Below are positions 1 to 51,279 of a stretch of 51,279 bases of DNA, piece by piece (the stretch's first letter is position 1; every line of letters starts with the position of its first letter). The translations under genes were made by a program, and so were the position numbers. This DNA is from Candidatus Pacearchaeota archaeon. GTDB taxonomy: Archaea; Nanobdellota; Nanobdellia; Pacearchaeales; JAPDKA01. The stretch spans positions 1-51,279 of the forward strand of contig JAWAZI010000006.1 of the NCBI GenBank assembly GCA_038817835.1. The letters are read 5' to 3'. Under the pieces are notes generated by a model. That model was given only the letters and a program-made list of their open reading frames with translations, was not told the origin of the DNA and ran no database searches.

Positions 1-373
1 TACATTCCTCTCTTGTTTTAATACCATAAGCCCTTCCTGCAATTCCACAGCATCCAAGTGCACAAGTTTGTTGGCTTCCCTCTTTTCCACCAAACTCTTC
101 TATGCATGTTTTATATGGTACATTATGCTGACAATTTCCATCTTTTAAAACACAAGAAATAAGCCTACAATCTGATGGTCTATCTCTATATACACTATCA
201 TCACAATTGTTTCCATAAGTTTGTTGACATGTTTTACCATCTTTAGTTTTTATACACCATCCAAACATCTGTTGAGCATTAACATTTTTAGAAGAAAAAC
301 TTAAAGCAATTGAGAAATTAAACATTATTATTAATAATATAATAAATATAGCTTTAATTTTTTTAGATTTCAT
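1..373 (-). CDS. Secreted Cys-rich protein, runs off the window start (not in ORF track)
   Basis: ATG at 373 reads MKSKKIKAIFIILLIIMFNFSIALSFSSKNVNAQQMFGWCIKTKDGKTCQQ...CALGCCGIAG, open to position 1; signal peptide plus many Cys. Confidence 0.8.
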   Translation of the reverse strand, partial: MKSKKIKAIFIILLIIMFNFSIALSFSSKNVNAQQMFGWCIKTKDGKTCQQTYGNNCDDSVYRDRPSDCRLISCVLKDGNCQHNVPYKTCIEEFGGKEGSQQTCALGCCGIAGRAYGIKTREEC

Positions 374-411
374 TAAAAATTAAATAAATATATTATTTAA
401 AAAAATTTTGA

Positions 412-1236
412 TTAAAATTTTAGTGAATATGCAACAACAAAATAAAAAGGGAATACTTCTTCTTTTGGCCTAAAAGGAATTGATTGAAGCATAAATATTC
501 TTTGTTGATATGTTGGATAATTTTGTACTCTAATAGAAACATATTTTAATAAATCAGGATGTGATTGAACATATTTATCTGCATAATTAAACCATTGATT
601 TCCATTAACTTCCATATTAACAATATCATTAGCAACTTCCCAAACTGCTTGAACATTTAAAGGCAATATTGCTTCTTTTTGCTCAATTTTTTGCTCAACT
701 TTTCCAGCAAGAGTTGTTTTAGATAATAATAATGGCCAAGATATATTAATAAAAACATCATACGCTAGAGGCATAGCAACTATTTTTGGTGATGATAACT
801 CATTTATATCAAAAAACTTTTTATAATTATCAAGTTTAACACAATCTCTAAATTTTTTCCATCCTTCAGCATCCATACATTCTTGTAAGCTTTTATTAAA
901 AATTCTATCTAATGAAGGAAGATGATTAACAAAATTTTCATTAACTTTATAAACAATAATATATTTTTTTCCTGCAAAATCAACAAAACTTAAATCATTA
1001 ACATTATAATAACCTCCTCTCTTTCCTATTTCTTCTAAACAATATTTAACAGTTTCTGATGCACAATAATTAATTGTATTACGCAAATTTTCACTTTGCT
1101 CAAATATTATTTTTTGTGCTTTTTCTCTACTAAAACCAATTCTAAATATATCAGGAAAAAGTAAATAAGCAACAATACCAGCAACAACAATAATCAAAGC
1201 TACTATAACCCATATAGCTATTTGAGCTTTTTGCAT
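412..1236 (-). CDS. Class III (pilin-like) signal peptide protein
   Basis: N-terminus MQKAQ-IAIWVIVALIIVVAGI: basic residue, A/Q cleavage site, hydrophobic helix; C...GGYY motif shared with 13473..14204. Confidence 0.7.
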   Translation of the reverse strand: MQKAQIAIWVIVALIIVVAGIVAYLLFPDIFRIGFSREKAQKIIFEQSENLRNTINYCASETVKYCLEEIGKRGGYYNVNDLSFVDFAGKKYIIVYKVNENFVNHLPSLDRIFNKSLQECMDAEGWKKFRDCVKLDNYKKFFDINELSSPKIVAMPLAYDVFINISWPLLLSKTTLAGKVEQKIEQKEAILPLNVQAVWEVANDIVNMEVNGNQWFNYADKYVQSHPDLLKYVSIRVQNYPTYQQRIFMLQSIPFRPKEEVFPFYFVVAYSLKF

Positions 1237-1266
1237 AAAAAATTAAAAAAAAATTATATATAAATT

Positions 1267-1998
1267 TTATTCCTCCTCTTCTATTCCTCTAGGAGCAAGT
1301 ATAAAGCTTAATTTTATATCACTATCTTCATTAAAGAAATCTAACTGACAAGGATGGTCTGTTTTAAAGTTTATCTTAACCTTATCAAAAATCTTACTTG
1401 CTTTAATAAATTTCTCAAGATATTCTATGCTATACTTAGCTTTATCTTTTCCCTTTATCTTTGCTTCATCACTACCAAATTCTATTTCACTTTTATTTAA
1501 TGTGCCAGTAGCATTTATTTTAAAAACTTCATCATCTGTTATAAAGCTGCAAGCATCTGCAATAATTGAACAATCTTCTATTGCATCTTTAAATAATTCA
1601 CTGCTCATTTCTACAAAACTAGAAAAAGTTAGGTTAAGGCTTGGTCTCTCTTCTTCTTCTATATTTATCAAAGCTAGATTAAATCTTCTTCTTATACCAT
1701 CTTTGCTATATATTTTAAAAACATTATCTTCTCTTTCCATAACAATATTTTCTGCTTTTTCTAATCTTTTCAAAACTTGTTTTAAATCATCAAGATTTAT
1801 TGCTATCATTTCTTTCTCAACTTTATAATCTAAAAATGATGATTTTGGCATTTCTAATATTACCATAGCAACAGAAGCAGGATCTAATGCCATTATTTTC
1901 AATCCATTCTTATCAAATTGCAAATTTACTTCACTAACTAATTGACTTATTATGCTAATAATTTCGCTAAAAAATTTTGGTTTTAGTTCTACTCTCAT
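1267..1998 (-). CDS. pcn: DNA polymerase sliding clamp PCNA
   Basis: 243 aa; ALDPASVAMV, YSIEYL and C-terminal FILAPR motifs typical of PCNA. Confidence 0.95.
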   Translation of the reverse strand: MRVELKPKFFSEIISIISQLVSEVNLQFDKNGLKIMALDPASVAMVILEMPKSSFLDYKVEKEMIAINLDDLKQVLKRLEKAENIVMEREDNVFKIYSKDGIRRRFNLALINIEEEERPSLNLTFSSFVEMSSELFKDAIEDCSIIADACSFITDDEVFKINATGTLNKSEIEFGSDEAKIKGKDKAKYSIEYLEKFIKASKIFDKVKINFKTDHPCQLDFFNEDSDIKLSFILAPRGIEEEE

Positions 1999-2052
1999 AA
2001 TAATATTTATGAATAATAAAGTTTTTAAACTTTACTTAATTAAAAAAAATTT

Positions 2053-2637
2053 ATGAAAAAAATATTCATAGCTATACTAATTTTAGCAATTTTATTGATT
2101 TTTACTGGATGTGCAAAGCAAACTCAAAAAACAGAAACTGAAACAAAAACTACTAGTGACACAGGAGGAAAAAGTAATGATAAAAGTATCGATTTAACAA
2201 ATATAAACACATTAAGAGATTTATTACTTTTAGGAAAAGGTATGATTTGTGACGTTAATACTGAATATTTTGGTAGAAGTTTAACATTGAAATATTACAT
2301 AGCTCCAAACAAATATAGGGTTGAAGGAACAACAAATGATGGAAACTTTATAGTTATAAGACCAAATGATGGATATGTATATATGAAACCAATAATGCAA
2401 GGGCCTACACCATTTAACTGTGAATGGTTCAAAATTAAGGAAGAAAACCAAGTAGAAATTAACAAAGATGCCATTGAAACAAAAACAGGATCTGTAAATA
2501 CACCAATAGAAAAAATAAAATGGAAATGTTATGAAACTGGAATAGACAATAGCAAATTTTTACCACCATCAAATGCATGTGATTTTGAAGAAATATTCAG
2601 CAAAATTGGTCAAAACTGGACACCAAATTTTGGATAA
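2053..2637 (+). CDS. Putative lipoprotein
   Basis: MKK + hydrophobic stretch + lipobox-like FTGC, Thr/Lys linker, small beta-rich domain. Confidence 0.65.
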   Translation: MKKIFIAILILAILLIFTGCAKQTQKTETETKTTSDTGGKSNDKSIDLTNINTLRDLLLLGKGMICDVNTEYFGRSLTLKYYIAPNKYRVEGTTNDGNFIVIRPNDGYVYMKPIMQGPTPFNCEWFKIKEENQVEINKDAIETKTGSVNTPIEKIKWKCYETGIDNSKFLPPSNACDFEEIFSKIGQNWTPNFG

Positions 2638-2745
2638 TTATAAATATACTTAATTTTTTTTAATTTTATTTATTTAATTTTTTTAATTACTGCTTATATT
2701 TTTCTTAATTTCTTAATTTTTTAAATCTAAAAAATAATATTTAAT

Positions 2746-4065
2746 ATGGAAAAAGAAGAAATAATTAAAATTGCAAAAAAATATTATTCAAGAAATGATA
2801 TTGCAAAAGCAATTTCAAGTTATGCAAAAAATAGAGAAATAGTTATTAAATATTATGATAAATTTGGAAAAAGACCAGACATTATAGAATACGCAAATGA
2901 TGTAAAAGTTATAGCTGAAAAAAATGGTACAAGTTTTCATTGTTCTGTTGAATTATGGAAAGAACCATTAGCTTTAGCAAAAGAACTTAATGAAAAAGAA
3001 ATTAACGAAAATAGAATCGGTTGGGATTTATTAATTGATATTGATTGCCCTTTTCTCGATTATAGTAAAGAAGCTGCAAAATTAATTATAGAAGCTTTAG
3101 AACTTCATGGAATAAAAAATTATGGAATAAAATTTAGTGGCAATAAAGGTTTTCATATTGTGATAAGCCATAAAGCTTTTCCTGAAAAAATAAAATTTAG
3201 AAATGAAGAAATATTAATAAAAGATTTTTTTCCTCAAGGCACAAGAATAATAGCAAACTTCATTGCAGATTTTATAGAAAAAGATCTAAGAAATGCTATA
3301 TTAAGCTTAAATACTTTAGATGAAATAGCAAAAGCAACAAATAAAGAAAAAAAATCATTATTAATAAACAATAAATTTAATCCATACTCCATAATAACAC
3401 TTGACTCAATGATAATGTCAAGTAGACATCTTTATAGAATGCCTTATTCACTTCATGAAAAAACAGGATTAGTAAGTATAGTAATAAATAAAGCTCAATT
3501 AAATTCTTTAAATTTATCTATGGCAAAACCATCATCAGTAATCATAAAACCTTTCATAAAAAATCCTAATCCTGATGAAGCAAAAGAATTACTAATAAAT
3601 GCTTTAGATTGGCAAGATAATAATAAAATATTTATTGCAGAATTTGGAGAAGGAAAAATAGAATATAAAAAAGAATATGAAAAAATAAAGAAAATTAAAA
3701 TAACAAATTTAGAAGAAGTTTATTGTGGATGTATTAAAAAAATTCTTGAAGGAATTAAGCAAGATGGTAGAAAAAGAGCATTATTTGTACTTATTACTTA
3801 TTTAAGATCAATTGGAGTAGATTTGGATAAAATAGAAAAAATAATTTATGATTGGAACAAAAAAAATTATAAGGAATTAAAAGAAGGTTATATAAAAAGC
3901 CAATTGAATTGGTTTAAAAAGCAAACAAAAATAATATTGCCACCTAATCACGATTCAAATATTTATTATGCTGATATAGGCATATTAACTGAGGAATGTA
4001 AAAAATTTAAAAATCCATTATCTTATACAGCAGAAATTTTGAAGAAAAAAAGAAAATCAAAATGA
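2746..4065 (+). CDS. priS: DNA primase, fused PriS catalytic domain and PriL C-terminal domain
   Basis: AEP motifs GWDLLIDID, FSGNKGFH, RMPYSLHEKTG; C-terminal CIKKIL..DGRKR..KNPLSY resembles the PriL CTD; this fusion is characteristic of DPANN. Confidence 0.9.
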   Translation: MEKEEIIKIAKKYYSRNDIAKAISSYAKNREIVIKYYDKFGKRPDIIEYANDVKVIAEKNGTSFHCSVELWKEPLALAKELNEKEINENRIGWDLLIDIDCPFLDYSKEAAKLIIEALELHGIKNYGIKFSGNKGFHIVISHKAFPEKIKFRNEEILIKDFFPQGTRIIANFIADFIEKDLRNAILSLNTLDEIAKATNKEKKSLLINNKFNPYSIITLDSMIMSSRHLYRMPYSLHEKTGLVSIVINKAQLNSLNLSMAKPSSVIIKPFIKNPNPDEAKELLINALDWQDNNKIFIAEFGEGKIEYKKEYEKIKKIKITNLEEVYCGCIKKILEGIKQDGRKRALFVLITYLRSIGVDLDKIEKIIYDWNKKNYKELKEGYIKSQLNWFKKQTKIILPPNHDSNIYYADIGILTEECKKFKNPLSYTAEILKKKRKSK

Positions 4066-4868
4066 AATTAATTAATATAAGTGATATTGCAAATTTTACT
4101 TTATGTCCTAGAAAAGTTTACTATAAATTAGTTTTAGGAAAAAAAGAAGAAATGAATGAAAAAATAGTATTTGGAAAAATAAAACATAAATTTCTTGAAG
4201 AAATAAATAAAGTTGAAGAAGAGATAATTAGCAATATCAAAAAAAATGAAAGTTATGAAAATATTAAAAAAAGATTTGAAGAAAAATATGAAGAAATAAT
4301 AAAAGAAATAAATGAAAAAAATCAATCTATTATAGAAAAATTTAATTTAAAAGAAAAAATAAACAATGAATTAGCAAAAATAAAAGAAGAAGAAATAAAA
4401 ATAAGAACAGCAAACATAAAAAAATTTGTAAAATTGGGTTTCTATGGAAATGAGTTATGGCAAGCTTTAATACCTAAATTTTTAACTGAAGTTGAGATAA
4501 GAAGTTTTGTTTTAGGGATAAAAGGGAGAATTGATAAAATAGAAATAAATTCTAAAGAAATTATCCCATATGAAATAAAATCTAGAGAATATAATAACAA
4601 AGTTTGGTTATCTGAAAAATTGCAGCTTAGTGGATATTCATTACTTATAGAAAGAAAATTTAATACAAATGTGGATTTTGGATTTTTAGAATTTAAAGAT
4701 AAATTGGTTAAAGTTGAGATAAAAAATTGGTTAAGAGAAAAGTTAATTCAGTTAAAAGATGAAATATATGAAATTTTAAAAACAAAAAGCATTCCAGAAC
4801 CTACAAAAAATAAAAATATCTGCATGAATTGCAATTTTAATAGTATTTGCTTTAAAGATAAAATTTAA
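4062..4868 (+). CDS. cas4: Solo Cas4-like PD-(D/E)xK nuclease with Fe-S cysteines
   Basis: N-terminal LCPRK, GRIDKI..PYEIKS, QLSGY, C-terminal CMNCNFNSIC; ATGA overlap with the primase stop; no CRISPR array in the window. Confidence 0.8.
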   Translation: MKLINISDIANFTLCPRKVYYKLVLGKKEEMNEKIVFGKIKHKFLEEINKVEEEIISNIKKNESYENIKKRFEEKYEEIIKEINEKNQSIIEKFNLKEKINNELAKIKEEEIKIRTANIKKFVKLGFYGNELWQALIPKFLTEVEIRSFVLGIKGRIDKIEINSKEIIPYEIKSREYNNKVWLSEKLQLSGYSLLIERKFNTNVDFGFLEFKDKLVKVEIKNWLREKLIQLKDEIYEILKTKSIPEPTKNKNICMNCNFNSICFKDKI

Positions 4869-4909
4869 TAAAATAGAAAATATTTTAAATATTAAAAATT
4901 TCTATTTTT

Positions 4910-7153
4910 ATGAGAAAAATTTTATCATTTTTAATTTTATTTTTTATCCTAGTTTTAAGTATTTCTTTTGCTTCTGCTATTATAAATGAAACAAAACAAG
5001 TTGATAATGCTTATAATTGGCTTGAAAATAATATAACAAAATCTGGTTGGCCAGAAACTGTTTTAGATCATGAAGCAGCTTTATTAGCATTAAGCTATCA
5101 TGATGGATTAAGAAATAATGGAATAGCAAGTTTAAAACGAAAAGGTTATCCAACAGGAAATCCTTATTGTTGGGGTGAAAAGAAGGTAAATAATGAAAAT
5201 GAATGTAAAATTAAAGAAACTGCAATAGCAAGCTTAATTTATGAAAAATTTAAATTAGATTATAGTAAAATAAATGAATGGTTACTAAATAGCTCAGATT
5301 TGTTTAGAGATATTTATTGGTTCATAGAAATAGATGTTGAAAGAAATTATAATGCAAGCTGTAGTGCAGAATATGATGGAAAAATAATAAATTTTACAAT
5401 CAATAGAAATAAAACAATATCTATATTGCCTCCATCATCAAAGGAATGTTTAAATGTTTATAATAATTATTGGATATCAATAGATAAAACTTGTTATGAT
5501 AAAAGTTTTAAAATAGTTTGTAATGTAGAAGAGAATAAGCCATATAAAATTAGTTTTCTTTATAAAGAGGATATTAAAAGTAATAAATGGTATAGCTCTA
5601 ATTTTATTTATAGTTTAAATAGTGGGGAATATTTCGATATAACAATTAAAGATATATCTATATGCCTTAAAGATAAAACATCAAAAAGCTGTGATTATGA
5701 AGGAACTGTTATTGCAGCATATGTATTAAAAATAGAGGGATATGAAGAATATTCAACTTTAATGCCATATCTTATATTAAATAAAGATAAATTCTCAAAT
5801 GTAAATAGTTATGCATTTCTTTATTTAATTACTGGAAATGAAGAATTTGGAAATATTATATTAAGAAACCAAACATCTCAAGGATTCTGGAAAATTAGTG
5901 GTTTTGGACAATTTTATGATACTGCAATAAATTCATATGCATTAAAAGAAAATTATAATATTAACTTCAATGAAACTAAAACAAAAAATTATTTATTAAC
6001 ACAACAAAATCCAGCCGGATATTGGAAATGTGGAGAAATTGGTTGTAAAATAATAAGAGATACATCTTTAATACTTTATGTTTTTTGGCCAAGAGCAATT
6101 AGTGGTGGTGGGGGAGGTGGCGGCACTATTCCAACTAACCAATGTGAAGAAAAGAGAGGTAGTTGTAAATTAATTTGTGATATAAATGAGATTGAATATA
6201 CAATCTTAAACTATGTATGTGGAAATAATAAATGTTGTATTAATCCAATTTATCTAAATTGTGCTGACTTCGGAGGTGAAATTTGTGAAATTGATGAAGA
6301 TTGTGTTAATGGAGAATTTGTAACTTCATCAGATTCTGAAAGATGCTGCTATGGTGGAGATTGTTTAAAAGCAGAAAAAAGTTGTGAAGATCAGTCAGGA
6401 TATATTTGTGATAATGAAAATAAATTTTGTTTTGGAGAAGAATTACCAGCAAATGATACAAAAGGAAATGAAGTTTGTTGTGATGAACCTTGTAAATCAT
6501 GTACAGATGGAGGAGGAAAAATATGTGGAAGTGATGAAATTTGTAAAGGTGATTTAAAGGGTGAAGTTTGTTGTATTGGGGAATGTGTAAAAAAAGAATG
6601 TGAAGGAGAAATATGTGATAAACCTGGTTGGAAGTGTGAAGGAAATTTAATTAATACTATTGAAGGTGAATGTTGTTTAGGAGATTGTATAAAAAGTTGT
6701 GAAGAAGAAGGTGGTGAAATTTGTAAACAAGGATATGTATGTAAAGGAGAAAAAATTAATGCTAGTGATATAAAAAAGGGTGAAGTTTGTTGTATTGGGG
6801 AATGTAAAAAGAAAGGTGGAGGGGCTTGGTGGTTAATAATATTAATAATTTTAATTATTATTATTGCTGCAATAATATATTTTGGATATAGAAAAGGTAT
6901 ATTCAAAATTAAACCTAAAGAAAAACCTGAAAAACCCGAAATATTTAAAGTTGAAACTCCAAAAATTAAACCTACCCCTATTCCAGCAATGCCAAGGCCA
7001 TTACCAAAACCTATAACAATAAAACCAATGCCTCCTACAAAAATAGAATTACCAAAAGAGAAAATAGAAACAAAAAAAGAAGAAAAGAAAAAATCTAAAA
7101 CAGAGGAAGAATTAGAAAAAACACTCAAAAAGATAAGAGAATTAACAAAATAA
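4910..7153 (+). CDS. Membrane-anchored surface protein: alpha/alpha-toroid-like domain, Cys-rich repeats, TM helix, Pro/Lys-rich tail
   Basis: Signal peptide; QW-like motifs NQTSQGFW and QQNPAGYW; about 6 Cys repeats; WWLIILIILIIIIAAIIYF TM helix. Confidence 0.7.
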   Translation: MRKILSFLILFFILVLSISFASAIINETKQVDNAYNWLENNITKSGWPETVLDHEAALLALSYHDGLRNNGIASLKRKGYPTGNPYCWGEKKVNNENECKIKETAIASLIYEKFKLDYSKINEWLLNSSDLFRDIYWFIEIDVERNYNASCSAEYDGKIINFTINRNKTISILPPSSKECLNVYNNYWISIDKTCYDKSFKIVCNVEENKPYKISFLYKEDIKSNKWYSSNFIYSLNSGEYFDITIKDISICLKDKTSKSCDYEGTVIAAYVLKIEGYEEYSTLMPYLILNKDKFSNVNSYAFLYLITGNEEFGNIILRNQTSQGFWKISGFGQFYDTAINSYALKENYNINFNETKTKNYLLTQQNPAGYWKCGEIGCKIIRDTSLILYVFWPRAISGGGGGGGTIPTNQCEEKRGSCKLICDINEIEYTILNYVCGNNKCCINPIYLNCADFGGEICEIDEDCVNGEFVTSSDSERCCYGGDCLKAEKSCEDQSGYICDNENKFCFGEELPANDTKGNEVCCDEPCKSCTDGGGKICGSDEICKGDLKGEVCCIGECVKKECEGEICDKPGWKCEGNLINTIEGECCLGDCIKSCEEEGGEICKQGYVCKGEKINASDIKKGEVCCIGECKKKGGGAWWLIILIILIIIIAAIIYFGYRKGIFKIKPKEKPEKPEIFKVETPKIKPTPIPAMPRPLPKPITIKPMPPTKIELPKEKIETKKEEKKKSKTEEELEKTLKKIRELTK
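6556..6805 (+). repeat. 31-bp exact intragenic duplication (6556..6586 and 6775..6805)
   Basis: AAAGGGTGAAGTTTGTTGTATTGGGGAATGT occurs twice and encodes KGEVCCIGEC. Confidence 0.9.
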
Positions 7154-7160
7154 ATTAAAA

Positions 7161-9449
7161 ATGAAAAATTTAGGTATAGTTTTTATTTTTTTATCAATAA
7201 TTTTTTTTATTTCTAGTTTTTTTATATTAAATCCTTCATTTACAGGATATAGTATAGATAGTAGCAATATAGAAATAAATTTCAATAAAAAAGAATTCTT
7301 AAAATATGAAACAATACAAATAGAAATAATAGGAGATATAAAACAAATAATTTCATCGCAAGATATTGTAATAAAAAGAGATAATTTAATTATGCCTGTA
7401 AACTTCTATGTAGAAAAAATTAATAATAATTTTTATTTTGCATATGCAACATTAAATCTTGATAAAGGAGATTATTCTATTGAAATAAAGATAAAAACAG
7501 CTAAAGGGGTTGAAGTTTATAAAGAAAAAATAAAGATTAAAGAAAGTAATAATATTTATTATATTTCATTGCTAAATTTTGTAAAAGGAAGATTAAAATA
7601 TTTAAGCAATAAAGAAATAATTTATGTTTTCCAAGCATTAAGTGAAATTGATGAAAATTTAAAAGAAGAAGCAATAAATGAAATTGAAAAAAGAAATTTA
7701 AATGATTATGAAAAAGCATTATTTTTAGCAGTAATAAAAAGTGATGAAGCAAAATTAAATATCTTAAAATCAAAAATAATAAATTATTTTTTATCAATTC
7801 AAGATAATAATTTAGGAGATTATAAAGTTAATATAAAAACTAATATTAATTTAAGCTGTAAAATTTACGGTATTGATTATGCTATTAGTAATGAAAATAA
7901 TATCTCTATAGAAAATAAATTTAATTCAAGTTTAAATTTATCATTTTATTGTTTTAAAATTTTAGATGGAAATATAACTAATATAAGTGAAAATGATCTA
8001 AATCTAGTTAATGCTTCATTAGTAAAAGAATATCTCGGAAATAAAAAAATATATAATTTAAATAAGAAAATAGAAAATAACAGTATTTTATTTAATATAG
8101 AAAAAGAATTTGGTAGCATAAACAATGATACAAAACTAACATCATTAGTTTTAATTGGATTTTATGAAAATAATATAAGTAATTTTATATATAGTTTTGA
8201 ATGGTTAAAGAAAAATAAAAAAGGGATTATGGAAAATATTGCTTTAGCTATACTAAATGAAAGTGATGCAATAAATTATTTAATAGCTATACAAAATATA
8301 GATGGAAGTTTCAATAAAGAAGAAAATTTCAGTAAAGCTGAAATTACTTGTTTTGCTTATAAATCAGAAATACCAACAAAAGCAATTATTTATGATTGGG
8401 TTAAAAAAAATATAAATGAAATGAACATAAATGACAAATCGATATGTCTAAACTTTGTTTTAAAATTTGATGATATTATTAGCATACTTCCTGGAATAAT
8501 AAAAACTGAAAGTGGAAAAGATTTTGATATTTATTTAAAAAATTATGGAATAAAAGAAATAAATGTAACATTAACAAATATTTTGCTTGATTTAAATTAT
8601 ACAACAACTTTAGAAAAAGATAAATTAAAAAAAATAACAATAACAACACCAAGTATAAATTATGATAAACCATATTTATATGACAAAATATCTTTAGTAT
8701 ATGGAGAAAAATCTTTTATTGTGCCAATAGTAATATTTATTAAACAATCTCAAGTTAAAGAAACAAAAATAAATGAAAGTGAAAGTAAAGAAATAATTAT
8801 AAATCAAACTCAAAATGAAACAAATGAAACTTTCTCATTTTTAAATATATTTTATATAGAGCCAGATAAAATTTCATTAACTATTAACAAATCAACAAAA
8901 TTAAAATTAAAAATAAAGAACATAGTAAATGAAACAATTAATGATATTATAATAAGTTATTCTGCATCTCTCTATGATATAATTGATAGTATAGAACCAA
9001 GTATGATAAATAGTCTACAGCCAAATAAAGAAAAAGAGATAGAAATAAATTTTGATATAAATAAAGCAATATTTCAAACTTATAGTGGAAAAATAAATAT
9101 TGAAGGAAAAATAAAAGAACAAAAATATTATGCAGAAGTTAATGTAGAAATAAACATATCAAAAGTTGATAGTTTAAAAAATTGTAACGAACTTAATGGA
9201 AACTTATGTAAAACTAATGAAAAATGTGAAGGAAGAATAGTATCAAGTCTTCAGGGTCAATGTTGTTTAGGAAAATGTGTTAGTCAAAAGGGATATGGAA
9301 AAGTATTAGGAATTTTATTTTTGATATTTGGTATATTATTTTTAATATTAGGAATTTTATTCTTTTTGAGAAAAAAACCAAAAAAAGAAAAAAAGATTGA
9401 GGAAGCAATAAAAAGAATACAAGAAAAAGAAAAATTAAAATTTAAATAA
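7161..9449 (+). CDS. Membrane-anchored surface protein with QW-like motif, Ig-like beta domains and one Cys repeat
   Basis: Signal/anchor with FTGYSI; IQNIDGSF; CNELNGNLC...C...CCLGKC; C-terminal TM helix and basic tail. Confidence 0.65.
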   Translation: MKNLGIVFIFLSIIFFISSFFILNPSFTGYSIDSSNIEINFNKKEFLKYETIQIEIIGDIKQIISSQDIVIKRDNLIMPVNFYVEKINNNFYFAYATLNLDKGDYSIEIKIKTAKGVEVYKEKIKIKESNNIYYISLLNFVKGRLKYLSNKEIIYVFQALSEIDENLKEEAINEIEKRNLNDYEKALFLAVIKSDEAKLNILKSKIINYFLSIQDNNLGDYKVNIKTNINLSCKIYGIDYAISNENNISIENKFNSSLNLSFYCFKILDGNITNISENDLNLVNASLVKEYLGNKKIYNLNKKIENNSILFNIEKEFGSINNDTKLTSLVLIGFYENNISNFIYSFEWLKKNKKGIMENIALAILNESDAINYLIAIQNIDGSFNKEENFSKAEITCFAYKSEIPTKAIIYDWVKKNINEMNINDKSICLNFVLKFDDIISILPGIIKTESGKDFDIYLKNYGIKEINVTLTNILLDLNYTTTLEKDKLKKITITTPSINYDKPYLYDKISLVYGEKSFIVPIVIFIKQSQVKETKINESESKEIIINQTQNETNETFSFLNIFYIEPDKISLTINKSTKLKLKIKNIVNETINDIIISYSASLYDIIDSIEPSMINSLQPNKEKEIEINFDINKAIFQTYSGKINIEGKIKEQKYYAEVNVEINISKVDSLKNCNELNGNLCKTNEKCEGRIVSSLQGQCCLGKCVSQKGYGKVLGILFLIFGILFLILGILFFLRKKPKKEKKIEEAIKRIQEKEKLKFK

Positions 9450-9463
9450 ATGCTATTAATTTT

Positions 9464-9910
9464 TTAATTACTTTTTTTTATTTTTTCTTCTAGTTCATTA
9501 ATTTTTTTGATTAAAATTTCTCTCTCTAATTTTAATTTTTTAAAAACATCATCATATCTATGCAAAGTTGCTAAATAATCATTAACAAAAGCATTTATTT
9601 TTGAAAGATTAAACTTTATTTCTTTTGGTTCAATTATTTCTATACTTGAAGGCATTGTATCTATCATAAATCCTAGTAATACTTCAATATCTTTAAAATA
9701 AAACTCTGTTTCTGCAACAATACTATAAAGGTCTTTAACTTTTTCTATTTCTCTAACAGGAAAAATTTCTTTTTTTATCAATTCTACATCTTTTTTATCT
9801 TTAATTCTATCTAAAAAAACATTCATAACTTTTTCAATGTAATCAGCAGGTCTACCAATTATCTCATAAACAATAATTGCTCTTATTGCTCTTTCTTTTA
9901 TTTTTCCCAT
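9464..9910 (-). CDS. Hypothetical protein
   Basis: 148-aa ORF with host-like composition, co-oriented in the operon. Confidence 0.7.
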   Translation of the reverse strand: MGKIKERAIRAIIVYEIIGRPADYIEKVMNVFLDRIKDKKDVELIKKEIFPVREIEKVKDLYSIVAETEFYFKDIEVLLGFMIDTMPSSIEIIEPKEIKFNLSKINAFVNDYLATLHRYDDVFKKLKLEREILIKKINELEEKIKKSN

Positions 9911-9923
9911 ATGAATAAAATTA

Positions 9924-11600
9924 TTATAACTTTTTAAATATAATTAATAAAATCAAAAATAAAACTAAAAAAACTAAAAAATAAATAATTTTCTCTGAAT
10001 TTTTTATTGTTTTACTTTCATATATAATTTTTTTAACTTTTATTTCTTTAACTTCTTCCTTCTTATTAATAAAAACATTAAAATCAAATTCATTTAATTG
10101 GCCATCTTCTTGAAGAACATTTATCTTTAATTTTGAATAACCATAAAAATTTTTTATTATTTTATCGTATAAATTTAATTCGACAATTTCATTTTGATTA
10201 ATAAATACTTTAACATAATTTTCATCTTTGCTATTTTCACAAGAAATACATTCATCATTAGAATAAACATAACTCCAAAGATAGAAATTTTTATCTTTAT
10301 CTTTATTTTTTATTTTTACTTTTAAAATTACATCATCATAAATATAATTATTAAAATAAAAATATATATCAAAATTTGAAAAATTAAGCCATTTTTCTTC
10401 TTCTTTTTCTTCTTCATTTTCTTCTTTATTTTCTTCTTTATAATATTTTGGTTCTTCCTCACTTTTATATTTATCTTTAACAAATATTTCTTTTTTATCA
10501 ACTTTATCAAGTCCTTCAGCAATCAAAATATAATTTTTACTGCTGTTTATTTCGTTAATTTTAATCGGTAATGTAAAAAAATATTCTTTAAATTTTTCAT
10601 TTGCATAAAAAATTGTTTTCTCACTTATTTCTTTATTATTTTCTTCATCATAAATATAAACATAAACTGCATATTTCCTAGTATTACCTCTATAAACTTT
10701 TAATTTTACTTTTATTATATCTTCTTCTTCGCAATTTTCTGGATAATCTAAAATTTCTAAATAGCTAATATTTGATATATTTTCATTAGTTTCTTCTTTT
10801 ATAGAAAAATTAACAATATTAACAGGAAAAAAATAATTAACTATATTTTTTATTTTTATTTCTGCAATAGCCAAACCATTATAATTGCTGTTTATTCTCA
10901 AAATAAATGTTTTATTTGATAAATTTACCGAATAAATATAATAGTATGTTGATCTCCAAGAATTATTATAATATATTTGGCTTAATCTTTCATTGCTATC
11001 ATTTGTAATTATATCAATTTTTACATCATAAAGTTTAGTTTTATCTTTTGCATCTATAAGAACAACAAATTCTTTATTTTTATTTAAAATATTTTTTGGT
11101 ATTTCTACAGAAAAATTTTCTTCTTGCTCGCAATAATTTTCTTCTCCTGGAGTTATCTTACATTCTTGCCATTTCAAATTAATTAATTGTAAAGAATTTC
11201 CTTTATCAACACTTTTATTATAACAAACAAAATCAACTAATAAATTTGAATAATAAAGAAAAATACAATCACCATCATTATTTAAACCATTTCCAATTCT
11301 TGTACCATTAACTACATAAATAGTAGCATTAACATTTAAATAATTACTTTTATTTGTAGTAATCAAAAAATAATTTGAGTTAACAAACTTATATAAAGTA
11401 AGATTATTACATTTAACAAGATCACAAATTAAAAAATTGGATAAATTAAAATTTTCATAAGCATAAAGCTCTATATATTCATCTTCATAAGTTTGATTTA
11501 TTGGATTAAAATTTATTTCATTTATATTTAAAGCAAAAGAATTTCTTAAATAGAGAAAAATAAATAAAAATATAAATAAAAATTTAATCCCAAACACCAT
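9924..11600 (-). CDS. Lamin-tail-domain surface protein (start revised to ATG at 11600)
   Basis: Signal peptide then INEINFNP..DEYIELY..LNNDGD..TPGEEN, the LTD signature; C-terminal TM helix. Confidence 0.7.
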   Translation of the reverse strand: MVFGIKFLFIFLFIFLYLRNSFALNINEINFNPINQTYEDEYIELYAYENFNLSNFLICDLVKCNNLTLYKFVNSNYFLITTNKSNYLNVNATIYVVNGTRIGNGLNNDGDCIFLYYSNLLVDFVCYNKSVDKGNSLQLINLKWQECKITPGEENYCEQEENFSVEIPKNILNKNKEFVVLIDAKDKTKLYDVKIDIITNDSNERLSQIYYNNSWRSTYYYIYSVNLSNKTFILRINSNYNGLAIAEIKIKNIVNYFFPVNIVNFSIKEETNENISNISYLEILDYPENCEEEDIIKVKLKVYRGNTRKYAVYVYIYDEENNKEISEKTIFYANEKFKEYFFTLPIKINEINSSKNYILIAEGLDKVDKKEIFVKDKYKSEEEPKYYKEENKEENEEEKEEEKWLNFSNFDIYFYFNNYIYDDVILKVKIKNKDKDKNFYLWSYVYSNDECISCENSKDENYVKVFINQNEIVELNLYDKIIKNFYGYSKLKINVLQEDGQLNEFDFNVFINKKEEVKEIKVKKIIYESKTIKNSEKIIYFLVFLVLFLILLIIFKKL

Positions 11601-12594
11601 AAATTTTTGTTTTGCAATTGAAGCATTTTCCATTTTTAATATTATTCTCAACTACATTAAAACCTATTCTTTTAATCAATAAAGATTTACATTTATGACA
11701 ATAAGTTGAATTTGTCTCTAAATTTAAAATATTTCCTGCATAAACATAATATAAACCTTTATCAATTGCTTTTTTTCTAGCTTTTATCAATATATTTTCA
11801 GGAGTTGGTGAAAGATTTAAAAGTTTATAAGCTGGAAAAAATGCGGTAAAATGAAGTGGTACAAATTTACCTAATTTATAAACAAAATCTATAATTTTGT
11901 CTATATCCTCTTCTTTATCATTTAATGTTGGTATAACCAAATTTGTTATTTCTGTCCATATATTATTTCTAACTAAAAATTTTATTGTTTCCAAAACAGG
12001 CTCCAATTTTCCATTACAAATTTTTTTATAAAATTCTTCTTTCATAGCTTTCAAATCAATATTTGCTGCATGAATATAATTAATTAATTTTTTTAGTGGT
12101 TTTATATTAATATAACCATTACTAACAATAACGTTCTTAATTTTTTTCTTCTTCGCAATTTTTGATATATCTAGCATATACTCATAAAATATTGTTGGTT
12201 CTGTGTAAGTGTAACTTATAATTTTTATATTTCTGTTCTCTGCTTCTTCTACAATTTTTTCAGGTTCAATAAAGGATATTTCTGATATATCTGCATTTGA
12301 AAATTCGTGACTAATTTCATAATTTTGACAATGAAGACAAAATAAATTACAACCGAATGTTGCTATACTTAATGTTTTATTTCCTGGAAAAAAATGATAT
12401 AATGGTTTTTTCTCTATTGGATCAATAGCTATGCTACATGGTTTTCCATAAACCAAACTAAATAATTTCCCATTAAAATTTTTTCTAACTCTACATTTCC
12501 CAGTTTTTCCATCAGCTATTATACAAAAATTAGGACATAACTCACATTTAACAATTTTATTTTTCAATTTTTTATAAAATAATGCCTCTTTCAT
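11584..12594 (-). CDS. amrS: AmmeMemoRadiSam system radical SAM enzyme (PFL-activase-like)
   Basis: N-terminal CELCPNFC..GKCRVR, DPIEKKPLYHF, CxxxCxxC (CNLFCLHC), YTYTEP, NIDLK. Confidence 0.88.
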   Translation of the reverse strand: MKEALFYKKLKNKIVKCELCPNFCIIADGKTGKCRVRKNFNGKLFSLVYGKPCSIAIDPIEKKPLYHFFPGNKTLSIATFGCNLFCLHCQNYEISHEFSNADISEISFIEPEKIVEEAENRNIKIISYTYTEPTIFYEYMLDISKIAKKKKIKNVIVSNGYINIKPLKKLINYIHAANIDLKAMKEEFYKKICNGKLEPVLETIKFLVRNNIWTEITNLVIPTLNDKEEDIDKIIDFVYKLGKFVPLHFTAFFPAYKLLNLSPTPENILIKARKKAIDKGLYYVYAGNILNLETNSTYCHKCKSLLIKRIGFNVVENNIKNGKCFNCKTKIYGVWD

Positions 12595-12944
12595 TCTATT
12601 TTTTTACCTTTATTTATATCACATATAAAAAAATTTCCTGAATTTTCTAAATTTTTTATCTCAAAAATATACCATCCCTTTCTATAAAAATTTACTATTA
12701 TTAGTGGCTTTGCACCAAATTTTTCAGAAAATTCTATAAGTTGATCAATTTTTCTTTTATCAACATATATTTTATTTTTTTTTCCAGATTTTACTTCTAT
12801 AGCTAATTTTTTCTTTTTATTTCCAGCAACAAGATCACATGCTGGCATAGTTGTAGAACCACTTCCAGCAACTCTTACAACAGAAAAACCTTTCTTCCAT
12901 AATAAATGAAATAATTCCCACTCTTTTTTATATCCTTTTCTCAT
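12591..12944 (-). CDS. hjc: Holliday junction resolvase
   Basis: G..EWEL...L..KGFSVVRVAGSG, CDLVAG, IEVKS. Confidence 0.9.
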   Translation of the reverse strand: MRKGYKKEWELFHLLWKKGFSVVRVAGSGSTTMPACDLVAGNKKKKLAIEVKSGKKNKIYVDKRKIDQLIEFSEKFGAKPLIIVNFYRKGWYIFEIKNLENSGNFFICDINKGKKIE

Positions 12945-13221
12945 TTGTTATATTTTTTAAGCAATCTTCATAATCTTTAGTTTTTTGCCATTGGCATCTA
13001 AAATTTATACATTTACATTTAGAAAATTTTAAACATCCATACTCTGGTTTCCATAAACATATGCTATATAATGGTTTATTTGCACATATTTCTCCATTAC
13101 AACCTGAAATAATACAATCAGAATCTTTAACACAAAAATTTTCATCCCTAATACAACCAAAGAATAATATAATAACAAATAATAAAATAAATAATAAAAT
13201 AAACAAAATAATTTTTCTCAT
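12928..13221 (-). CDS. Small Cys-cluster (eight-cysteine-cluster-like) lipoprotein
   Basis: Hydrophobic N-terminus ending FFGC; C..DSDC..GCNGEIC..C.W...C....C.C....C pattern. Confidence 0.7.
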   Translation of the reverse strand: MRKIILFILLFILLFVIILFFGCIRDENFCVKDSDCIISGCNGEICANKPLYSICLWKPEYGCLKFSKCKCINFRCQWQKTKDYEDCLKNITNEKRI

Positions 13222-13254
13222 AAATTTTATTATCTAAATTTTTTATAAAATTTT

Positions 13255-13428
13255 TTATAGATCATAAGCCATTATTGTTGTTCTATGATTTGCTCTTGCC
13301 CTTTCTGCTGCTTTTTTTATAATTTCCTCAACAATTTTATTTAAAGCCATTGCAAAATCGCTAGCTATTCTCATCCCCTCTGGCAATACTTTTTTTATAT
13401 TACTTTTAACTATCAATTCTCCTGCCAT
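13255..13428 (-). CDS. Histone-fold protein, 57 aa (missed by ORF track)
   Basis: Translates to MAGELIVKSNIKKVLPEGMRIASDFAMALNKIVEEIIKKAAERARANHRTTIMAYDL; long alpha2 helix and RxTxxxxD motif. Confidence 0.9.
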   Translation of the reverse strand: MAGELIVKSNIKKVLPEGMRIASDFAMALNKIVEEIIKKAAERARANHRTTIMAYDL

Positions 13429-13472
13429 AAAATATTAAAAAATAAAAATTTTAAAAAATTATTATTAAAAAA

Positions 13473-14204
13473 ATGAAAAAAGGTCAACTTACAATTTTTA
13501 TTATAATTGCTATAATATTAATCTCTATAATTTTTATAATTTTTTATATAAGAAAAGAACAATCTAGTAAATTAGAAAAAGAAATAAATTTGATTAATAA
13601 TTATATTAACTTTTGTCTTGAGAAAAAAAGTGAAAATATAATAATAGAAATAGCAAAAAATGGTGGTTATTATAAATTTGAAAAAAATTATATAAATTTT
13701 TTAAATGAGAATGGTGTATTTTATTTAAAAGAAAATAATTCTTATGTTCCAAATAAAACATTTGTAGAAAATCAAATAAATTTATGGTTAAATGACGAAT
13801 TTGATGAATGTTTAAAAATTGAGAATAAAAATATAATAAAAAAATATTGTAACATAAAAACAGAACTGAATAATATAACAAAAATTAACTTCGATTGTGA
13901 TATAAATTTTTTTATAAATGAAAAAATCTATAGATTAAAAAAATTTGAAGTAAATTTGAACATAAGTTTAATTCCTTTTATAAATGCTAGTAAAGAAATT
14001 GTAGATATTTATAATAATACTATACCTGGTTATATATGTATTGAATGCTTAAATGAAATAGGAGAAAAGTATAATTTAAATATAACAGTTATACCAATAA
14101 CAAAAGAAATTTATGAATTAGAACATGTTTGGTTTTTATTAAACTCTAGTCAAAAAATAAATAATAAATTTTTAATATGGAGGTTTGTTACAGAAATAAA
14201 ATGA
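13473..14204 (+). CDS. Class III (pilin-like) signal peptide protein
   Basis: MKKGQ-LTIFIIIAIILISII; FCL...IAKNGGYY; paralog-like to 412..1236. Confidence 0.7.
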   Translation: MKKGQLTIFIIIAIILISIIFIIFYIRKEQSSKLEKEINLINNYINFCLEKKSENIIIEIAKNGGYYKFEKNYINFLNENGVFYLKENNSYVPNKTFVENQINLWLNDEFDECLKIENKNIIKKYCNIKTELNNITKINFDCDINFFINEKIYRLKKFEVNLNISLIPFINASKEIVDIYNNTIPGYICIECLNEIGEKYNLNITVIPITKEIYELEHVWFLLNSSQKINNKFLIWRFVTEIK

Positions 14205-15370
14205 AAAAAATAATATTAATTTTTTTATTTATTATTTTAAATTTTTTATTTGTAATAAGCCTTTCTAGCGCAAAGGATTTTAAATTTTATATTTGTAATA
14301 AAAGACTTTGTGGAAGTTTTGAAACAGATTGTGTATCTGCACATAACATATGCACTTCAATAGCTGCAATTTGTGCTGAAAAATCAATTTCTAATTGTAT
14401 ATGTAATATAAATAATTTAGATATAGGAAAATGTGAAGTAGTATTTATAGACTCAAAGATAAATCCAAATTATATTCTTAAATCAGATATATATCCACCA
14501 TTAAATTTAGAAAATCTAGCCAAATTTATGGAAATTAATAATGAAATTTTTGATTTTTATAGAGATATATTCAATGATATAGATGATATTAATATAATAA
14601 TTAATGAAAAAAAAGAAATTAAATATATTAAAATCGAAGGAAAGAATGTAAACTATCATAAATTAAAAATATTGAATCAATTTACTCCTTTTTATATATC
14701 TACAAAATATAGCAAATTAATTAGCAATAAATATGAAATTTTACTTATAGTTAAAAATGGTGGTGAAGTAAATTTTTCTGATGATTTTTCGAATCTAAAA
14801 ATAAAAAATATTGGTTATAGTAATATAAATATAACATTAAAAGGATATTGTGAATTTATAGCAATTGGAAAAAATAAAGATTATGGCTTCTGTATAGAAG
14901 TTCCAAAAGAAAAAGGAATGATAAATTATAATTATGTATCATATCCTATTGATATAAATTGTTCTTTTAGTGAAATTGATAAAGCTTTATTATCTAGTAA
15001 TGGAGAAGGACTTGATCTATTCATTTATACTAGAGGGGATATTAATATAGATTGCTTAAGAAAAAGAAAAGTTAAATGTAGGTGTAGTAGCATATTATCT
15101 TTCTTAGATAAAATTTTTAATTTGGGTATTTGCTTAAATAGAATAAATTTATACACATTAGAAGTAGGCTACTTTGATACTAATAGTAAAAAATTTGTAG
15201 AAGTAATTAAAAATAAAGATAACAAATTTTATATATGCATGAAATGTATGCCTTTTGGTGGAGAATATGAAATAGAAGATCTAAATATAATACCTGAAAA
15301 AAATAGCGTTATAGAAAAAAATGTAAAAATTTTATATCCAAACAAAAAAGAAGATATTAAATTAAGTTAA
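14201..15370 (+). CDS. Secreted Cys-rich hypothetical protein (start revised to 14201)
   Basis: ATGA overlap with the upstream stop; MKKIILIFLFII...SSA signal peptide. Confidence 0.65.
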   Translation: MKKIILIFLFIILNFLFVISLSSAKDFKFYICNKRLCGSFETDCVSAHNICTSIAAICAEKSISNCICNINNLDIGKCEVVFIDSKINPNYILKSDIYPPLNLENLAKFMEINNEIFDFYRDIFNDIDDINIIINEKKEIKYIKIEGKNVNYHKLKILNQFTPFYISTKYSKLISNKYEILLIVKNGGEVNFSDDFSNLKIKNIGYSNINITLKGYCEFIAIGKNKDYGFCIEVPKEKGMINYNYVSYPIDINCSFSEIDKALLSSNGEGLDLFIYTRGDINIDCLRKRKVKCRCSSILSFLDKIFNLGICLNRINLYTLEVGYFDTNSKKFVEVIKNKDNKFYICMKCMPFGGEYEIEDLNIIPEKNSVIEKNVKILYPNKKEDIKLS

Positions 15371-15371
15371 A

Positions 15372-16004
15372 TTATTCTTCAAAACTTTTATTTAATTTTT
15401 CTTTATAATATAAAAATTTTTGTTTATATTCTACTTTTTTTAATGAATCTTTTTCTGTTTGAAATAAATATTCGTATGCAGCTTTTTTATAAGCCAAAAT
15501 AGGATCTCCAATCAAACTTATTGCTCCTTTCTTTTTTTTAAATTCTAATTTATCTATCATATCTATATATTTTTCATCTCTAGTTTCTATAATTTTTTTA
15601 AAAATTAATTCTTTTGCTATTTCAAAATTTTTTTCTTTAAGTGATATAGCCAAAATTATATCATCTAAATTATTTAATTTTTTACTTAAACTTAAAACTT
15701 TTGAAAGTTCTTTCAATTTTAATATATCATCATAATAATTCTCAATTAAATAATTAGGAGCATCCTTTAACTTATTATATAAAGATTCTCTTTCTCTATC
15801 AACCAAATTAATTAAATTTTTATCTTTCAAAATATCTTTCATTTCTTCATACTTAACAAAAAGAAAATAATTACGTTGAGCTTCATTTATAAGTTCATGT
15901 ACTTTTGCTAATTTTTCTCTTTTATTTTTATAATCTAAAAATTTATATGCACAAATAAAAGAAACAAAAAGTAAAAATAAATTTATAATTTGTTTTATTT
16001 TCAT
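15372..16004 (-). CDS. Hypothetical helical protein with N-terminal membrane anchor
   Basis: 210-aa ORF with hydrophobic N-terminus. Confidence 0.6.
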   Translation of the reverse strand: MKIKQIINLFLLFVSFICAYKFLDYKNKREKLAKVHELINEAQRNYFLFVKYEEMKDILKDKNLINLVDRERESLYNKLKDAPNYLIENYYDDILKLKELSKVLSLSKKLNNLDDIILAISLKEKNFEIAKELIFKKIIETRDEKYIDMIDKLEFKKKKGAISLIGDPILAYKKAAYEYLFQTEKDSLKKVEYKQKFLYYKEKLNKSFEE

Positions 16005-16061
16005 AAAATTATAAATATATTTTAAATTTATAAATTTTTTGCTACTATAAAATGAAAAAAA

Positions 16062-17531
16062 TTAATATTTTTTTCTTAAGTGTGGAAAAAGAATTACTTC
16101 TTTAATAGAATCTTTCTCAGTAAAAATCATAACAAGCCTATCAATACCAATACCAACTCCTCCACAAGGAGGCATACCATATTCCATTGCCTCAACAAAA
16201 TCATAATCAACTGGCCAAATCTCATCTTCTTTAATTCCTTTTTTTCTTGCTTCTTCTTGTTTCTTAAATCTTTCTGCTTGATCTATTGGATCATTAAGCT
16301 CACTATAAGAATTTGCTATTTCAGTGCCTCCTATAAATAGCTCCCATCTCTCAACATAATTTTCCTTAGTTCTATGTTTTTTAGTTAATGGACTTATATC
16401 TATAGGATAATCAAATATAAATGTTGGATTTATTAAATTAGGTTGTATAAGTTCTTTAAATAAAGCATCTATCAGCATACCTCTTGTTAAATTTTCTGAA
16501 ATTTCAATATTATAATTTTCACAAATTTTTCTTAATTCTTCATCACTCAATTTATCTATATCAAGATTTGCATATTTCTTGAAAGCTTTTTGCATTGTTA
16601 ATTTTTTCCATTTTGTTAAATCAATTTCTTTTCCTCTCCATTTAACTTTTTTTATTTTTAGTTTTTTCATTATATATTTTATCATTTTTTTAGTTAGTTC
16701 TGCCATATAGTTATAATCTCTATAAGCTTCATAAAATTCGATCATTGTAAATTCTGGATAATGAGTTGAATCTATACCTTCATTCCTAAAATTCTTCGCA
16801 ATCTCATAAACTTTCTCAAAATTTCCAATAATCAATCTTTTTAAATATAATTCAGGACTTATTCTTAAGAAAAAATTTTGCTTTAATTCATGAAAAAATG
16901 TTGTGAATGGTCTTGCAGCAGCTCCACCATGAAATTCTTGAATTATTGGAGTATCAACTTCGATATAGCCATGAGCATTTAAAAATTTTCTAATCAAATT
17001 TATTATTTCTGTTCTAATAATAAAAACTTTCTTTATTTGAGGATTAGAAATTAAATCTAAATACCTTTTTCTATATCTTTCTTCTACATCTTTTAAACCA
17101 TGCCATTTTTCTGGTAGAGGAATTATTGCTTTTGAAAGAATTTCTAAATATTTTGCCATAATACTAATCTCTCCTCTTTTTGTTCTATATGGAACTCCTT
17201 CAATACCTATAAAATCACCAATATCTACATATTTCACAAAAAAATCTAGAAAATCTTTGCTGTAATTTTTCTCAAATACTATTTGCAATTTTCCTTTATC
17301 ATCTAAAATATGACAAAATGCTATACTTCCTAATTCTCTTTTTGAAATAACTCTACCAGCAACTCTTAAATTATCTTTTCCTAACTCATTTTCTTTTAAG
17401 TTTTTATATTTTTCTAAATCTATACTATATGCATTTCTATCAAAAGAATAAGGATAAGGATTAATTCCTTTATTTCTTAACTCTTCAATTTTTTTTAATC
17501 TCTCTTTTTTTATTTCATCAAGCCTAGCCAT
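16062..17531 (-). CDS. lysS: Lysine--tRNA ligase, class II
   Basis: OB-fold N-domain; HGGAAARPF, LRISPELYLKRL, FRNEGID..HYPEFTMIEFY, GMPPCGGVGIGIDRL. Confidence 0.96.
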   Translation of the reverse strand: MARLDEIKKERLKKIEELRNKGINPYPYSFDRNAYSIDLEKYKNLKENELGKDNLRVAGRVISKRELGSIAFCHILDDKGKLQIVFEKNYSKDFLDFFVKYVDIGDFIGIEGVPYRTKRGEISIMAKYLEILSKAIIPLPEKWHGLKDVEERYRKRYLDLISNPQIKKVFIIRTEIINLIRKFLNAHGYIEVDTPIIQEFHGGAAARPFTTFFHELKQNFFLRISPELYLKRLIIGNFEKVYEIAKNFRNEGIDSTHYPEFTMIEFYEAYRDYNYMAELTKKMIKYIMKKLKIKKVKWRGKEIDLTKWKKLTMQKAFKKYANLDIDKLSDEELRKICENYNIEISENLTRGMLIDALFKELIQPNLINPTFIFDYPIDISPLTKKHRTKENYVERWELFIGGTEIANSYSELNDPIDQAERFKKQEEARKKGIKEDEIWPVDYDFVEAMEYGMPPCGGVGIGIDRLVMIFTEKDSIKEVILFPHLRKKY

Positions 17532-17564
17532 AAAAGAAATTATTTTTTAAAATTAAAAATATTT

Positions 17565-18134
17565 CTAAATACCTCTCCTATCTAACTCGTTATGGAGTAT
17601 AGCTATTGCTTGACTAGCAAAATATGTAACATTTCCTAATGATATTGCTATAGAAATTTTTTTAATTCTCTTTTTTTCTTTTTTTGGTAATCCCTTATGA
17701 TCTCCTAAAACAAAAATTCCATCTTTCTCTATATCAACTTTTCTTATGTCTATACCATTTTCATCAAGTAAATAAATTTTTCTACCTTCAGAGAATTTTT
17801 CTTCTAAGAATTCTATTAAACTTTTTTTCTCTATCCAACAATCATGCAAAGCTTCAACTCGCTTTCCTTGTTTATATTTAAAAAGCATTATTTTTATTAT
17901 TTTACTAATATCCTTTTTGCTTAAAGGAGCTTTACTTCCTATCTCTAAATGCTTTGGAGGGTCAGGAGGACCATAAAAAAATAAATGCAACTTTACATCT
18001 TGTCTTCTTGCATTACTAATAAAAAAACTCATTATAATAGCATGACAAGCTATATCAAGCCTTCCTGCTTTCATTAAATCTTTGAAATTGCCAGTAGTCC
18101 ATGCTTTTCTGCTAAAATAAACTATTTCTCGCAT
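17565..18134 (-). CDS. trmY: tRNA (pseudouridine54-N1)-methyltransferase, SPOUT family
   Basis: AGRLDIAC, GPPDPP, FVLGDHKGL, ISLG, HNELDRR. Confidence 0.85.
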   Translation of the reverse strand: MREIVYFSRKAWTTGNFKDLMKAGRLDIACHAIIMSFFISNARRQDVKLHLFFYGPPDPPKHLEIGSKAPLSKKDISKIIKIMLFKYKQGKRVEALHDCWIEKKSLIEFLEEKFSEGRKIYLLDENGIDIRKVDIEKDGIFVLGDHKGLPKKEKKRIKKISIAISLGNVTYFASQAIAILHNELDRRGI

Positions 18135-18205
18135 TTTTTTAAATTATAATTTAGTTATAAATTTTTTAATTGATAAACTTTTCAATATTTAATTTTAAAA
18201 ATTAT

Positions 18206-19612
18206 TCAATACTTTTTCTTACGAATAATATAAAGAATTATTGTCACAATTATTATAATTAAGATTATAATCAAAATTATCCATGGCCATATAAGCTTTG
18301 GCTTTGGTTTTTCTGCTTGTTGTTCACTCTCTATGCTAGGCTGTTCCTCTCTTTCTTTTAATTCTCTTAATAGCAAGAACGCTTTACCATTTTCAATCTT
18401 TTCTAGCAAAATTTCAAGCTCAGCAAGATTATTGCCATCCAAATCAATTTGCTCTGCTTGGCCCATAACTAAATCTATTCTTATAGGACTGCTCCAGATA
18501 AACAAGATTGCTCTATTTGATTTTATTTCACCTATCTGTCCTATATGCTCTTGCCCTTTAACCCTAAACCTAAAAACATAGCCAGTAGTTCCTCCACATT
18601 CTTTGCCTTCTCCAATATCCCCTAAATCCTCGCTCACATTTTCAGGCGGCTCACTAGGAGCAGCACAATCTTGTGAACAATTCAAGTAACTCTCATTCAA
18701 ATTGCATATTCCATCTCCACAAACAGAAGGCATTCCTCCGCCACCACCACTACCAGCTCCACCTCCGCCAGCTCCTCCACCACCGCCTCCAGCTCCGCCA
18801 CCACCTCCTGCACCACCACCGCCGCCGCTTGTAGAGTAGAATGTCAAAGGCAAATAATCGACATTATCTGAGTCCAGAGTATAGCTTGAATCACAAATTC
18901 CATCTCCATCGTTATCAGTGCAAGTTTCACTAAATCCTGTTCCATCAGGCTTTGCCCAAAAATTTCCGCCAAGATAAGGCCCACCAACTATGTTTGTTCC
19001 AGGCGTCTTTGTTGTATTCCAGTTATTTATATTTGTTCCCTCAAAATAAAAGTTATTTGTGTTGTTAAAGAAGTTATTATAAATGTTATTGTTTGATGAA
19101 GAATCTAAACGAATTCCATATAGAGTATTTGAACTAACAATGTTATCTGTCAAATTATTGTTTAATGAAGAAAATAAAAAAATTCCATAATAATTATTTG
19201 AGCTTGCAGTGTTGTTTGCTAGGATGTTGTTTGATGAAGATCTTAAATAAATTCCATAATAAAAGTCAGTAATTACACAATTTTTTATTGTGTTGTTTTG
19301 CTTGCCATATAAGTAAATTCCATAGTCTGTGCCAGAATCATCTCCATCAATGTTATAGCCTTGGCAATCAAAAACTTTGTTGCTGAAGTTTATTGGATTA
19401 TTAATACAAGTGCCAACAAAATCTGTTATGTTTGCTGTTAGCAGAACTTCCGTGCAGCTCGCATTATTTAATGCATTCGTGCAAGCCGTACAGTTATTAC
19501 ACTCGCATATCTCAGCATATATTAATGAGCTTGTAAAAACAAAAAGGATTATAATAGCTAATAAAAATAAAAAAAATTTAGTTTTAACCTCTTTTTTCAT
19601 AGCTTTTTTCAT
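18206..19612 (-). CDS. Cell-surface beta-helix (NosD/PbH1-type) protein with Gly-rich linker and C-terminal TM
   Basis: YGIYL..SSNN repeats, GGPYLGGNFWAKPDGTG..DYLPL, long GGGA linker, CGDGIC..C..DC, TM plus RKKY. Confidence 0.8.
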   Translation of the reverse strand: MKKAMKKEVKTKFFLFLLAIIILFVFTSSLIYAEICECNNCTACTNALNNASCTEVLLTANITDFVGTCINNPINFSNKVFDCQGYNIDGDDSGTDYGIYLYGKQNNTIKNCVITDFYYGIYLRSSSNNILANNTASSNNYYGIFLFSSLNNNLTDNIVSSNTLYGIRLDSSSNNNIYNNFFNNTNNFYFEGTNINNWNTTKTPGTNIVGGPYLGGNFWAKPDGTGFSETCTDNDGDGICDSSYTLDSDNVDYLPLTFYSTSGGGGGAGGGGGAGGGGGGAGGGGAGSGGGGGMPSVCGDGICNLNESYLNCSQDCAAPSEPPENVSEDLGDIGEGKECGGTTGYVFRFRVKGQEHIGQIGEIKSNRAILFIWSSPIRIDLVMGQAEQIDLDGNNLAELEILLEKIENGKAFLLLRELKEREEQPSIESEQQAEKPKPKLIWPWIILIIILIIIIVTIILYIIRKKKY

Positions 19613-19718
19613 AATTTTATTTATTTTTAATTTTGATATATTTTGTTAATATTTTATTTAAAATTTTTAAATTTTTTGAATAGATAAACTTAAAAAAATA
19701 TAAAGCTTTAATCTTAAT

Positions 19719-19801
19719 GCCGGGGTCGCCTAAGTGGTATGGCGCCAGCCTGCTAAGCTGGTGGGCGTATGCCCGTGCGGGTTCGAGTCCCGCCCCCGGC
19801 G
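19719..19801 (+). tRNA. tRNA-Ser(GCT)
   Basis: Acceptor GCCGGGG/CCCCGGC, anticodon stem CCAGC/GCTGG with GCT at 19752-19754, long variable arm, GTTCGAGTC T-loop, G discriminator, no intron, CCA not encoded. Confidence 0.96.
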
Positions 19802-19822
19802 TTGAAAAATGAGAATTAAAAA

Positions 19823-20722
19823 ATGAAAAAAGAAAATAAAAAATCAAAGATAATAATTGTAAGTTTAATTTTATTAATTATATTACTCATCACAATATTA
19901 TCATTATTTTTAAATATAAAATCAAAAGAAAAAGTTAAATTTTATTTAATAAGAATTGAGGGTCCTATAATGACTAGTGGTGATTTTTATTTTTATAAAA
20001 TTACAAATGCAGATGAAATATTAAAAGAAATTGAAAAAGCAAAAAATTATGATGGAATTTTACTTTACATAAACTCAAATGGTGGATCTGCAAGTGCAAG
20101 CTTCAAAATTTTGGATGCATTAAAAGAATATAAAAGCATGAATAAAACAATAATTGCATTTATTGATGAAGCAGGACTTAGTGGAGCATATTTAATTGCA
20201 AGTGTTGCTGATAAAATTTATGCTAATAGAATAAGCTTAATTGGAAGTATAGGTGTTATTGGAAGTTATTTAGAAATAGCAGGATTATTAGAAAGGTATA
20301 ATATAAGTTATGTAAGAATTGTTAAAGGAGATTATAAAGATATTGGAAGTCCACTCAAACATATAACTGAAAAAGAAAAGGAGATTCTTGAAAAGAAAAT
20401 AGAAATAATTTATAATGAATTTATAGAAGAAGTAAGTAAAAACAGAAAATTAGATAAAGAAGAAGTAAAAAAAATAGCAAATGGTGAATTTTTCATTAGT
20501 AATGAAGCTTTAGAATTAAAATTAATAGATAAAATTGGAAATATGAAAGATATTAAAAATGATATTGAAAAAGAATTAAATAAAAGTTTAGAAATAATTG
20601 AAGTTAGAAAACCATCAAGCTTCTATGAAGAATTAAAAAAAATTATTTCATTTAGTTTTTATGCTATTGGTTATGGAATTGGTAATTCTATAAAAAATTA
20701 TAATCCAAATATAGAATTATGA
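19823..20722 (+). CDS. sppA: Signal peptide peptidase SppA (S49)
   Basis: INSNGGS, SGAYLIAS, GSIGV, KGDYKDIGSP. Confidence 0.9.
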   Translation: MKKENKKSKIIIVSLILLIILLITILSLFLNIKSKEKVKFYLIRIEGPIMTSGDFYFYKITNADEILKEIEKAKNYDGILLYINSNGGSASASFKILDALKEYKSMNKTIIAFIDEAGLSGAYLIASVADKIYANRISLIGSIGVIGSYLEIAGLLERYNISYVRIVKGDYKDIGSPLKHITEKEKEILEKKIEIIYNEFIEEVSKNRKLDKEEVKKIANGEFFISNEALELKLIDKIGNMKDIKNDIEKELNKSLEIIEVRKPSSFYEELKKIISFSFYAIGYGIGNSIKNYNPNIEL

Positions 20723-23680
20723 AAGCTTATTAATTCTTATTTTTATTTTTTTATCTTTAATCATAAATTCTTTCTCAAACTCAAATTTCTTTTTACTTTC
20801 TTTCTCTAAAATATCAAAAATTTTTGCATTAACTCTTTCTTTTATAAATTTTATCCAATTATACTTTAATAAAAGCTCTTTCATATTAGTATCTAAAACT
20901 AATTCAAGTTCTATTATATTTTCCCTAACTAATTTTAATTTTTTTCTTGAATCCTGAATATTTCTTGATATTTCTCTAGCTAAACCTTCTGCAAATAATT
21001 CATCGTCCATATCTTTACTTAAATCTACCCATATATTATCTAATTTCTTTGCTTCTTTTGTGATATTTTTTACTTTATCAACAATTATATTTTTAACATT
21101 AGTTTGCGATTTTAATATTTCAACAAAATCTTCAATATTAATATTTTCATCTGAAAAAATAAACAAGTTTCTTAATGGCCATCTCAAATTTATTTTATTT
21201 TCAGTTCTTATAGCTAAAGCTATTTCTATAATTTTATTAATTAAATCAAAATTTTTTTCAAGATTTTCATTTATTTTATCTTCTTTATATTTTGGCCATT
21301 TCTCTAAAACTAAACTTCCATTTTCTATTTTTCTCCATAACCAATCCGAAAAAAATGGTGATACTGGATACAAAAGTTTCAAAATTATTTTTAATATTTC
21401 TTTAATTAATAATTTTTTATTTTCAGCTTTTTCTCTTATCAATTTTATATAAGTTCTAGAAAAATCATTTAAAACAAAATCGTAAAGATTTCTCAAAGCA
21501 AGATTAAACTCAAAATTTTCAAGATATTGGGTATATTCTTTAATTAACTTATTAACTTTAGATAATATCCACCTATCTTCTATTTCTTCATTAAATTTTT
21601 CTGCAGGTCCTAGTTGACTATAAAAATTATACAAATTATATAATACATTAAAAAATTTCATAGGTTCTTTATAGATATTATCAAGATTAACTAATTGAAC
21701 AGTATATGGAGGAGAATCGTAAAGTAAATAAAATCTCAATAAATCTGCCCCATATTTTTCTATAGCATCTTTAGCATAAATTACATTACCCAAGCTTTTA
21801 CTCATTTTTTGTCCCTTAGCATCAAGAATCCATCCAACCATCGAAACACATTTATATGGTGATATATTAAAAGTAGCTACACCTGAAAAAAGTAAAACAT
21901 AAAACCAACCTCTAATTTGATCTTGTCCTTCACTAATTCTATCTACAGGCCATAAATTTTCAAACAAATTATTATCATAATAAGGATATCCTAAACTTGC
22001 CCATGGTGCTATACTTGAATCGAACCATACATCAAAAACATAAGGGACCCTTTTCATTTTACTTCCACAAACATCACATAAAAGTTCTACATCTGAAGCA
22101 GAATGTAAATCAAAATCTATAGGAATAGGATTATTTGCTTTTATTGCTTCCTCTCCAAGTTGTTTTAAACTAGAGATAACTTTAACTTCTTTACAATTTT
22201 TATTTTCACATTCCCATATAGGTATAGGAATCCCCCAATATCTTTGTCTACTAATATTCCAATCTTCTGCATTAACAACCCAATTAATCATTCTCTCTTT
22301 AGAAAACTCTGGTAACCATTTTACTTTTTCTATTTCTTTCAACATTTTTTCTTTTATAGGTTTTATACTAACAAAATATTGTTCATTTAGCTTCACTATT
22401 AAAGGTGTTTTACATCTCCAACATACAGGATATTTATGATCAATATATTCAAAATAAAGTAGAGAATTATTTTTTTCTAAATAATCTATAATTTTTAAAT
22501 CAGCATCTTTAACATATATTCCTTTAAGCCAACCAGCATCTGAAGTAAATTTACATTCATCATCTAAAGGAGAAATAATTGGAAGATTATAATATTGACT
22601 AATTTCATAATCTGTTTTTCCATGTCCTCCAGCTGTATGAACAACTCCGGTTCCCTCACTAAGATTTACAAAATCTTCAAAAAGTTCTTTAACTTTTATA
22701 GCTTTTTTAGCCGCTGTTTTACTTGCAACTCTTTCTTTTAATAATTTTATGCTTGGTATTAATGTATGTATTTTTTGATTTTCTTTTTTCATTTCTTCAA
22801 GTTGTTTTTGTATAGGTAAATCTAATACAGGATAATAACTTAAACCAACAAGATCTTTACCTTTTATTTTATCAATAATATTATATCCATAACCTATTTG
22901 TGTTAAAACATCTATTCTATCTTGAGCAATTAAAACATTTCTTCCATCACTTAATTCAACTAAAGCATAATCTGTATCATCCCTAATAGCTAAAGCAACA
23001 TTACTAACTAAAGTCCATGGTGTAGTTGTCCAAACAAGAATATAAGCTTCTTTGTTATTAATTTTTTCTTTTAATTTAAATAAAACATATATACTTGGGT
23101 CTTTCAAAGTTATATAGCTGTCTGTAATTTCATAACCAGCTAAAGAAGTTTGACAATGATTACAATAATGAATTGGTTTATAACCTTTATATACTAAACC
23201 TCTTTCCCACCATCTTTTAAAAGTCCACCAAGCACTTTCAATATAATAATTTTCATAAGTTAAATAAGGTTGTTTTAAAAAATAAAGAAGTCCGGCATTC
23301 TTATAGATTTGAAGCCATAAATCTTTATTTAGCATTACACTTTTTTTACATATTTCTAAGAATTTACTAACTCCTAACTCTTCAATTTCTTTTTTATTTT
23401 TTAGATTTAATTTTTTCTCTACAGCATTTTCTATAGGTAATCCATGAGTATCAAAACCTGGCATAAAAAAAACTTTATAATCTTGCATAAATTTTAGCCT
23501 TATTATAACGTCCTTAATTATTTTAATTTTTAAATGTCCTATATGAGGAACATCATTTAAATATGGAGGACCATCTAAAAAATAGAATTTTTTTCCATCT
23601 TTAGCTAATAATTTCTCATAAATTTTATTCTCTTTTAACCATTCCTCTTCCTCAAATTGGATCTTTAATAAATCGAGCAT
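20717..23680 (-). CDS. ileS: Isoleucine--tRNA ligase
   Basis: DGPPY..HIGH, GFDTHGLPIE, WTTTPWTL, DWNISRQRYWG, EGQDQIRGWF, KMSKS. Confidence 0.95.
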   Translation of the reverse strand: MLDLLKIQFEEEEWLKENKIYEKLLAKDGKKFYFLDGPPYLNDVPHIGHLKIKIIKDVIIRLKFMQDYKVFFMPGFDTHGLPIENAVEKKLNLKNKKEIEELGVSKFLEICKKSVMLNKDLWLQIYKNAGLLYFLKQPYLTYENYYIESAWWTFKRWWERGLVYKGYKPIHYCNHCQTSLAGYEITDSYITLKDPSIYVLFKLKEKINNKEAYILVWTTTPWTLVSNVALAIRDDTDYALVELSDGRNVLIAQDRIDVLTQIGYGYNIIDKIKGKDLVGLSYYPVLDLPIQKQLEEMKKENQKIHTLIPSIKLLKERVASKTAAKKAIKVKELFEDFVNLSEGTGVVHTAGGHGKTDYEISQYYNLPIISPLDDECKFTSDAGWLKGIYVKDADLKIIDYLEKNNSLLYFEYIDHKYPVCWRCKTPLIVKLNEQYFVSIKPIKEKMLKEIEKVKWLPEFSKERMINWVVNAEDWNISRQRYWGIPIPIWECENKNCKEVKVISSLKQLGEEAIKANNPIPIDFDLHSASDVELLCDVCGSKMKRVPYVFDVWFDSSIAPWASLGYPYYDNNLFENLWPVDRISEGQDQIRGWFYVLLFSGVATFNISPYKCVSMVGWILDAKGQKMSKSLGNVIYAKDAIEKYGADLLRFYLLYDSPPYTVQLVNLDNIYKEPMKFFNVLYNLYNFYSQLGPAEKFNEEIEDRWILSKVNKLIKEYTQYLENFEFNLALRNLYDFVLNDFSRTYIKLIREKAENKKLLIKEILKIILKLLYPVSPFFSDWLWRKIENGSLVLEKWPKYKEDKINENLEKNFDLINKIIEIALAIRTENKINLRWPLRNLFIFSDENINIEDFVEILKSQTNVKNIIVDKVKNITKEAKKLDNIWVDLSKDMDDELFAEGLAREISRNIQDSRKKLKLVRENIIELELVLDTNMKELLLKYNWIKFIKERVNAKIFDILEKESKKKFEFEKEFMIKDKKIKIRINKLS

Positions 23681-23721
23681 TCAAAAAGAAAAAAAATTAA
23701 TTTTTAAATTTTTTTAGCTTT

Positions 23722-24288
23722 TTATTCTTTTTTCTCTTTTTTTTCTATTTCTTTGATGTATCTTTTAATTTTAGCTGCTTCTAGTGGCATAGAATCTTTT
23801 TCATAAAGATATGCTATTTTTCTAAGCATATCTATTTTATTTATATCCCTACTTGCTAAATATTCATAAATTTTTATTGCTTTTAATATTTTTTTCTTCT
23901 TTTCATAATCCGCTGCTTCATCTAAACAAAATTTTATATACTCTTGCCTTATTCTTTCCTCTTCAGATTTATTACTAGCTGCTATAGCTTTTTTTAAATA
24001 ATCTTCTGCAGCAGAAAAATTAAAAATTTTTACATAAAGTTTTGCTATTTTAAGAAAAATTTCTTGTTGTTCCTTAAATTTTACTAATAAAGAAGATAGC
24101 TGAGTATAATAAGTTAAAGCAGAATTAAACATTTGTTTTTTTTCATATAAATTTGCTAATGTTAATAAAATAAATTTTCTTGTTTCTTTATCTGTTTGCT
24201 TTGGCAAAATTCTCTCAAGAAATTCTATTCTTTTCTCATCACTAATAAAATTTTTAATTTGAGATATTATATCTTCTTTTGTAAGCAT
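23722..24288 (-). CDS. TPR-like helical repeat protein
   Basis: LANLYEK..ALTYY, IAKLYVK..AEDYLKKA, IAYLYEK spacing. Confidence 0.65.
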   Translation of the reverse strand: MLTKEDIISQIKNFISDEKRIEFLERILPKQTDKETRKFILLTLANLYEKKQMFNSALTYYTQLSSLLVKFKEQQEIFLKIAKLYVKIFNFSAAEDYLKKAIAASNKSEEERIRQEYIKFCLDEAADYEKKKKILKAIKIYEYLASRDINKIDMLRKIAYLYEKDSMPLEAAKIKRYIKEIEKKEKKE

Positions 24289-24348
24289 AAATTTTATAAT
24301 TTAAAAATTTTATAAATTTTTTCTATCCCTATCTTGAAGTAAAATTTT

Positions 24349-26163
24349 TTATTCAACTGTTACTGTCTTTGCAAGATTTCTTGGTTTGTCAACATCATAG
24401 CCTTTAAGTTTTGCAATATGATAGGCAAAAAGTTGTAAAGGAATAACACATAAAATTGGTTGAAGTTCTTCAATTGCATTTGGAATTATTATAATATCAT
24501 CTGCTATGTCAATTATTTCTCTAAGTTTATTTCCTTTTGTTGTAATTACTATAATTTTTCCTTTTCTAGCTTTTATCTCTTGCATATTATTTATTACTTT
24601 ATCAATTACAGAATCATGAGGAGAAATAAAGAAAGTAAAAATTTTATCATCAATTAAAGCTATTGGTCCATGTTTCATTTCTCCAGAAGTTATTGCTTCT
24701 ACATGAACATAAGCAATTTCCTTAAGTTTTAATGCTCCTTCTAAAGCAATAGGATAAGAAAATTTTCTACCTAAAAATAAAGCATTGTTATAATTAATAT
24801 ATTTTTTTGCTAATTTTTTAATGTAATCATTTAATAACAAAATTTTTCTAATTTTTGATGGTAAATTAATTAAATCTTTTATATATCTTCTTGCTTGACT
24901 TATACTAATATAATTAAATTTCCTTGCCAAATAAAGCCAAAATAAGAAAAGAATTAAGCATTGTGCAGTAAAAGTTTTTGTTGCTGCAACACCAATTTCC
25001 CTGCCAGCATGTAAATATATCCCGCCATCTACTTCTCTAGCTATACTACTTGAAACAACATTTACTATACCCAAAGTTTTTAAAGCTTTTTTCTTATTTT
25101 CTCTCAATGCTTCCAAAACATCAATAGTTTCCCCACTTTGACTTATTGCAACAAGTAAATCATTTTTTGTTATTTTTTTCTCATTATATTTAAATTCACT
25201 AGCTAACTCAACATCACAATTAAAAAATCTATCAAATAAATATTTTGCATATAATGCAGCATTATAACTAGAACCACAACCAAAAAAAATTATTCTTTTA
25301 AATTTTTTTATTTCATCAAAATTTATTCCTCCAAAAACAGGAATTGCATCTTTAAAAGCAATTTTCGCTTTAATAATATTTTCTATTATTTCTCCTTGCT
25401 CAAAAATTTCTTTAAGCATAAATGATTCAAAGTTCTTTTTATCGATTTCTTCCTCATATTTTTTTATCTCTATCAATTCTTTATTTAATTTTTCACCATT
25501 CAAATTCATAATTTCTATATTATAATTATCAATAATTGCAAGCTCATTATCATTAAGAAATATAAATTTGTTTATAGGTATGGCAATTGTATCCGATGCT
25601 ATATAAAATTCATTCTTATCAATTCCAATAACTAATGGACTAGATTTTCTTGCTAAAAATAATTTTCCATTATATAAAGCAATAATAGCATATGCTCCTT
25701 CTATTAATTTTATCACATTTATCCATGCTTCTTTTTCATTATATTTTTTCAACATTTCCTCAAATAGATGAGGAATAATTTCTGTATCTGTTTGTGTTTT
25801 AAATTTATGATTTTTCTCTTTCAAAAATTCCTTTAATGATTTAAAATTCTCTATTATACCATTATGAATTACTGCAATATTTCCACTACAATCAAATATT
25901 GGATGAGTATTATCAATATTTACCTCACCATGAGTTGCCCATCTTGTATGAGCTATACCAATATTAGCATTAACTCTATCTAAATATTTACTTTGCTTTA
26001 TTAATCTATCAACTTTTCCAACTGTTTTAACTTCATAAATCTTATTTCCATAAAAAATTGCTAAACCACAAGAATCATAACCTCTATATTCTAATTTTTT
26101 TAAAGAACTTAATAATATAGGTAATGCTTTCTTATTTCCATAATATGCAGCAATTCCACACAT
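24349..26163 (-). CDS. glmS: Glutamine--fructose-6-phosphate transaminase (isomerizing)
   Basis: MCGI start, LEYRGYDS, HTRWATHG, SQSGET, EGALKLKE, DKPRNLAKTVTVE. Confidence 0.97.
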   Translation of the reverse strand: MCGIAAYYGNKKALPILLSSLKKLEYRGYDSCGLAIFYGNKIYEVKTVGKVDRLIKQSKYLDRVNANIGIAHTRWATHGEVNIDNTHPIFDCSGNIAVIHNGIIENFKSLKEFLKEKNHKFKTQTDTEIIPHLFEEMLKKYNEKEAWINVIKLIEGAYAIIALYNGKLFLARKSSPLVIGIDKNEFYIASDTIAIPINKFIFLNDNELAIIDNYNIEIMNLNGEKLNKELIEIKKYEEEIDKKNFESFMLKEIFEQGEIIENIIKAKIAFKDAIPVFGGINFDEIKKFKRIIFFGCGSSYNAALYAKYLFDRFFNCDVELASEFKYNEKKITKNDLLVAISQSGETIDVLEALRENKKKALKTLGIVNVVSSSIAREVDGGIYLHAGREIGVAATKTFTAQCLILFLFWLYLARKFNYISISQARRYIKDLINLPSKIRKILLLNDYIKKLAKKYINYNNALFLGRKFSYPIALEGALKLKEIAYVHVEAITSGEMKHGPIALIDDKIFTFFISPHDSVIDKVINNMQEIKARKGKIIVITTKGNKLREIIDIADDIIIIPNAIEELQPILCVIPLQLFAYHIAKLKGYDVDKPRNLAKTVTVE

Positions 26164-26234
26164 AAAAAAATTTATAAATGTTATTTTTTAAATATTATTA
26201 AAAAATTAATAAAAATGTTATAAAAAAATTTATA

Positions 26235-27140
26235 ATGTTAATAGTTGAAAATAGAAAAGGTAGATTAAATTTAATAAAAGCAAAAGAAATAAATATTGAA
26301 AATTTTATGAATAAAAAAGAAATAGAAATTTTAAATTTAATAGCAAAATCTCCAATATCTGCAAAAAAAATTTCTAAATTATTATCAATAAATGAACAAA
26401 CAGTTTATTATTATTTAAAAAAATTAGAAAAAAAAGGATTAATAAAAGTTAAAGAAAAAATATTGATTAGTGGTTTTGAAGAAAAAATATATCAAATTTC
26501 TTCTTCGGCTTTTTATTTTATATTCAAAAAAAAATTTGAAAAAAATAAATTTAAAATAGAAAAAAATCAAGCTATAATAGATTTTCTTTATCCTTTTATT
26601 GAAGATGGTAAATTAAAAAGCTTAATTGTTATAGGAAGTCCTGAACCACATGGAATAGAAAGGGCAAGAAGTAAAGATGCATATTATGCGTTTGATATAG
26701 CACTTGTGTTAGGATCATTTTTATATAATATAGAAAAAAATATAGTTAAACTTGATACAGAAATAAAAGAAAAGGATCTTGATAATAACTTAATAATTAT
26801 TGGTGGACCAATTGTTAATACATTATGCTACAAAATAAATCAAAAGATGCCAATCGTATTTTTATTAAAAGAAAAGGCATTTTTATCAAAAAAAACTAAT
26901 AAAAAATATTATGATGATGAAATAGGAGTAATAGTAAAAACAAAAAATCCATTCTCTAAAAATAAACAAATATTATTAGTAGAAGGTAAAAGATATATAG
27001 GAACAAAAGCATGTGTTATAGCTTTTACAAAATATTTACACGATCTTGCAAAAAAAATAAATGAAAATTCTTATACTATAGTTAGGGGTTATGATATTGA
27101 TAGTGATGGTATTATAGATGACATAGAATTTATTGAGTAG
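26235..27140 (+). CDS. Winged-helix regulator fused to an S-layer-C-terminal-like alpha/beta domain
   Basis: N-terminal SAKKISKLL..EQTVYYYLKKLEKKGLI HTH; C-terminal NLIIIGGPIVN, KNPF and D.DSDG.ID motifs. Confidence 0.7.
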   Translation: MLIVENRKGRLNLIKAKEINIENFMNKKEIEILNLIAKSPISAKKISKLLSINEQTVYYYLKKLEKKGLIKVKEKILISGFEEKIYQISSSAFYFIFKKKFEKNKFKIEKNQAIIDFLYPFIEDGKLKSLIVIGSPEPHGIERARSKDAYYAFDIALVLGSFLYNIEKNIVKLDTEIKEKDLDNNLIIIGGPIVNTLCYKINQKMPIVFLLKEKAFLSKKTNKKYYDDEIGVIVKTKNPFSKNKQILLVEGKRYIGTKACVIAFTKYLHDLAKKINENSYTIVRGYDIDSDGIIDDIEFIE

Positions 27141-27225
27141 ATTAAAAAATAATTACTACTTTGTAATTAAAACTAATCATAAAATTTTTAAATAGTACTA
27201 CTTTATAATTATATCACCTCTTTTT

Positions 27226-27268
27226 CCCCACCAGAGGTTCAACTTTTATGTTTGAACCTCTGGCAGGG
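27226..27268 (-). other. GC-rich 17-bp RNA hairpin downstream of rps27ae
   Basis: Minus strand CCCTGCCAGAGGTTCAA-ACATAAAAG-TTGAACCTCTGGTGGGG: 15 Watson-Crick pairs and 2 G-U pairs. Confidence 0.75.
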
Positions 27269-27277
27269 TTTTAAAAA

Positions 27278-27466
27278 TTATTTATTTATAAATTCTGTAT
27301 ATTGACATCTGCCACAATATAATCTATCTTTATGCTTAGCTAAGAAAATACCACTACCACATCTTGGACAAAATTTTGCTTTATATTTTATTTTATCTCC
27401 ATCAATCTCATATTTACTCCATTTTTTACTTGATGGCTTATTCTTTTTTTTCTTCTTCTCTCCCAT
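27278..27466 (-). CDS. rps27ae: 30S ribosomal protein S27ae
   Basis: [22 protein letters not shown] zinc ribbon. Confidence 0.95.
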
Positions 27467-27725
27467 TTTTCTTTTTTATTATTTCTAATTTATTTAACCA
27501 TTCTTTATCTTTATAAATAAAAGCATAAACTACCATTTCTTTACTTCCAAAGAATGTTTCTATTTTTCTTATACTAATTAATTCTTCATTAACATTAAAA
27601 ATTTTTGATAAATTTTGTTTAATTTCTTTTCTGCTAGGAACAGATTTATCAAACCTTATATTTAATTTTAATTCATCTCTATGTAAAAGAGGATTCTCTT
27701 TTATTTCTTTATTTAAAATTTCCAT
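27438..27725 (-). CDS. rps24e: 30S ribosomal protein S24e
   Basis: [19 protein letters not shown]; conserved position before S27ae. Confidence 0.9.
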
Positions 27726-27726
27726 T

Positions 27727-27909
27727 TTATCTAATGATTATTGTATATTTTCCTGGAGCCTTTATGTTTAATTTTTTAGCTATCTCTGAATTTTCAGGAT
27801 CTATAACTATAATTACTCCTTTAAAAGATTCACTAAGTTTTTCGTTACATTCTGGACAAATTTCGATATTTTCATATATTCTTTTACATTTTTTGCATGC
27901 CTTTCTCAT
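27727..27909 (-). CDS. spt4: Transcription elongation factor Spt4 (RpoE''), start revised to 27909
   Basis: MRKACKKC..CPEC..DPENSEIAKKL..PGKY; ATGA overlap with the rpoE1 stop. Confidence 0.92.
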   Translation of the reverse strand: MRKACKKCKRIYENIEICPECNEKLSESFKGVIIVIDPENSEIAKKLNIKAPGKYTIIIR

Positions 27910-28448
27910 TTTTTCTTTCTTTTTTCTTTTTCTATCCACTCAAGTTTTCCTAATCCAGGTTGTCTCATTGTTAAACCAATTTTTGGTGGCATTGTTTTAT
28001 AACTTATAGCAACAATTCTTGCTAAGCATAAATCGCCTTTTTTTAAATTTTTTTTGGTATTTTTTCCTATTAAGCTATTTGTTTTACTAAAACTTACATA
28101 ATCATCCATTGTTTGACTTATATGTATTAATGCATCTATTAAACCTATATTTATAAATGCTCCAAAACTTGTTATTTGACTTATTTTTCCATAAACCAAT
28201 TCATTTAATTCTGGTTTAAAAGTTAATAAAGTAAATTTGGCATTATAATATACTGCTCCATCTTCTGGAATAATTACTCCTTCCCCAACTTCTTTAACTT
28301 CAACTACTTTTATAACTATTCCCAAATCTTGATCTATCCAATTTTCATAAGCTTTTTCTAATTCTTTTATAATTGCATCTCTCACAGAAAGCCCAAAATT
28401 TTCTGGTGCTATTCTTACATAATCTTCTGCTTCTGTTAAATAAAACAT
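27906..28448 (-). CDS. rpoE1: RNA polymerase subunit E' (Rpo7)
   Basis: VRIAP..FG, GEGVIIPEDG, S1 domain FGAF..LIHISQ, KIGLTMRQPGLGK. Confidence 0.95.
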   Translation of the reverse strand: MFYLTEAEDYVRIAPENFGLSVRDAIIKELEKAYENWIDQDLGIVIKVVEVKEVGEGVIIPEDGAVYYNAKFTLLTFKPELNELVYGKISQITSFGAFINIGLIDALIHISQTMDDYVSFSKTNSLIGKNTKKNLKKGDLCLARIVAISYKTMPPKIGLTMRQPGLGKLEWIEKEKRKKK

Positions 28449-28468
28449 TTTAAATTAAAAATATAAAT

Positions 28469-28846
28469 TTAATTTTTAAAATTTTTTAAATCTTTAATAA
28501 TTTTTATTTTTAATTTTTTTTCTTTTATTAATTTATTAATTTTTTTTTCTATTTCTTTATCATAACTTGCAACATTAAATCCTTTACTAGCTAATTTTAA
28601 AATTGTAGCATCAACATTATTTGTTTCTATTATTTTTAATTTTTTTTCTTTTATTAATTTATTAATTTCTTCTAAAAGCAGATTAATTCTTAATTTGTAT
28701 TTACCTTTTTTTAATTTTTCTATCTCATTAATTGTTCCTTTAATTATATAGCAATCATAAATTTTAATTAATTCAAATAATTTATCAAATTTCTTTTCTT
28801 TAGCTAAATAAACCAAATAATTAGTATCGATTACAAGCTTCTCCAT
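28469..28846 (-). CDS. PIN-domain protein (Fcf1/Utp24-like)
   Basis: VIDTN, INEI, VDATI, VASYD acidic tetrad; usual position upstream of rpoE1. Confidence 0.75.
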   Translation of the reverse strand: MEKLVIDTNYLVYLAKEKKFDKLFELIKIYDCYIIKGTINEIEKLKKGKYKLRINLLLEEINKLIKEKKLKIIETNNVDATILKLASKGFNVASYDKEIEKKINKLIKEKKLKIKIIKDLKNFKN

Positions 28847-28847
28847 T

Positions 28848-29216
28848 TTATTTAAAACTAAAATAAATTAAAGTAAACAAATTAAATATATTGAAAAATA
28901 AAAAGTAATTTGATAAAAAAAATATCGAAAAATAAAATATTATTATAAAAATATATTTTTTATTATTAAAAAGTGGGGGGATCAGAAAAATATTGAAAAA
29001 TAGAAGAGTTATTTTCTCTATAAATATTACTAAAAATGAAAAAAATAAAATAAAAATTATTAGTAAAAATCTTGCAAAATTTATTTTTCTTTTTCTCCAA
29101 AATGCTTTAAAATTTTTTATTTCTTCTTTACAACAATTATAAAGAAAAAATCTAGAATAAATAAAAGAAAAAATTAAAATAATAAAAGCAAATAATCTTA
29201 AAATTATTTCATGCAT
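28848..29216 (-). CDS. Small membrane protein
   Basis: Hydrophobic Phe/Ile-rich ORF abutting the PIN gene; low complexity. Confidence 0.5.
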   Translation of the reverse strand: MHEIILRLFAFIILIFSFIYSRFFLYNCCKEEIKNFKAFWRKRKINFARFLLIIFILFFSFLVIFIEKITLLFFNIFLIPPLFNNKKYIFIIIFYFSIFFLSNYFLFFNIFNLFTLIYFSFK

Positions 29217-29249
29217 AAATATTTAATAAAAAATTAATTTTAAAATATT

Positions 29250-30011
29250 ATGGAGAATGTTGCATTCATTTATAGCAAAAAAGATATAGCAAGTTTTAAT
29301 TTATATAAAAAATTAAAAGAAATTCGTGATTTTGCTTTTTATGAAATTAATGATATGCTCTTTTTTGAAGATTTTTCAAAAATAAAAGAAGAAAAAATTA
29401 TATTTTTATCTAAACATGAATCAAAAGAAAAAATAAAAAGTATATGTTTGCATTTTAGTGGAAATTTTGATAAAGCAATATATGGGGGAAAGGATAAACA
29501 ATTATCTTTAGCTGATCCTTATTTATTAAAGAATATTTTTTTAAATTTAGCAGAAAGTAAAATTAATGATTTCAATTTAACTTTAGAAGCAACACATCAC
29601 GGGCCGCTATGTTTAAAGCAGCATTGTTTTGTTGAGATTGGAAGTAGTAAAAAAGAATGGGAAAATGAAAAAATTGCAGAAATAATTGCTAATGCTATAT
29701 CCCTTAGCTTAGAAAATAAAAGTAAAGATTATAATATAGCTATTGGTTTTGGAGGAAACCATTATTGTGCAAAATTTAATGAAATTGAAAAAATAAGTAA
29801 TTTTGCATTAAGCCATATATGCCCTAAATATGCTATAGACTTACTTGATTACGAATTATTCAAACAAATGATTGAAAGAACAAATAAAGAAGTTAATTTT
29901 ATTTTAATTGATAAAAAAGGATCAAAAACTGAACAAAGAGAAAAAATAAAAAATTTTTTAGAAAGATATAATAAAGAAAATAAAAAAAATATATCAATAA
30001 AATTAATATGA
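29250..30011 (+). CDS. dtdA: D-aminoacyl-tRNA deacylase (archaeal DTD2)
   Basis: FLSKH.S, H..GNF, LEATHHGP, FVEIGS, GFGGNHY. Confidence 0.9.
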   Translation: MENVAFIYSKKDIASFNLYKKLKEIRDFAFYEINDMLFFEDFSKIKEEKIIFLSKHESKEKIKSICLHFSGNFDKAIYGGKDKQLSLADPYLLKNIFLNLAESKINDFNLTLEATHHGPLCLKQHCFVEIGSSKKEWENEKIAEIIANAISLSLENKSKDYNIAIGFGGNHYCAKFNEIEKISNFALSHICPKYAIDLLDYELFKQMIERTNKEVNFILIDKKGSKTEQREKIKNFLERYNKENKKNISIKLI

Positions 30012-30343
30012 ATATTAATTTAATGAAAATAGCATTAATAGGAAGTATTATTGGTTTATTAATTTTGTTTTATTTTTCTAATTATTTCTTACCCAAAAAA
30101 ATATCTATAAAAGAAATAAATAAGAAGAATTTTGATGATTGGGTTATTGTTGAAGGAGAAATAAAAGATATAAAAAATGTAGAAGGGATAACATTATTAA
30201 ATTTATGTGATAATGATTGTATTACTGTCATAGTTTTTGATGAATTAAATTTAGAAGTTGGAGAAAAAATAAAAGTTATTGGAAAAATAAAAATTTATCA
30301 AGGAAAAAAAGAGATACAAGCTGAAAAAATAGAATATGTTTAA
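30008..30343 (+). CDS. Membrane-anchored OB-fold protein
   Basis: N-terminal TM helix; V.VEGEI...G.KIKVIGKIKIYQGKKEI OB pattern. Confidence 0.75.
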   Translation: MNINLMKIALIGSIIGLLILFYFSNYFLPKKISIKEINKKNFDDWVIVEGEIKDIKNVEGITLLNLCDNDCITVIVFDELNLEVGEKIKVIGKIKIYQGKKEIQAEKIEYV

Positions 30344-31514
30344 AATATTTTTTGCTTTAATATTAGGTGTACTAGCAGGAACAATAACAGGAATAATTCC
30401 GGGATTGCATATAAATTTAATTGCTGCTTTAGTTTTAACGATGCCAAAAATAGATATTATTTTTCTATTATGTTTTCTTGTTTCTATGGCAATAACTCAT
30501 ACTTTTATGGATTTTATTCCCTCAATTTTCTTAGGTTTACCAAAAGAAGATAATTTTCTTGCATTATTGCCTGGACATAGATTTCTAATTAAAGGTTATG
30601 GTTATGCTGCTGCTAAATTAACTTTAATAGGCTCTTTTTTTGGATGTATATTGGCTATAATTTTTTCCCCTTTTTATATGAAATTTATTTCTTTTTCCTG
30701 GATATTTTTAAAGAAAACTGTTCCTTTCTTCCTTTTATTTGTATCAATTTTTTTGATATTTAAAGAAAATAAAAAAATAATAGCTTTAATTGTTTTTTTA
30801 CTTTCAGGTATTTTAGGAATTTTAACATTAAACTTTAAATTAATAAGTCAACCTCTTTTGCCATTGTTTTCTGGATTATTTGGTTTACCATTGCTATTTT
30901 TAAGTATAAAAAATAAAATAAAAATAAAAAAACAAGAAATAAAAGAAATAAAAATAAAAAAACATGAATATATAAAATCTCTTTCAGCAGGATTAATAAG
31001 TTCTAGTTTAGTTTCAATTTATCCTTCATTAGGCCCAGGACAAGCTGCAATTATAGGGAGTGAAATGTTTGGAAAATTGAATACAAAATCTTTCTTAATT
31101 TTAGTTGGTTCAATAAATACTATTGTAATGATATTTAGTTTTGTTTCAGCATATGCAATAAAAAAAGGAAGAACTGGAATAGCTGCTACAATATTAAATA
31201 TATTAAGTGAAATTTCTTTAAAAGATTTAATTTTTATACTTATAGTTTCATTAATTGCTTCTTGTTTATGTGTTTTTATATTTATTCTTATTTCAAAATA
31301 TATTGCCAAAAACATAAATAAAATAAATTATTCAATATTATGCTTAATAGGAATTATTTGTATATTAGTTATAAATATATTAGTTTCAGGTGTAGCCAGT
31401 TTAATAGTATTATTTACAGGATTATTTATAGGTTTAATCGCTAATATAAAAGAAATAAGAAAAGTTCATTTAATGGGTTGCTTAGTTATACCGGTTTTGG
31501 GATTCTATTTTTAG
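30336..31514 (+). CDS. TctA-family (DUF112) membrane protein
   Basis: GTITGIIPGLHIN, DFIPSIFLG.P, LLPGH, PLFSGLFG; multiple TM helices. Confidence 0.85.
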   Translation: MFKIFFALILGVLAGTITGIIPGLHINLIAALVLTMPKIDIIFLLCFLVSMAITHTFMDFIPSIFLGLPKEDNFLALLPGHRFLIKGYGYAAAKLTLIGSFFGCILAIIFSPFYMKFISFSWIFLKKTVPFFLLFVSIFLIFKENKKIIALIVFLLSGILGILTLNFKLISQPLLPLFSGLFGLPLLFLSIKNKIKIKKQEIKEIKIKKHEYIKSLSAGLISSSLVSIYPSLGPGQAAIIGSEMFGKLNTKSFLILVGSINTIVMIFSFVSAYAIKKGRTGIAATILNILSEISLKDLIFILIVSLIASCLCVFIFILISKYIAKNINKINYSILCLIGIICILVINILVSGVASLIVLFTGLFIGLIANIKEIRKVHLMGCLVIPVLGFYF

Positions 31515-34500
31515 AACCATTTTTTAAGATTTGTTTGCTTATCTTCTTCTTTACCAAAAATAGTTTCTATATTTATTTTTATTAAATCTAAAGTTTGCTT
31601 TATATAATTTGAAACATTATATTTATTAGCTAAATCTAATGCTGGTTGCAAATATTTTTTTATTGTACCTTCTGCAATTGTAAAAATTATTCTTCCACCG
31701 CATCTCAAACATTTTCCAGATAGAGGGGGTCTTCTATATTTTTCATTACATTGAACACATCTAAATTCTTGGATTGAAAATTTTCTTAAATTTCCTCTAA
31801 TATCTCTAACAAAATGCCTTGTAATAATTAAACTTGCTAAATGAGATTCATCAACTGCTCTTATTTTTTCTCCTAATTCCATTTGTTTTTTTACTTTTTC
31901 TTCCATTGTTGGAATTTTTTTATATGCTGAACATTTATTACCTTTTATCTCGGAACATGGATGTGTAAAGTTTACTAAAAATGCATTATAGCTATCCAAA
32001 AATTTTTTTACTTGTGGTATATCAACTTCTGAAGGATCTTTAAATTGAAGTGTTGCCTCATAAAAAGATCTAGGAAATAAAGAAATATTTTCCATATCAA
32101 AAACCATATCATCAACTTCTTTTTGATTAATTATGATATTAGCTACAATGGGGCAATCTTGAACTACTCCTCTAGTAGATGGAATATAACTAATAGAAAA
32201 ATTTATTAATGCATCTAAAAGTAACATAAATCCCGCTTCATCACCATCACAATCTCTTCTTAATGCTGCATGTAAAAATGGATGTGCTAAAAAAGTTTGA
32301 GTATCACTAAAACCTATTATTCTAGCAACTGTTCCTGCAGCATTATGAGGAGCAATACACAAAATTAAATGACCAATTAAATCTTCTCTATTTTTAACAT
32401 TATAAAATGGTTTGATTTTATAAAATTTAACTAATAAATCATCTATAAAATTAGCTACTTTTACAAAAAACTTATCTGCTCTCTCGTCAAGACTTTCTTT
32501 AGATGCAGGTAAAATTACATCTTGTGGCATTAATGCTAATAATTGATCTTCATTCTCTAAAGGATTACCATATATATCATATTTATATCCTAGCTCTTTT
32601 AACTTTTCTATAGATGTTGATATTTCTCTTGCCTTAAAATGAGTAATTGGCAATTCTGTTGCATCATATCTTATTGTTCCATCTTTATTTACATTTAATC
32701 CATAAATAGCTCTTAATATTCCTTTAACTAAATTTTCAGGAATATGCTCCAAAGAGCTAGTTCCTCTAACACCTTTAATTAATTCTGGAATTTCTTCTTT
32801 CTTAAGATTTAATCTCTTTATCGCTCTATCAAAATAAAATTTAATATCTATTTTCTTCTTTCTATAACTTTTTAATTTTCCATGAATTTCACAAAAGTTT
32901 TTATCATAAATTTTTTTACAAATTTCACAATAATATTTTTTCTCTGTAGGTTTATTACATTTTTCACAAACTGGATAGATTGTTTCATATTTACAATTAC
33001 TACAATAAAAACAACAAAAATCTGCTAAAACAAAACCTTTCTCTAATGCTTCATTAATACTTCTTAATCTTCCACCTTGCTCTGATACTGGAAATAAACA
33101 ATTTGGTTGGCCTTTCATTACTCTTGGTTTAGCTTTTTCTGGTCTTCCCATCCTTGCACCAATGAATGTTCCACATTTATCTCTTATTTCAAATTCTGAA
33201 ACAGAATTTAGAAAATCTAAAACATCTTGTTTATTTATTTCTATATTAAAATTTTTTAATTTCAAATTTAATTCTTCGATATCATCATTTATATTTTCAC
33301 TTTTTATTATCCCTAAATTTAAAAGCAAACTTAGGGCATGTATTTTATCTATTATAATATTATCAGCAAAAACCATGTGCTGCAATCCTATAAGTTCTAA
33401 AGCTCTTTTAGCTTTTGCTATTTCTTCTCTCTTAAATTTTGGATATGGAAGTATAAGCTTAAAATCTTTATTAAAATAAGATTGCTTAACCCAATTATAA
33501 ATTTCTTTAAGTTGCTCTATATCTATTTCCTTCCAGAAAAATATATATTTTGGATATAATGGAAGATTAAATTTTTTACATAAATTTATAGCATCATAAA
33601 AAGATAAATTAAAATAATTATAATCTTTTTCAAGATTTTCTAAAATATTTTTTGCTTTGTTTTTTTCTGATTCATTAGAATTATTTATTATATTTATCAA
33701 TTTTTCTTTTAATTCACTAAACCACCATTCTTCAACATAAGGAGATGGCATTAAAGTATGATTTCTATTAAAAAAATCTCCATAACTAATTAATAAATCC
33801 CCTAAATAAATTATTTCTTTTACTAATTTTTTATATTTTAATGCATCTTCTATATTGTCTATCTTAACTACGCTATCGTCTAGTAATTTTACAATTGGTC
33901 CGTCTATATAATCGCTAACTGCCAAACTTGAAGATTTTCCTGGTCTTTCTGTTCTAAGTTGAGTACCTATAGCCAAAAAATCATCTATAATATATGTTAA
34001 TGCAGGATTTATTGCTGTAGCACTATAACCACTTATTCTTGTTCTTCCATAACGTAATCTAAAACCACCTCTTCTAGATGGATGACTCAATATAGGTCTA
34101 CCCGCTACAATATCTTTTATATAAGTTGCATCTTCTGCTATAATATTTTTTCCTCCAACTTCTTTTTTTAATTTTTTTAGAAATTCCCAATCTTTATAAA
34201 TATCTATTCCTTGTTGCTTTAGTTTTTCTATCTTTTTTATTATCTTTGATGCCTTTAAGCAAATTCCTTCAGCTACAACTAAACAAAATCCACTTCTTAT
34301 TCTATTTGTACTAACTCTATCTAAATCTTTATAGTTACTAACTTCAATTTCTTCTGATGGTTCTCCTTCAATTTGTACAGGAATATTTCTTATAACTACT
34401 GATATTTCATCTTCACTTGGTAAATATTGAAGATTAGTAACCCTTTCATGATAATCATAAATTTCAATTATGCTTCTTTTTATTTCTTCTTCTGTTGCAT

Positions 34501-35032
34501 CATATTTTGAATAACCAAAAAGGTTTCTAAGATAATCTATCATAACTACACAAAGAGATGCTGCTGTTCCTCCTGCAGATCTTATTGGCCCAGCAAAAAA
34601 AGCTGCTATATATTTTTTACCATCTCTTCTTTCTCTTTCTTCCAACTTAATAAATCCTTCTATAGGACTAGATACAATACCTAAAGTTATATATGCAAAC
34701 GCTGTTCTTATTCCTGCCTCCATAGCCTCAATTCTAGAGGAAAATTTACAAAATTTTTCTTCAGCTATTTCTCTTGCTATTTTTAATGCTACTGCTAATT
34801 CAAGATAACCATGTTCTTTCTCTAATTCTATTATTCTTTTTTTAATTAATTCGTTATTTAATTGTGGATAAAGTGATGAAACAAGACCTATTACTCTATC
34901 GTATAAGTTTTTTGTTAATTTTATTTCAACATTTTTAGATGGATCTAGTCCTTTCTCTCTTGCTTTCTTTGCTATTTCATAAGCTAAATTAACTTTCTCT
35001 TCTATATCTTTAAAATATTCGTCGAAATTCAT
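31511..35032 (-). CDS. polC: DNA polymerase D large subunit DP2
   Basis: AGPIRSAGGTA, GGFRLRYGR, IGARMGRPEKAK, catalytic RRDCDGDE, C-terminal Zn finger and PIP box QTNLKKWF; no intein apparent. Confidence 0.97.
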   Translation of the reverse strand: MNFDEYFKDIEEKVNLAYEIAKKAREKGLDPSKNVEIKLTKNLYDRVIGLVSSLYPQLNNELIKKRIIELEKEHGYLELAVALKIAREIAEEKFCKFSSRIEAMEAGIRTAFAYITLGIVSSPIEGFIKLEERERRDGKKYIAAFFAGPIRSAGGTAASLCVVMIDYLRNLFGYSKYDATEEEIKRSIIEIYDYHERVTNLQYLPSEDEISVVIRNIPVQIEGEPSEEIEVSNYKDLDRVSTNRIRSGFCLVVAEGICLKASKIIKKIEKLKQQGIDIYKDWEFLKKLKKEVGGKNIIAEDATYIKDIVAGRPILSHPSRRGGFRLRYGRTRISGYSATAINPALTYIIDDFLAIGTQLRTERPGKSSSLAVSDYIDGPIVKLLDDSVVKIDNIEDALKYKKLVKEIIYLGDLLISYGDFFNRNHTLMPSPYVEEWWFSELKEKLINIINNSNESEKNKAKNILENLEKDYNYFNLSFYDAINLCKKFNLPLYPKYIFFWKEIDIEQLKEIYNWVKQSYFNKDFKLILPYPKFKREEIAKAKRALELIGLQHMVFADNIIIDKIHALSLLLNLGIIKSENINDDIEELNLKLKNFNIEINKQDVLDFLNSVSEFEIRDKCGTFIGARMGRPEKAKPRVMKGQPNCLFPVSEQGGRLRSINEALEKGFVLADFCCFYCSNCKYETIYPVCEKCNKPTEKKYYCEICKKIYDKNFCEIHGKLKSYRKKKIDIKFYFDRAIKRLNLKKEEIPELIKGVRGTSSLEHIPENLVKGILRAIYGLNVNKDGTIRYDATELPITHFKAREISTSIEKLKELGYKYDIYGNPLENEDQLLALMPQDVILPASKESLDERADKFFVKVANFIDDLLVKFYKIKPFYNVKNREDLIGHLILCIAPHNAAGTVARIIGFSDTQTFLAHPFLHAALRRDCDGDEAGFMLLLDALINFSISYIPSTRGVVQDCPIVANIIINQKEVDDMVFDMENISLFPRSFYEATLQFKDPSEVDIPQVKKFLDSYNAFLVNFTHPCSEIKGNKCSAYKKIPTMEEKVKKQMELGEKIRAVDESHLASLIITRHFVRDIRGNLRKFSIQEFRCVQCNEKYRRPPLSGKCLRCGGRIIFTIAEGTIKKYLQPALDLANKYNVSNYIKQTLDLIKINIETIFGKEEDKQTNLKKWF

Positions 35033-35033
35033 C

Positions 35034-36515
35034 TTAATTAAATTCGAGAATTGCTATTTTTTTAGTTTTAGTATTAAATATAGGGACTCTACCTGGATCT
35101 GGCATATGGCCAAATTTCTCTTGAAATGCTGTTCTCGCTTGAAAACATGAAGTAGAAATTAATAAAATATTTTCATATTTTTTTATGCCTGTTTTATGAA
35201 CATGTGAAGTAACAAATATATCTGGAATTTTTTTTATTATTAAAAAATCTTCCTCACAGGGAAAATATAATGTAGATCCATGTGTAGGTGCTAAATGTCT
35301 TTTCTCTAATAAAAATTCAAGCAAAATTTCTGGATTCTCATATGGTTTCTTTTCTTTTAATGAATAAACATTATTAGCATAATAATCTAAACTATAACCA
35401 TGATAAAGTAATATTTGATAACCATAAACTAAAAAATATGAAGGATTTGGTAAAAATATTGCATTTTCTAACTTTTGAAGAGGAGATGCATAATTTGTGA
35501 AAATTTGTGGTTCAACAAGCCTACAAGCATCATGATTACCAGGAATAAAAACTAATTTCACATTTTCTCTTATTTCACTAAATATTTCTGCTGCAGCTTT
35601 ATATTGTTCTTTTATATCTTTAATAGATAACTCTTCTTCTTGACCAGGATAAATACCAACACCATCAACAATATCACCATTAACAAATATGTGGGTAATT
35701 TTTTTAGCCTTTTCATCATTTGAATTTACCCAATTTATAAATTTTCTAAAATTATTTTCTAAAAATTTCTCACTACCAATATGGATATCTGAAATGAAAA
35801 CAAGATTTTTATCTATATTTACTTTTTTATCATTTTGATTAATAGCTTTAGGAAAAATTATATCAGAAGCAAATATAAGATCTTTATTACCAAAACCTTT
35901 AACACCAATAACTTCATCTTCAACAACATATAAAGCTTTTTTATATGCTTTACTATTTTTATTAATTAAAACTTTTATATTTGCTCTGTTATCTTCTAAA
36001 GTTAGGATTATATTATTATTTTTGGTTATTTCTTTACTAAAAACAATACCTATAACTGAAACGTTTTGATTTTTCTTTGGTAATTTATCAATTGAAATAA
36101 GATTTTCTAATTCATTTCTATATTTTAATATCTCTTTAAAATAATTAAATCTGTTTCTAAAATATGAAATAAAATCATTAACTTCTATTTTTTTAGGCAT
36201 TAAAGTTTTATTTATTTCAAAATTAGTTTCAATACTTTCTGTAATTTCAATATCTTCTTCTATATTTAGAACTTTTTCTCTAAAATAAAAAATATCTGAT
36301 TCTTCAAATTTTTTTAAATTATTATATTTTTCCAGTAGCTTTAATAATTCTTTTTTATTTTTTTTAAAGAAATTTAAAGAAATAAGTTTTGGTGCTTTCA
36401 TATCAATTAACAAACTTAAAATAAGGTTAGGATTTATATCTTGGATAAAATTTATTAAATCTGGTTGGATAAGAAAATTATTCTTTATAAAAAAATTAGA
36501 TAAATTTGCAACCAT
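35034..36515 (-). CDS. polB: DNA polymerase D small subunit DP1 (proofreading exonuclease)
   Basis: OB fold; SDIHIGS, GDIVDGVGIYPGQ, PGNHD, YHG, RHLAPTHG, HVH. Confidence 0.95.
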   Translation of the reverse strand: MVANLSNFFIKNNFLIQPDLINFIQDINPNLILSLLIDMKAPKLISLNFFKKNKKELLKLLEKYNNLKKFEESDIFYFREKVLNIEEDIEITESIETNFEINKTLMPKKIEVNDFISYFRNRFNYFKEILKYRNELENLISIDKLPKKNQNVSVIGIVFSKEITKNNNIILTLEDNRANIKVLINKNSKAYKKALYVVEDEVIGVKGFGNKDLIFASDIIFPKAINQNDKKVNIDKNLVFISDIHIGSEKFLENNFRKFINWVNSNDEKAKKITHIFVNGDIVDGVGIYPGQEEELSIKDIKEQYKAAAEIFSEIRENVKLVFIPGNHDACRLVEPQIFTNYASPLQKLENAIFLPNPSYFLVYGYQILLYHGYSLDYYANNVYSLKEKKPYENPEILLEFLLEKRHLAPTHGSTLYFPCEEDFLIIKKIPDIFVTSHVHKTGIKKYENILLISTSCFQARTAFQEKFGHMPDPGRVPIFNTKTKKIAILEFN

Positions 36516-36516
36516 A

Positions 36517-37710
36517 TTAATATTCTATAATTTCTTTTATTTTTGATATCAAATTTGGAGCTAAATTAATTTTTATCTCTCTTGTTCTTCCATATCTGCC
36601 TTTATTTACAATTGTTGCATTTATCAAGCCAAGCATATCTAATTCTGCAATTATATCGCTTACTCTTCTCTGTGTTAATGGTTCTAATTTCAATGAAGAA
36701 GTTAGCTCTAGATATTTATTATAAACATCTCCTGTAAATATTTTGCTTTCTTTTGTTTTTTCTAATAAATTTATTATAGATAACAATATCAACTGATGAT
36801 GTCTTGGTTGAGTTTCAACCAAATCTAATATTTTATCTCTTTCTATTTTTTCTATAGCTTTATCAACATATTCTAAAGTTAATTTAGATTTTCCATCTCT
36901 TTCTGCAAGTTCTCCAGCTATCCTTAATAAATCTAAAGCCCTTCTTGCATCACCATGCTCCTTTGCTGCAATTGCTGCTATTTTTTCTATTATGGTGTCA
37001 TTAACAGCATTCTTCTTAAAAGCAAGTCTTGCTCTATCTCTCAATATATCTTGAAGTTGAAAAGCATTATATGGTGGAAAAACTAATTCCTCTTCACTAA
37101 GGCTACTCCTAACTCTAGGATCTAAATAATCAAGAAATGTTAAATCATTACTAATTCCTATTAATGAAATTTTTGAATTTGATAAAAAAGAATTTATTCT
37201 TGTGAAATTATATAAAAAATTATCAGATATTTTTTTAACTATTTCGTCTATTTCATCAAATATTATAATAACTAATAACTTTGATTCTTCTACTAAATCT
37301 ATAAATTTTTTATAAACAACATCAGTAGGTAAACCTGTTGCAGCTATAGAATGACCAAATTGATTTATTAATTCTGTAAGAATTCTATATTCTGTATCTG
37401 CAATTTTTTTTAATTTACAATTTATATAAATAGCTTTCAATGGTATATTAAGTTCTTGGGCTTTCTTTAATAATTGATTTATAACATATTTTACAACTAA
37501 TGTTTTCCCAGTTCCTGTTTTTCCATAAATAAAAAGATTACTAGGTTTTTCAAGCCTTAGAGCACATGCTAAAATTTTTGCTGTTTGTTTTATTTCATTT
37601 TCTCTATGAAATATATTCTCTGGAGTATAATCAATTTGTAGAACTTGTTTATTTTTAAATATTGTTTGTTTTATTATATTATCAAATAGTTTATCTAGAT
37701 TAGATGGCAT
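36517..37710 (-). CDS. cdc6: Orc1/Cdc6 replication initiator
   Basis: Walker A GKTGTGKT, YINC, Walker B FDEID, GDARRALDLLR, C-terminal wHTH with GRYGRT. Confidence 0.97.
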   Translation of the reverse strand: MPSNLDKLFDNIIKQTIFKNKQVLQIDYTPENIFHRENEIKQTAKILACALRLEKPSNLFIYGKTGTGKTLVVKYVINQLLKKAQELNIPLKAIYINCKLKKIADTEYRILTELINQFGHSIAATGLPTDVVYKKFIDLVEESKLLVIIIFDEIDEIVKKISDNFLYNFTRINSFLSNSKISLIGISNDLTFLDYLDPRVRSSLSEEELVFPPYNAFQLQDILRDRARLAFKKNAVNDTIIEKIAAIAAKEHGDARRALDLLRIAGELAERDGKSKLTLEYVDKAIEKIERDKILDLVETQPRHHQLILLSIINLLEKTKESKIFTGDVYNKYLELTSSLKLEPLTQRRVSDIIAELDMLGLINATIVNKGRYGRTREIKINLAPNLISKIKEIIEY

Positions 37711-38149
37711 AAAAAAACTTGTAAAATTATTTTAAAAATATTATTGAAATGAAAAATACATATTTTTACCTATATTTCTTTTGGAGATATCTATAAATTT
37801 TATCGAGGAAAAAAATTAAAAATAAAATTTTCCACAAGAAAATAACAACAGAGGTTATTTTCATTAGCTAACTAAAATAAACTCAAAAATGATCTACAGT
37901 TACACCTAATTTTCTCATGGAAAGATCTCTTTAATATGTTGTTTTATTTTTAATAAAGTTAAAAAAATAAAAGTTAAAAAATATTATAAAAAAATATATA
38001 TAATATAGTAAAGAAAAATTTTTAAAATATTTTTTAAAATTCAAAATAAAAATTTCAAATTAATATATATTTCCATATGAAATAATAGGGTGAGAATGTA
38101 TAAATAAAGTTATAGTAATGTTTATAAATAAAATTAATATTAGTTTAGC
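37711..38149. other. Probable chromosomal replication origin (oriC) with four ORB-like boxes and an AT-rich unwinding element
   Basis: 439-bp intergenic next to cdc6; TCCA-N3-GAAA..GG boxes at 37767-37787(-), 37829-37855(+), 37902-37923(-), 38070-38091(+); very AT-rich tract about 37930-38068. Confidence 0.8.
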
Positions 38150-38407
38150 ATGGAAAGAAAAATAGACCCAAAACAAATTGTTGGCATGAATGTGATGACA
38201 AAAAGCGGAAAAAAGTTAGGAGTATTAAGAGATTTTATATTTGATATAAAAAGTGGGGAAGTAATTCATATGGTATTGACAAATGTTACATCACATGCAA
38301 AAGACTTAAATTTAGAACAAACAAAGAACAATGAAGTATTAGTTCCATGGAACAGTTTACTATCAATAGAAGATGTTATAGTAGTGAATGATGAAGATTT
38401 GATATAA
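38150..38407 (+). CDS. PRC-barrel domain protein
   Basis: IVGMNVMTKSGKKLGVLRDFIFDIKSGEV...VPW..L.SIEDVIVV. Confidence 0.85.
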   Translation: MERKIDPKQIVGMNVMTKSGKKLGVLRDFIFDIKSGEVIHMVLTNVTSHAKDLNLEQTKNNEVLVPWNSLLSIEDVIVVNDEDLI

Positions 38408-38408
38408 T

Positions 38409-38786
38409 ATGCCTATAGTAGATGTAGTATTTGATAAAATCGAAGTAGAAAGAAAAAAAGAAATAAAACCATCTATAAAATTAAATATTTCTTTAACATT
38501 TAAAGATTTAATAGAAGAAAAAGAAATAGAAGATAAAAAATTTATTTCTTTTATTTTTGATTTTTTGATAGATTATGATAAAGAAGCAAAAGTATTTTTA
38601 GAAGGTAGAACAATTTATGTTGATAAAAAAGAAGAAATTGAAAAACTTATAAAGAATTGGAGAAAAGATAAAGAATTTATGAAAAAAATTTACAATTTTA
38701 CATTAACTAAATGTAATTTAAAAGCATTATTTATTGAGGATCAAGTTAATTTACCTTTACATATTCCTTTTCCTTCAATAAAATAA
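38409..38786 (+). CDS. Conserved archaeal hypothetical protein
   Basis: 125-aa ORF ending LPLHIPFPSIK, co-transcribed with the PRC-barrel gene. Confidence 0.7.
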   Translation: MPIVDVVFDKIEVERKKEIKPSIKLNISLTFKDLIEEKEIEDKKFISFIFDFLIDYDKEAKVFLEGRTIYVDKKEEIEKLIKNWRKDKEFMKKIYNFTLTKCNLKALFIEDQVNLPLHIPFPSIK

Positions 38787-39049
38787 TAAGTTTTTTTGCA
38801 ACAACATCAACAACATTCAAAAAGCAGACCAATCTTTTTATTAAAGCAATAAGTATGAAAAAATTAAAAAGAAAAGACACACTATTAAAAAGCAGCTAAT
38901 CTCTTTATTAAAACTTGGTTAACCACAACATTAACAATGTTTTTTATGAAGTTTTATAAATTACCAAGGATAAGATAGAGCTTATACTTTACAAAAACCA
39001 ATTAATTCTCAAGACAAAAAATAACAAATTTCAAAAAAAGATTAGTTTA

Positions 39050-39065
39050 ATAACAAAATAAAAAA
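39050..39065 (-). terminator. T-rich terminator after tRNA-Ser(CGA)
   Basis: Minus strand TTTTTTATTTTG immediately follows the tRNA 3' end. Confidence 0.5.
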
Positions 39066-39147
39066 CGCCTGGGGTAGGATTCGAACCTACACGGCAAAAG
39101 CCACCTGCTTTCGAGGCAGGCGCGTCTACCAGTTCCGCCACCCAGGC
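39066..39147 (-). tRNA. tRNA-Ser(CGA)
   Basis: Minus strand GCCTGGG...CCCAGGC-G; anticodon stem CCTGC/GCAGG with loop CT-CGA-AA; long variable arm; GTTCGAATC; no intron, CCA not encoded. Confidence 0.95.
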
Positions 39148-39875
39148 ACTATATTTTTAAGTTTTCCTAACCAATAAATTTTATCCCCAATAGCATAAAT
39201 ATCAAAATTTTCTATATTTTTTAAAAAAATTTCATCAAATTTATAATTACTTATATCTATACCTTCAACATAAAAAATAAAGCTAGGCATAATCATTATT
39301 TTTTTATTTTTCCATTTTCCTATTAACCAACATTTATATTTTTCAGTTTTTATACCTTCTCTTAATGATATTGCAGGATGAATATGTGCTAAAACAATTA
39401 TTTTTATTTTTTTATTTTTAATTATTTCATTATATATTTTATGTCCATGCATAAAACATATATTATTTACAATATAATAATCTAAAATCTTTAATCCTTT
39501 TCTTTTTGCTATTGGCTCTAAAATTGTATCATGATTTCCTTTTATTAATATAACTTTACTTTTCTTCATAATTATATCAATTATTTCATTAGTTTCTTTC
39601 CATTCTTGCTTACTAATTTCTCCAAACTCATGTTTCAAATCACCATTTATTAAAACAATCTTTGGTTTTAATTTATTAATTAAATTGATAATCTCTTCTT
39701 TCATTATCTTAAATTGTTTTTTTGGTAATAATATTCCTTGCTCAACAAGATATTCTTCATAACCAATATGTAAATCTGCAATTCCAAGTAGTTTTTGTTT
39801 TTTTAACCATATAGCTTTATCTATTAAAAATATATTTTTTTCTATTTCAAATTTTTCTAAATTTTTTAATTTCAT
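39126..39875 (-). CDS. Metallophosphoesterase (ICC-like; family often linked to Lhr)
   Basis: ADLHIGYE, NGDLKH, KGNHD, HGH, HIHP. Confidence 0.88.
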   Translation of the reverse strand: MKLKNLEKFEIEKNIFLIDKAIWLKKQKLLGIADLHIGYEEYLVEQGILLPKKQFKIMKEEIINLINKLKPKIVLINGDLKHEFGEISKQEWKETNEIIDIIMKKSKVILIKGNHDTILEPIAKRKGLKILDYYIVNNICFMHGHKIYNEIIKNKKIKIIVLAHIHPAISLREGIKTEKYKCWLIGKWKNKKIMIMPSFIFYVEGIDISNYKFDEIFLKNIENFDIYAIGDKIYWLGKLKNIVPGWRNW

Positions 39876-39924
39876 TAATTATTTAAACATTAAAATTTTT
39901 TAATTTTGTTTTTTATATTAATTA

Positions 39925-41193
39925 ATGCCGATACTTCCACATTTACCTTCAGTTCCAAGTTGGATAATATACTTTATTATTTTTATAGGATTTTTTACAT
40001 CTTTTTTTTACTTGTTAGTTTTATTTAGAAAGCAAAAATCTTTAGATATATACAATGATTTTATCTTGGATGTGACTTTTTTAATTCCTGCTAAGAACAT
40101 GGAGAAAACATTACAAGAATGTGTAAAGAGAGTAGTTAATCAAGATTATGAAGGAAAAATAAATATAATAATTATAAATGATGCAAGTACTGATAATACT
40201 CCTAAAATTGCAAAAGAATTAATTAGAAAATATTCTAGCAAGAAAAGAAAAATTATATTATTAAATAGAAAGAAAAGTACAGGTATTAAAGCATCTGTAT
40301 TAAATTTTGGTTTAGATTATATATTTTCTAAAAATAAAGTTACTCCATTAATAGCACATCTTGATGCAGATACTTTTATTCCTAAAAATTTATTGAAAAA
40401 ATGTGTACCATATTTTATTGATAAAAAGACAATGGCTGTAACTTCTTGGATGATGCCACATAATACCAAAAAATTTCTTTCCAAAATGCAAAAAATTGAA
40501 TATTTATTAACTTCTTTCTATAGATTACTTCTTGGAAAAATAGAAAGTGTTGCAATTGCACCAGCATTTACTATAATAAGAGCTGAATTTTTTAAGAAAG
40601 CTGGTTATTATGATGAAAATACATTAACAGAAGACTTTGAGATAGCTTTAAGAATAAAATCTTATGGATATAATATAGTTTATTTAGACGAAAAAATAAC
40701 TACAATAGTTCCTGAAAATTTTAATAAATTAAGAAGAGAAAGATTGAGATGGTGGCATGGAACATTTCAAAATTTGGTTAAGTATAATCATTTAATCTCT
40801 CCAAAGTATGGGTTTTTAGGGACATTTTTTTTACCAATTAATGTTATTTTAGGAATTTTAATTTTATTTATAGCATTTTTTATTTTAATTTATAACTTTA
40901 TTTATAATTCTTTCAATTTTTTGAATGATATTTTGTTGGGAATAACTCCTAGATTTGAGTGGAAAATAAATACATTTCAATTATCATTAATGTTATCAGA
41001 TGTTAAAATAATACTTGCTTTTTTTGCATTTATTTTATCTTTTTTATTCTTCAATTTTGCTAAAAATAAAATGAAAGAAAAAATAAATATAATTGATTAT
41101 CTTATTTTTATTTTTATTTATATTTGGATTTTAATAATTTTTTTTGTAGAAGGAGTAATAAAATATATTTTTAAATTTAAAACAACTTGGTAA
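39925..41193 (+). CDS. Processive GT2 glycosyltransferase (cellulose synthase/PgaC-like)
   Basis: INDASTD, DAD, TEDF, ERLRW (QxxRW equivalent), flanking TM helices. Confidence 0.88.
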   Translation: MPILPHLPSVPSWIIYFIIFIGFFTSFFYLLVLFRKQKSLDIYNDFILDVTFLIPAKNMEKTLQECVKRVVNQDYEGKINIIIINDASTDNTPKIAKELIRKYSSKKRKIILLNRKKSTGIKASVLNFGLDYIFSKNKVTPLIAHLDADTFIPKNLLKKCVPYFIDKKTMAVTSWMMPHNTKKFLSKMQKIEYLLTSFYRLLLGKIESVAIAPAFTIIRAEFFKKAGYYDENTLTEDFEIALRIKSYGYNIVYLDEKITTIVPENFNKLRRERLRWWHGTFQNLVKYNHLISPKYGFLGTFFLPINVILGILILFIAFFILIYNFIYNSFNFLNDILLGITPRFEWKINTFQLSLMLSDVKIILAFFAFILSFLFFNFAKNKMKEKINIIDYLIFIFIYIWILIIFFVEGVIKYIFKFKTTW

Positions 41194-41196
41194 AAA

Positions 41197-41898
41197 ATGG
41201 CAAAAAAAATAAAAATTGCTTTTTCTCCTGAAATAAAAAAAGAGGAAAATAAAGAATATTTATTCTTTTTAACATCTTTTATTTTAGCAATTATTATTTT
41301 TTTATTTGGATTATTATTAGGAAATTATATTGCCTCATCTAAGATTTCTCAATTTAAAGAAAGTGAAGAAAAATTTTTAATTTATTTGATAGGATATGAT
41401 ATATCACAATCAATTTTAAATGAAGATATATGTAACATAAACCTAGATAAATTTTTTGAAGAAAAAGCTAAACTTGGAAATATGCTTACAAATTTAGAGG
41501 AAAGATTTGGAAAAGAAAATAAAGAAATTATTAATAAAAAAGATATATACCAATTAATAGAAATAAAAATGTTAGAATATTTTGAAAAAGCTTTTAATAA
41601 TTGTAACAGAACTTTTAATGTTATTTTATTTTTTTATACAAATAAAAAAAATGACTATAAAGGAAGTGTTGATGCATCAGAAGATCAAGGTAAAATTTTA
41701 GATCAAGTAGTTTACGAACATAATGAAAAAAAGAAAGGAAATCCTGTTTATGTTTTTTCTTTTGATATTAATTCAAATAATCCAGCAATAATTACATTAA
41801 TTTTAAAATATAATGTAACGAGTGCACCAACTTTAATAATTAATGGAAAGAAATATAATTATCTTGTAAAATCCGAAATTGAGGATATTTTATTATAA
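41197..41898 (+). CDS. Membrane-anchored protein with thioredoxin-like C-terminal fold, no CxxC
   Basis: TM helix; ILFFY...VFSFD...KYNVTSAPTLIING. Confidence 0.6.
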   Translation: MAKKIKIAFSPEIKKEENKEYLFFLTSFILAIIIFLFGLLLGNYIASSKISQFKESEEKFLIYLIGYDISQSILNEDICNINLDKFFEEKAKLGNMLTNLEERFGKENKEIINKKDIYQLIEIKMLEYFEKAFNNCNRTFNVILFFYTNKKNDYKGSVDASEDQGKILDQVVYEHNEKKKGNPVYVFSFDINSNNPAIITLILKYNVTSAPTLIINGKKYNYLVKSEIEDILL

Positions 41899-43344
41899 GA
41901 AATTAAATATTTTACATATTTTTCTTAATTTTAATTTAAGCATTAATGCATCACAACCACTAAAATCTTTGGGGAATTCTGATAAAGATTTTAATTCTTC
42001 AATATATGTTTTATTTATTTTATCATCAATTTTACAATTTTCATAATTTCTTATCCAAATATAATTTTCATTATTCTCAATTATATAATCTTTTAATTTT
42101 TCTATTTCATCTTTATTTTTTTTGAATACTTCATAATTTTTAAATAAAATAATATTATATCCTTCATTTACAGCAGAGTTTATTTTATAACTTGAACCAA
42201 ATACAGGGGGAATTGCTTTTTTCCCATACCAATTAAAATATACCCATAAATCACTAACTATTGTACAATTATCAACTTTATTTATTATTTCTTTTATTAT
42301 TTTTTCTTCTTTAACTATATGTGTTGTAAATTTATCTAAAATAATAAAACTTGATAAAGGAGATATAATTAAAAGTAAAATTACAATAATAATTTTTATC
42401 AAATTACTTTTTTTTATTTTTTCAATAAAATTAAAACCATGAACAGAAAGATAAAAAATTAGTAAAGATAAATTAAAAAGAAATCTTTCTTGTTTTAAAT
42501 AAGTAATCATATAAATAAATAAAGTTAAAAAAGTAATCAAAATCAAAGTTATAATTAATTTTTTTTCATTTTTTAATATTTTTGATATGTTTAAAATTCC
42601 TAAAATCAAGAATGGAAAATTTATATTTATAGTTAAAACTAGATGAAAAAATAATAAATTTAAATCAAATTTTGTTGGAGCTTGTTCTAAAGAATTTAAA
42701 GCATAATAATCACCTATGCTTGTTAGAGCATGGCCAGTGAATATATAATTTATTAATAACCAAGGTAAAAAAACAAAAAAAATAATAATTAAAGCTATTA
42801 ATATTTTTTTAATATTTTTAGATAAGAGGATTGTCGGTAATAAAATTATATTCGAGTATCTTGTTAACATTGATAATCCTAGAAAAATAAAACTACCAGC
42901 AGAAAATGCAAAAACAACAAAAAGAATAATAAAAGATAAAGAAATGAGCTCAGTACCAATATATAATCCTCTAAGCAATATATATGGATTTATTGCAAAT
43001 AAATAAAAACTCCAAGAATTTTTAATATTTTTTAAAAATTTATCATGAAATAATTTTAAAGAAAAAAAATAAAGTATAGTTGAAAATATTATAAAACTAT
43101 ATATTGCAAATTTTCTACTAAAAATTCTAAATATCATAAAAATGAATGGAACTAACGGTGGCCTTAACCATTCAAAATAATCACTTTTATTTAAAAAGTA
43201 CTCCCCATTCATAACATAAACAGAAAAATCCCAAGAGAAAATTCTAGTTTGAAATAAGAAAAAAGTTAAAGCTATAAAAAAAGAAATTAAAAAAATAAAC
43301 AATTCTACTTTATCTTTGAATAATTTTTTAATTTTCATTTCCAC
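41893..43344 (-). CDS. GT-C fold membrane glycosyltransferase (PMT/ArnT-like)
   Basis: WDFSVY, RPPLVP, TE, LTRY, PWL, QERFL; about 10 TM helices. Confidence 0.8.
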   Translation of the reverse strand: MEMKIKKLFKDKVELFIFLISFFIALTFFLFQTRIFSWDFSVYVMNGEYFLNKSDYFEWLRPPLVPFIFMIFRIFSRKFAIYSFIIFSTILYFFSLKLFHDKFLKNIKNSWSFYLFAINPYILLRGLYIGTELISLSFIILFVVFAFSAGSFIFLGLSMLTRYSNIILLPTILLSKNIKKILIALIIIFFVFLPWLLINYIFTGHALTSIGDYYALNSLEQAPTKFDLNLLFFHLVLTININFPFLILGILNISKILKNEKKLIITLILITFLTLFIYMITYLKQERFLFNLSLLIFYLSVHGFNFIEKIKKSNLIKIIIVILLLIISPLSSFIILDKFTTHIVKEEKIIKEIINKVDNCTIVSDLWVYFNWYGKKAIPPVFGSSYKINSAVNEGYNIILFKNYEVFKKNKDEIEKLKDYIIENNENYIWIRNYENCKIDDKINKTYIEELKSLSEFPKDFSGCDALMLKLKLRKICKIFNFL

Positions 43345-44375
43345 ACCCCAAATAAACTTGTTAAATATGTGAATATAGTTGCAATAAAAATACCAATTAG
43401 ATTAGCTATTAAATAATATATTCCTAAACTAACTAAAAGCCATAATAAAGAGAAATTAATTATCAATGCCATTATTCTTGAAATATTAAATTTTAAACAT
43501 CTAATAAAAAAATTTCCTTTTCTTTCTTTATTAAATGTCCATATATCATTAAGAAAAAAATTCCATATAATTGAGCTTTCTATAGCAATCAAACTTGAAA
43601 AAAGATAAAATAATCCAGCATTTGTTAAAAGCCAGAGCAACCCTTCATTTACTATTATACCAGAAATACCAACAATACAAAATTTTACAAATCTGTGATG
43701 TTCTTTTTTATATTTTGCAAGTTTTAATAAATGTTTAAAACTAATAAAAGCTTGTTTTAAATTAAATTTACTCTTTCCACTTTTTCTACTCATAAAGTTG
43801 AATGGTACTTCAGAAACTTTATTATATTTTGCTTTTACTAAAATTTCTAGAAGTATTTTAAAGCCAATAGGTTCAAGCTTTATATTTTTTAAAATTTTTT
43901 TTCTAAAAGCAAAAAATCCAGATGAAGGATCTTTAATATTTTTAGTTGAAGGAATAATTAAATGAGTTAATAATATATATATTCTTGATACAAATCTTTT
44001 CAAAAAACTTTGATAGGTTTTTGCTCCTTTTATATATCTTGAAGCAATAACTATATCATTTTCTTTTAATTCTTTTAAGATTTTTGGTATAAACTCTGGT
44101 GGATGCTCCAAATCTGCATCCATTACTAAAATAATATCTCCCTTTGCATAATTTATAGCAATTTTTACTGCATTACTCAAATCAGCATTTCCTGTTTGTA
44201 TAATTTTTATAGGAAATTTTTTAGCAAAATTTTTAGCAATATTAACAGTATTATCTTTACTATTACTATCTGCAATTATTATTTCATAATTCCTTAATTT
44301 TAATTTTAAAATTTTTTTTATGATATTACCTATATTCCCTTCTTCATTTTTTGTTGGAATTATTATTGATAGCAT
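43335..44375 (-). CDS. Polyprenol-phosphate glycosyltransferase (DPM1-like GT2) fused to a GtrA flippase-like domain
   Basis: IIPTKNE, MDADLEHPP, IASRY, DPSSGFF, R..GKSK; C-terminal KFCIVG..NFFLND.WTF. Confidence 0.9.
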   Translation of the reverse strand: MLSIIIPTKNEEGNIGNIIKKILKLKLRNYEIIIADSNSKDNTVNIAKNFAKKFPIKIIQTGNADLSNAVKIAINYAKGDIILVMDADLEHPPEFIPKILKELKENDIVIASRYIKGAKTYQSFLKRFVSRIYILLTHLIIPSTKNIKDPSSGFFAFRKKILKNIKLEPIGFKILLEILVKAKYNKVSEVPFNFMSRKSGKSKFNLKQAFISFKHLLKLAKYKKEHHRFVKFCIVGISGIIVNEGLLWLLTNAGLFYLFSSLIAIESSIIWNFFLNDIWTFNKERKGNFFIRCLKFNISRIMALIINFSLLWLLVSLGIYYLIANLIGIFIATIFTYLTSLFGVWK

Positions 44376-44415
44376 ATTAATAAAAATTTTAAAAATTTAA
44401 AATATTTTAATTTGT

Positions 44416-44778
44416 ATGGTTTATGAATTAGCAGAATTAATTTTTAGAGACGAATTTTATAAATATAAAAATACACTTGAAAAATTAGAAGATAAAGCAA
44501 AGAAAATAAATTTAGATATACCAACTTTTTATTTTTATGGATTAGAAGGGATGAAATATCTTATAAAAAATAAATCAACATTGAGGAAAATTGGGGAAAA
44601 ACTAATTTATTTAGCAAAAGAAGCAATAGATAATAAATTAGATTTGAGAGTATTATTTATTAATTTGGGAAACTGTAAAGATAAAATTAAAAATAATTAT
44701 GATTTAGAAAAATTTGGAAAAATATGGATAAATTCATTAAAAGAAAGAAATATATTTAATTATGCAAGAAATTTATGA
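44416..44778 (+). CDS. Hypothetical protein
   Basis: 120-aa ORF overlapping the trxB start. Confidence 0.6.
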   Translation: MVYELAELIFRDEFYKYKNTLEKLEDKAKKINLDIPTFYFYGLEGMKYLIKNKSTLRKIGEKLIYLAKEAIDNKLDLRVLFINLGNCKDKIKNNYDLEKFGKIWINSLKERNIFNYARNL

Positions 44779-45709
44779 TATTGCAATTGTAGGTGGAGGA
44801 ATTGCAGGACTTACTGCAGCTATTTATTCTAGAAGAAAAAATCTTAATACAATTATAATAACTCCCGAAATAGGTGGTCAAACAAATTTAGCTATAAATA
44901 TAGAAAATTATCCTGGATTTAAAAAAATAAAAGGAAATGAATTAATAAAAAATATTCTTGAAAAAGTTATAGAGTTAAATACTACATTCATTTTTTCAGA
45001 AGTTATTAAAATAGAAAAAAAGAAAAAAATATTTCTAATTTATTTAAATAATGGAAATATAATTAAAGCGAGAGCAATAATCCTTGCATTTGGTAAAACT
45101 CCTAGAAAACTAGGGATAGGAGAAGAGAAATTTATAGGAAAAGGAATTAGTACTTGTGTTATTTGTGATGCCTCTTTATATAAGGATAAAACTGTTGCTG
45201 TTGTTGGTGGTGGTAATAGTGCAGTTGATGCAGCTTTAGAATTAGCAAATATATCGAAGAAAGTTTATTTAATTCATAGAAGAGAAAATTTTAGAGCAGA
45301 TGAAATAAGTATAAAAAAATTGAATGAAAAACCAAATATAGAAATTTTATTTAATAGTGTTATTAAAGAAATAAATCATGAATCAAAAAAAGAAATTGTT
45401 GAAAATATATTAGTAGAAAATTTAAAAACTGGAGAAAAAAAGAAAATTAATGTTGATGGAATTTTTTTGGAGATTGGTTTTGATATGAAAAGTGATTGGC
45501 TTAAAGATTTTGTAAAATTAGATAAAAATGGCCAAGTTATTGTTGATAAATTATGTCAAACATCTAGAAAAGGAGTTTTTGCTGCAGGTGATTGTACAGA
45601 TATGCCATTTAAGCAAGCAATAATTTCTGCTGGTCAGGGAGCTATTGCAGCTTTACAAGCTTATAAATATCTAACAAAAGGAAAAGAAAAATTAATAGAT
45701 TGGAGTTAA
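44762..45709 (+). CDS. trxB: Thioredoxin reductase
   Basis: GGGIAGLTAA, CVICD, GGGNSA, HRR, GVFAAGD. Confidence 0.92.
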   Translation: MQEIYDIAIVGGGIAGLTAAIYSRRKNLNTIIITPEIGGQTNLAINIENYPGFKKIKGNELIKNILEKVIELNTTFIFSEVIKIEKKKKIFLIYLNNGNIIKARAIILAFGKTPRKLGIGEEKFIGKGISTCVICDASLYKDKTVAVVGGGNSAVDAALELANISKKVYLIHRRENFRADEISIKKLNEKPNIEILFNSVIKEINHESKKEIVENILVENLKTGEKKKINVDGIFLEIGFDMKSDWLKDFVKLDKNGQVIVDKLCQTSRKGVFAAGDCTDMPFKQAIISAGQGAIAALQAYKYLTKGKEKLIDWS

Positions 45710-48354
45710 TGCTTTTCTTTTATTTTTTCTAAAATTTTTTCATGCATTCTTCTTAGAAATTCTATTCTATCTTCAATTTTTAATAAATCAAGATATCCTT
45801 GAGCAAAAATATTAAAAGCAAATGGGCTTGGCATTTCTGTATTTATTTTTTTAATTTCAATTTTTTTCTCATTAATCCATGATAATACATTTTTTGCATT
45901 TTCTATATCCATAACATCTTCCAAAACTTCGCGTTTAGTTTCTTTTATTACAGGAAAATTTGGATCTATTTCCTTTATGCTTTTATATAATATATCAGCT
46001 TGCATTTGTAATTTATTTACACTTTTTGTTTTTTCCATATAACTTTTTAAAATTAAGAAACTTCTTACAGCATTATGTCTAAATCTTCTTTTAAAAATTT
46101 CTGTTTTTTCTATTGCTTCATTTAATATTATCTCTAATTTTTCATAATTTTTAATTAATAATGCCAAAGCCTGCTCAACTTGAATTTTATCATAACTAGC
46201 TATATAAAAACCATTATCATTTATACTTATTTCAACATCTTTATGATTGATTTTTGCTATTAAAAATGCTAAAGCCCTACTTAAAGCATCATTTACACGT
46301 CTTCCGTATAAACTATGAAAAATCCAATATTTTTTTCCATCACTAGCTTTATAAAATTCAATTAAAAGTTTTTTTTCATGAGGAATTTCTGCATATTTAA
46401 ACTGTTCATAGAAATAATCATATATAGCTTCTGCAATATTTCTTTTGCAATGACAATAATCTTTAATCCATTCTATTATTTCATCTTTTTTATATTTTTT
46501 CAATTTTTCTTCGAGAAGAAATCTAAAATGATTTATTGCTAAAGCAAGATCAAAGTTTAATGGTAACATTTCAGAAAACCAGCTTGGTATTGTTGGTGGT
46601 TGTTGTACAGATGCATTAACATATGCATTCATTCCTCTAGAATATAAAAACATATATTTTTGTCCTCCTAAAACAAATACATCACCAGGTTTTAATCTTT
46701 CTAGGAAAGCTTCATCTATGACTCCTATTTTTTCATTTTTTCTTTCTTTTGGCATAGCAATAATAACATTTACATAACTTTCTTCTGGAATTGTTCCAAT
46801 ATTAGTCATATACATCATTCTAGCAAGTTTAGATCTTTTTCCAAATTCTTTTGTTTTTTCATCATACCAAATTTTTGCATAAACACCTTTTTCTTCAATT
46901 TTAAAATATTTTCCACTTAAATAAGCAATAACACTAAGTAAATCCTCTCTTTTTAAACTATTATAACAGTAACTTTTTCTTATAAGTTTATAAAAATCCT
47001 CGATATTCCATACTCTATTTATAGCCTCTCCATAAACATGTTGACATAAAACATCTAAACAATTTTTTGGTATTTGTACTCTATCTATTTCTTTTTCTAT
47101 TATTTTTTTTGCCATTATTGTACACTCAACTAAATCATCTCTATCAAGAATAACAAATCTACCTTTAGCTATAGCATGAAGTTTATGTCCAGCTCTGCCA
47201 ATTCTTTGAGTTGCTCTTGCAATACTTTTTGGACTTCCAAGTAATATAACTAAATCAAGATATCCAATATCTATACCTAACTCAAGACTAGTACTACTAA
47301 CTACTGCTTTAAGTTTTCCTTCTCTTAATCTTTGCTCTATATTAAAACGTAATTTTCTACTTAAGCTTGAATGATGTGCTCCAATAGCATCTATTGTTTC
47401 ATATCTCCTAGGAAACATTTCTTTTAAATGTTGTATTACTCTTTCAGTTCCACTTCTTGTATTAGTAAATATTAATGTTGTTCTATGTTGTTGTATTAGA
47501 TTATCTATTAAATTATATAGATTTTTACTTTGAATTCCAGCATCCTCAAAAAATTTACTTGCTATTAATACTTCAATATCAATTGGTTTTGCAAATCTTA
47601 CATCAGCTATTAAGCAATTTCTTAATTCATATTTTTTTTCTTTTTCATTAAATTCATAGCCTACTAAAAATTTTGCAACTTCTTCTAGAGGAGCAATAGT
47701 TGCACTCAATCCAATTCTTATGGGTTTTATTTTTGATATATATGTTAATCTTTCTAAACTTAAGCTAAGATGTACCCCTCTTTTATTATTTGCTAAAGCA
47801 TGAATTTCATCAACAATTATAAATTCAACAGCATTCAAATTTTCTATAAATTTTTTACTACTTAATATTATTGCTAAACTTTCTGGTGTTGTTACAAGTA
47901 TATGTGGTGGTTTTTTTAATTGTTTTGCTTTTTCATTAGTAGGAGTATCGCTTGTTCTTAAACCTACTCTAATTTCTTTTAATTTTATATTTTTCTTTTT
48001 TGCAATTTCTTTTATCTCATTTAGTGGTATTTGTAGATTTACATATATATCATTATTTAATGCTCTTAATGGGGAAACATAAACACAATAAATTTTATCT
48101 TCAAGCTTATTATTTTCTGCAAGAATAACAAGATAATTTATTATAGGCAAAAAAGCAGTTAAAGTTTTTGTTCCACCAGTTGGAGCTGTTAATAATATAT
48201 TTTTTCTTTCCCATATAGGTATTATCCCATAAAGTTGTGGTAAGCTAAAATTTTCAAATTTTGAAAAAAACCATTCTTTTACTATAGGATGGAGGATATT
48301 AATTATTTCTTCTTTGCTATATGGTTTATCTATAAATTTAATTTTTTCATTCAT
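45706..48354 (-). CDS. lhr: Lhr-family SF2 helicase
   Basis: SPLRALNND, TTPESL, DEIH, GLSAT, SLELGIDIG, QRIGRAGH; variant Walker A APTGGTKT. Confidence 0.93.
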   Translation of the reverse strand: MNEKIKFIDKPYSKEEIINILHPIVKEWFFSKFENFSLPQLYGIIPIWERKNILLTAPTGGTKTLTAFLPIINYLVILAENNKLEDKIYCVYVSPLRALNNDIYVNLQIPLNEIKEIAKKKNIKLKEIRVGLRTSDTPTNEKAKQLKKPPHILVTTPESLAIILSSKKFIENLNAVEFIIVDEIHALANNKRGVHLSLSLERLTYISKIKPIRIGLSATIAPLEEVAKFLVGYEFNEKEKKYELRNCLIADVRFAKPIDIEVLIASKFFEDAGIQSKNLYNLIDNLIQQHRTTLIFTNTRSGTERVIQHLKEMFPRRYETIDAIGAHHSSLSRKLRFNIEQRLREGKLKAVVSSTSLELGIDIGYLDLVILLGSPKSIARATQRIGRAGHKLHAIAKGRFVILDRDDLVECTIMAKKIIEKEIDRVQIPKNCLDVLCQHVYGEAINRVWNIEDFYKLIRKSYCYNSLKREDLLSVIAYLSGKYFKIEEKGVYAKIWYDEKTKEFGKRSKLARMMYMTNIGTIPEESYVNVIIAMPKERKNEKIGVIDEAFLERLKPGDVFVLGGQKYMFLYSRGMNAYVNASVQQPPTIPSWFSEMLPLNFDLALAINHFRFLLEEKLKKYKKDEIIEWIKDYCHCKRNIAEAIYDYFYEQFKYAEIPHEKKLLIEFYKASDGKKYWIFHSLYGRRVNDALSRALAFLIAKINHKDVEISINDNGFYIASYDKIQVEQALALLIKNYEKLEIILNEAIEKTEIFKRRFRHNAVRSFLILKSYMEKTKSVNKLQMQADILYKSIKEIDPNFPVIKETKREVLEDVMDIENAKNVLSWINEKKIEIKKINTEMPSPFAFNIFAQGYLDLLKIEDRIEFLRRMHEKILEKIKEKH

Positions 48355-48413
48355 TTTATTTTTTATCTTTTTAATATAAAAAATTTTTTTAAACTAATTA
48401 CTAAATATTTTTA

Positions 48414-48680
48414 ATGTCAAAAATAAGTGAGGAAAAAATAAAAAAAATTAAAGAAGAAATTTTAGCATTACTTTTTAATAAGTTTCCATACTCTTTATTT
48501 ACAGCACAGATAGCTAGAGAACTAGCTAGAGATGAAGAATTTATTAAAAAAATATTGTTTGATTTGGAGAAAGTTGGATTGGTGAGAAGAATAAAAGAAA
48601 AAAATGGTAAAATATTATCAAGAAAAATACTCTGGCAATTAACTGAAAAAGCATATTTTGCTTATAAAAATCTTAAATAA
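48414..48680 (+). CDS. Small winged-helix protein
   Basis: TAQIARELARDEEFIKKILFDLEKVGLV HTH followed by a wing. Confidence 0.8.
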   Translation: MSKISEEKIKKIKEEILALLFNKFPYSLFTAQIARELARDEEFIKKILFDLEKVGLVRRIKEKNGKILSRKILWQLTEKAYFAYKNLK

Positions 48681-48705
48681 AAAAGTTTTTAAAATTATTA
48701 TTGTT

Positions 48706-49356
48706 ATGATTGAAATGGAAGCTATTAAAAAATCATTTGAGAAAGTAAAACAAGATATTAATGATTTAGCAAATTATATTCTAGAATTAAAGAAAGATAT
48801 AGAAAAAATAAATAAGGAAATTGAAGAAATTAAACGAACTTTTTTTCTCCAACACATTTCCAACACATTTCCAACAGATAAAATAGAAAATTCAAAATTT
48901 TTAGGAGATAAGCCTTATTTCTCAAGTTCCACAGGAAATAGGGGGGTTCCAACACTCCTACGTCACTCCTACGACACTACTACGTCACAAGAAAATAAAG
49001 ATTTTGAGAGAAGAGAAATTATAAATATTGAAATTGATAAAGCAATTTCTAAATATAAAAAAGAATTAATTAATAGATTTAAAACACTTACTCGTAAAGA
49101 ATTTGAAATTTTTTCATTAATCTATAGCCTTCAAGAAAGCATTGATGTTACATATAAAATATTAGCAGAGAAAACAGGATTAGCTCCAAGTTCTGTTAGG
49201 GATTTAGTAAATAGACTTATAATTAAAGGAATACCTATAGAGAAAAGAAAAAATATTAATAGAGAGATTATATTAAAAATTCCTAATGAATTAAAAAAAA
49301 TTTCAAATTTAGAAGCATTAGAGAAAGTTGTAAATTATTATGGATTTAATCGATAA
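48706..49356 (+). CDS. Coiled-coil + linker + C-terminal winged-helix protein (start probably ATG 48706 or 48715)
   Basis: IKKSFEKVKQDINDL coiled coil; LTRKEFEIFSLIY...TYKILAEKTGLAPSSVRDLVNRLIIKGIPIEK wHTH; TTTTTAAAA TATA-like box at about 48686. Confidence 0.8.
   Translation: MIEMEAIKKSFEKVKQDINDLANYILELKKDIEKINKEIEEIKRTFFLQHISNTFPTDKIENSKFLGDKPYFSSSTGNRGVPTLLRHSYDTTTSQENKDFERREIINIEIDKAISKYKKELINRFKTLTRKEFEIFSLIYSLQESIDVTYKILAEKTGLAPSSVRDLVNRLIIKGIPIEKRKNINREIILKIPNELKKISNLEALEKVVNYYGFNR
48847..48990 (+). repeat. Seven 11-bp iteron-like direct repeats in two tandem clusters (48847-48879 x3, 48947-48990 x4)
   Basis: CTCCAACACAT TTCCAACACAT TTCCAACAGAT ... TTCCAACACTC CTACGTCACTC CTACGACACTA CTACGTCACAA. 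Confidence 0.85.
48926..48947 (+). promoter_or_regulatory. Intragenic ORB-like box with G-string
   Basis: GTTCCACAGGAAATAGGGGGGT matches the archaeal ORB pattern TTCCA-N3-GAAA..GGGG. Confidence 0.7.
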
Positions 49357-49671
49357 TTAATCTTTTTTATTTTTTACAACTTTCATAAAATTTCAAATCA
49401 ATCTCTTAATATCTATTTATATATTTATTTGTAGTAATAACAGTTTCTTTGATTTGTTTTGGAAAATATCTAACTTATGTTGTTTTACTTTAATGTATAT
49501 TAATACCTTTTTTAACAATGTGTCTTATTTTTTTAATTTTTTTGAAATAATCCCTATAATTTATATTTTCACTAAGTAAAATTTTTTTTCTTAATAGGTA
49601 TCCAAGATATAGAAAAATTTTTAAAACTATAAAAAATAAAAATTAAAAATAAATTTTATAATACTTTAAAA

Positions 49672-51279: not shown

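What the first reader, a model, noticed from the sequence alone, without database searches (positions are those of the whole stretch)
48414..49356. Candidate origin inside a gene: ORB box plus 11-bp iterons embedded in a winged-helix protein CDS
Seen: the middle of the 48706..49356 CDS contains GTTCCACAGGAAATAGGGGGGT (48926-48947), closer to the canonical archaeal ORB with G-string than any box next to cdc6. It is flanked by three tandem 11-mers upstream and four immediately downstream (consensus YTMCRWCACWY), with an A/T-rich spacer between the clusters. The 11-bp period is one helical turn and not a multiple of 3, so the repeats do not repeat in the protein, which points to selection on the DNA. 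The encoded peptide (QHISNTFPT...SSTGNRGVPTLLRHSYDTTTS) is an atypical linker between a coiled coil and a wHTH domain. A second small wHTH gene lies directly upstream. Known: lambda O-type initiator genes carry their iterons inside the CDS, and Sulfolobus uses a non-Orc winged-helix initiator (WhiP) at one origin. Inference: an undescribed DPANN module in which a wHTH protein binds iterons in its own gene beside an Orc1/Cdc6 site. It could act as a second origin, an initiator-titration site 11 kb from oriC, a partition site, or an autoregulatory roadblock.
Basis: partly seen in the sequence, partly recalled or inferred. Interest (0 to 1): 0.9.

Follow-up and report, generated by a model that had tools for sequence, protein, structure and literature searches.

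The report
Initiator-binding box inside a regulator gene
A DNA box of the kind that the archaeal replication initiator Orc1/Cdc6 recognises, flanked by short repeats, sits inside a small DNA-binding-protein gene and is kept at the DNA level across many related tiny archaea, which points to an undescribed control element linked to the chromosome's replication origin.

Summary
Window 48926-48948 (GTTCCACAGGAAATAGGGGGGTT) lies in the part of CDS 48706-49356 that encodes a disordered linker. It is flanked by 11-bp tandem repeats. The CDS encodes a coiled-coil plus MarR-like winged-helix protein, called R216 here.

In 72 full-length homologous genes from DPANN (Nanobdellota) genomes, the codons over the box are essentially fixed: TCC 72/72, GGA 67/67, GGG 71/72, GTT 64/65. 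Invariant residues of the winged-helix domain use 3-6 codons each.

A matrix built only from the in-gene boxes finds, besides those boxes, almost only the inverted boxes that flank the AT-rich stretch next to orc1/cdc6. So the in-gene box is a genuine ORB of this lineage. A strict 21-nt pattern occurs about once per genome in 85 of 401 genomes; the reversed control occurs in 0 of 401.

Ancestrally the gene lies about 1.6-1.9 kb from oriC. In the window an insertion puts it 10.9 kb away.

There is no AT-rich unwinding element and usually no inverted partner box, so a second origin is unlikely. Best reading: an auxiliary or regulatory Orc1 site combined with lineage-specific repeats, which are probably bound by the locally encoded winged-helix proteins. 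No binding has been tested.

The parts
48926..48948 (+). Origin recognition box (ORB): mini-ORB dyad TTCCA-CA-GGAAA plus a G-run. It encodes S-T-G-N-R-G-V of the linker.
   Evidence: Sequence. PWM score 37.7, the top hit in the whole assembly. Homologous boxes have fixed codons in 72 genes. The same motif is found at cdc6-adjacent origins.
48848..48876 (+). Upstream array: three CCAACA boxes (48849, 48860, 48871) spaced 11 bp apart and read in three frames (LQHISNTFPTD).
   Evidence: TRF period 11, 2.6 copies, 100% matches. YCRACA boxes lie at fixed offsets from the box in relatives.
48949..48988 (+). Downstream CCAACA box abutting the G-run, then a period-11 array (unit CACTCCTACGT). It takes the place of the (CAGA)n array found in most relatives.
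   Evidence: TRF 48953-48988, 3.3 copies, 88% matches. A YCRACA box at +23 is present in 72 of 78 loci. The 9-mer core of the array occurs only here in the assembly.
48706..49356 (+). Gene R216, 216 aa: N-terminal long helix (2-48), disordered linker (49-95) that carries the box and repeats, then helix 96-126 plus a MarR-like winged helix.
   Evidence: ORF. AlphaFold2 mean pLDDT 84.7, with the linker below 55. Foldseek best matches are MarR-family chains, E 4.8e-4. The family has 582 representatives at E<=1e-3.
48414..48680 (+). Gene S88, an 88-aa small winged-helix protein and the conserved upstream partner of R216.
   Evidence: Pfam HTH_69 E 3.2e-4, below the curated cut-off. Found next to R216 in 73 of 80 related loci.
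36517..37710 (-). orc1/cdc6, the only copy in the assembly.
   Evidence: Pfam Cdc6_C 1e-29 and Cdc6_lid 2.2e-24. A single tblastn match in the genome.
37711..38149 (.). Probable oriC. It holds a weak ORB on the - strand (about 37901-37923), an AT-rich stretch (about 37930-38068), and an ORB on the + strand (38070-38092).
   Evidence: Sequence. PWM 12.6 at 38070. The same divergent ORB pair around a ~98% AT stretch is seen in relatives.
38150..38786 (+). PRC-barrel gene (38150-38407) and a gene with no Pfam family (E125, 38409-38786). In most relatives these two lie between oriC and S88-R216.
   Evidence: Pfam PRC 1.2e-10. Synteny in 68 and 59 of 80 loci.
31511..36515 (-). PolD large (DP2) and small (DP1) subunit genes downstream of cdc6. 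Context that marks the conserved origin region.
   Evidence: Pfam. Synteny in 44 and 47 of 80 loci.

Best explanation
The segment is a composite cis-element written into the linker-coding part of a gene. Its centre is a genuine origin recognition box, which I infer is bound by the genome's single Orc1/Cdc6. Next to the box, on the G-run side, lies an array of short direct repeats. Phased YCRACA boxes lie upstream.

Shown:
- Selection acts on the DNA, not on the peptide.
- The box is the same motif that marks the cdc6-adjacent origin.
- It occurs about once per genome.
- It travels with the S88-R216 gene pair when rearrangements move that pair away from oriC.

Inferred:
- Orc1/Cdc6 sits on the box.
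- The fast-evolving, locally encoded winged-helix proteins (R216 as a MarR-like dimer, and/or S88) sit on the lineage-specific repeats.
- The resulting complex does not fire replication. It acts as an auxiliary or regulatory initiator site. It could couple expression of the S88-R216 pair to initiator occupancy, as a block inside or just before the gene, and/or hold or modulate Orc1 near the origin.

The conserved peptide S-x-G-N-x-G-V is a by-product of the DNA motif.
For: (1) Codon test on 72 full-length genes. Ser is TCC 72/72 (gene-wide TCC share 14%), Gly GGA 67/67, Asn AAT 65/71, Gly GGG 71/72, Val GTT 64/65, Thr ACA 70/70, Asp GAC 59/59. Invariant winged-helix residues vary freely: S163 uses 4 codons, R165 uses 5, L171 uses 6. 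Codon entropy relative to gene-wide usage has a median of 0.067 over the 11 box-plus-array columns and 0.94 over 62 other conserved columns (Mann-Whitney p=7e-7).

(2) The residue before the Ser varies, but its codon ends in T in 69/71 loci and in TT in most. The variable residue after the Ser always begins with A (71/71).

(3) A PWM was built from in-gene boxes only and run at threshold 14 on 81 loci, both strands. It gave 80 hits in R216 on the coding strand and 57 in the cdc6-PRC intergenic region (35 on the cdc6 side, 22 on the PRC side, pointing apart). There were 14 hits elsewhere, 7 of them just upstream of the PRC gene at contig starts. Shuffled sequence (395 kb, both strands) gave 0.

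(4) Whole assemblies. G000 has 3 hits at >=10, two of which are the in-gene box and oriC. The 736,802-bp single-contig genome G112 has 3 hits, all within 25 kb around cdc6 and R216. The strict 21-nt pattern is present in 85 of 401 genomes, almost always once, and the reversed control in 0 of 401. In 26 of 26 own-order genomes cross-checked, the match lies inside the R216 match on the same strand.

(5) Synteny: 53 of 80 loci have the order cdc6 | oriC | PRC, E125, S88, R216. The in-gene box lies a median 1609 bp from the PRC-side ORB.

(6) The box stays with the gene where that order is broken: the window, L001, L002, L014, L019, L043, L055, L069, L075 and G112.

(7) In G235 and G260 the box-plus-repeat module occurs twice, once in the linker and once in the non-coding 5' flank.

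(8) Orc1 is well conserved (mean column identity 71%) and so is the box. R216 is poorly conserved (23%), and the repeats differ by lineage: CAGA, CAAA, two kinds of 11-mer, ATCAACGATC.

(9) Box type is concerted within a locus. Where the +23 box is TCGACA (18 loci), the upstream boxes are 47 TCGACA to 8 CCAACA. Where it is CCAACA (54 loci), they are 131 CCAACA to 43 TCGACA.

(10) Precedents. ORB clusters inside dp1 are bound by Cdc6 in Pyrococcus (PMC1904270, passages). A downstream ORB cluster negatively regulates oriC2 in Haloarcula hispanica (PMC4010727, passages).
Against: - No binding by any protein has been tested. 'ORB is bound by Orc1' rests on motif identity with origin boxes and on literature from other archaea.
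- Nothing shows that R216 or S88 recognises the repeats. MarR-type dimers usually bind palindromes, not direct repeats (recalled).
- The regulatory role itself has no direct evidence, and no transcript data were available.
- An element needed only for regulation need not sit inside a coding region.
- The concerted box types could come from gene conversion or shared ancestry rather than a shared binder. The loci are related, so the counts are not independent.
- Converging inverted box pairs in L045 and G329 and tandem second boxes in L014, L030 and G218 show the module can be more origin-like than a simple operator.
Confidence: 0.5

Rival explanations
1. The module is a second, self-contained replication origin. 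It would resemble the phage lambda ori inside gene O, with R216 as a specificity factor and Orc1 loading MCM there.
For: - A strong ORB lies beside iteron-like direct repeats in the linker-coding part of a DNA-binding-protein gene.
- The module keeps its integrity when separated from oriC.
- Some genomes have two boxes in the gene: inverted in L045 and G329, tandem in L014, L030 and G218.
Against: - There is no AT-rich unwinding element. The richest 60-bp window has a median AT of 0.83 near the box, 0.98 at oriC and 0.82 in a CDS control (53 loci).
- Only 3 of 81 loci have an inverted partner. In Sulfolobus, loss of either inverted ORB abolishes origin activity (PMC12141716, Introduction).
- The inverted pairs that do exist converge on the repeat array, whereas those at oriC point apart.
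- The R216 fold is MarR-like, not like a known initiator.
- No relatives were found on viral contigs.
Confidence: 0.15
2. The module is a centromere-like or origin-tethering site. The winged-helix protein(s) would coat the repeat array next to the Orc1 site to position or segregate the origin region, much as parS lies inside the parB gene.
For: - Arrays of short direct repeats (periods of 4, 8 and 11 bp) occur once per genome, near the origin, inside the gene of a dimeric DNA-binding protein with a long coiled coil.
- Arrays of 4-bp boxes and 11-bp iterons are typical of plasmid centromeres (recalled, not from a call).
Against: - I did not look for a partner ATPase, and none is evident among the conserved neighbours.
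- This reading does not explain the need for an ORB.
- It is purely an analogy.
Confidence: 0.1
3. The locus is a phase-variable gene. Repeat units that are not multiples of three slip during replication and switch the full-length protein on and off.
For: - Tetranucleotide arrays of 7-9 units and 11-bp units lie inside a CDS.
- One genome (G334) has the gene frameshifted directly after the array.
- Assemblies break at the arrays: N gaps in L071 and L034, and Logan contigs that end at 48850-48879 in 3 of 4 runs.
Against: - 76 of 81 loci are in frame across the array, and the other 5 are cut by contig ends or Ns.
- Only 1 frameshift was seen among about 27 own-order genes.
- No insertions or deletions are listed in contigs of 4 runs, though contigs drop rare variants.
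- Slippage does not explain the fixed ORB or the phased upstream boxes.
Confidence: 0.05
4. The conserved entity is the peptide S-x-G-N-x-G-V (a protein motif) or an mRNA hairpin. On this view the DNA likeness to an ORB is coincidence.
For: - S75 and N78 are invariant, and G77, G80 and V81 nearly so, in 118 proteins.
- TTTCC/GGAAA could form a 5-bp hairpin.
Against: - Synonymous sites are frozen only here.
- Neighbouring non-conserved residues keep their nucleotides.
- The same motif occurs in non-coding origin DNA on both strands.
- The segment is predicted to be disordered.
- The natural variants AGAAA and CGAAA weaken the hairpin but match the oriC boxes.
- No Rfam family matches; the best E-value is 0.39.
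Confidence: 0.03

Closest known systems
ORB and mini-ORB cluster inside the dp1 gene of Pyrococcus/Thermococcales (Matsunaga et al. 2007, PMC1904270; abstract and passages read)
   Same: Initiator boxes lie inside a protein-coding gene a few kb from oriC and are conserved across an order. In Pyrococcus they are bound by Cdc6/Orc1 in vivo and in vitro, with no initiation shown there.
   Different: - The host gene here is a winged-helix regulator on the other side of oriC. The PWM finds 0 hits in DP1 in 81 loci.
- Here there is usually one strong box flanked by tandem repeats, and it imprints an invariant peptide on the protein family.
- Binding has not been tested here.
Downstream ORB cluster that negatively regulates oriC2 in Haloarcula hispanica (Wu et al. 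2014; read as cited in review PMC4010727, passages; PMC3936714 seen only as a search listing)
   Same: ORBs outside the core origin act as a control element rather than as a start site. This is the role proposed here.
   Different: The haloarchaeal element is intergenic and directly beside its origin. It has several ORBs and no associated winged-helix gene or repeat array is described. The function here is only inferred.
Phage lambda ori inside gene O (recalled, no call)
   Same: Direct repeats sit in the part of a DNA-binding-protein gene that encodes an inter-domain linker.
   Different: In lambda the gene product is the initiator, it binds the repeats, and an AT-rich region follows. Here the central site belongs to the host initiator Orc1, no AT-rich element is present, and the protein is MarR-like.
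ucm motif and its binding protein UBP at Sulfolobus origins (Dhanaraju et al. 2025, PMC12141716; abstract, Introduction and passages read)
   Same: It is an accessory sequence-specific protein acting beside Orc1 boxes at archaeal origins. The authors ask whether other lineages have analogous factors.
   Different: The ucm lies within the unwinding element between the inverted ORBs, and UBP binds hundreds of sites. Here the repeats occur once per genome, outside oriC: only 3 CCAACA boxes in 32 kb of oriC spacers.
WhiP at Sulfolobus oriC3 (from PMC4010727 and PMC12141716 passages)
   Same: A winged-helix protein encoded next to the element it serves.
   Different: oriC3 has no ORB and is defined by WhiP alone. 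R216 shows no detected likeness to Cdt1/WhiP.

Membership tests
Archaeal origin recognition box (ORB) | Mini-ORB core with conserved TTCC and GAA | tested here: met
   TTCCACAGGAAAT at 48927-48939. The core motifs 'TTCC' and 'GAA', and the example TTCCAGTGGAACT, are quoted in PMC1904270; 10 of 13 positions agree. The core is invariant in 71 in-gene boxes.
Archaeal origin recognition box (ORB) | G-run ('G-string') on one side of the core | tested here: met
   GGGGGG at 48941-48946. GGGG is present in 70-71 of 71 boxes. The G-string is described in PMC1868953.
Archaeal origin recognition box (ORB) | The same motif flanks an AT-rich stretch beside orc1/cdc6, in inverted orientation | tested here: met
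   57 PWM hits in cdc6-PRC spacers, 35 on one strand and 22 on the other. The spacers hold a 60-bp window of median 98% AT.
Archaeal origin recognition box (ORB) | Rare elsewhere in the genome | tested here: met
   about one strict match per genome in 85 of 401 genomes, and the reversed control in 0 of 401.
Archaeal origin recognition box (ORB) | Bound by Orc1/Cdc6 | not testable with these tools
   Needs EMSA or footprinting.
Replication origin (replicator) | Two inverted ORBs around the start site | tested here: not met
   The window has one box. Only 3 of 81 loci have a box on the other strand within the gene, and those pairs converge rather than point apart.
Replication origin (replicator) | AT-rich duplex unwinding element | tested here: not met
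   median AT 0.83 near the box, 0.98 at oriC, 0.82 in the CDS control. In the window the values are 0.90, 0.97 and 0.85.
Replication origin (replicator) | Replication starts there (skew or marker frequency) | tested here: inconclusive
   GC skew follows gene orientation in the window and is monotonic in G112. No raw reads were available.
Initiator gene with internal iteron origin (lambda O type) | Direct repeats within the linker-coding region | tested here: met
Initiator gene with internal iteron origin (lambda O type) | The gene product binds the repeats and recruits the helicase | not testable with these tools
   No protein-DNA tool was available. The fold is MarR-like.
MarR-type winged-helix regulators | Fold: long dimerisation helix plus winged helix | tested here: met
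   The Foldseek PDB top 50 are almost all MarR-family chains (best 1s3j, E 4.8e-4, TM 0.45 by target), matching residues 96-213 of the model.
MarR-type winged-helix regulators | Reaches the Pfam MarR gathering score | tested here: not met
   PF01047 scores 12.8 bits against a cut-off of 24.6. The best hit, HTH_24, scores 18.2 against 21.9.
Phase-variable contingency gene | Tandem repeats in the CDS whose unit is not a multiple of 3 | tested here: met
   Periods of 11 (window) and 4 or 8 (relatives).
Phase-variable contingency gene | Frameshifted or length-variant alleles among relatives or within populations | tested here: not met
   76 of 81 loci are in frame and 5 are cut by contig ends or Ns. 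There is one frameshift (G334). No indels are listed in 4 runs, which are contigs only.
Thermococcales dp1-type intragenic ORB cluster | ORBs lie in the dp1 gene | tested here: not met
   0 PWM hits in DP1 and 1 in DP2 across 81 loci.

The most novel reading that the evidence does not exclude
The S88-R216 pair and the box-plus-repeat module together form a self-contained initiator-control locus of DPANN archaea. On this reading, a dedicated winged-helix factor assembles on lineage-specific iterons beside one high-affinity Orc1 site. That complex would either fire as a conditional second origin or hold and switch the state of Orc1. The latter would be an archaeal counterpart of the bacterial datA/DARS loci, but encoded inside the gene of its own co-factor. 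If true, it would be the first initiator-regulating locus and the first ORB-iteron hybrid described in archaea. It would also be a clear case of a cis-element creating the most conserved 'motif' of a protein family.
Probability: 0.25. Interest if true: 0.9.

Novelty: new variant of a known kind. Interest (0 to 1): 0.72.

Why it matters
Replication control in DPANN/Nanobdellota archaea is essentially unstudied. A full-text search for 'origin recognition box' together with 'DPANN' found 0 papers. The one preprint found for Woesearchaeota, replication origin and Orc1 does not mention ORBs.

This element gives a precise, testable handle:
- one 23-bp site per genome, predicted to be the best Orc1 site;
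- a pair of uncharacterised winged-helix proteins tied to it;
- lineage-specific repeats that predict matching specificities.

It extends the little-understood intragenic ORB cluster of Thermococcales to a second archaeal lineage and adds a protein partner.

It is also a caution for annotation. The only invariant residues in the N-terminal two-thirds of this protein family (S75 and N78) are dictated by a DNA-binding site, not by protein function.

Tried and rejected
**GC skew.** In the window it follows gene orientation. In the single-contig genome G112 the cumulative skew falls monotonically. Neither places an origin.

**Protein-protein prediction.** Orc1 (alignment A3) with R216 (alignment A2): no answer, score 0.00. 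This is not evidence either way.

**Viral contigs.** No relatives of R216 were found.

**Rfam.** Over 48000-49800, nothing reached a threshold; the best E-value was 0.39.

**Sequencing runs.** Nine runs hold the stretch, all kept as contigs, and no RNA holder is listed. I laid 4 of the 9 (X1, X4, X5, X7) on 48300-49500:
- No insertions or deletions were listed.
- Contigs end at 48850-48879 in X1, X4 and X7.
- One X5 contig spans the whole stretch with 6 substitutions.
- Short pieces of other organisms' contigs match only 48917-48954.
- Contigs cannot show rare variants, starts, ends or expression.

**Distant 'short-form' homologs.** In 20 of 20 loci examined there is no box at PWM >= 8 and no long linker. 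In the 2 of 5 genomes where the gene and cdc6 share a contig (G182, G159), the gene lies far from cdc6. The module is therefore an elaboration found in one subfamily.

**Protein atlas.** Only 'hypothetical' and HTH clusters of Nanobdellota came up.

**Not attempted.** I considered a tree-aware test of co-variation between repeat type and recognition-helix residues but did not run it. The helix is almost invariant and repeat types follow phylogeny.

**Supplements.** Supplementary files of papers were not consulted. The Pyrococcus ORB alignments in the figures and supplements of PMC1904270 could refine the comparison of consensus sequences.

**Literature searches.** The terms oapA/oapB with replication origin gave nothing relevant. 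The terms Orc1, ChIP-seq, archaea and non-origin led to the UBP paper.

**Unpublished genomes.** The tallies include the unpublished genomes G396, G360, G243, G244, G333 and G322. No DNA was fetched from them and no specific claim rests on them beyond those tallies.
Full report
**What is in the window**

CDS 48706-49356 (+, 216 aa, called R216 here) follows a small winged-helix gene at 48414-48680 (S88). Inside R216 the sequence GTTCCACAGGAAATAGGGGGGTT occupies 48926-48948.

Upstream lie three CCAACA boxes spaced 11 bp apart (TRF 48848-48876, 2.6 copies, 100% matches). Directly after the G-run come another CCAACA box and a period-11 array (48953-48988, 3.3 copies, 88% matches).

The bare core TCCANNGGAAA is not unusual in a 51-kb window: 1 match against 0.45 expected. 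In the whole 572-kb, 24% G+C assembly, however, only this one of 4 core matches has a G-run. The downstream 11-mer occurs nowhere else, and the upstream one has a single extra copy on C4.

The AlphaFold2 model (mean pLDDT 84.7) has a long N-terminal helix (2-48) and a low-confidence linker (49-95) that is encoded exactly by the boxes and repeats. Helix 96-126 plus a winged helix follow. The best structural matches for that last part are MarR-family regulators. Pfam hits stay below their cut-offs.

The protein belongs to a large uncharacterised family:
- 19 hits in the word-indexed search;
- 582 representatives at E<=1e-3 in the exhaustive search;
- automatic names are only 'hypothetical' or HTH, from Nanobdellota.

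In alignments, S75 and N78 are invariant and G77, G80, V81 nearly so, even at about 31% identity. The strict motif is present in 153 of 163 fetched proteins, and most of the rest carry variants.

The peptides flanking the motif are translations of short DNA repeats read in all three frames:
- PTHFQHISNTF is three copies of an 11-mer;
- LLRHSYVTPTS is three copies of another 11-mer;
- TDRQ repeats are (ACAG)n.

I fetched 80 related loci from named public DPANN assemblies (147 pattern matches, 109 confirmed relatives, best 80 kept). From these I mapped codons onto a protein alignment of 72 full-length genes.

| Position | Commonest codon | Count |
|---|---|---|
| Ser (S75) | TCC | 72/72 (gene-wide share 14%) |
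| Gly (G77) | GGA | 67/67 |
| Asn (N78) | AAT | 65/71 |
| Gly (G80) | GGG | 71/72 |
| Val (V81) | GTT | 64/65 |
| Thr (T83) | ACA | 70/70 |
| Asp (next) | GAC | 59/59 |
| Gln | CAG | 60/66 |

Equally conserved residues of the winged helix use 3-6 codons each. Relative codon entropy has a median of 0.067 for the 11 box-plus-array columns and 0.94 for 62 other conserved columns (p=7e-7). The same sequences enter both groups, so relatedness cannot explain the contrast.

The non-conserved residue before the Ser keeps a T in its last codon position (69/71). The variable residue after the Ser always starts with A (71/71).

The consensus over 71 loci is TAGGTATTTCCACAGGAAATGAAGGGGTTCCAACAGACAG. Selection is on the nucleotides.

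**It is an ORB**

A 23-nt weight matrix was built from the in-gene boxes alone and run over all 81 loci on both strands at threshold 14.

| Location | Hits |
|---|---|
| In R216, coding strand | 80 |
| In R216, other strand | 3 |
| cdc6-PRC intergenic spacer | 57 (35 on the cdc6 side, 22 on the PRC side, pointing apart) |
| Elsewhere | 14 (7 just upstream of the PRC gene where the contig starts) |
| In DP2 | 1 |
| Shuffled sequence (395 kb, both strands) | 0 |

Those spacers contain a 60-bp window of median 98% AT. This is the classical archaeal origin layout, in which inverted ORBs flank an AT-rich region beside the initiator gene (PMC4010727 and PMC12141716, passages and Introduction read).

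Core and G-run match what the literature describes: 'TTCC' and 'GAA' cores and the example TTCCAGTGGAACT in PMC1904270, and the G-string in PMC1868953.

Genome-wide the motif is close to unique:
- G000 has 3 hits at >=10: the in-gene box at 37.7, oriC at 12.6, and one on C4 at 14.5.
- The 736,802-bp genome G112 has 3 hits, all within 25 kb around cdc6 and R216.
- The strict pattern TCCANNGGAAAYNNNGGGGTT is in 85 of 401 genomes of the phylum sample, nearly always once. The reversed control is in 0 of 401.
- In the window's order, 27 of 30 genomes have the pattern. In 26 of 26 that I cross-checked, it lies inside the R216 match on the same strand.

The assembly has a single orc1/cdc6.

**Position and history**

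The order DP2-DP1-cdc6 | oriC | PRC-barrel, E125, S88, R216 is seen in 53 of 80 loci. S88 is next to R216 in 73 of 80.

The in-gene box lies a median 1609 bp from the PRC-side ORB and 1890 bp from the cdc6-side ORB. In the window, an Lhr-type helicase, a metallophosphoesterase and other genes are inserted, giving 10.9 kb. The helicase insertion recurs in L001-L003, L014, L019, L029 and L056.

Where the order is broken (L043, L055, L069, L075; G112, with cdc6 inverted and 16 kb away), the box stays in the gene.

More distant homologs from other orders are short forms (170-207 aa) without the long linker. None of 20 has a box. In G182 and G159, where the gene shares a contig with cdc6, it lies far from it. 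The module is therefore an elaboration found in one subfamily.

Informative variants:
- L014, L030 and G218 have a second tandem box 43 bp upstream.
- L045 and G329 have an inverted second box, so that two boxes converge on the (CAGA)n array.
- G235 and G260 have two complete modules (box plus ATCAACGATC-type repeats), one in the linker and one in the non-coding 5' flank just before the gene.
- G104, a short form, has two boxes just after the stop codon.

The module therefore exists independently of coding sequence but stays attached to this gene.

**The repeats**

YCRACA boxes (CCAACA or TCGACA) and CAGACAGA are concentrated within -200 to +150 of the box, on the coding strand only:

| Motif | Near the box (27 kb) | Rest (830 kb) |
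|---|---|---|
| CCAACA | 253 | 337 same strand + 185 other strand |
| CAGACAGA | 333 | 11 |

The oriC spacers contain only 3 CCAACA in 32 kb.

The boxes sit at fixed offsets from the box start: -91 (45 of 78 loci), -70 (30), -61 (41), -49 (59) and +23 (72).

The unit after the G-run differs by lineage: (CAGA)7-9 in most loci, then CAAA or CAGACAAA, 11-mers in the window's close relatives, and ATCAACGATC in another family.

Box type is concerted within a locus, with the caveat that the loci are related.

Orc1 is well conserved (mean column identity 71%), as is the box. R216 is not (23%), and neither are the repeats.

**Mechanism**

Shown:
- a DNA element under strong purifying selection;
- its identity with the origin boxes of the lineage;
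- near-uniqueness per genome;
- linkage to S88-R216;
- no unwinding element and usually no partner box.

Inferred:
- Orc1/Cdc6 binds the box.
- The locally encoded winged-helix proteins bind the repeats.
- The complex is an auxiliary or regulatory initiator site rather than a start site.

I give this reading 0.5.

The promoter-proximal second module in G235 and G260 argues for a regulatory role. So do two precedents: the intragenic dp1 ORB cluster in Pyrococcus, which is bound by Cdc6 with no initiation shown, and the downstream ORB cluster that represses oriC2 in Haloarcula hispanica (PMC1904270; PMC4010727).

Against a second origin (0.15):
- There is no AT-rich element.
- Only 3 of 81 loci have an inverted box.
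- Sulfolobus needs both inverted ORBs for origin activity (PMC12141716).

A centromere-like or tethering role (0.1) rests on analogy only.

Phase variation (0.05) has one frameshifted gene (G334) against 76 of 81 intact loci. It cannot explain the box.

A peptide or RNA motif (0.03) is contradicted.

**Comparison and novelty**

ORBs and an intragenic ORB cluster are known, so this is a new variant of a known kind. Four things are new:
- the host gene, an uncharacterised coiled-coil plus MarR-like family with a small winged-helix partner;
- the pairing of one very strong ORB with phased boxes and a microsatellite-like array that has been kept over deep divergence;
- the breadth, across many families of Nanobdellota;
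- the imprint of the site on the protein as its most conserved motif.

I found no paper describing it: 'origin recognition box' with 'DPANN' gave 0 papers. 'Woesearchaeota', 'replication origin' and 'Orc1' gave 2 papers. Of these I read passages of only the 2026 preprint, which has 0 occurrences of 'ORB'. The other was seen only as a search listing.

The analogies to lambda O/ori, parS inside parB, datA/DARS and plasmid centromeres are recalled, not taken from a call.

**Limits**

- No binding, expression or replication data exist for these uncultivated organisms.
- The weight matrix was built from the in-gene boxes, so their higher scores relative to the oriC boxes follow by construction.
- Counts across related genomes are not independent.
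- The tallies include six genomes flagged as unpublished.

Noticed in passing
G000 contig C4, about 29273-29297 (outside the window): This is the only other ORB-like PWM hit in the assembly (score 14.5, minus strand). It abuts the one extra copy of the upstream 11-mer CCAACACATTT. It could be chance or a degenerate second module.
   Followed up: no
window 38150-38786: A PRC-barrel gene and a 125-aa gene with no Pfam family sit between oriC and S88-R216 in 68 and 59 of 80 related loci. Together with S88 and R216 they form a conserved origin-proximal four-gene cluster of unknown role.
   Followed up: partly
window 39126-48354: About 9 kb is inserted between the origin cluster and S88-R216. It includes a metallophosphoesterase (39126-39875, -) and an Lhr-type helicase (45706-48354, -). 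The helicase lies next to S88 in 7 of 80 relatives: L001-L003, L014, L019, L029 and L056.
   Followed up: partly
window 49672-50823 and 51072-51278: Two leucine-rich-repeat protein genes have near-identical N-termini. The first has about nine very regular internal repeats.
   Followed up: no
L141 (G329) 2531-3256, L145 (G218) 1897-2499, L138 143-811, L139 1-456: A paralogous coiled-coil plus winged-helix gene (family HMM E 2.6e-6 to 9e-11) lies downstream of R216 in these four relatives: convergent with it in L141 and L145, on the same strand in L138 and L139. It has no box. It is absent at this position in the window.
   Followed up: no
L146 (G334:C3) around position 790-900: R216 is split by a frameshift immediately after a short repeat array. 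This is the only such case seen. It could be an assembly error, a pseudogene or an 'off' variant.
   Followed up: partly
L142 (G221:C12) 1873-2073; L143 (G382) 1713-1832; L144 (G389) 1885-1935: Clusters of 2-3 same-orientation strong ORBs appear, with no match to any window protein beside them in L142 and L143. They lie in other families of the phylum. They are probably origins with a different layout.
   Followed up: no
window 48850-48879: Logan contigs of 3 of 4 hot-spring metagenome runs end or start exactly at the upstream 11-mer array, while one run has a contig spanning it. This may reflect a graph branch caused by co-occurring relatives or by copy-number variants.
   Followed up: partly
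L135 (G056:C20): An intermediate form has SISNNGD followed by five HSLT repeats (12-bp period) in place of the box-plus-array. No PWM hit at >= 8. It is possibly a decayed module.
   Followed up: no
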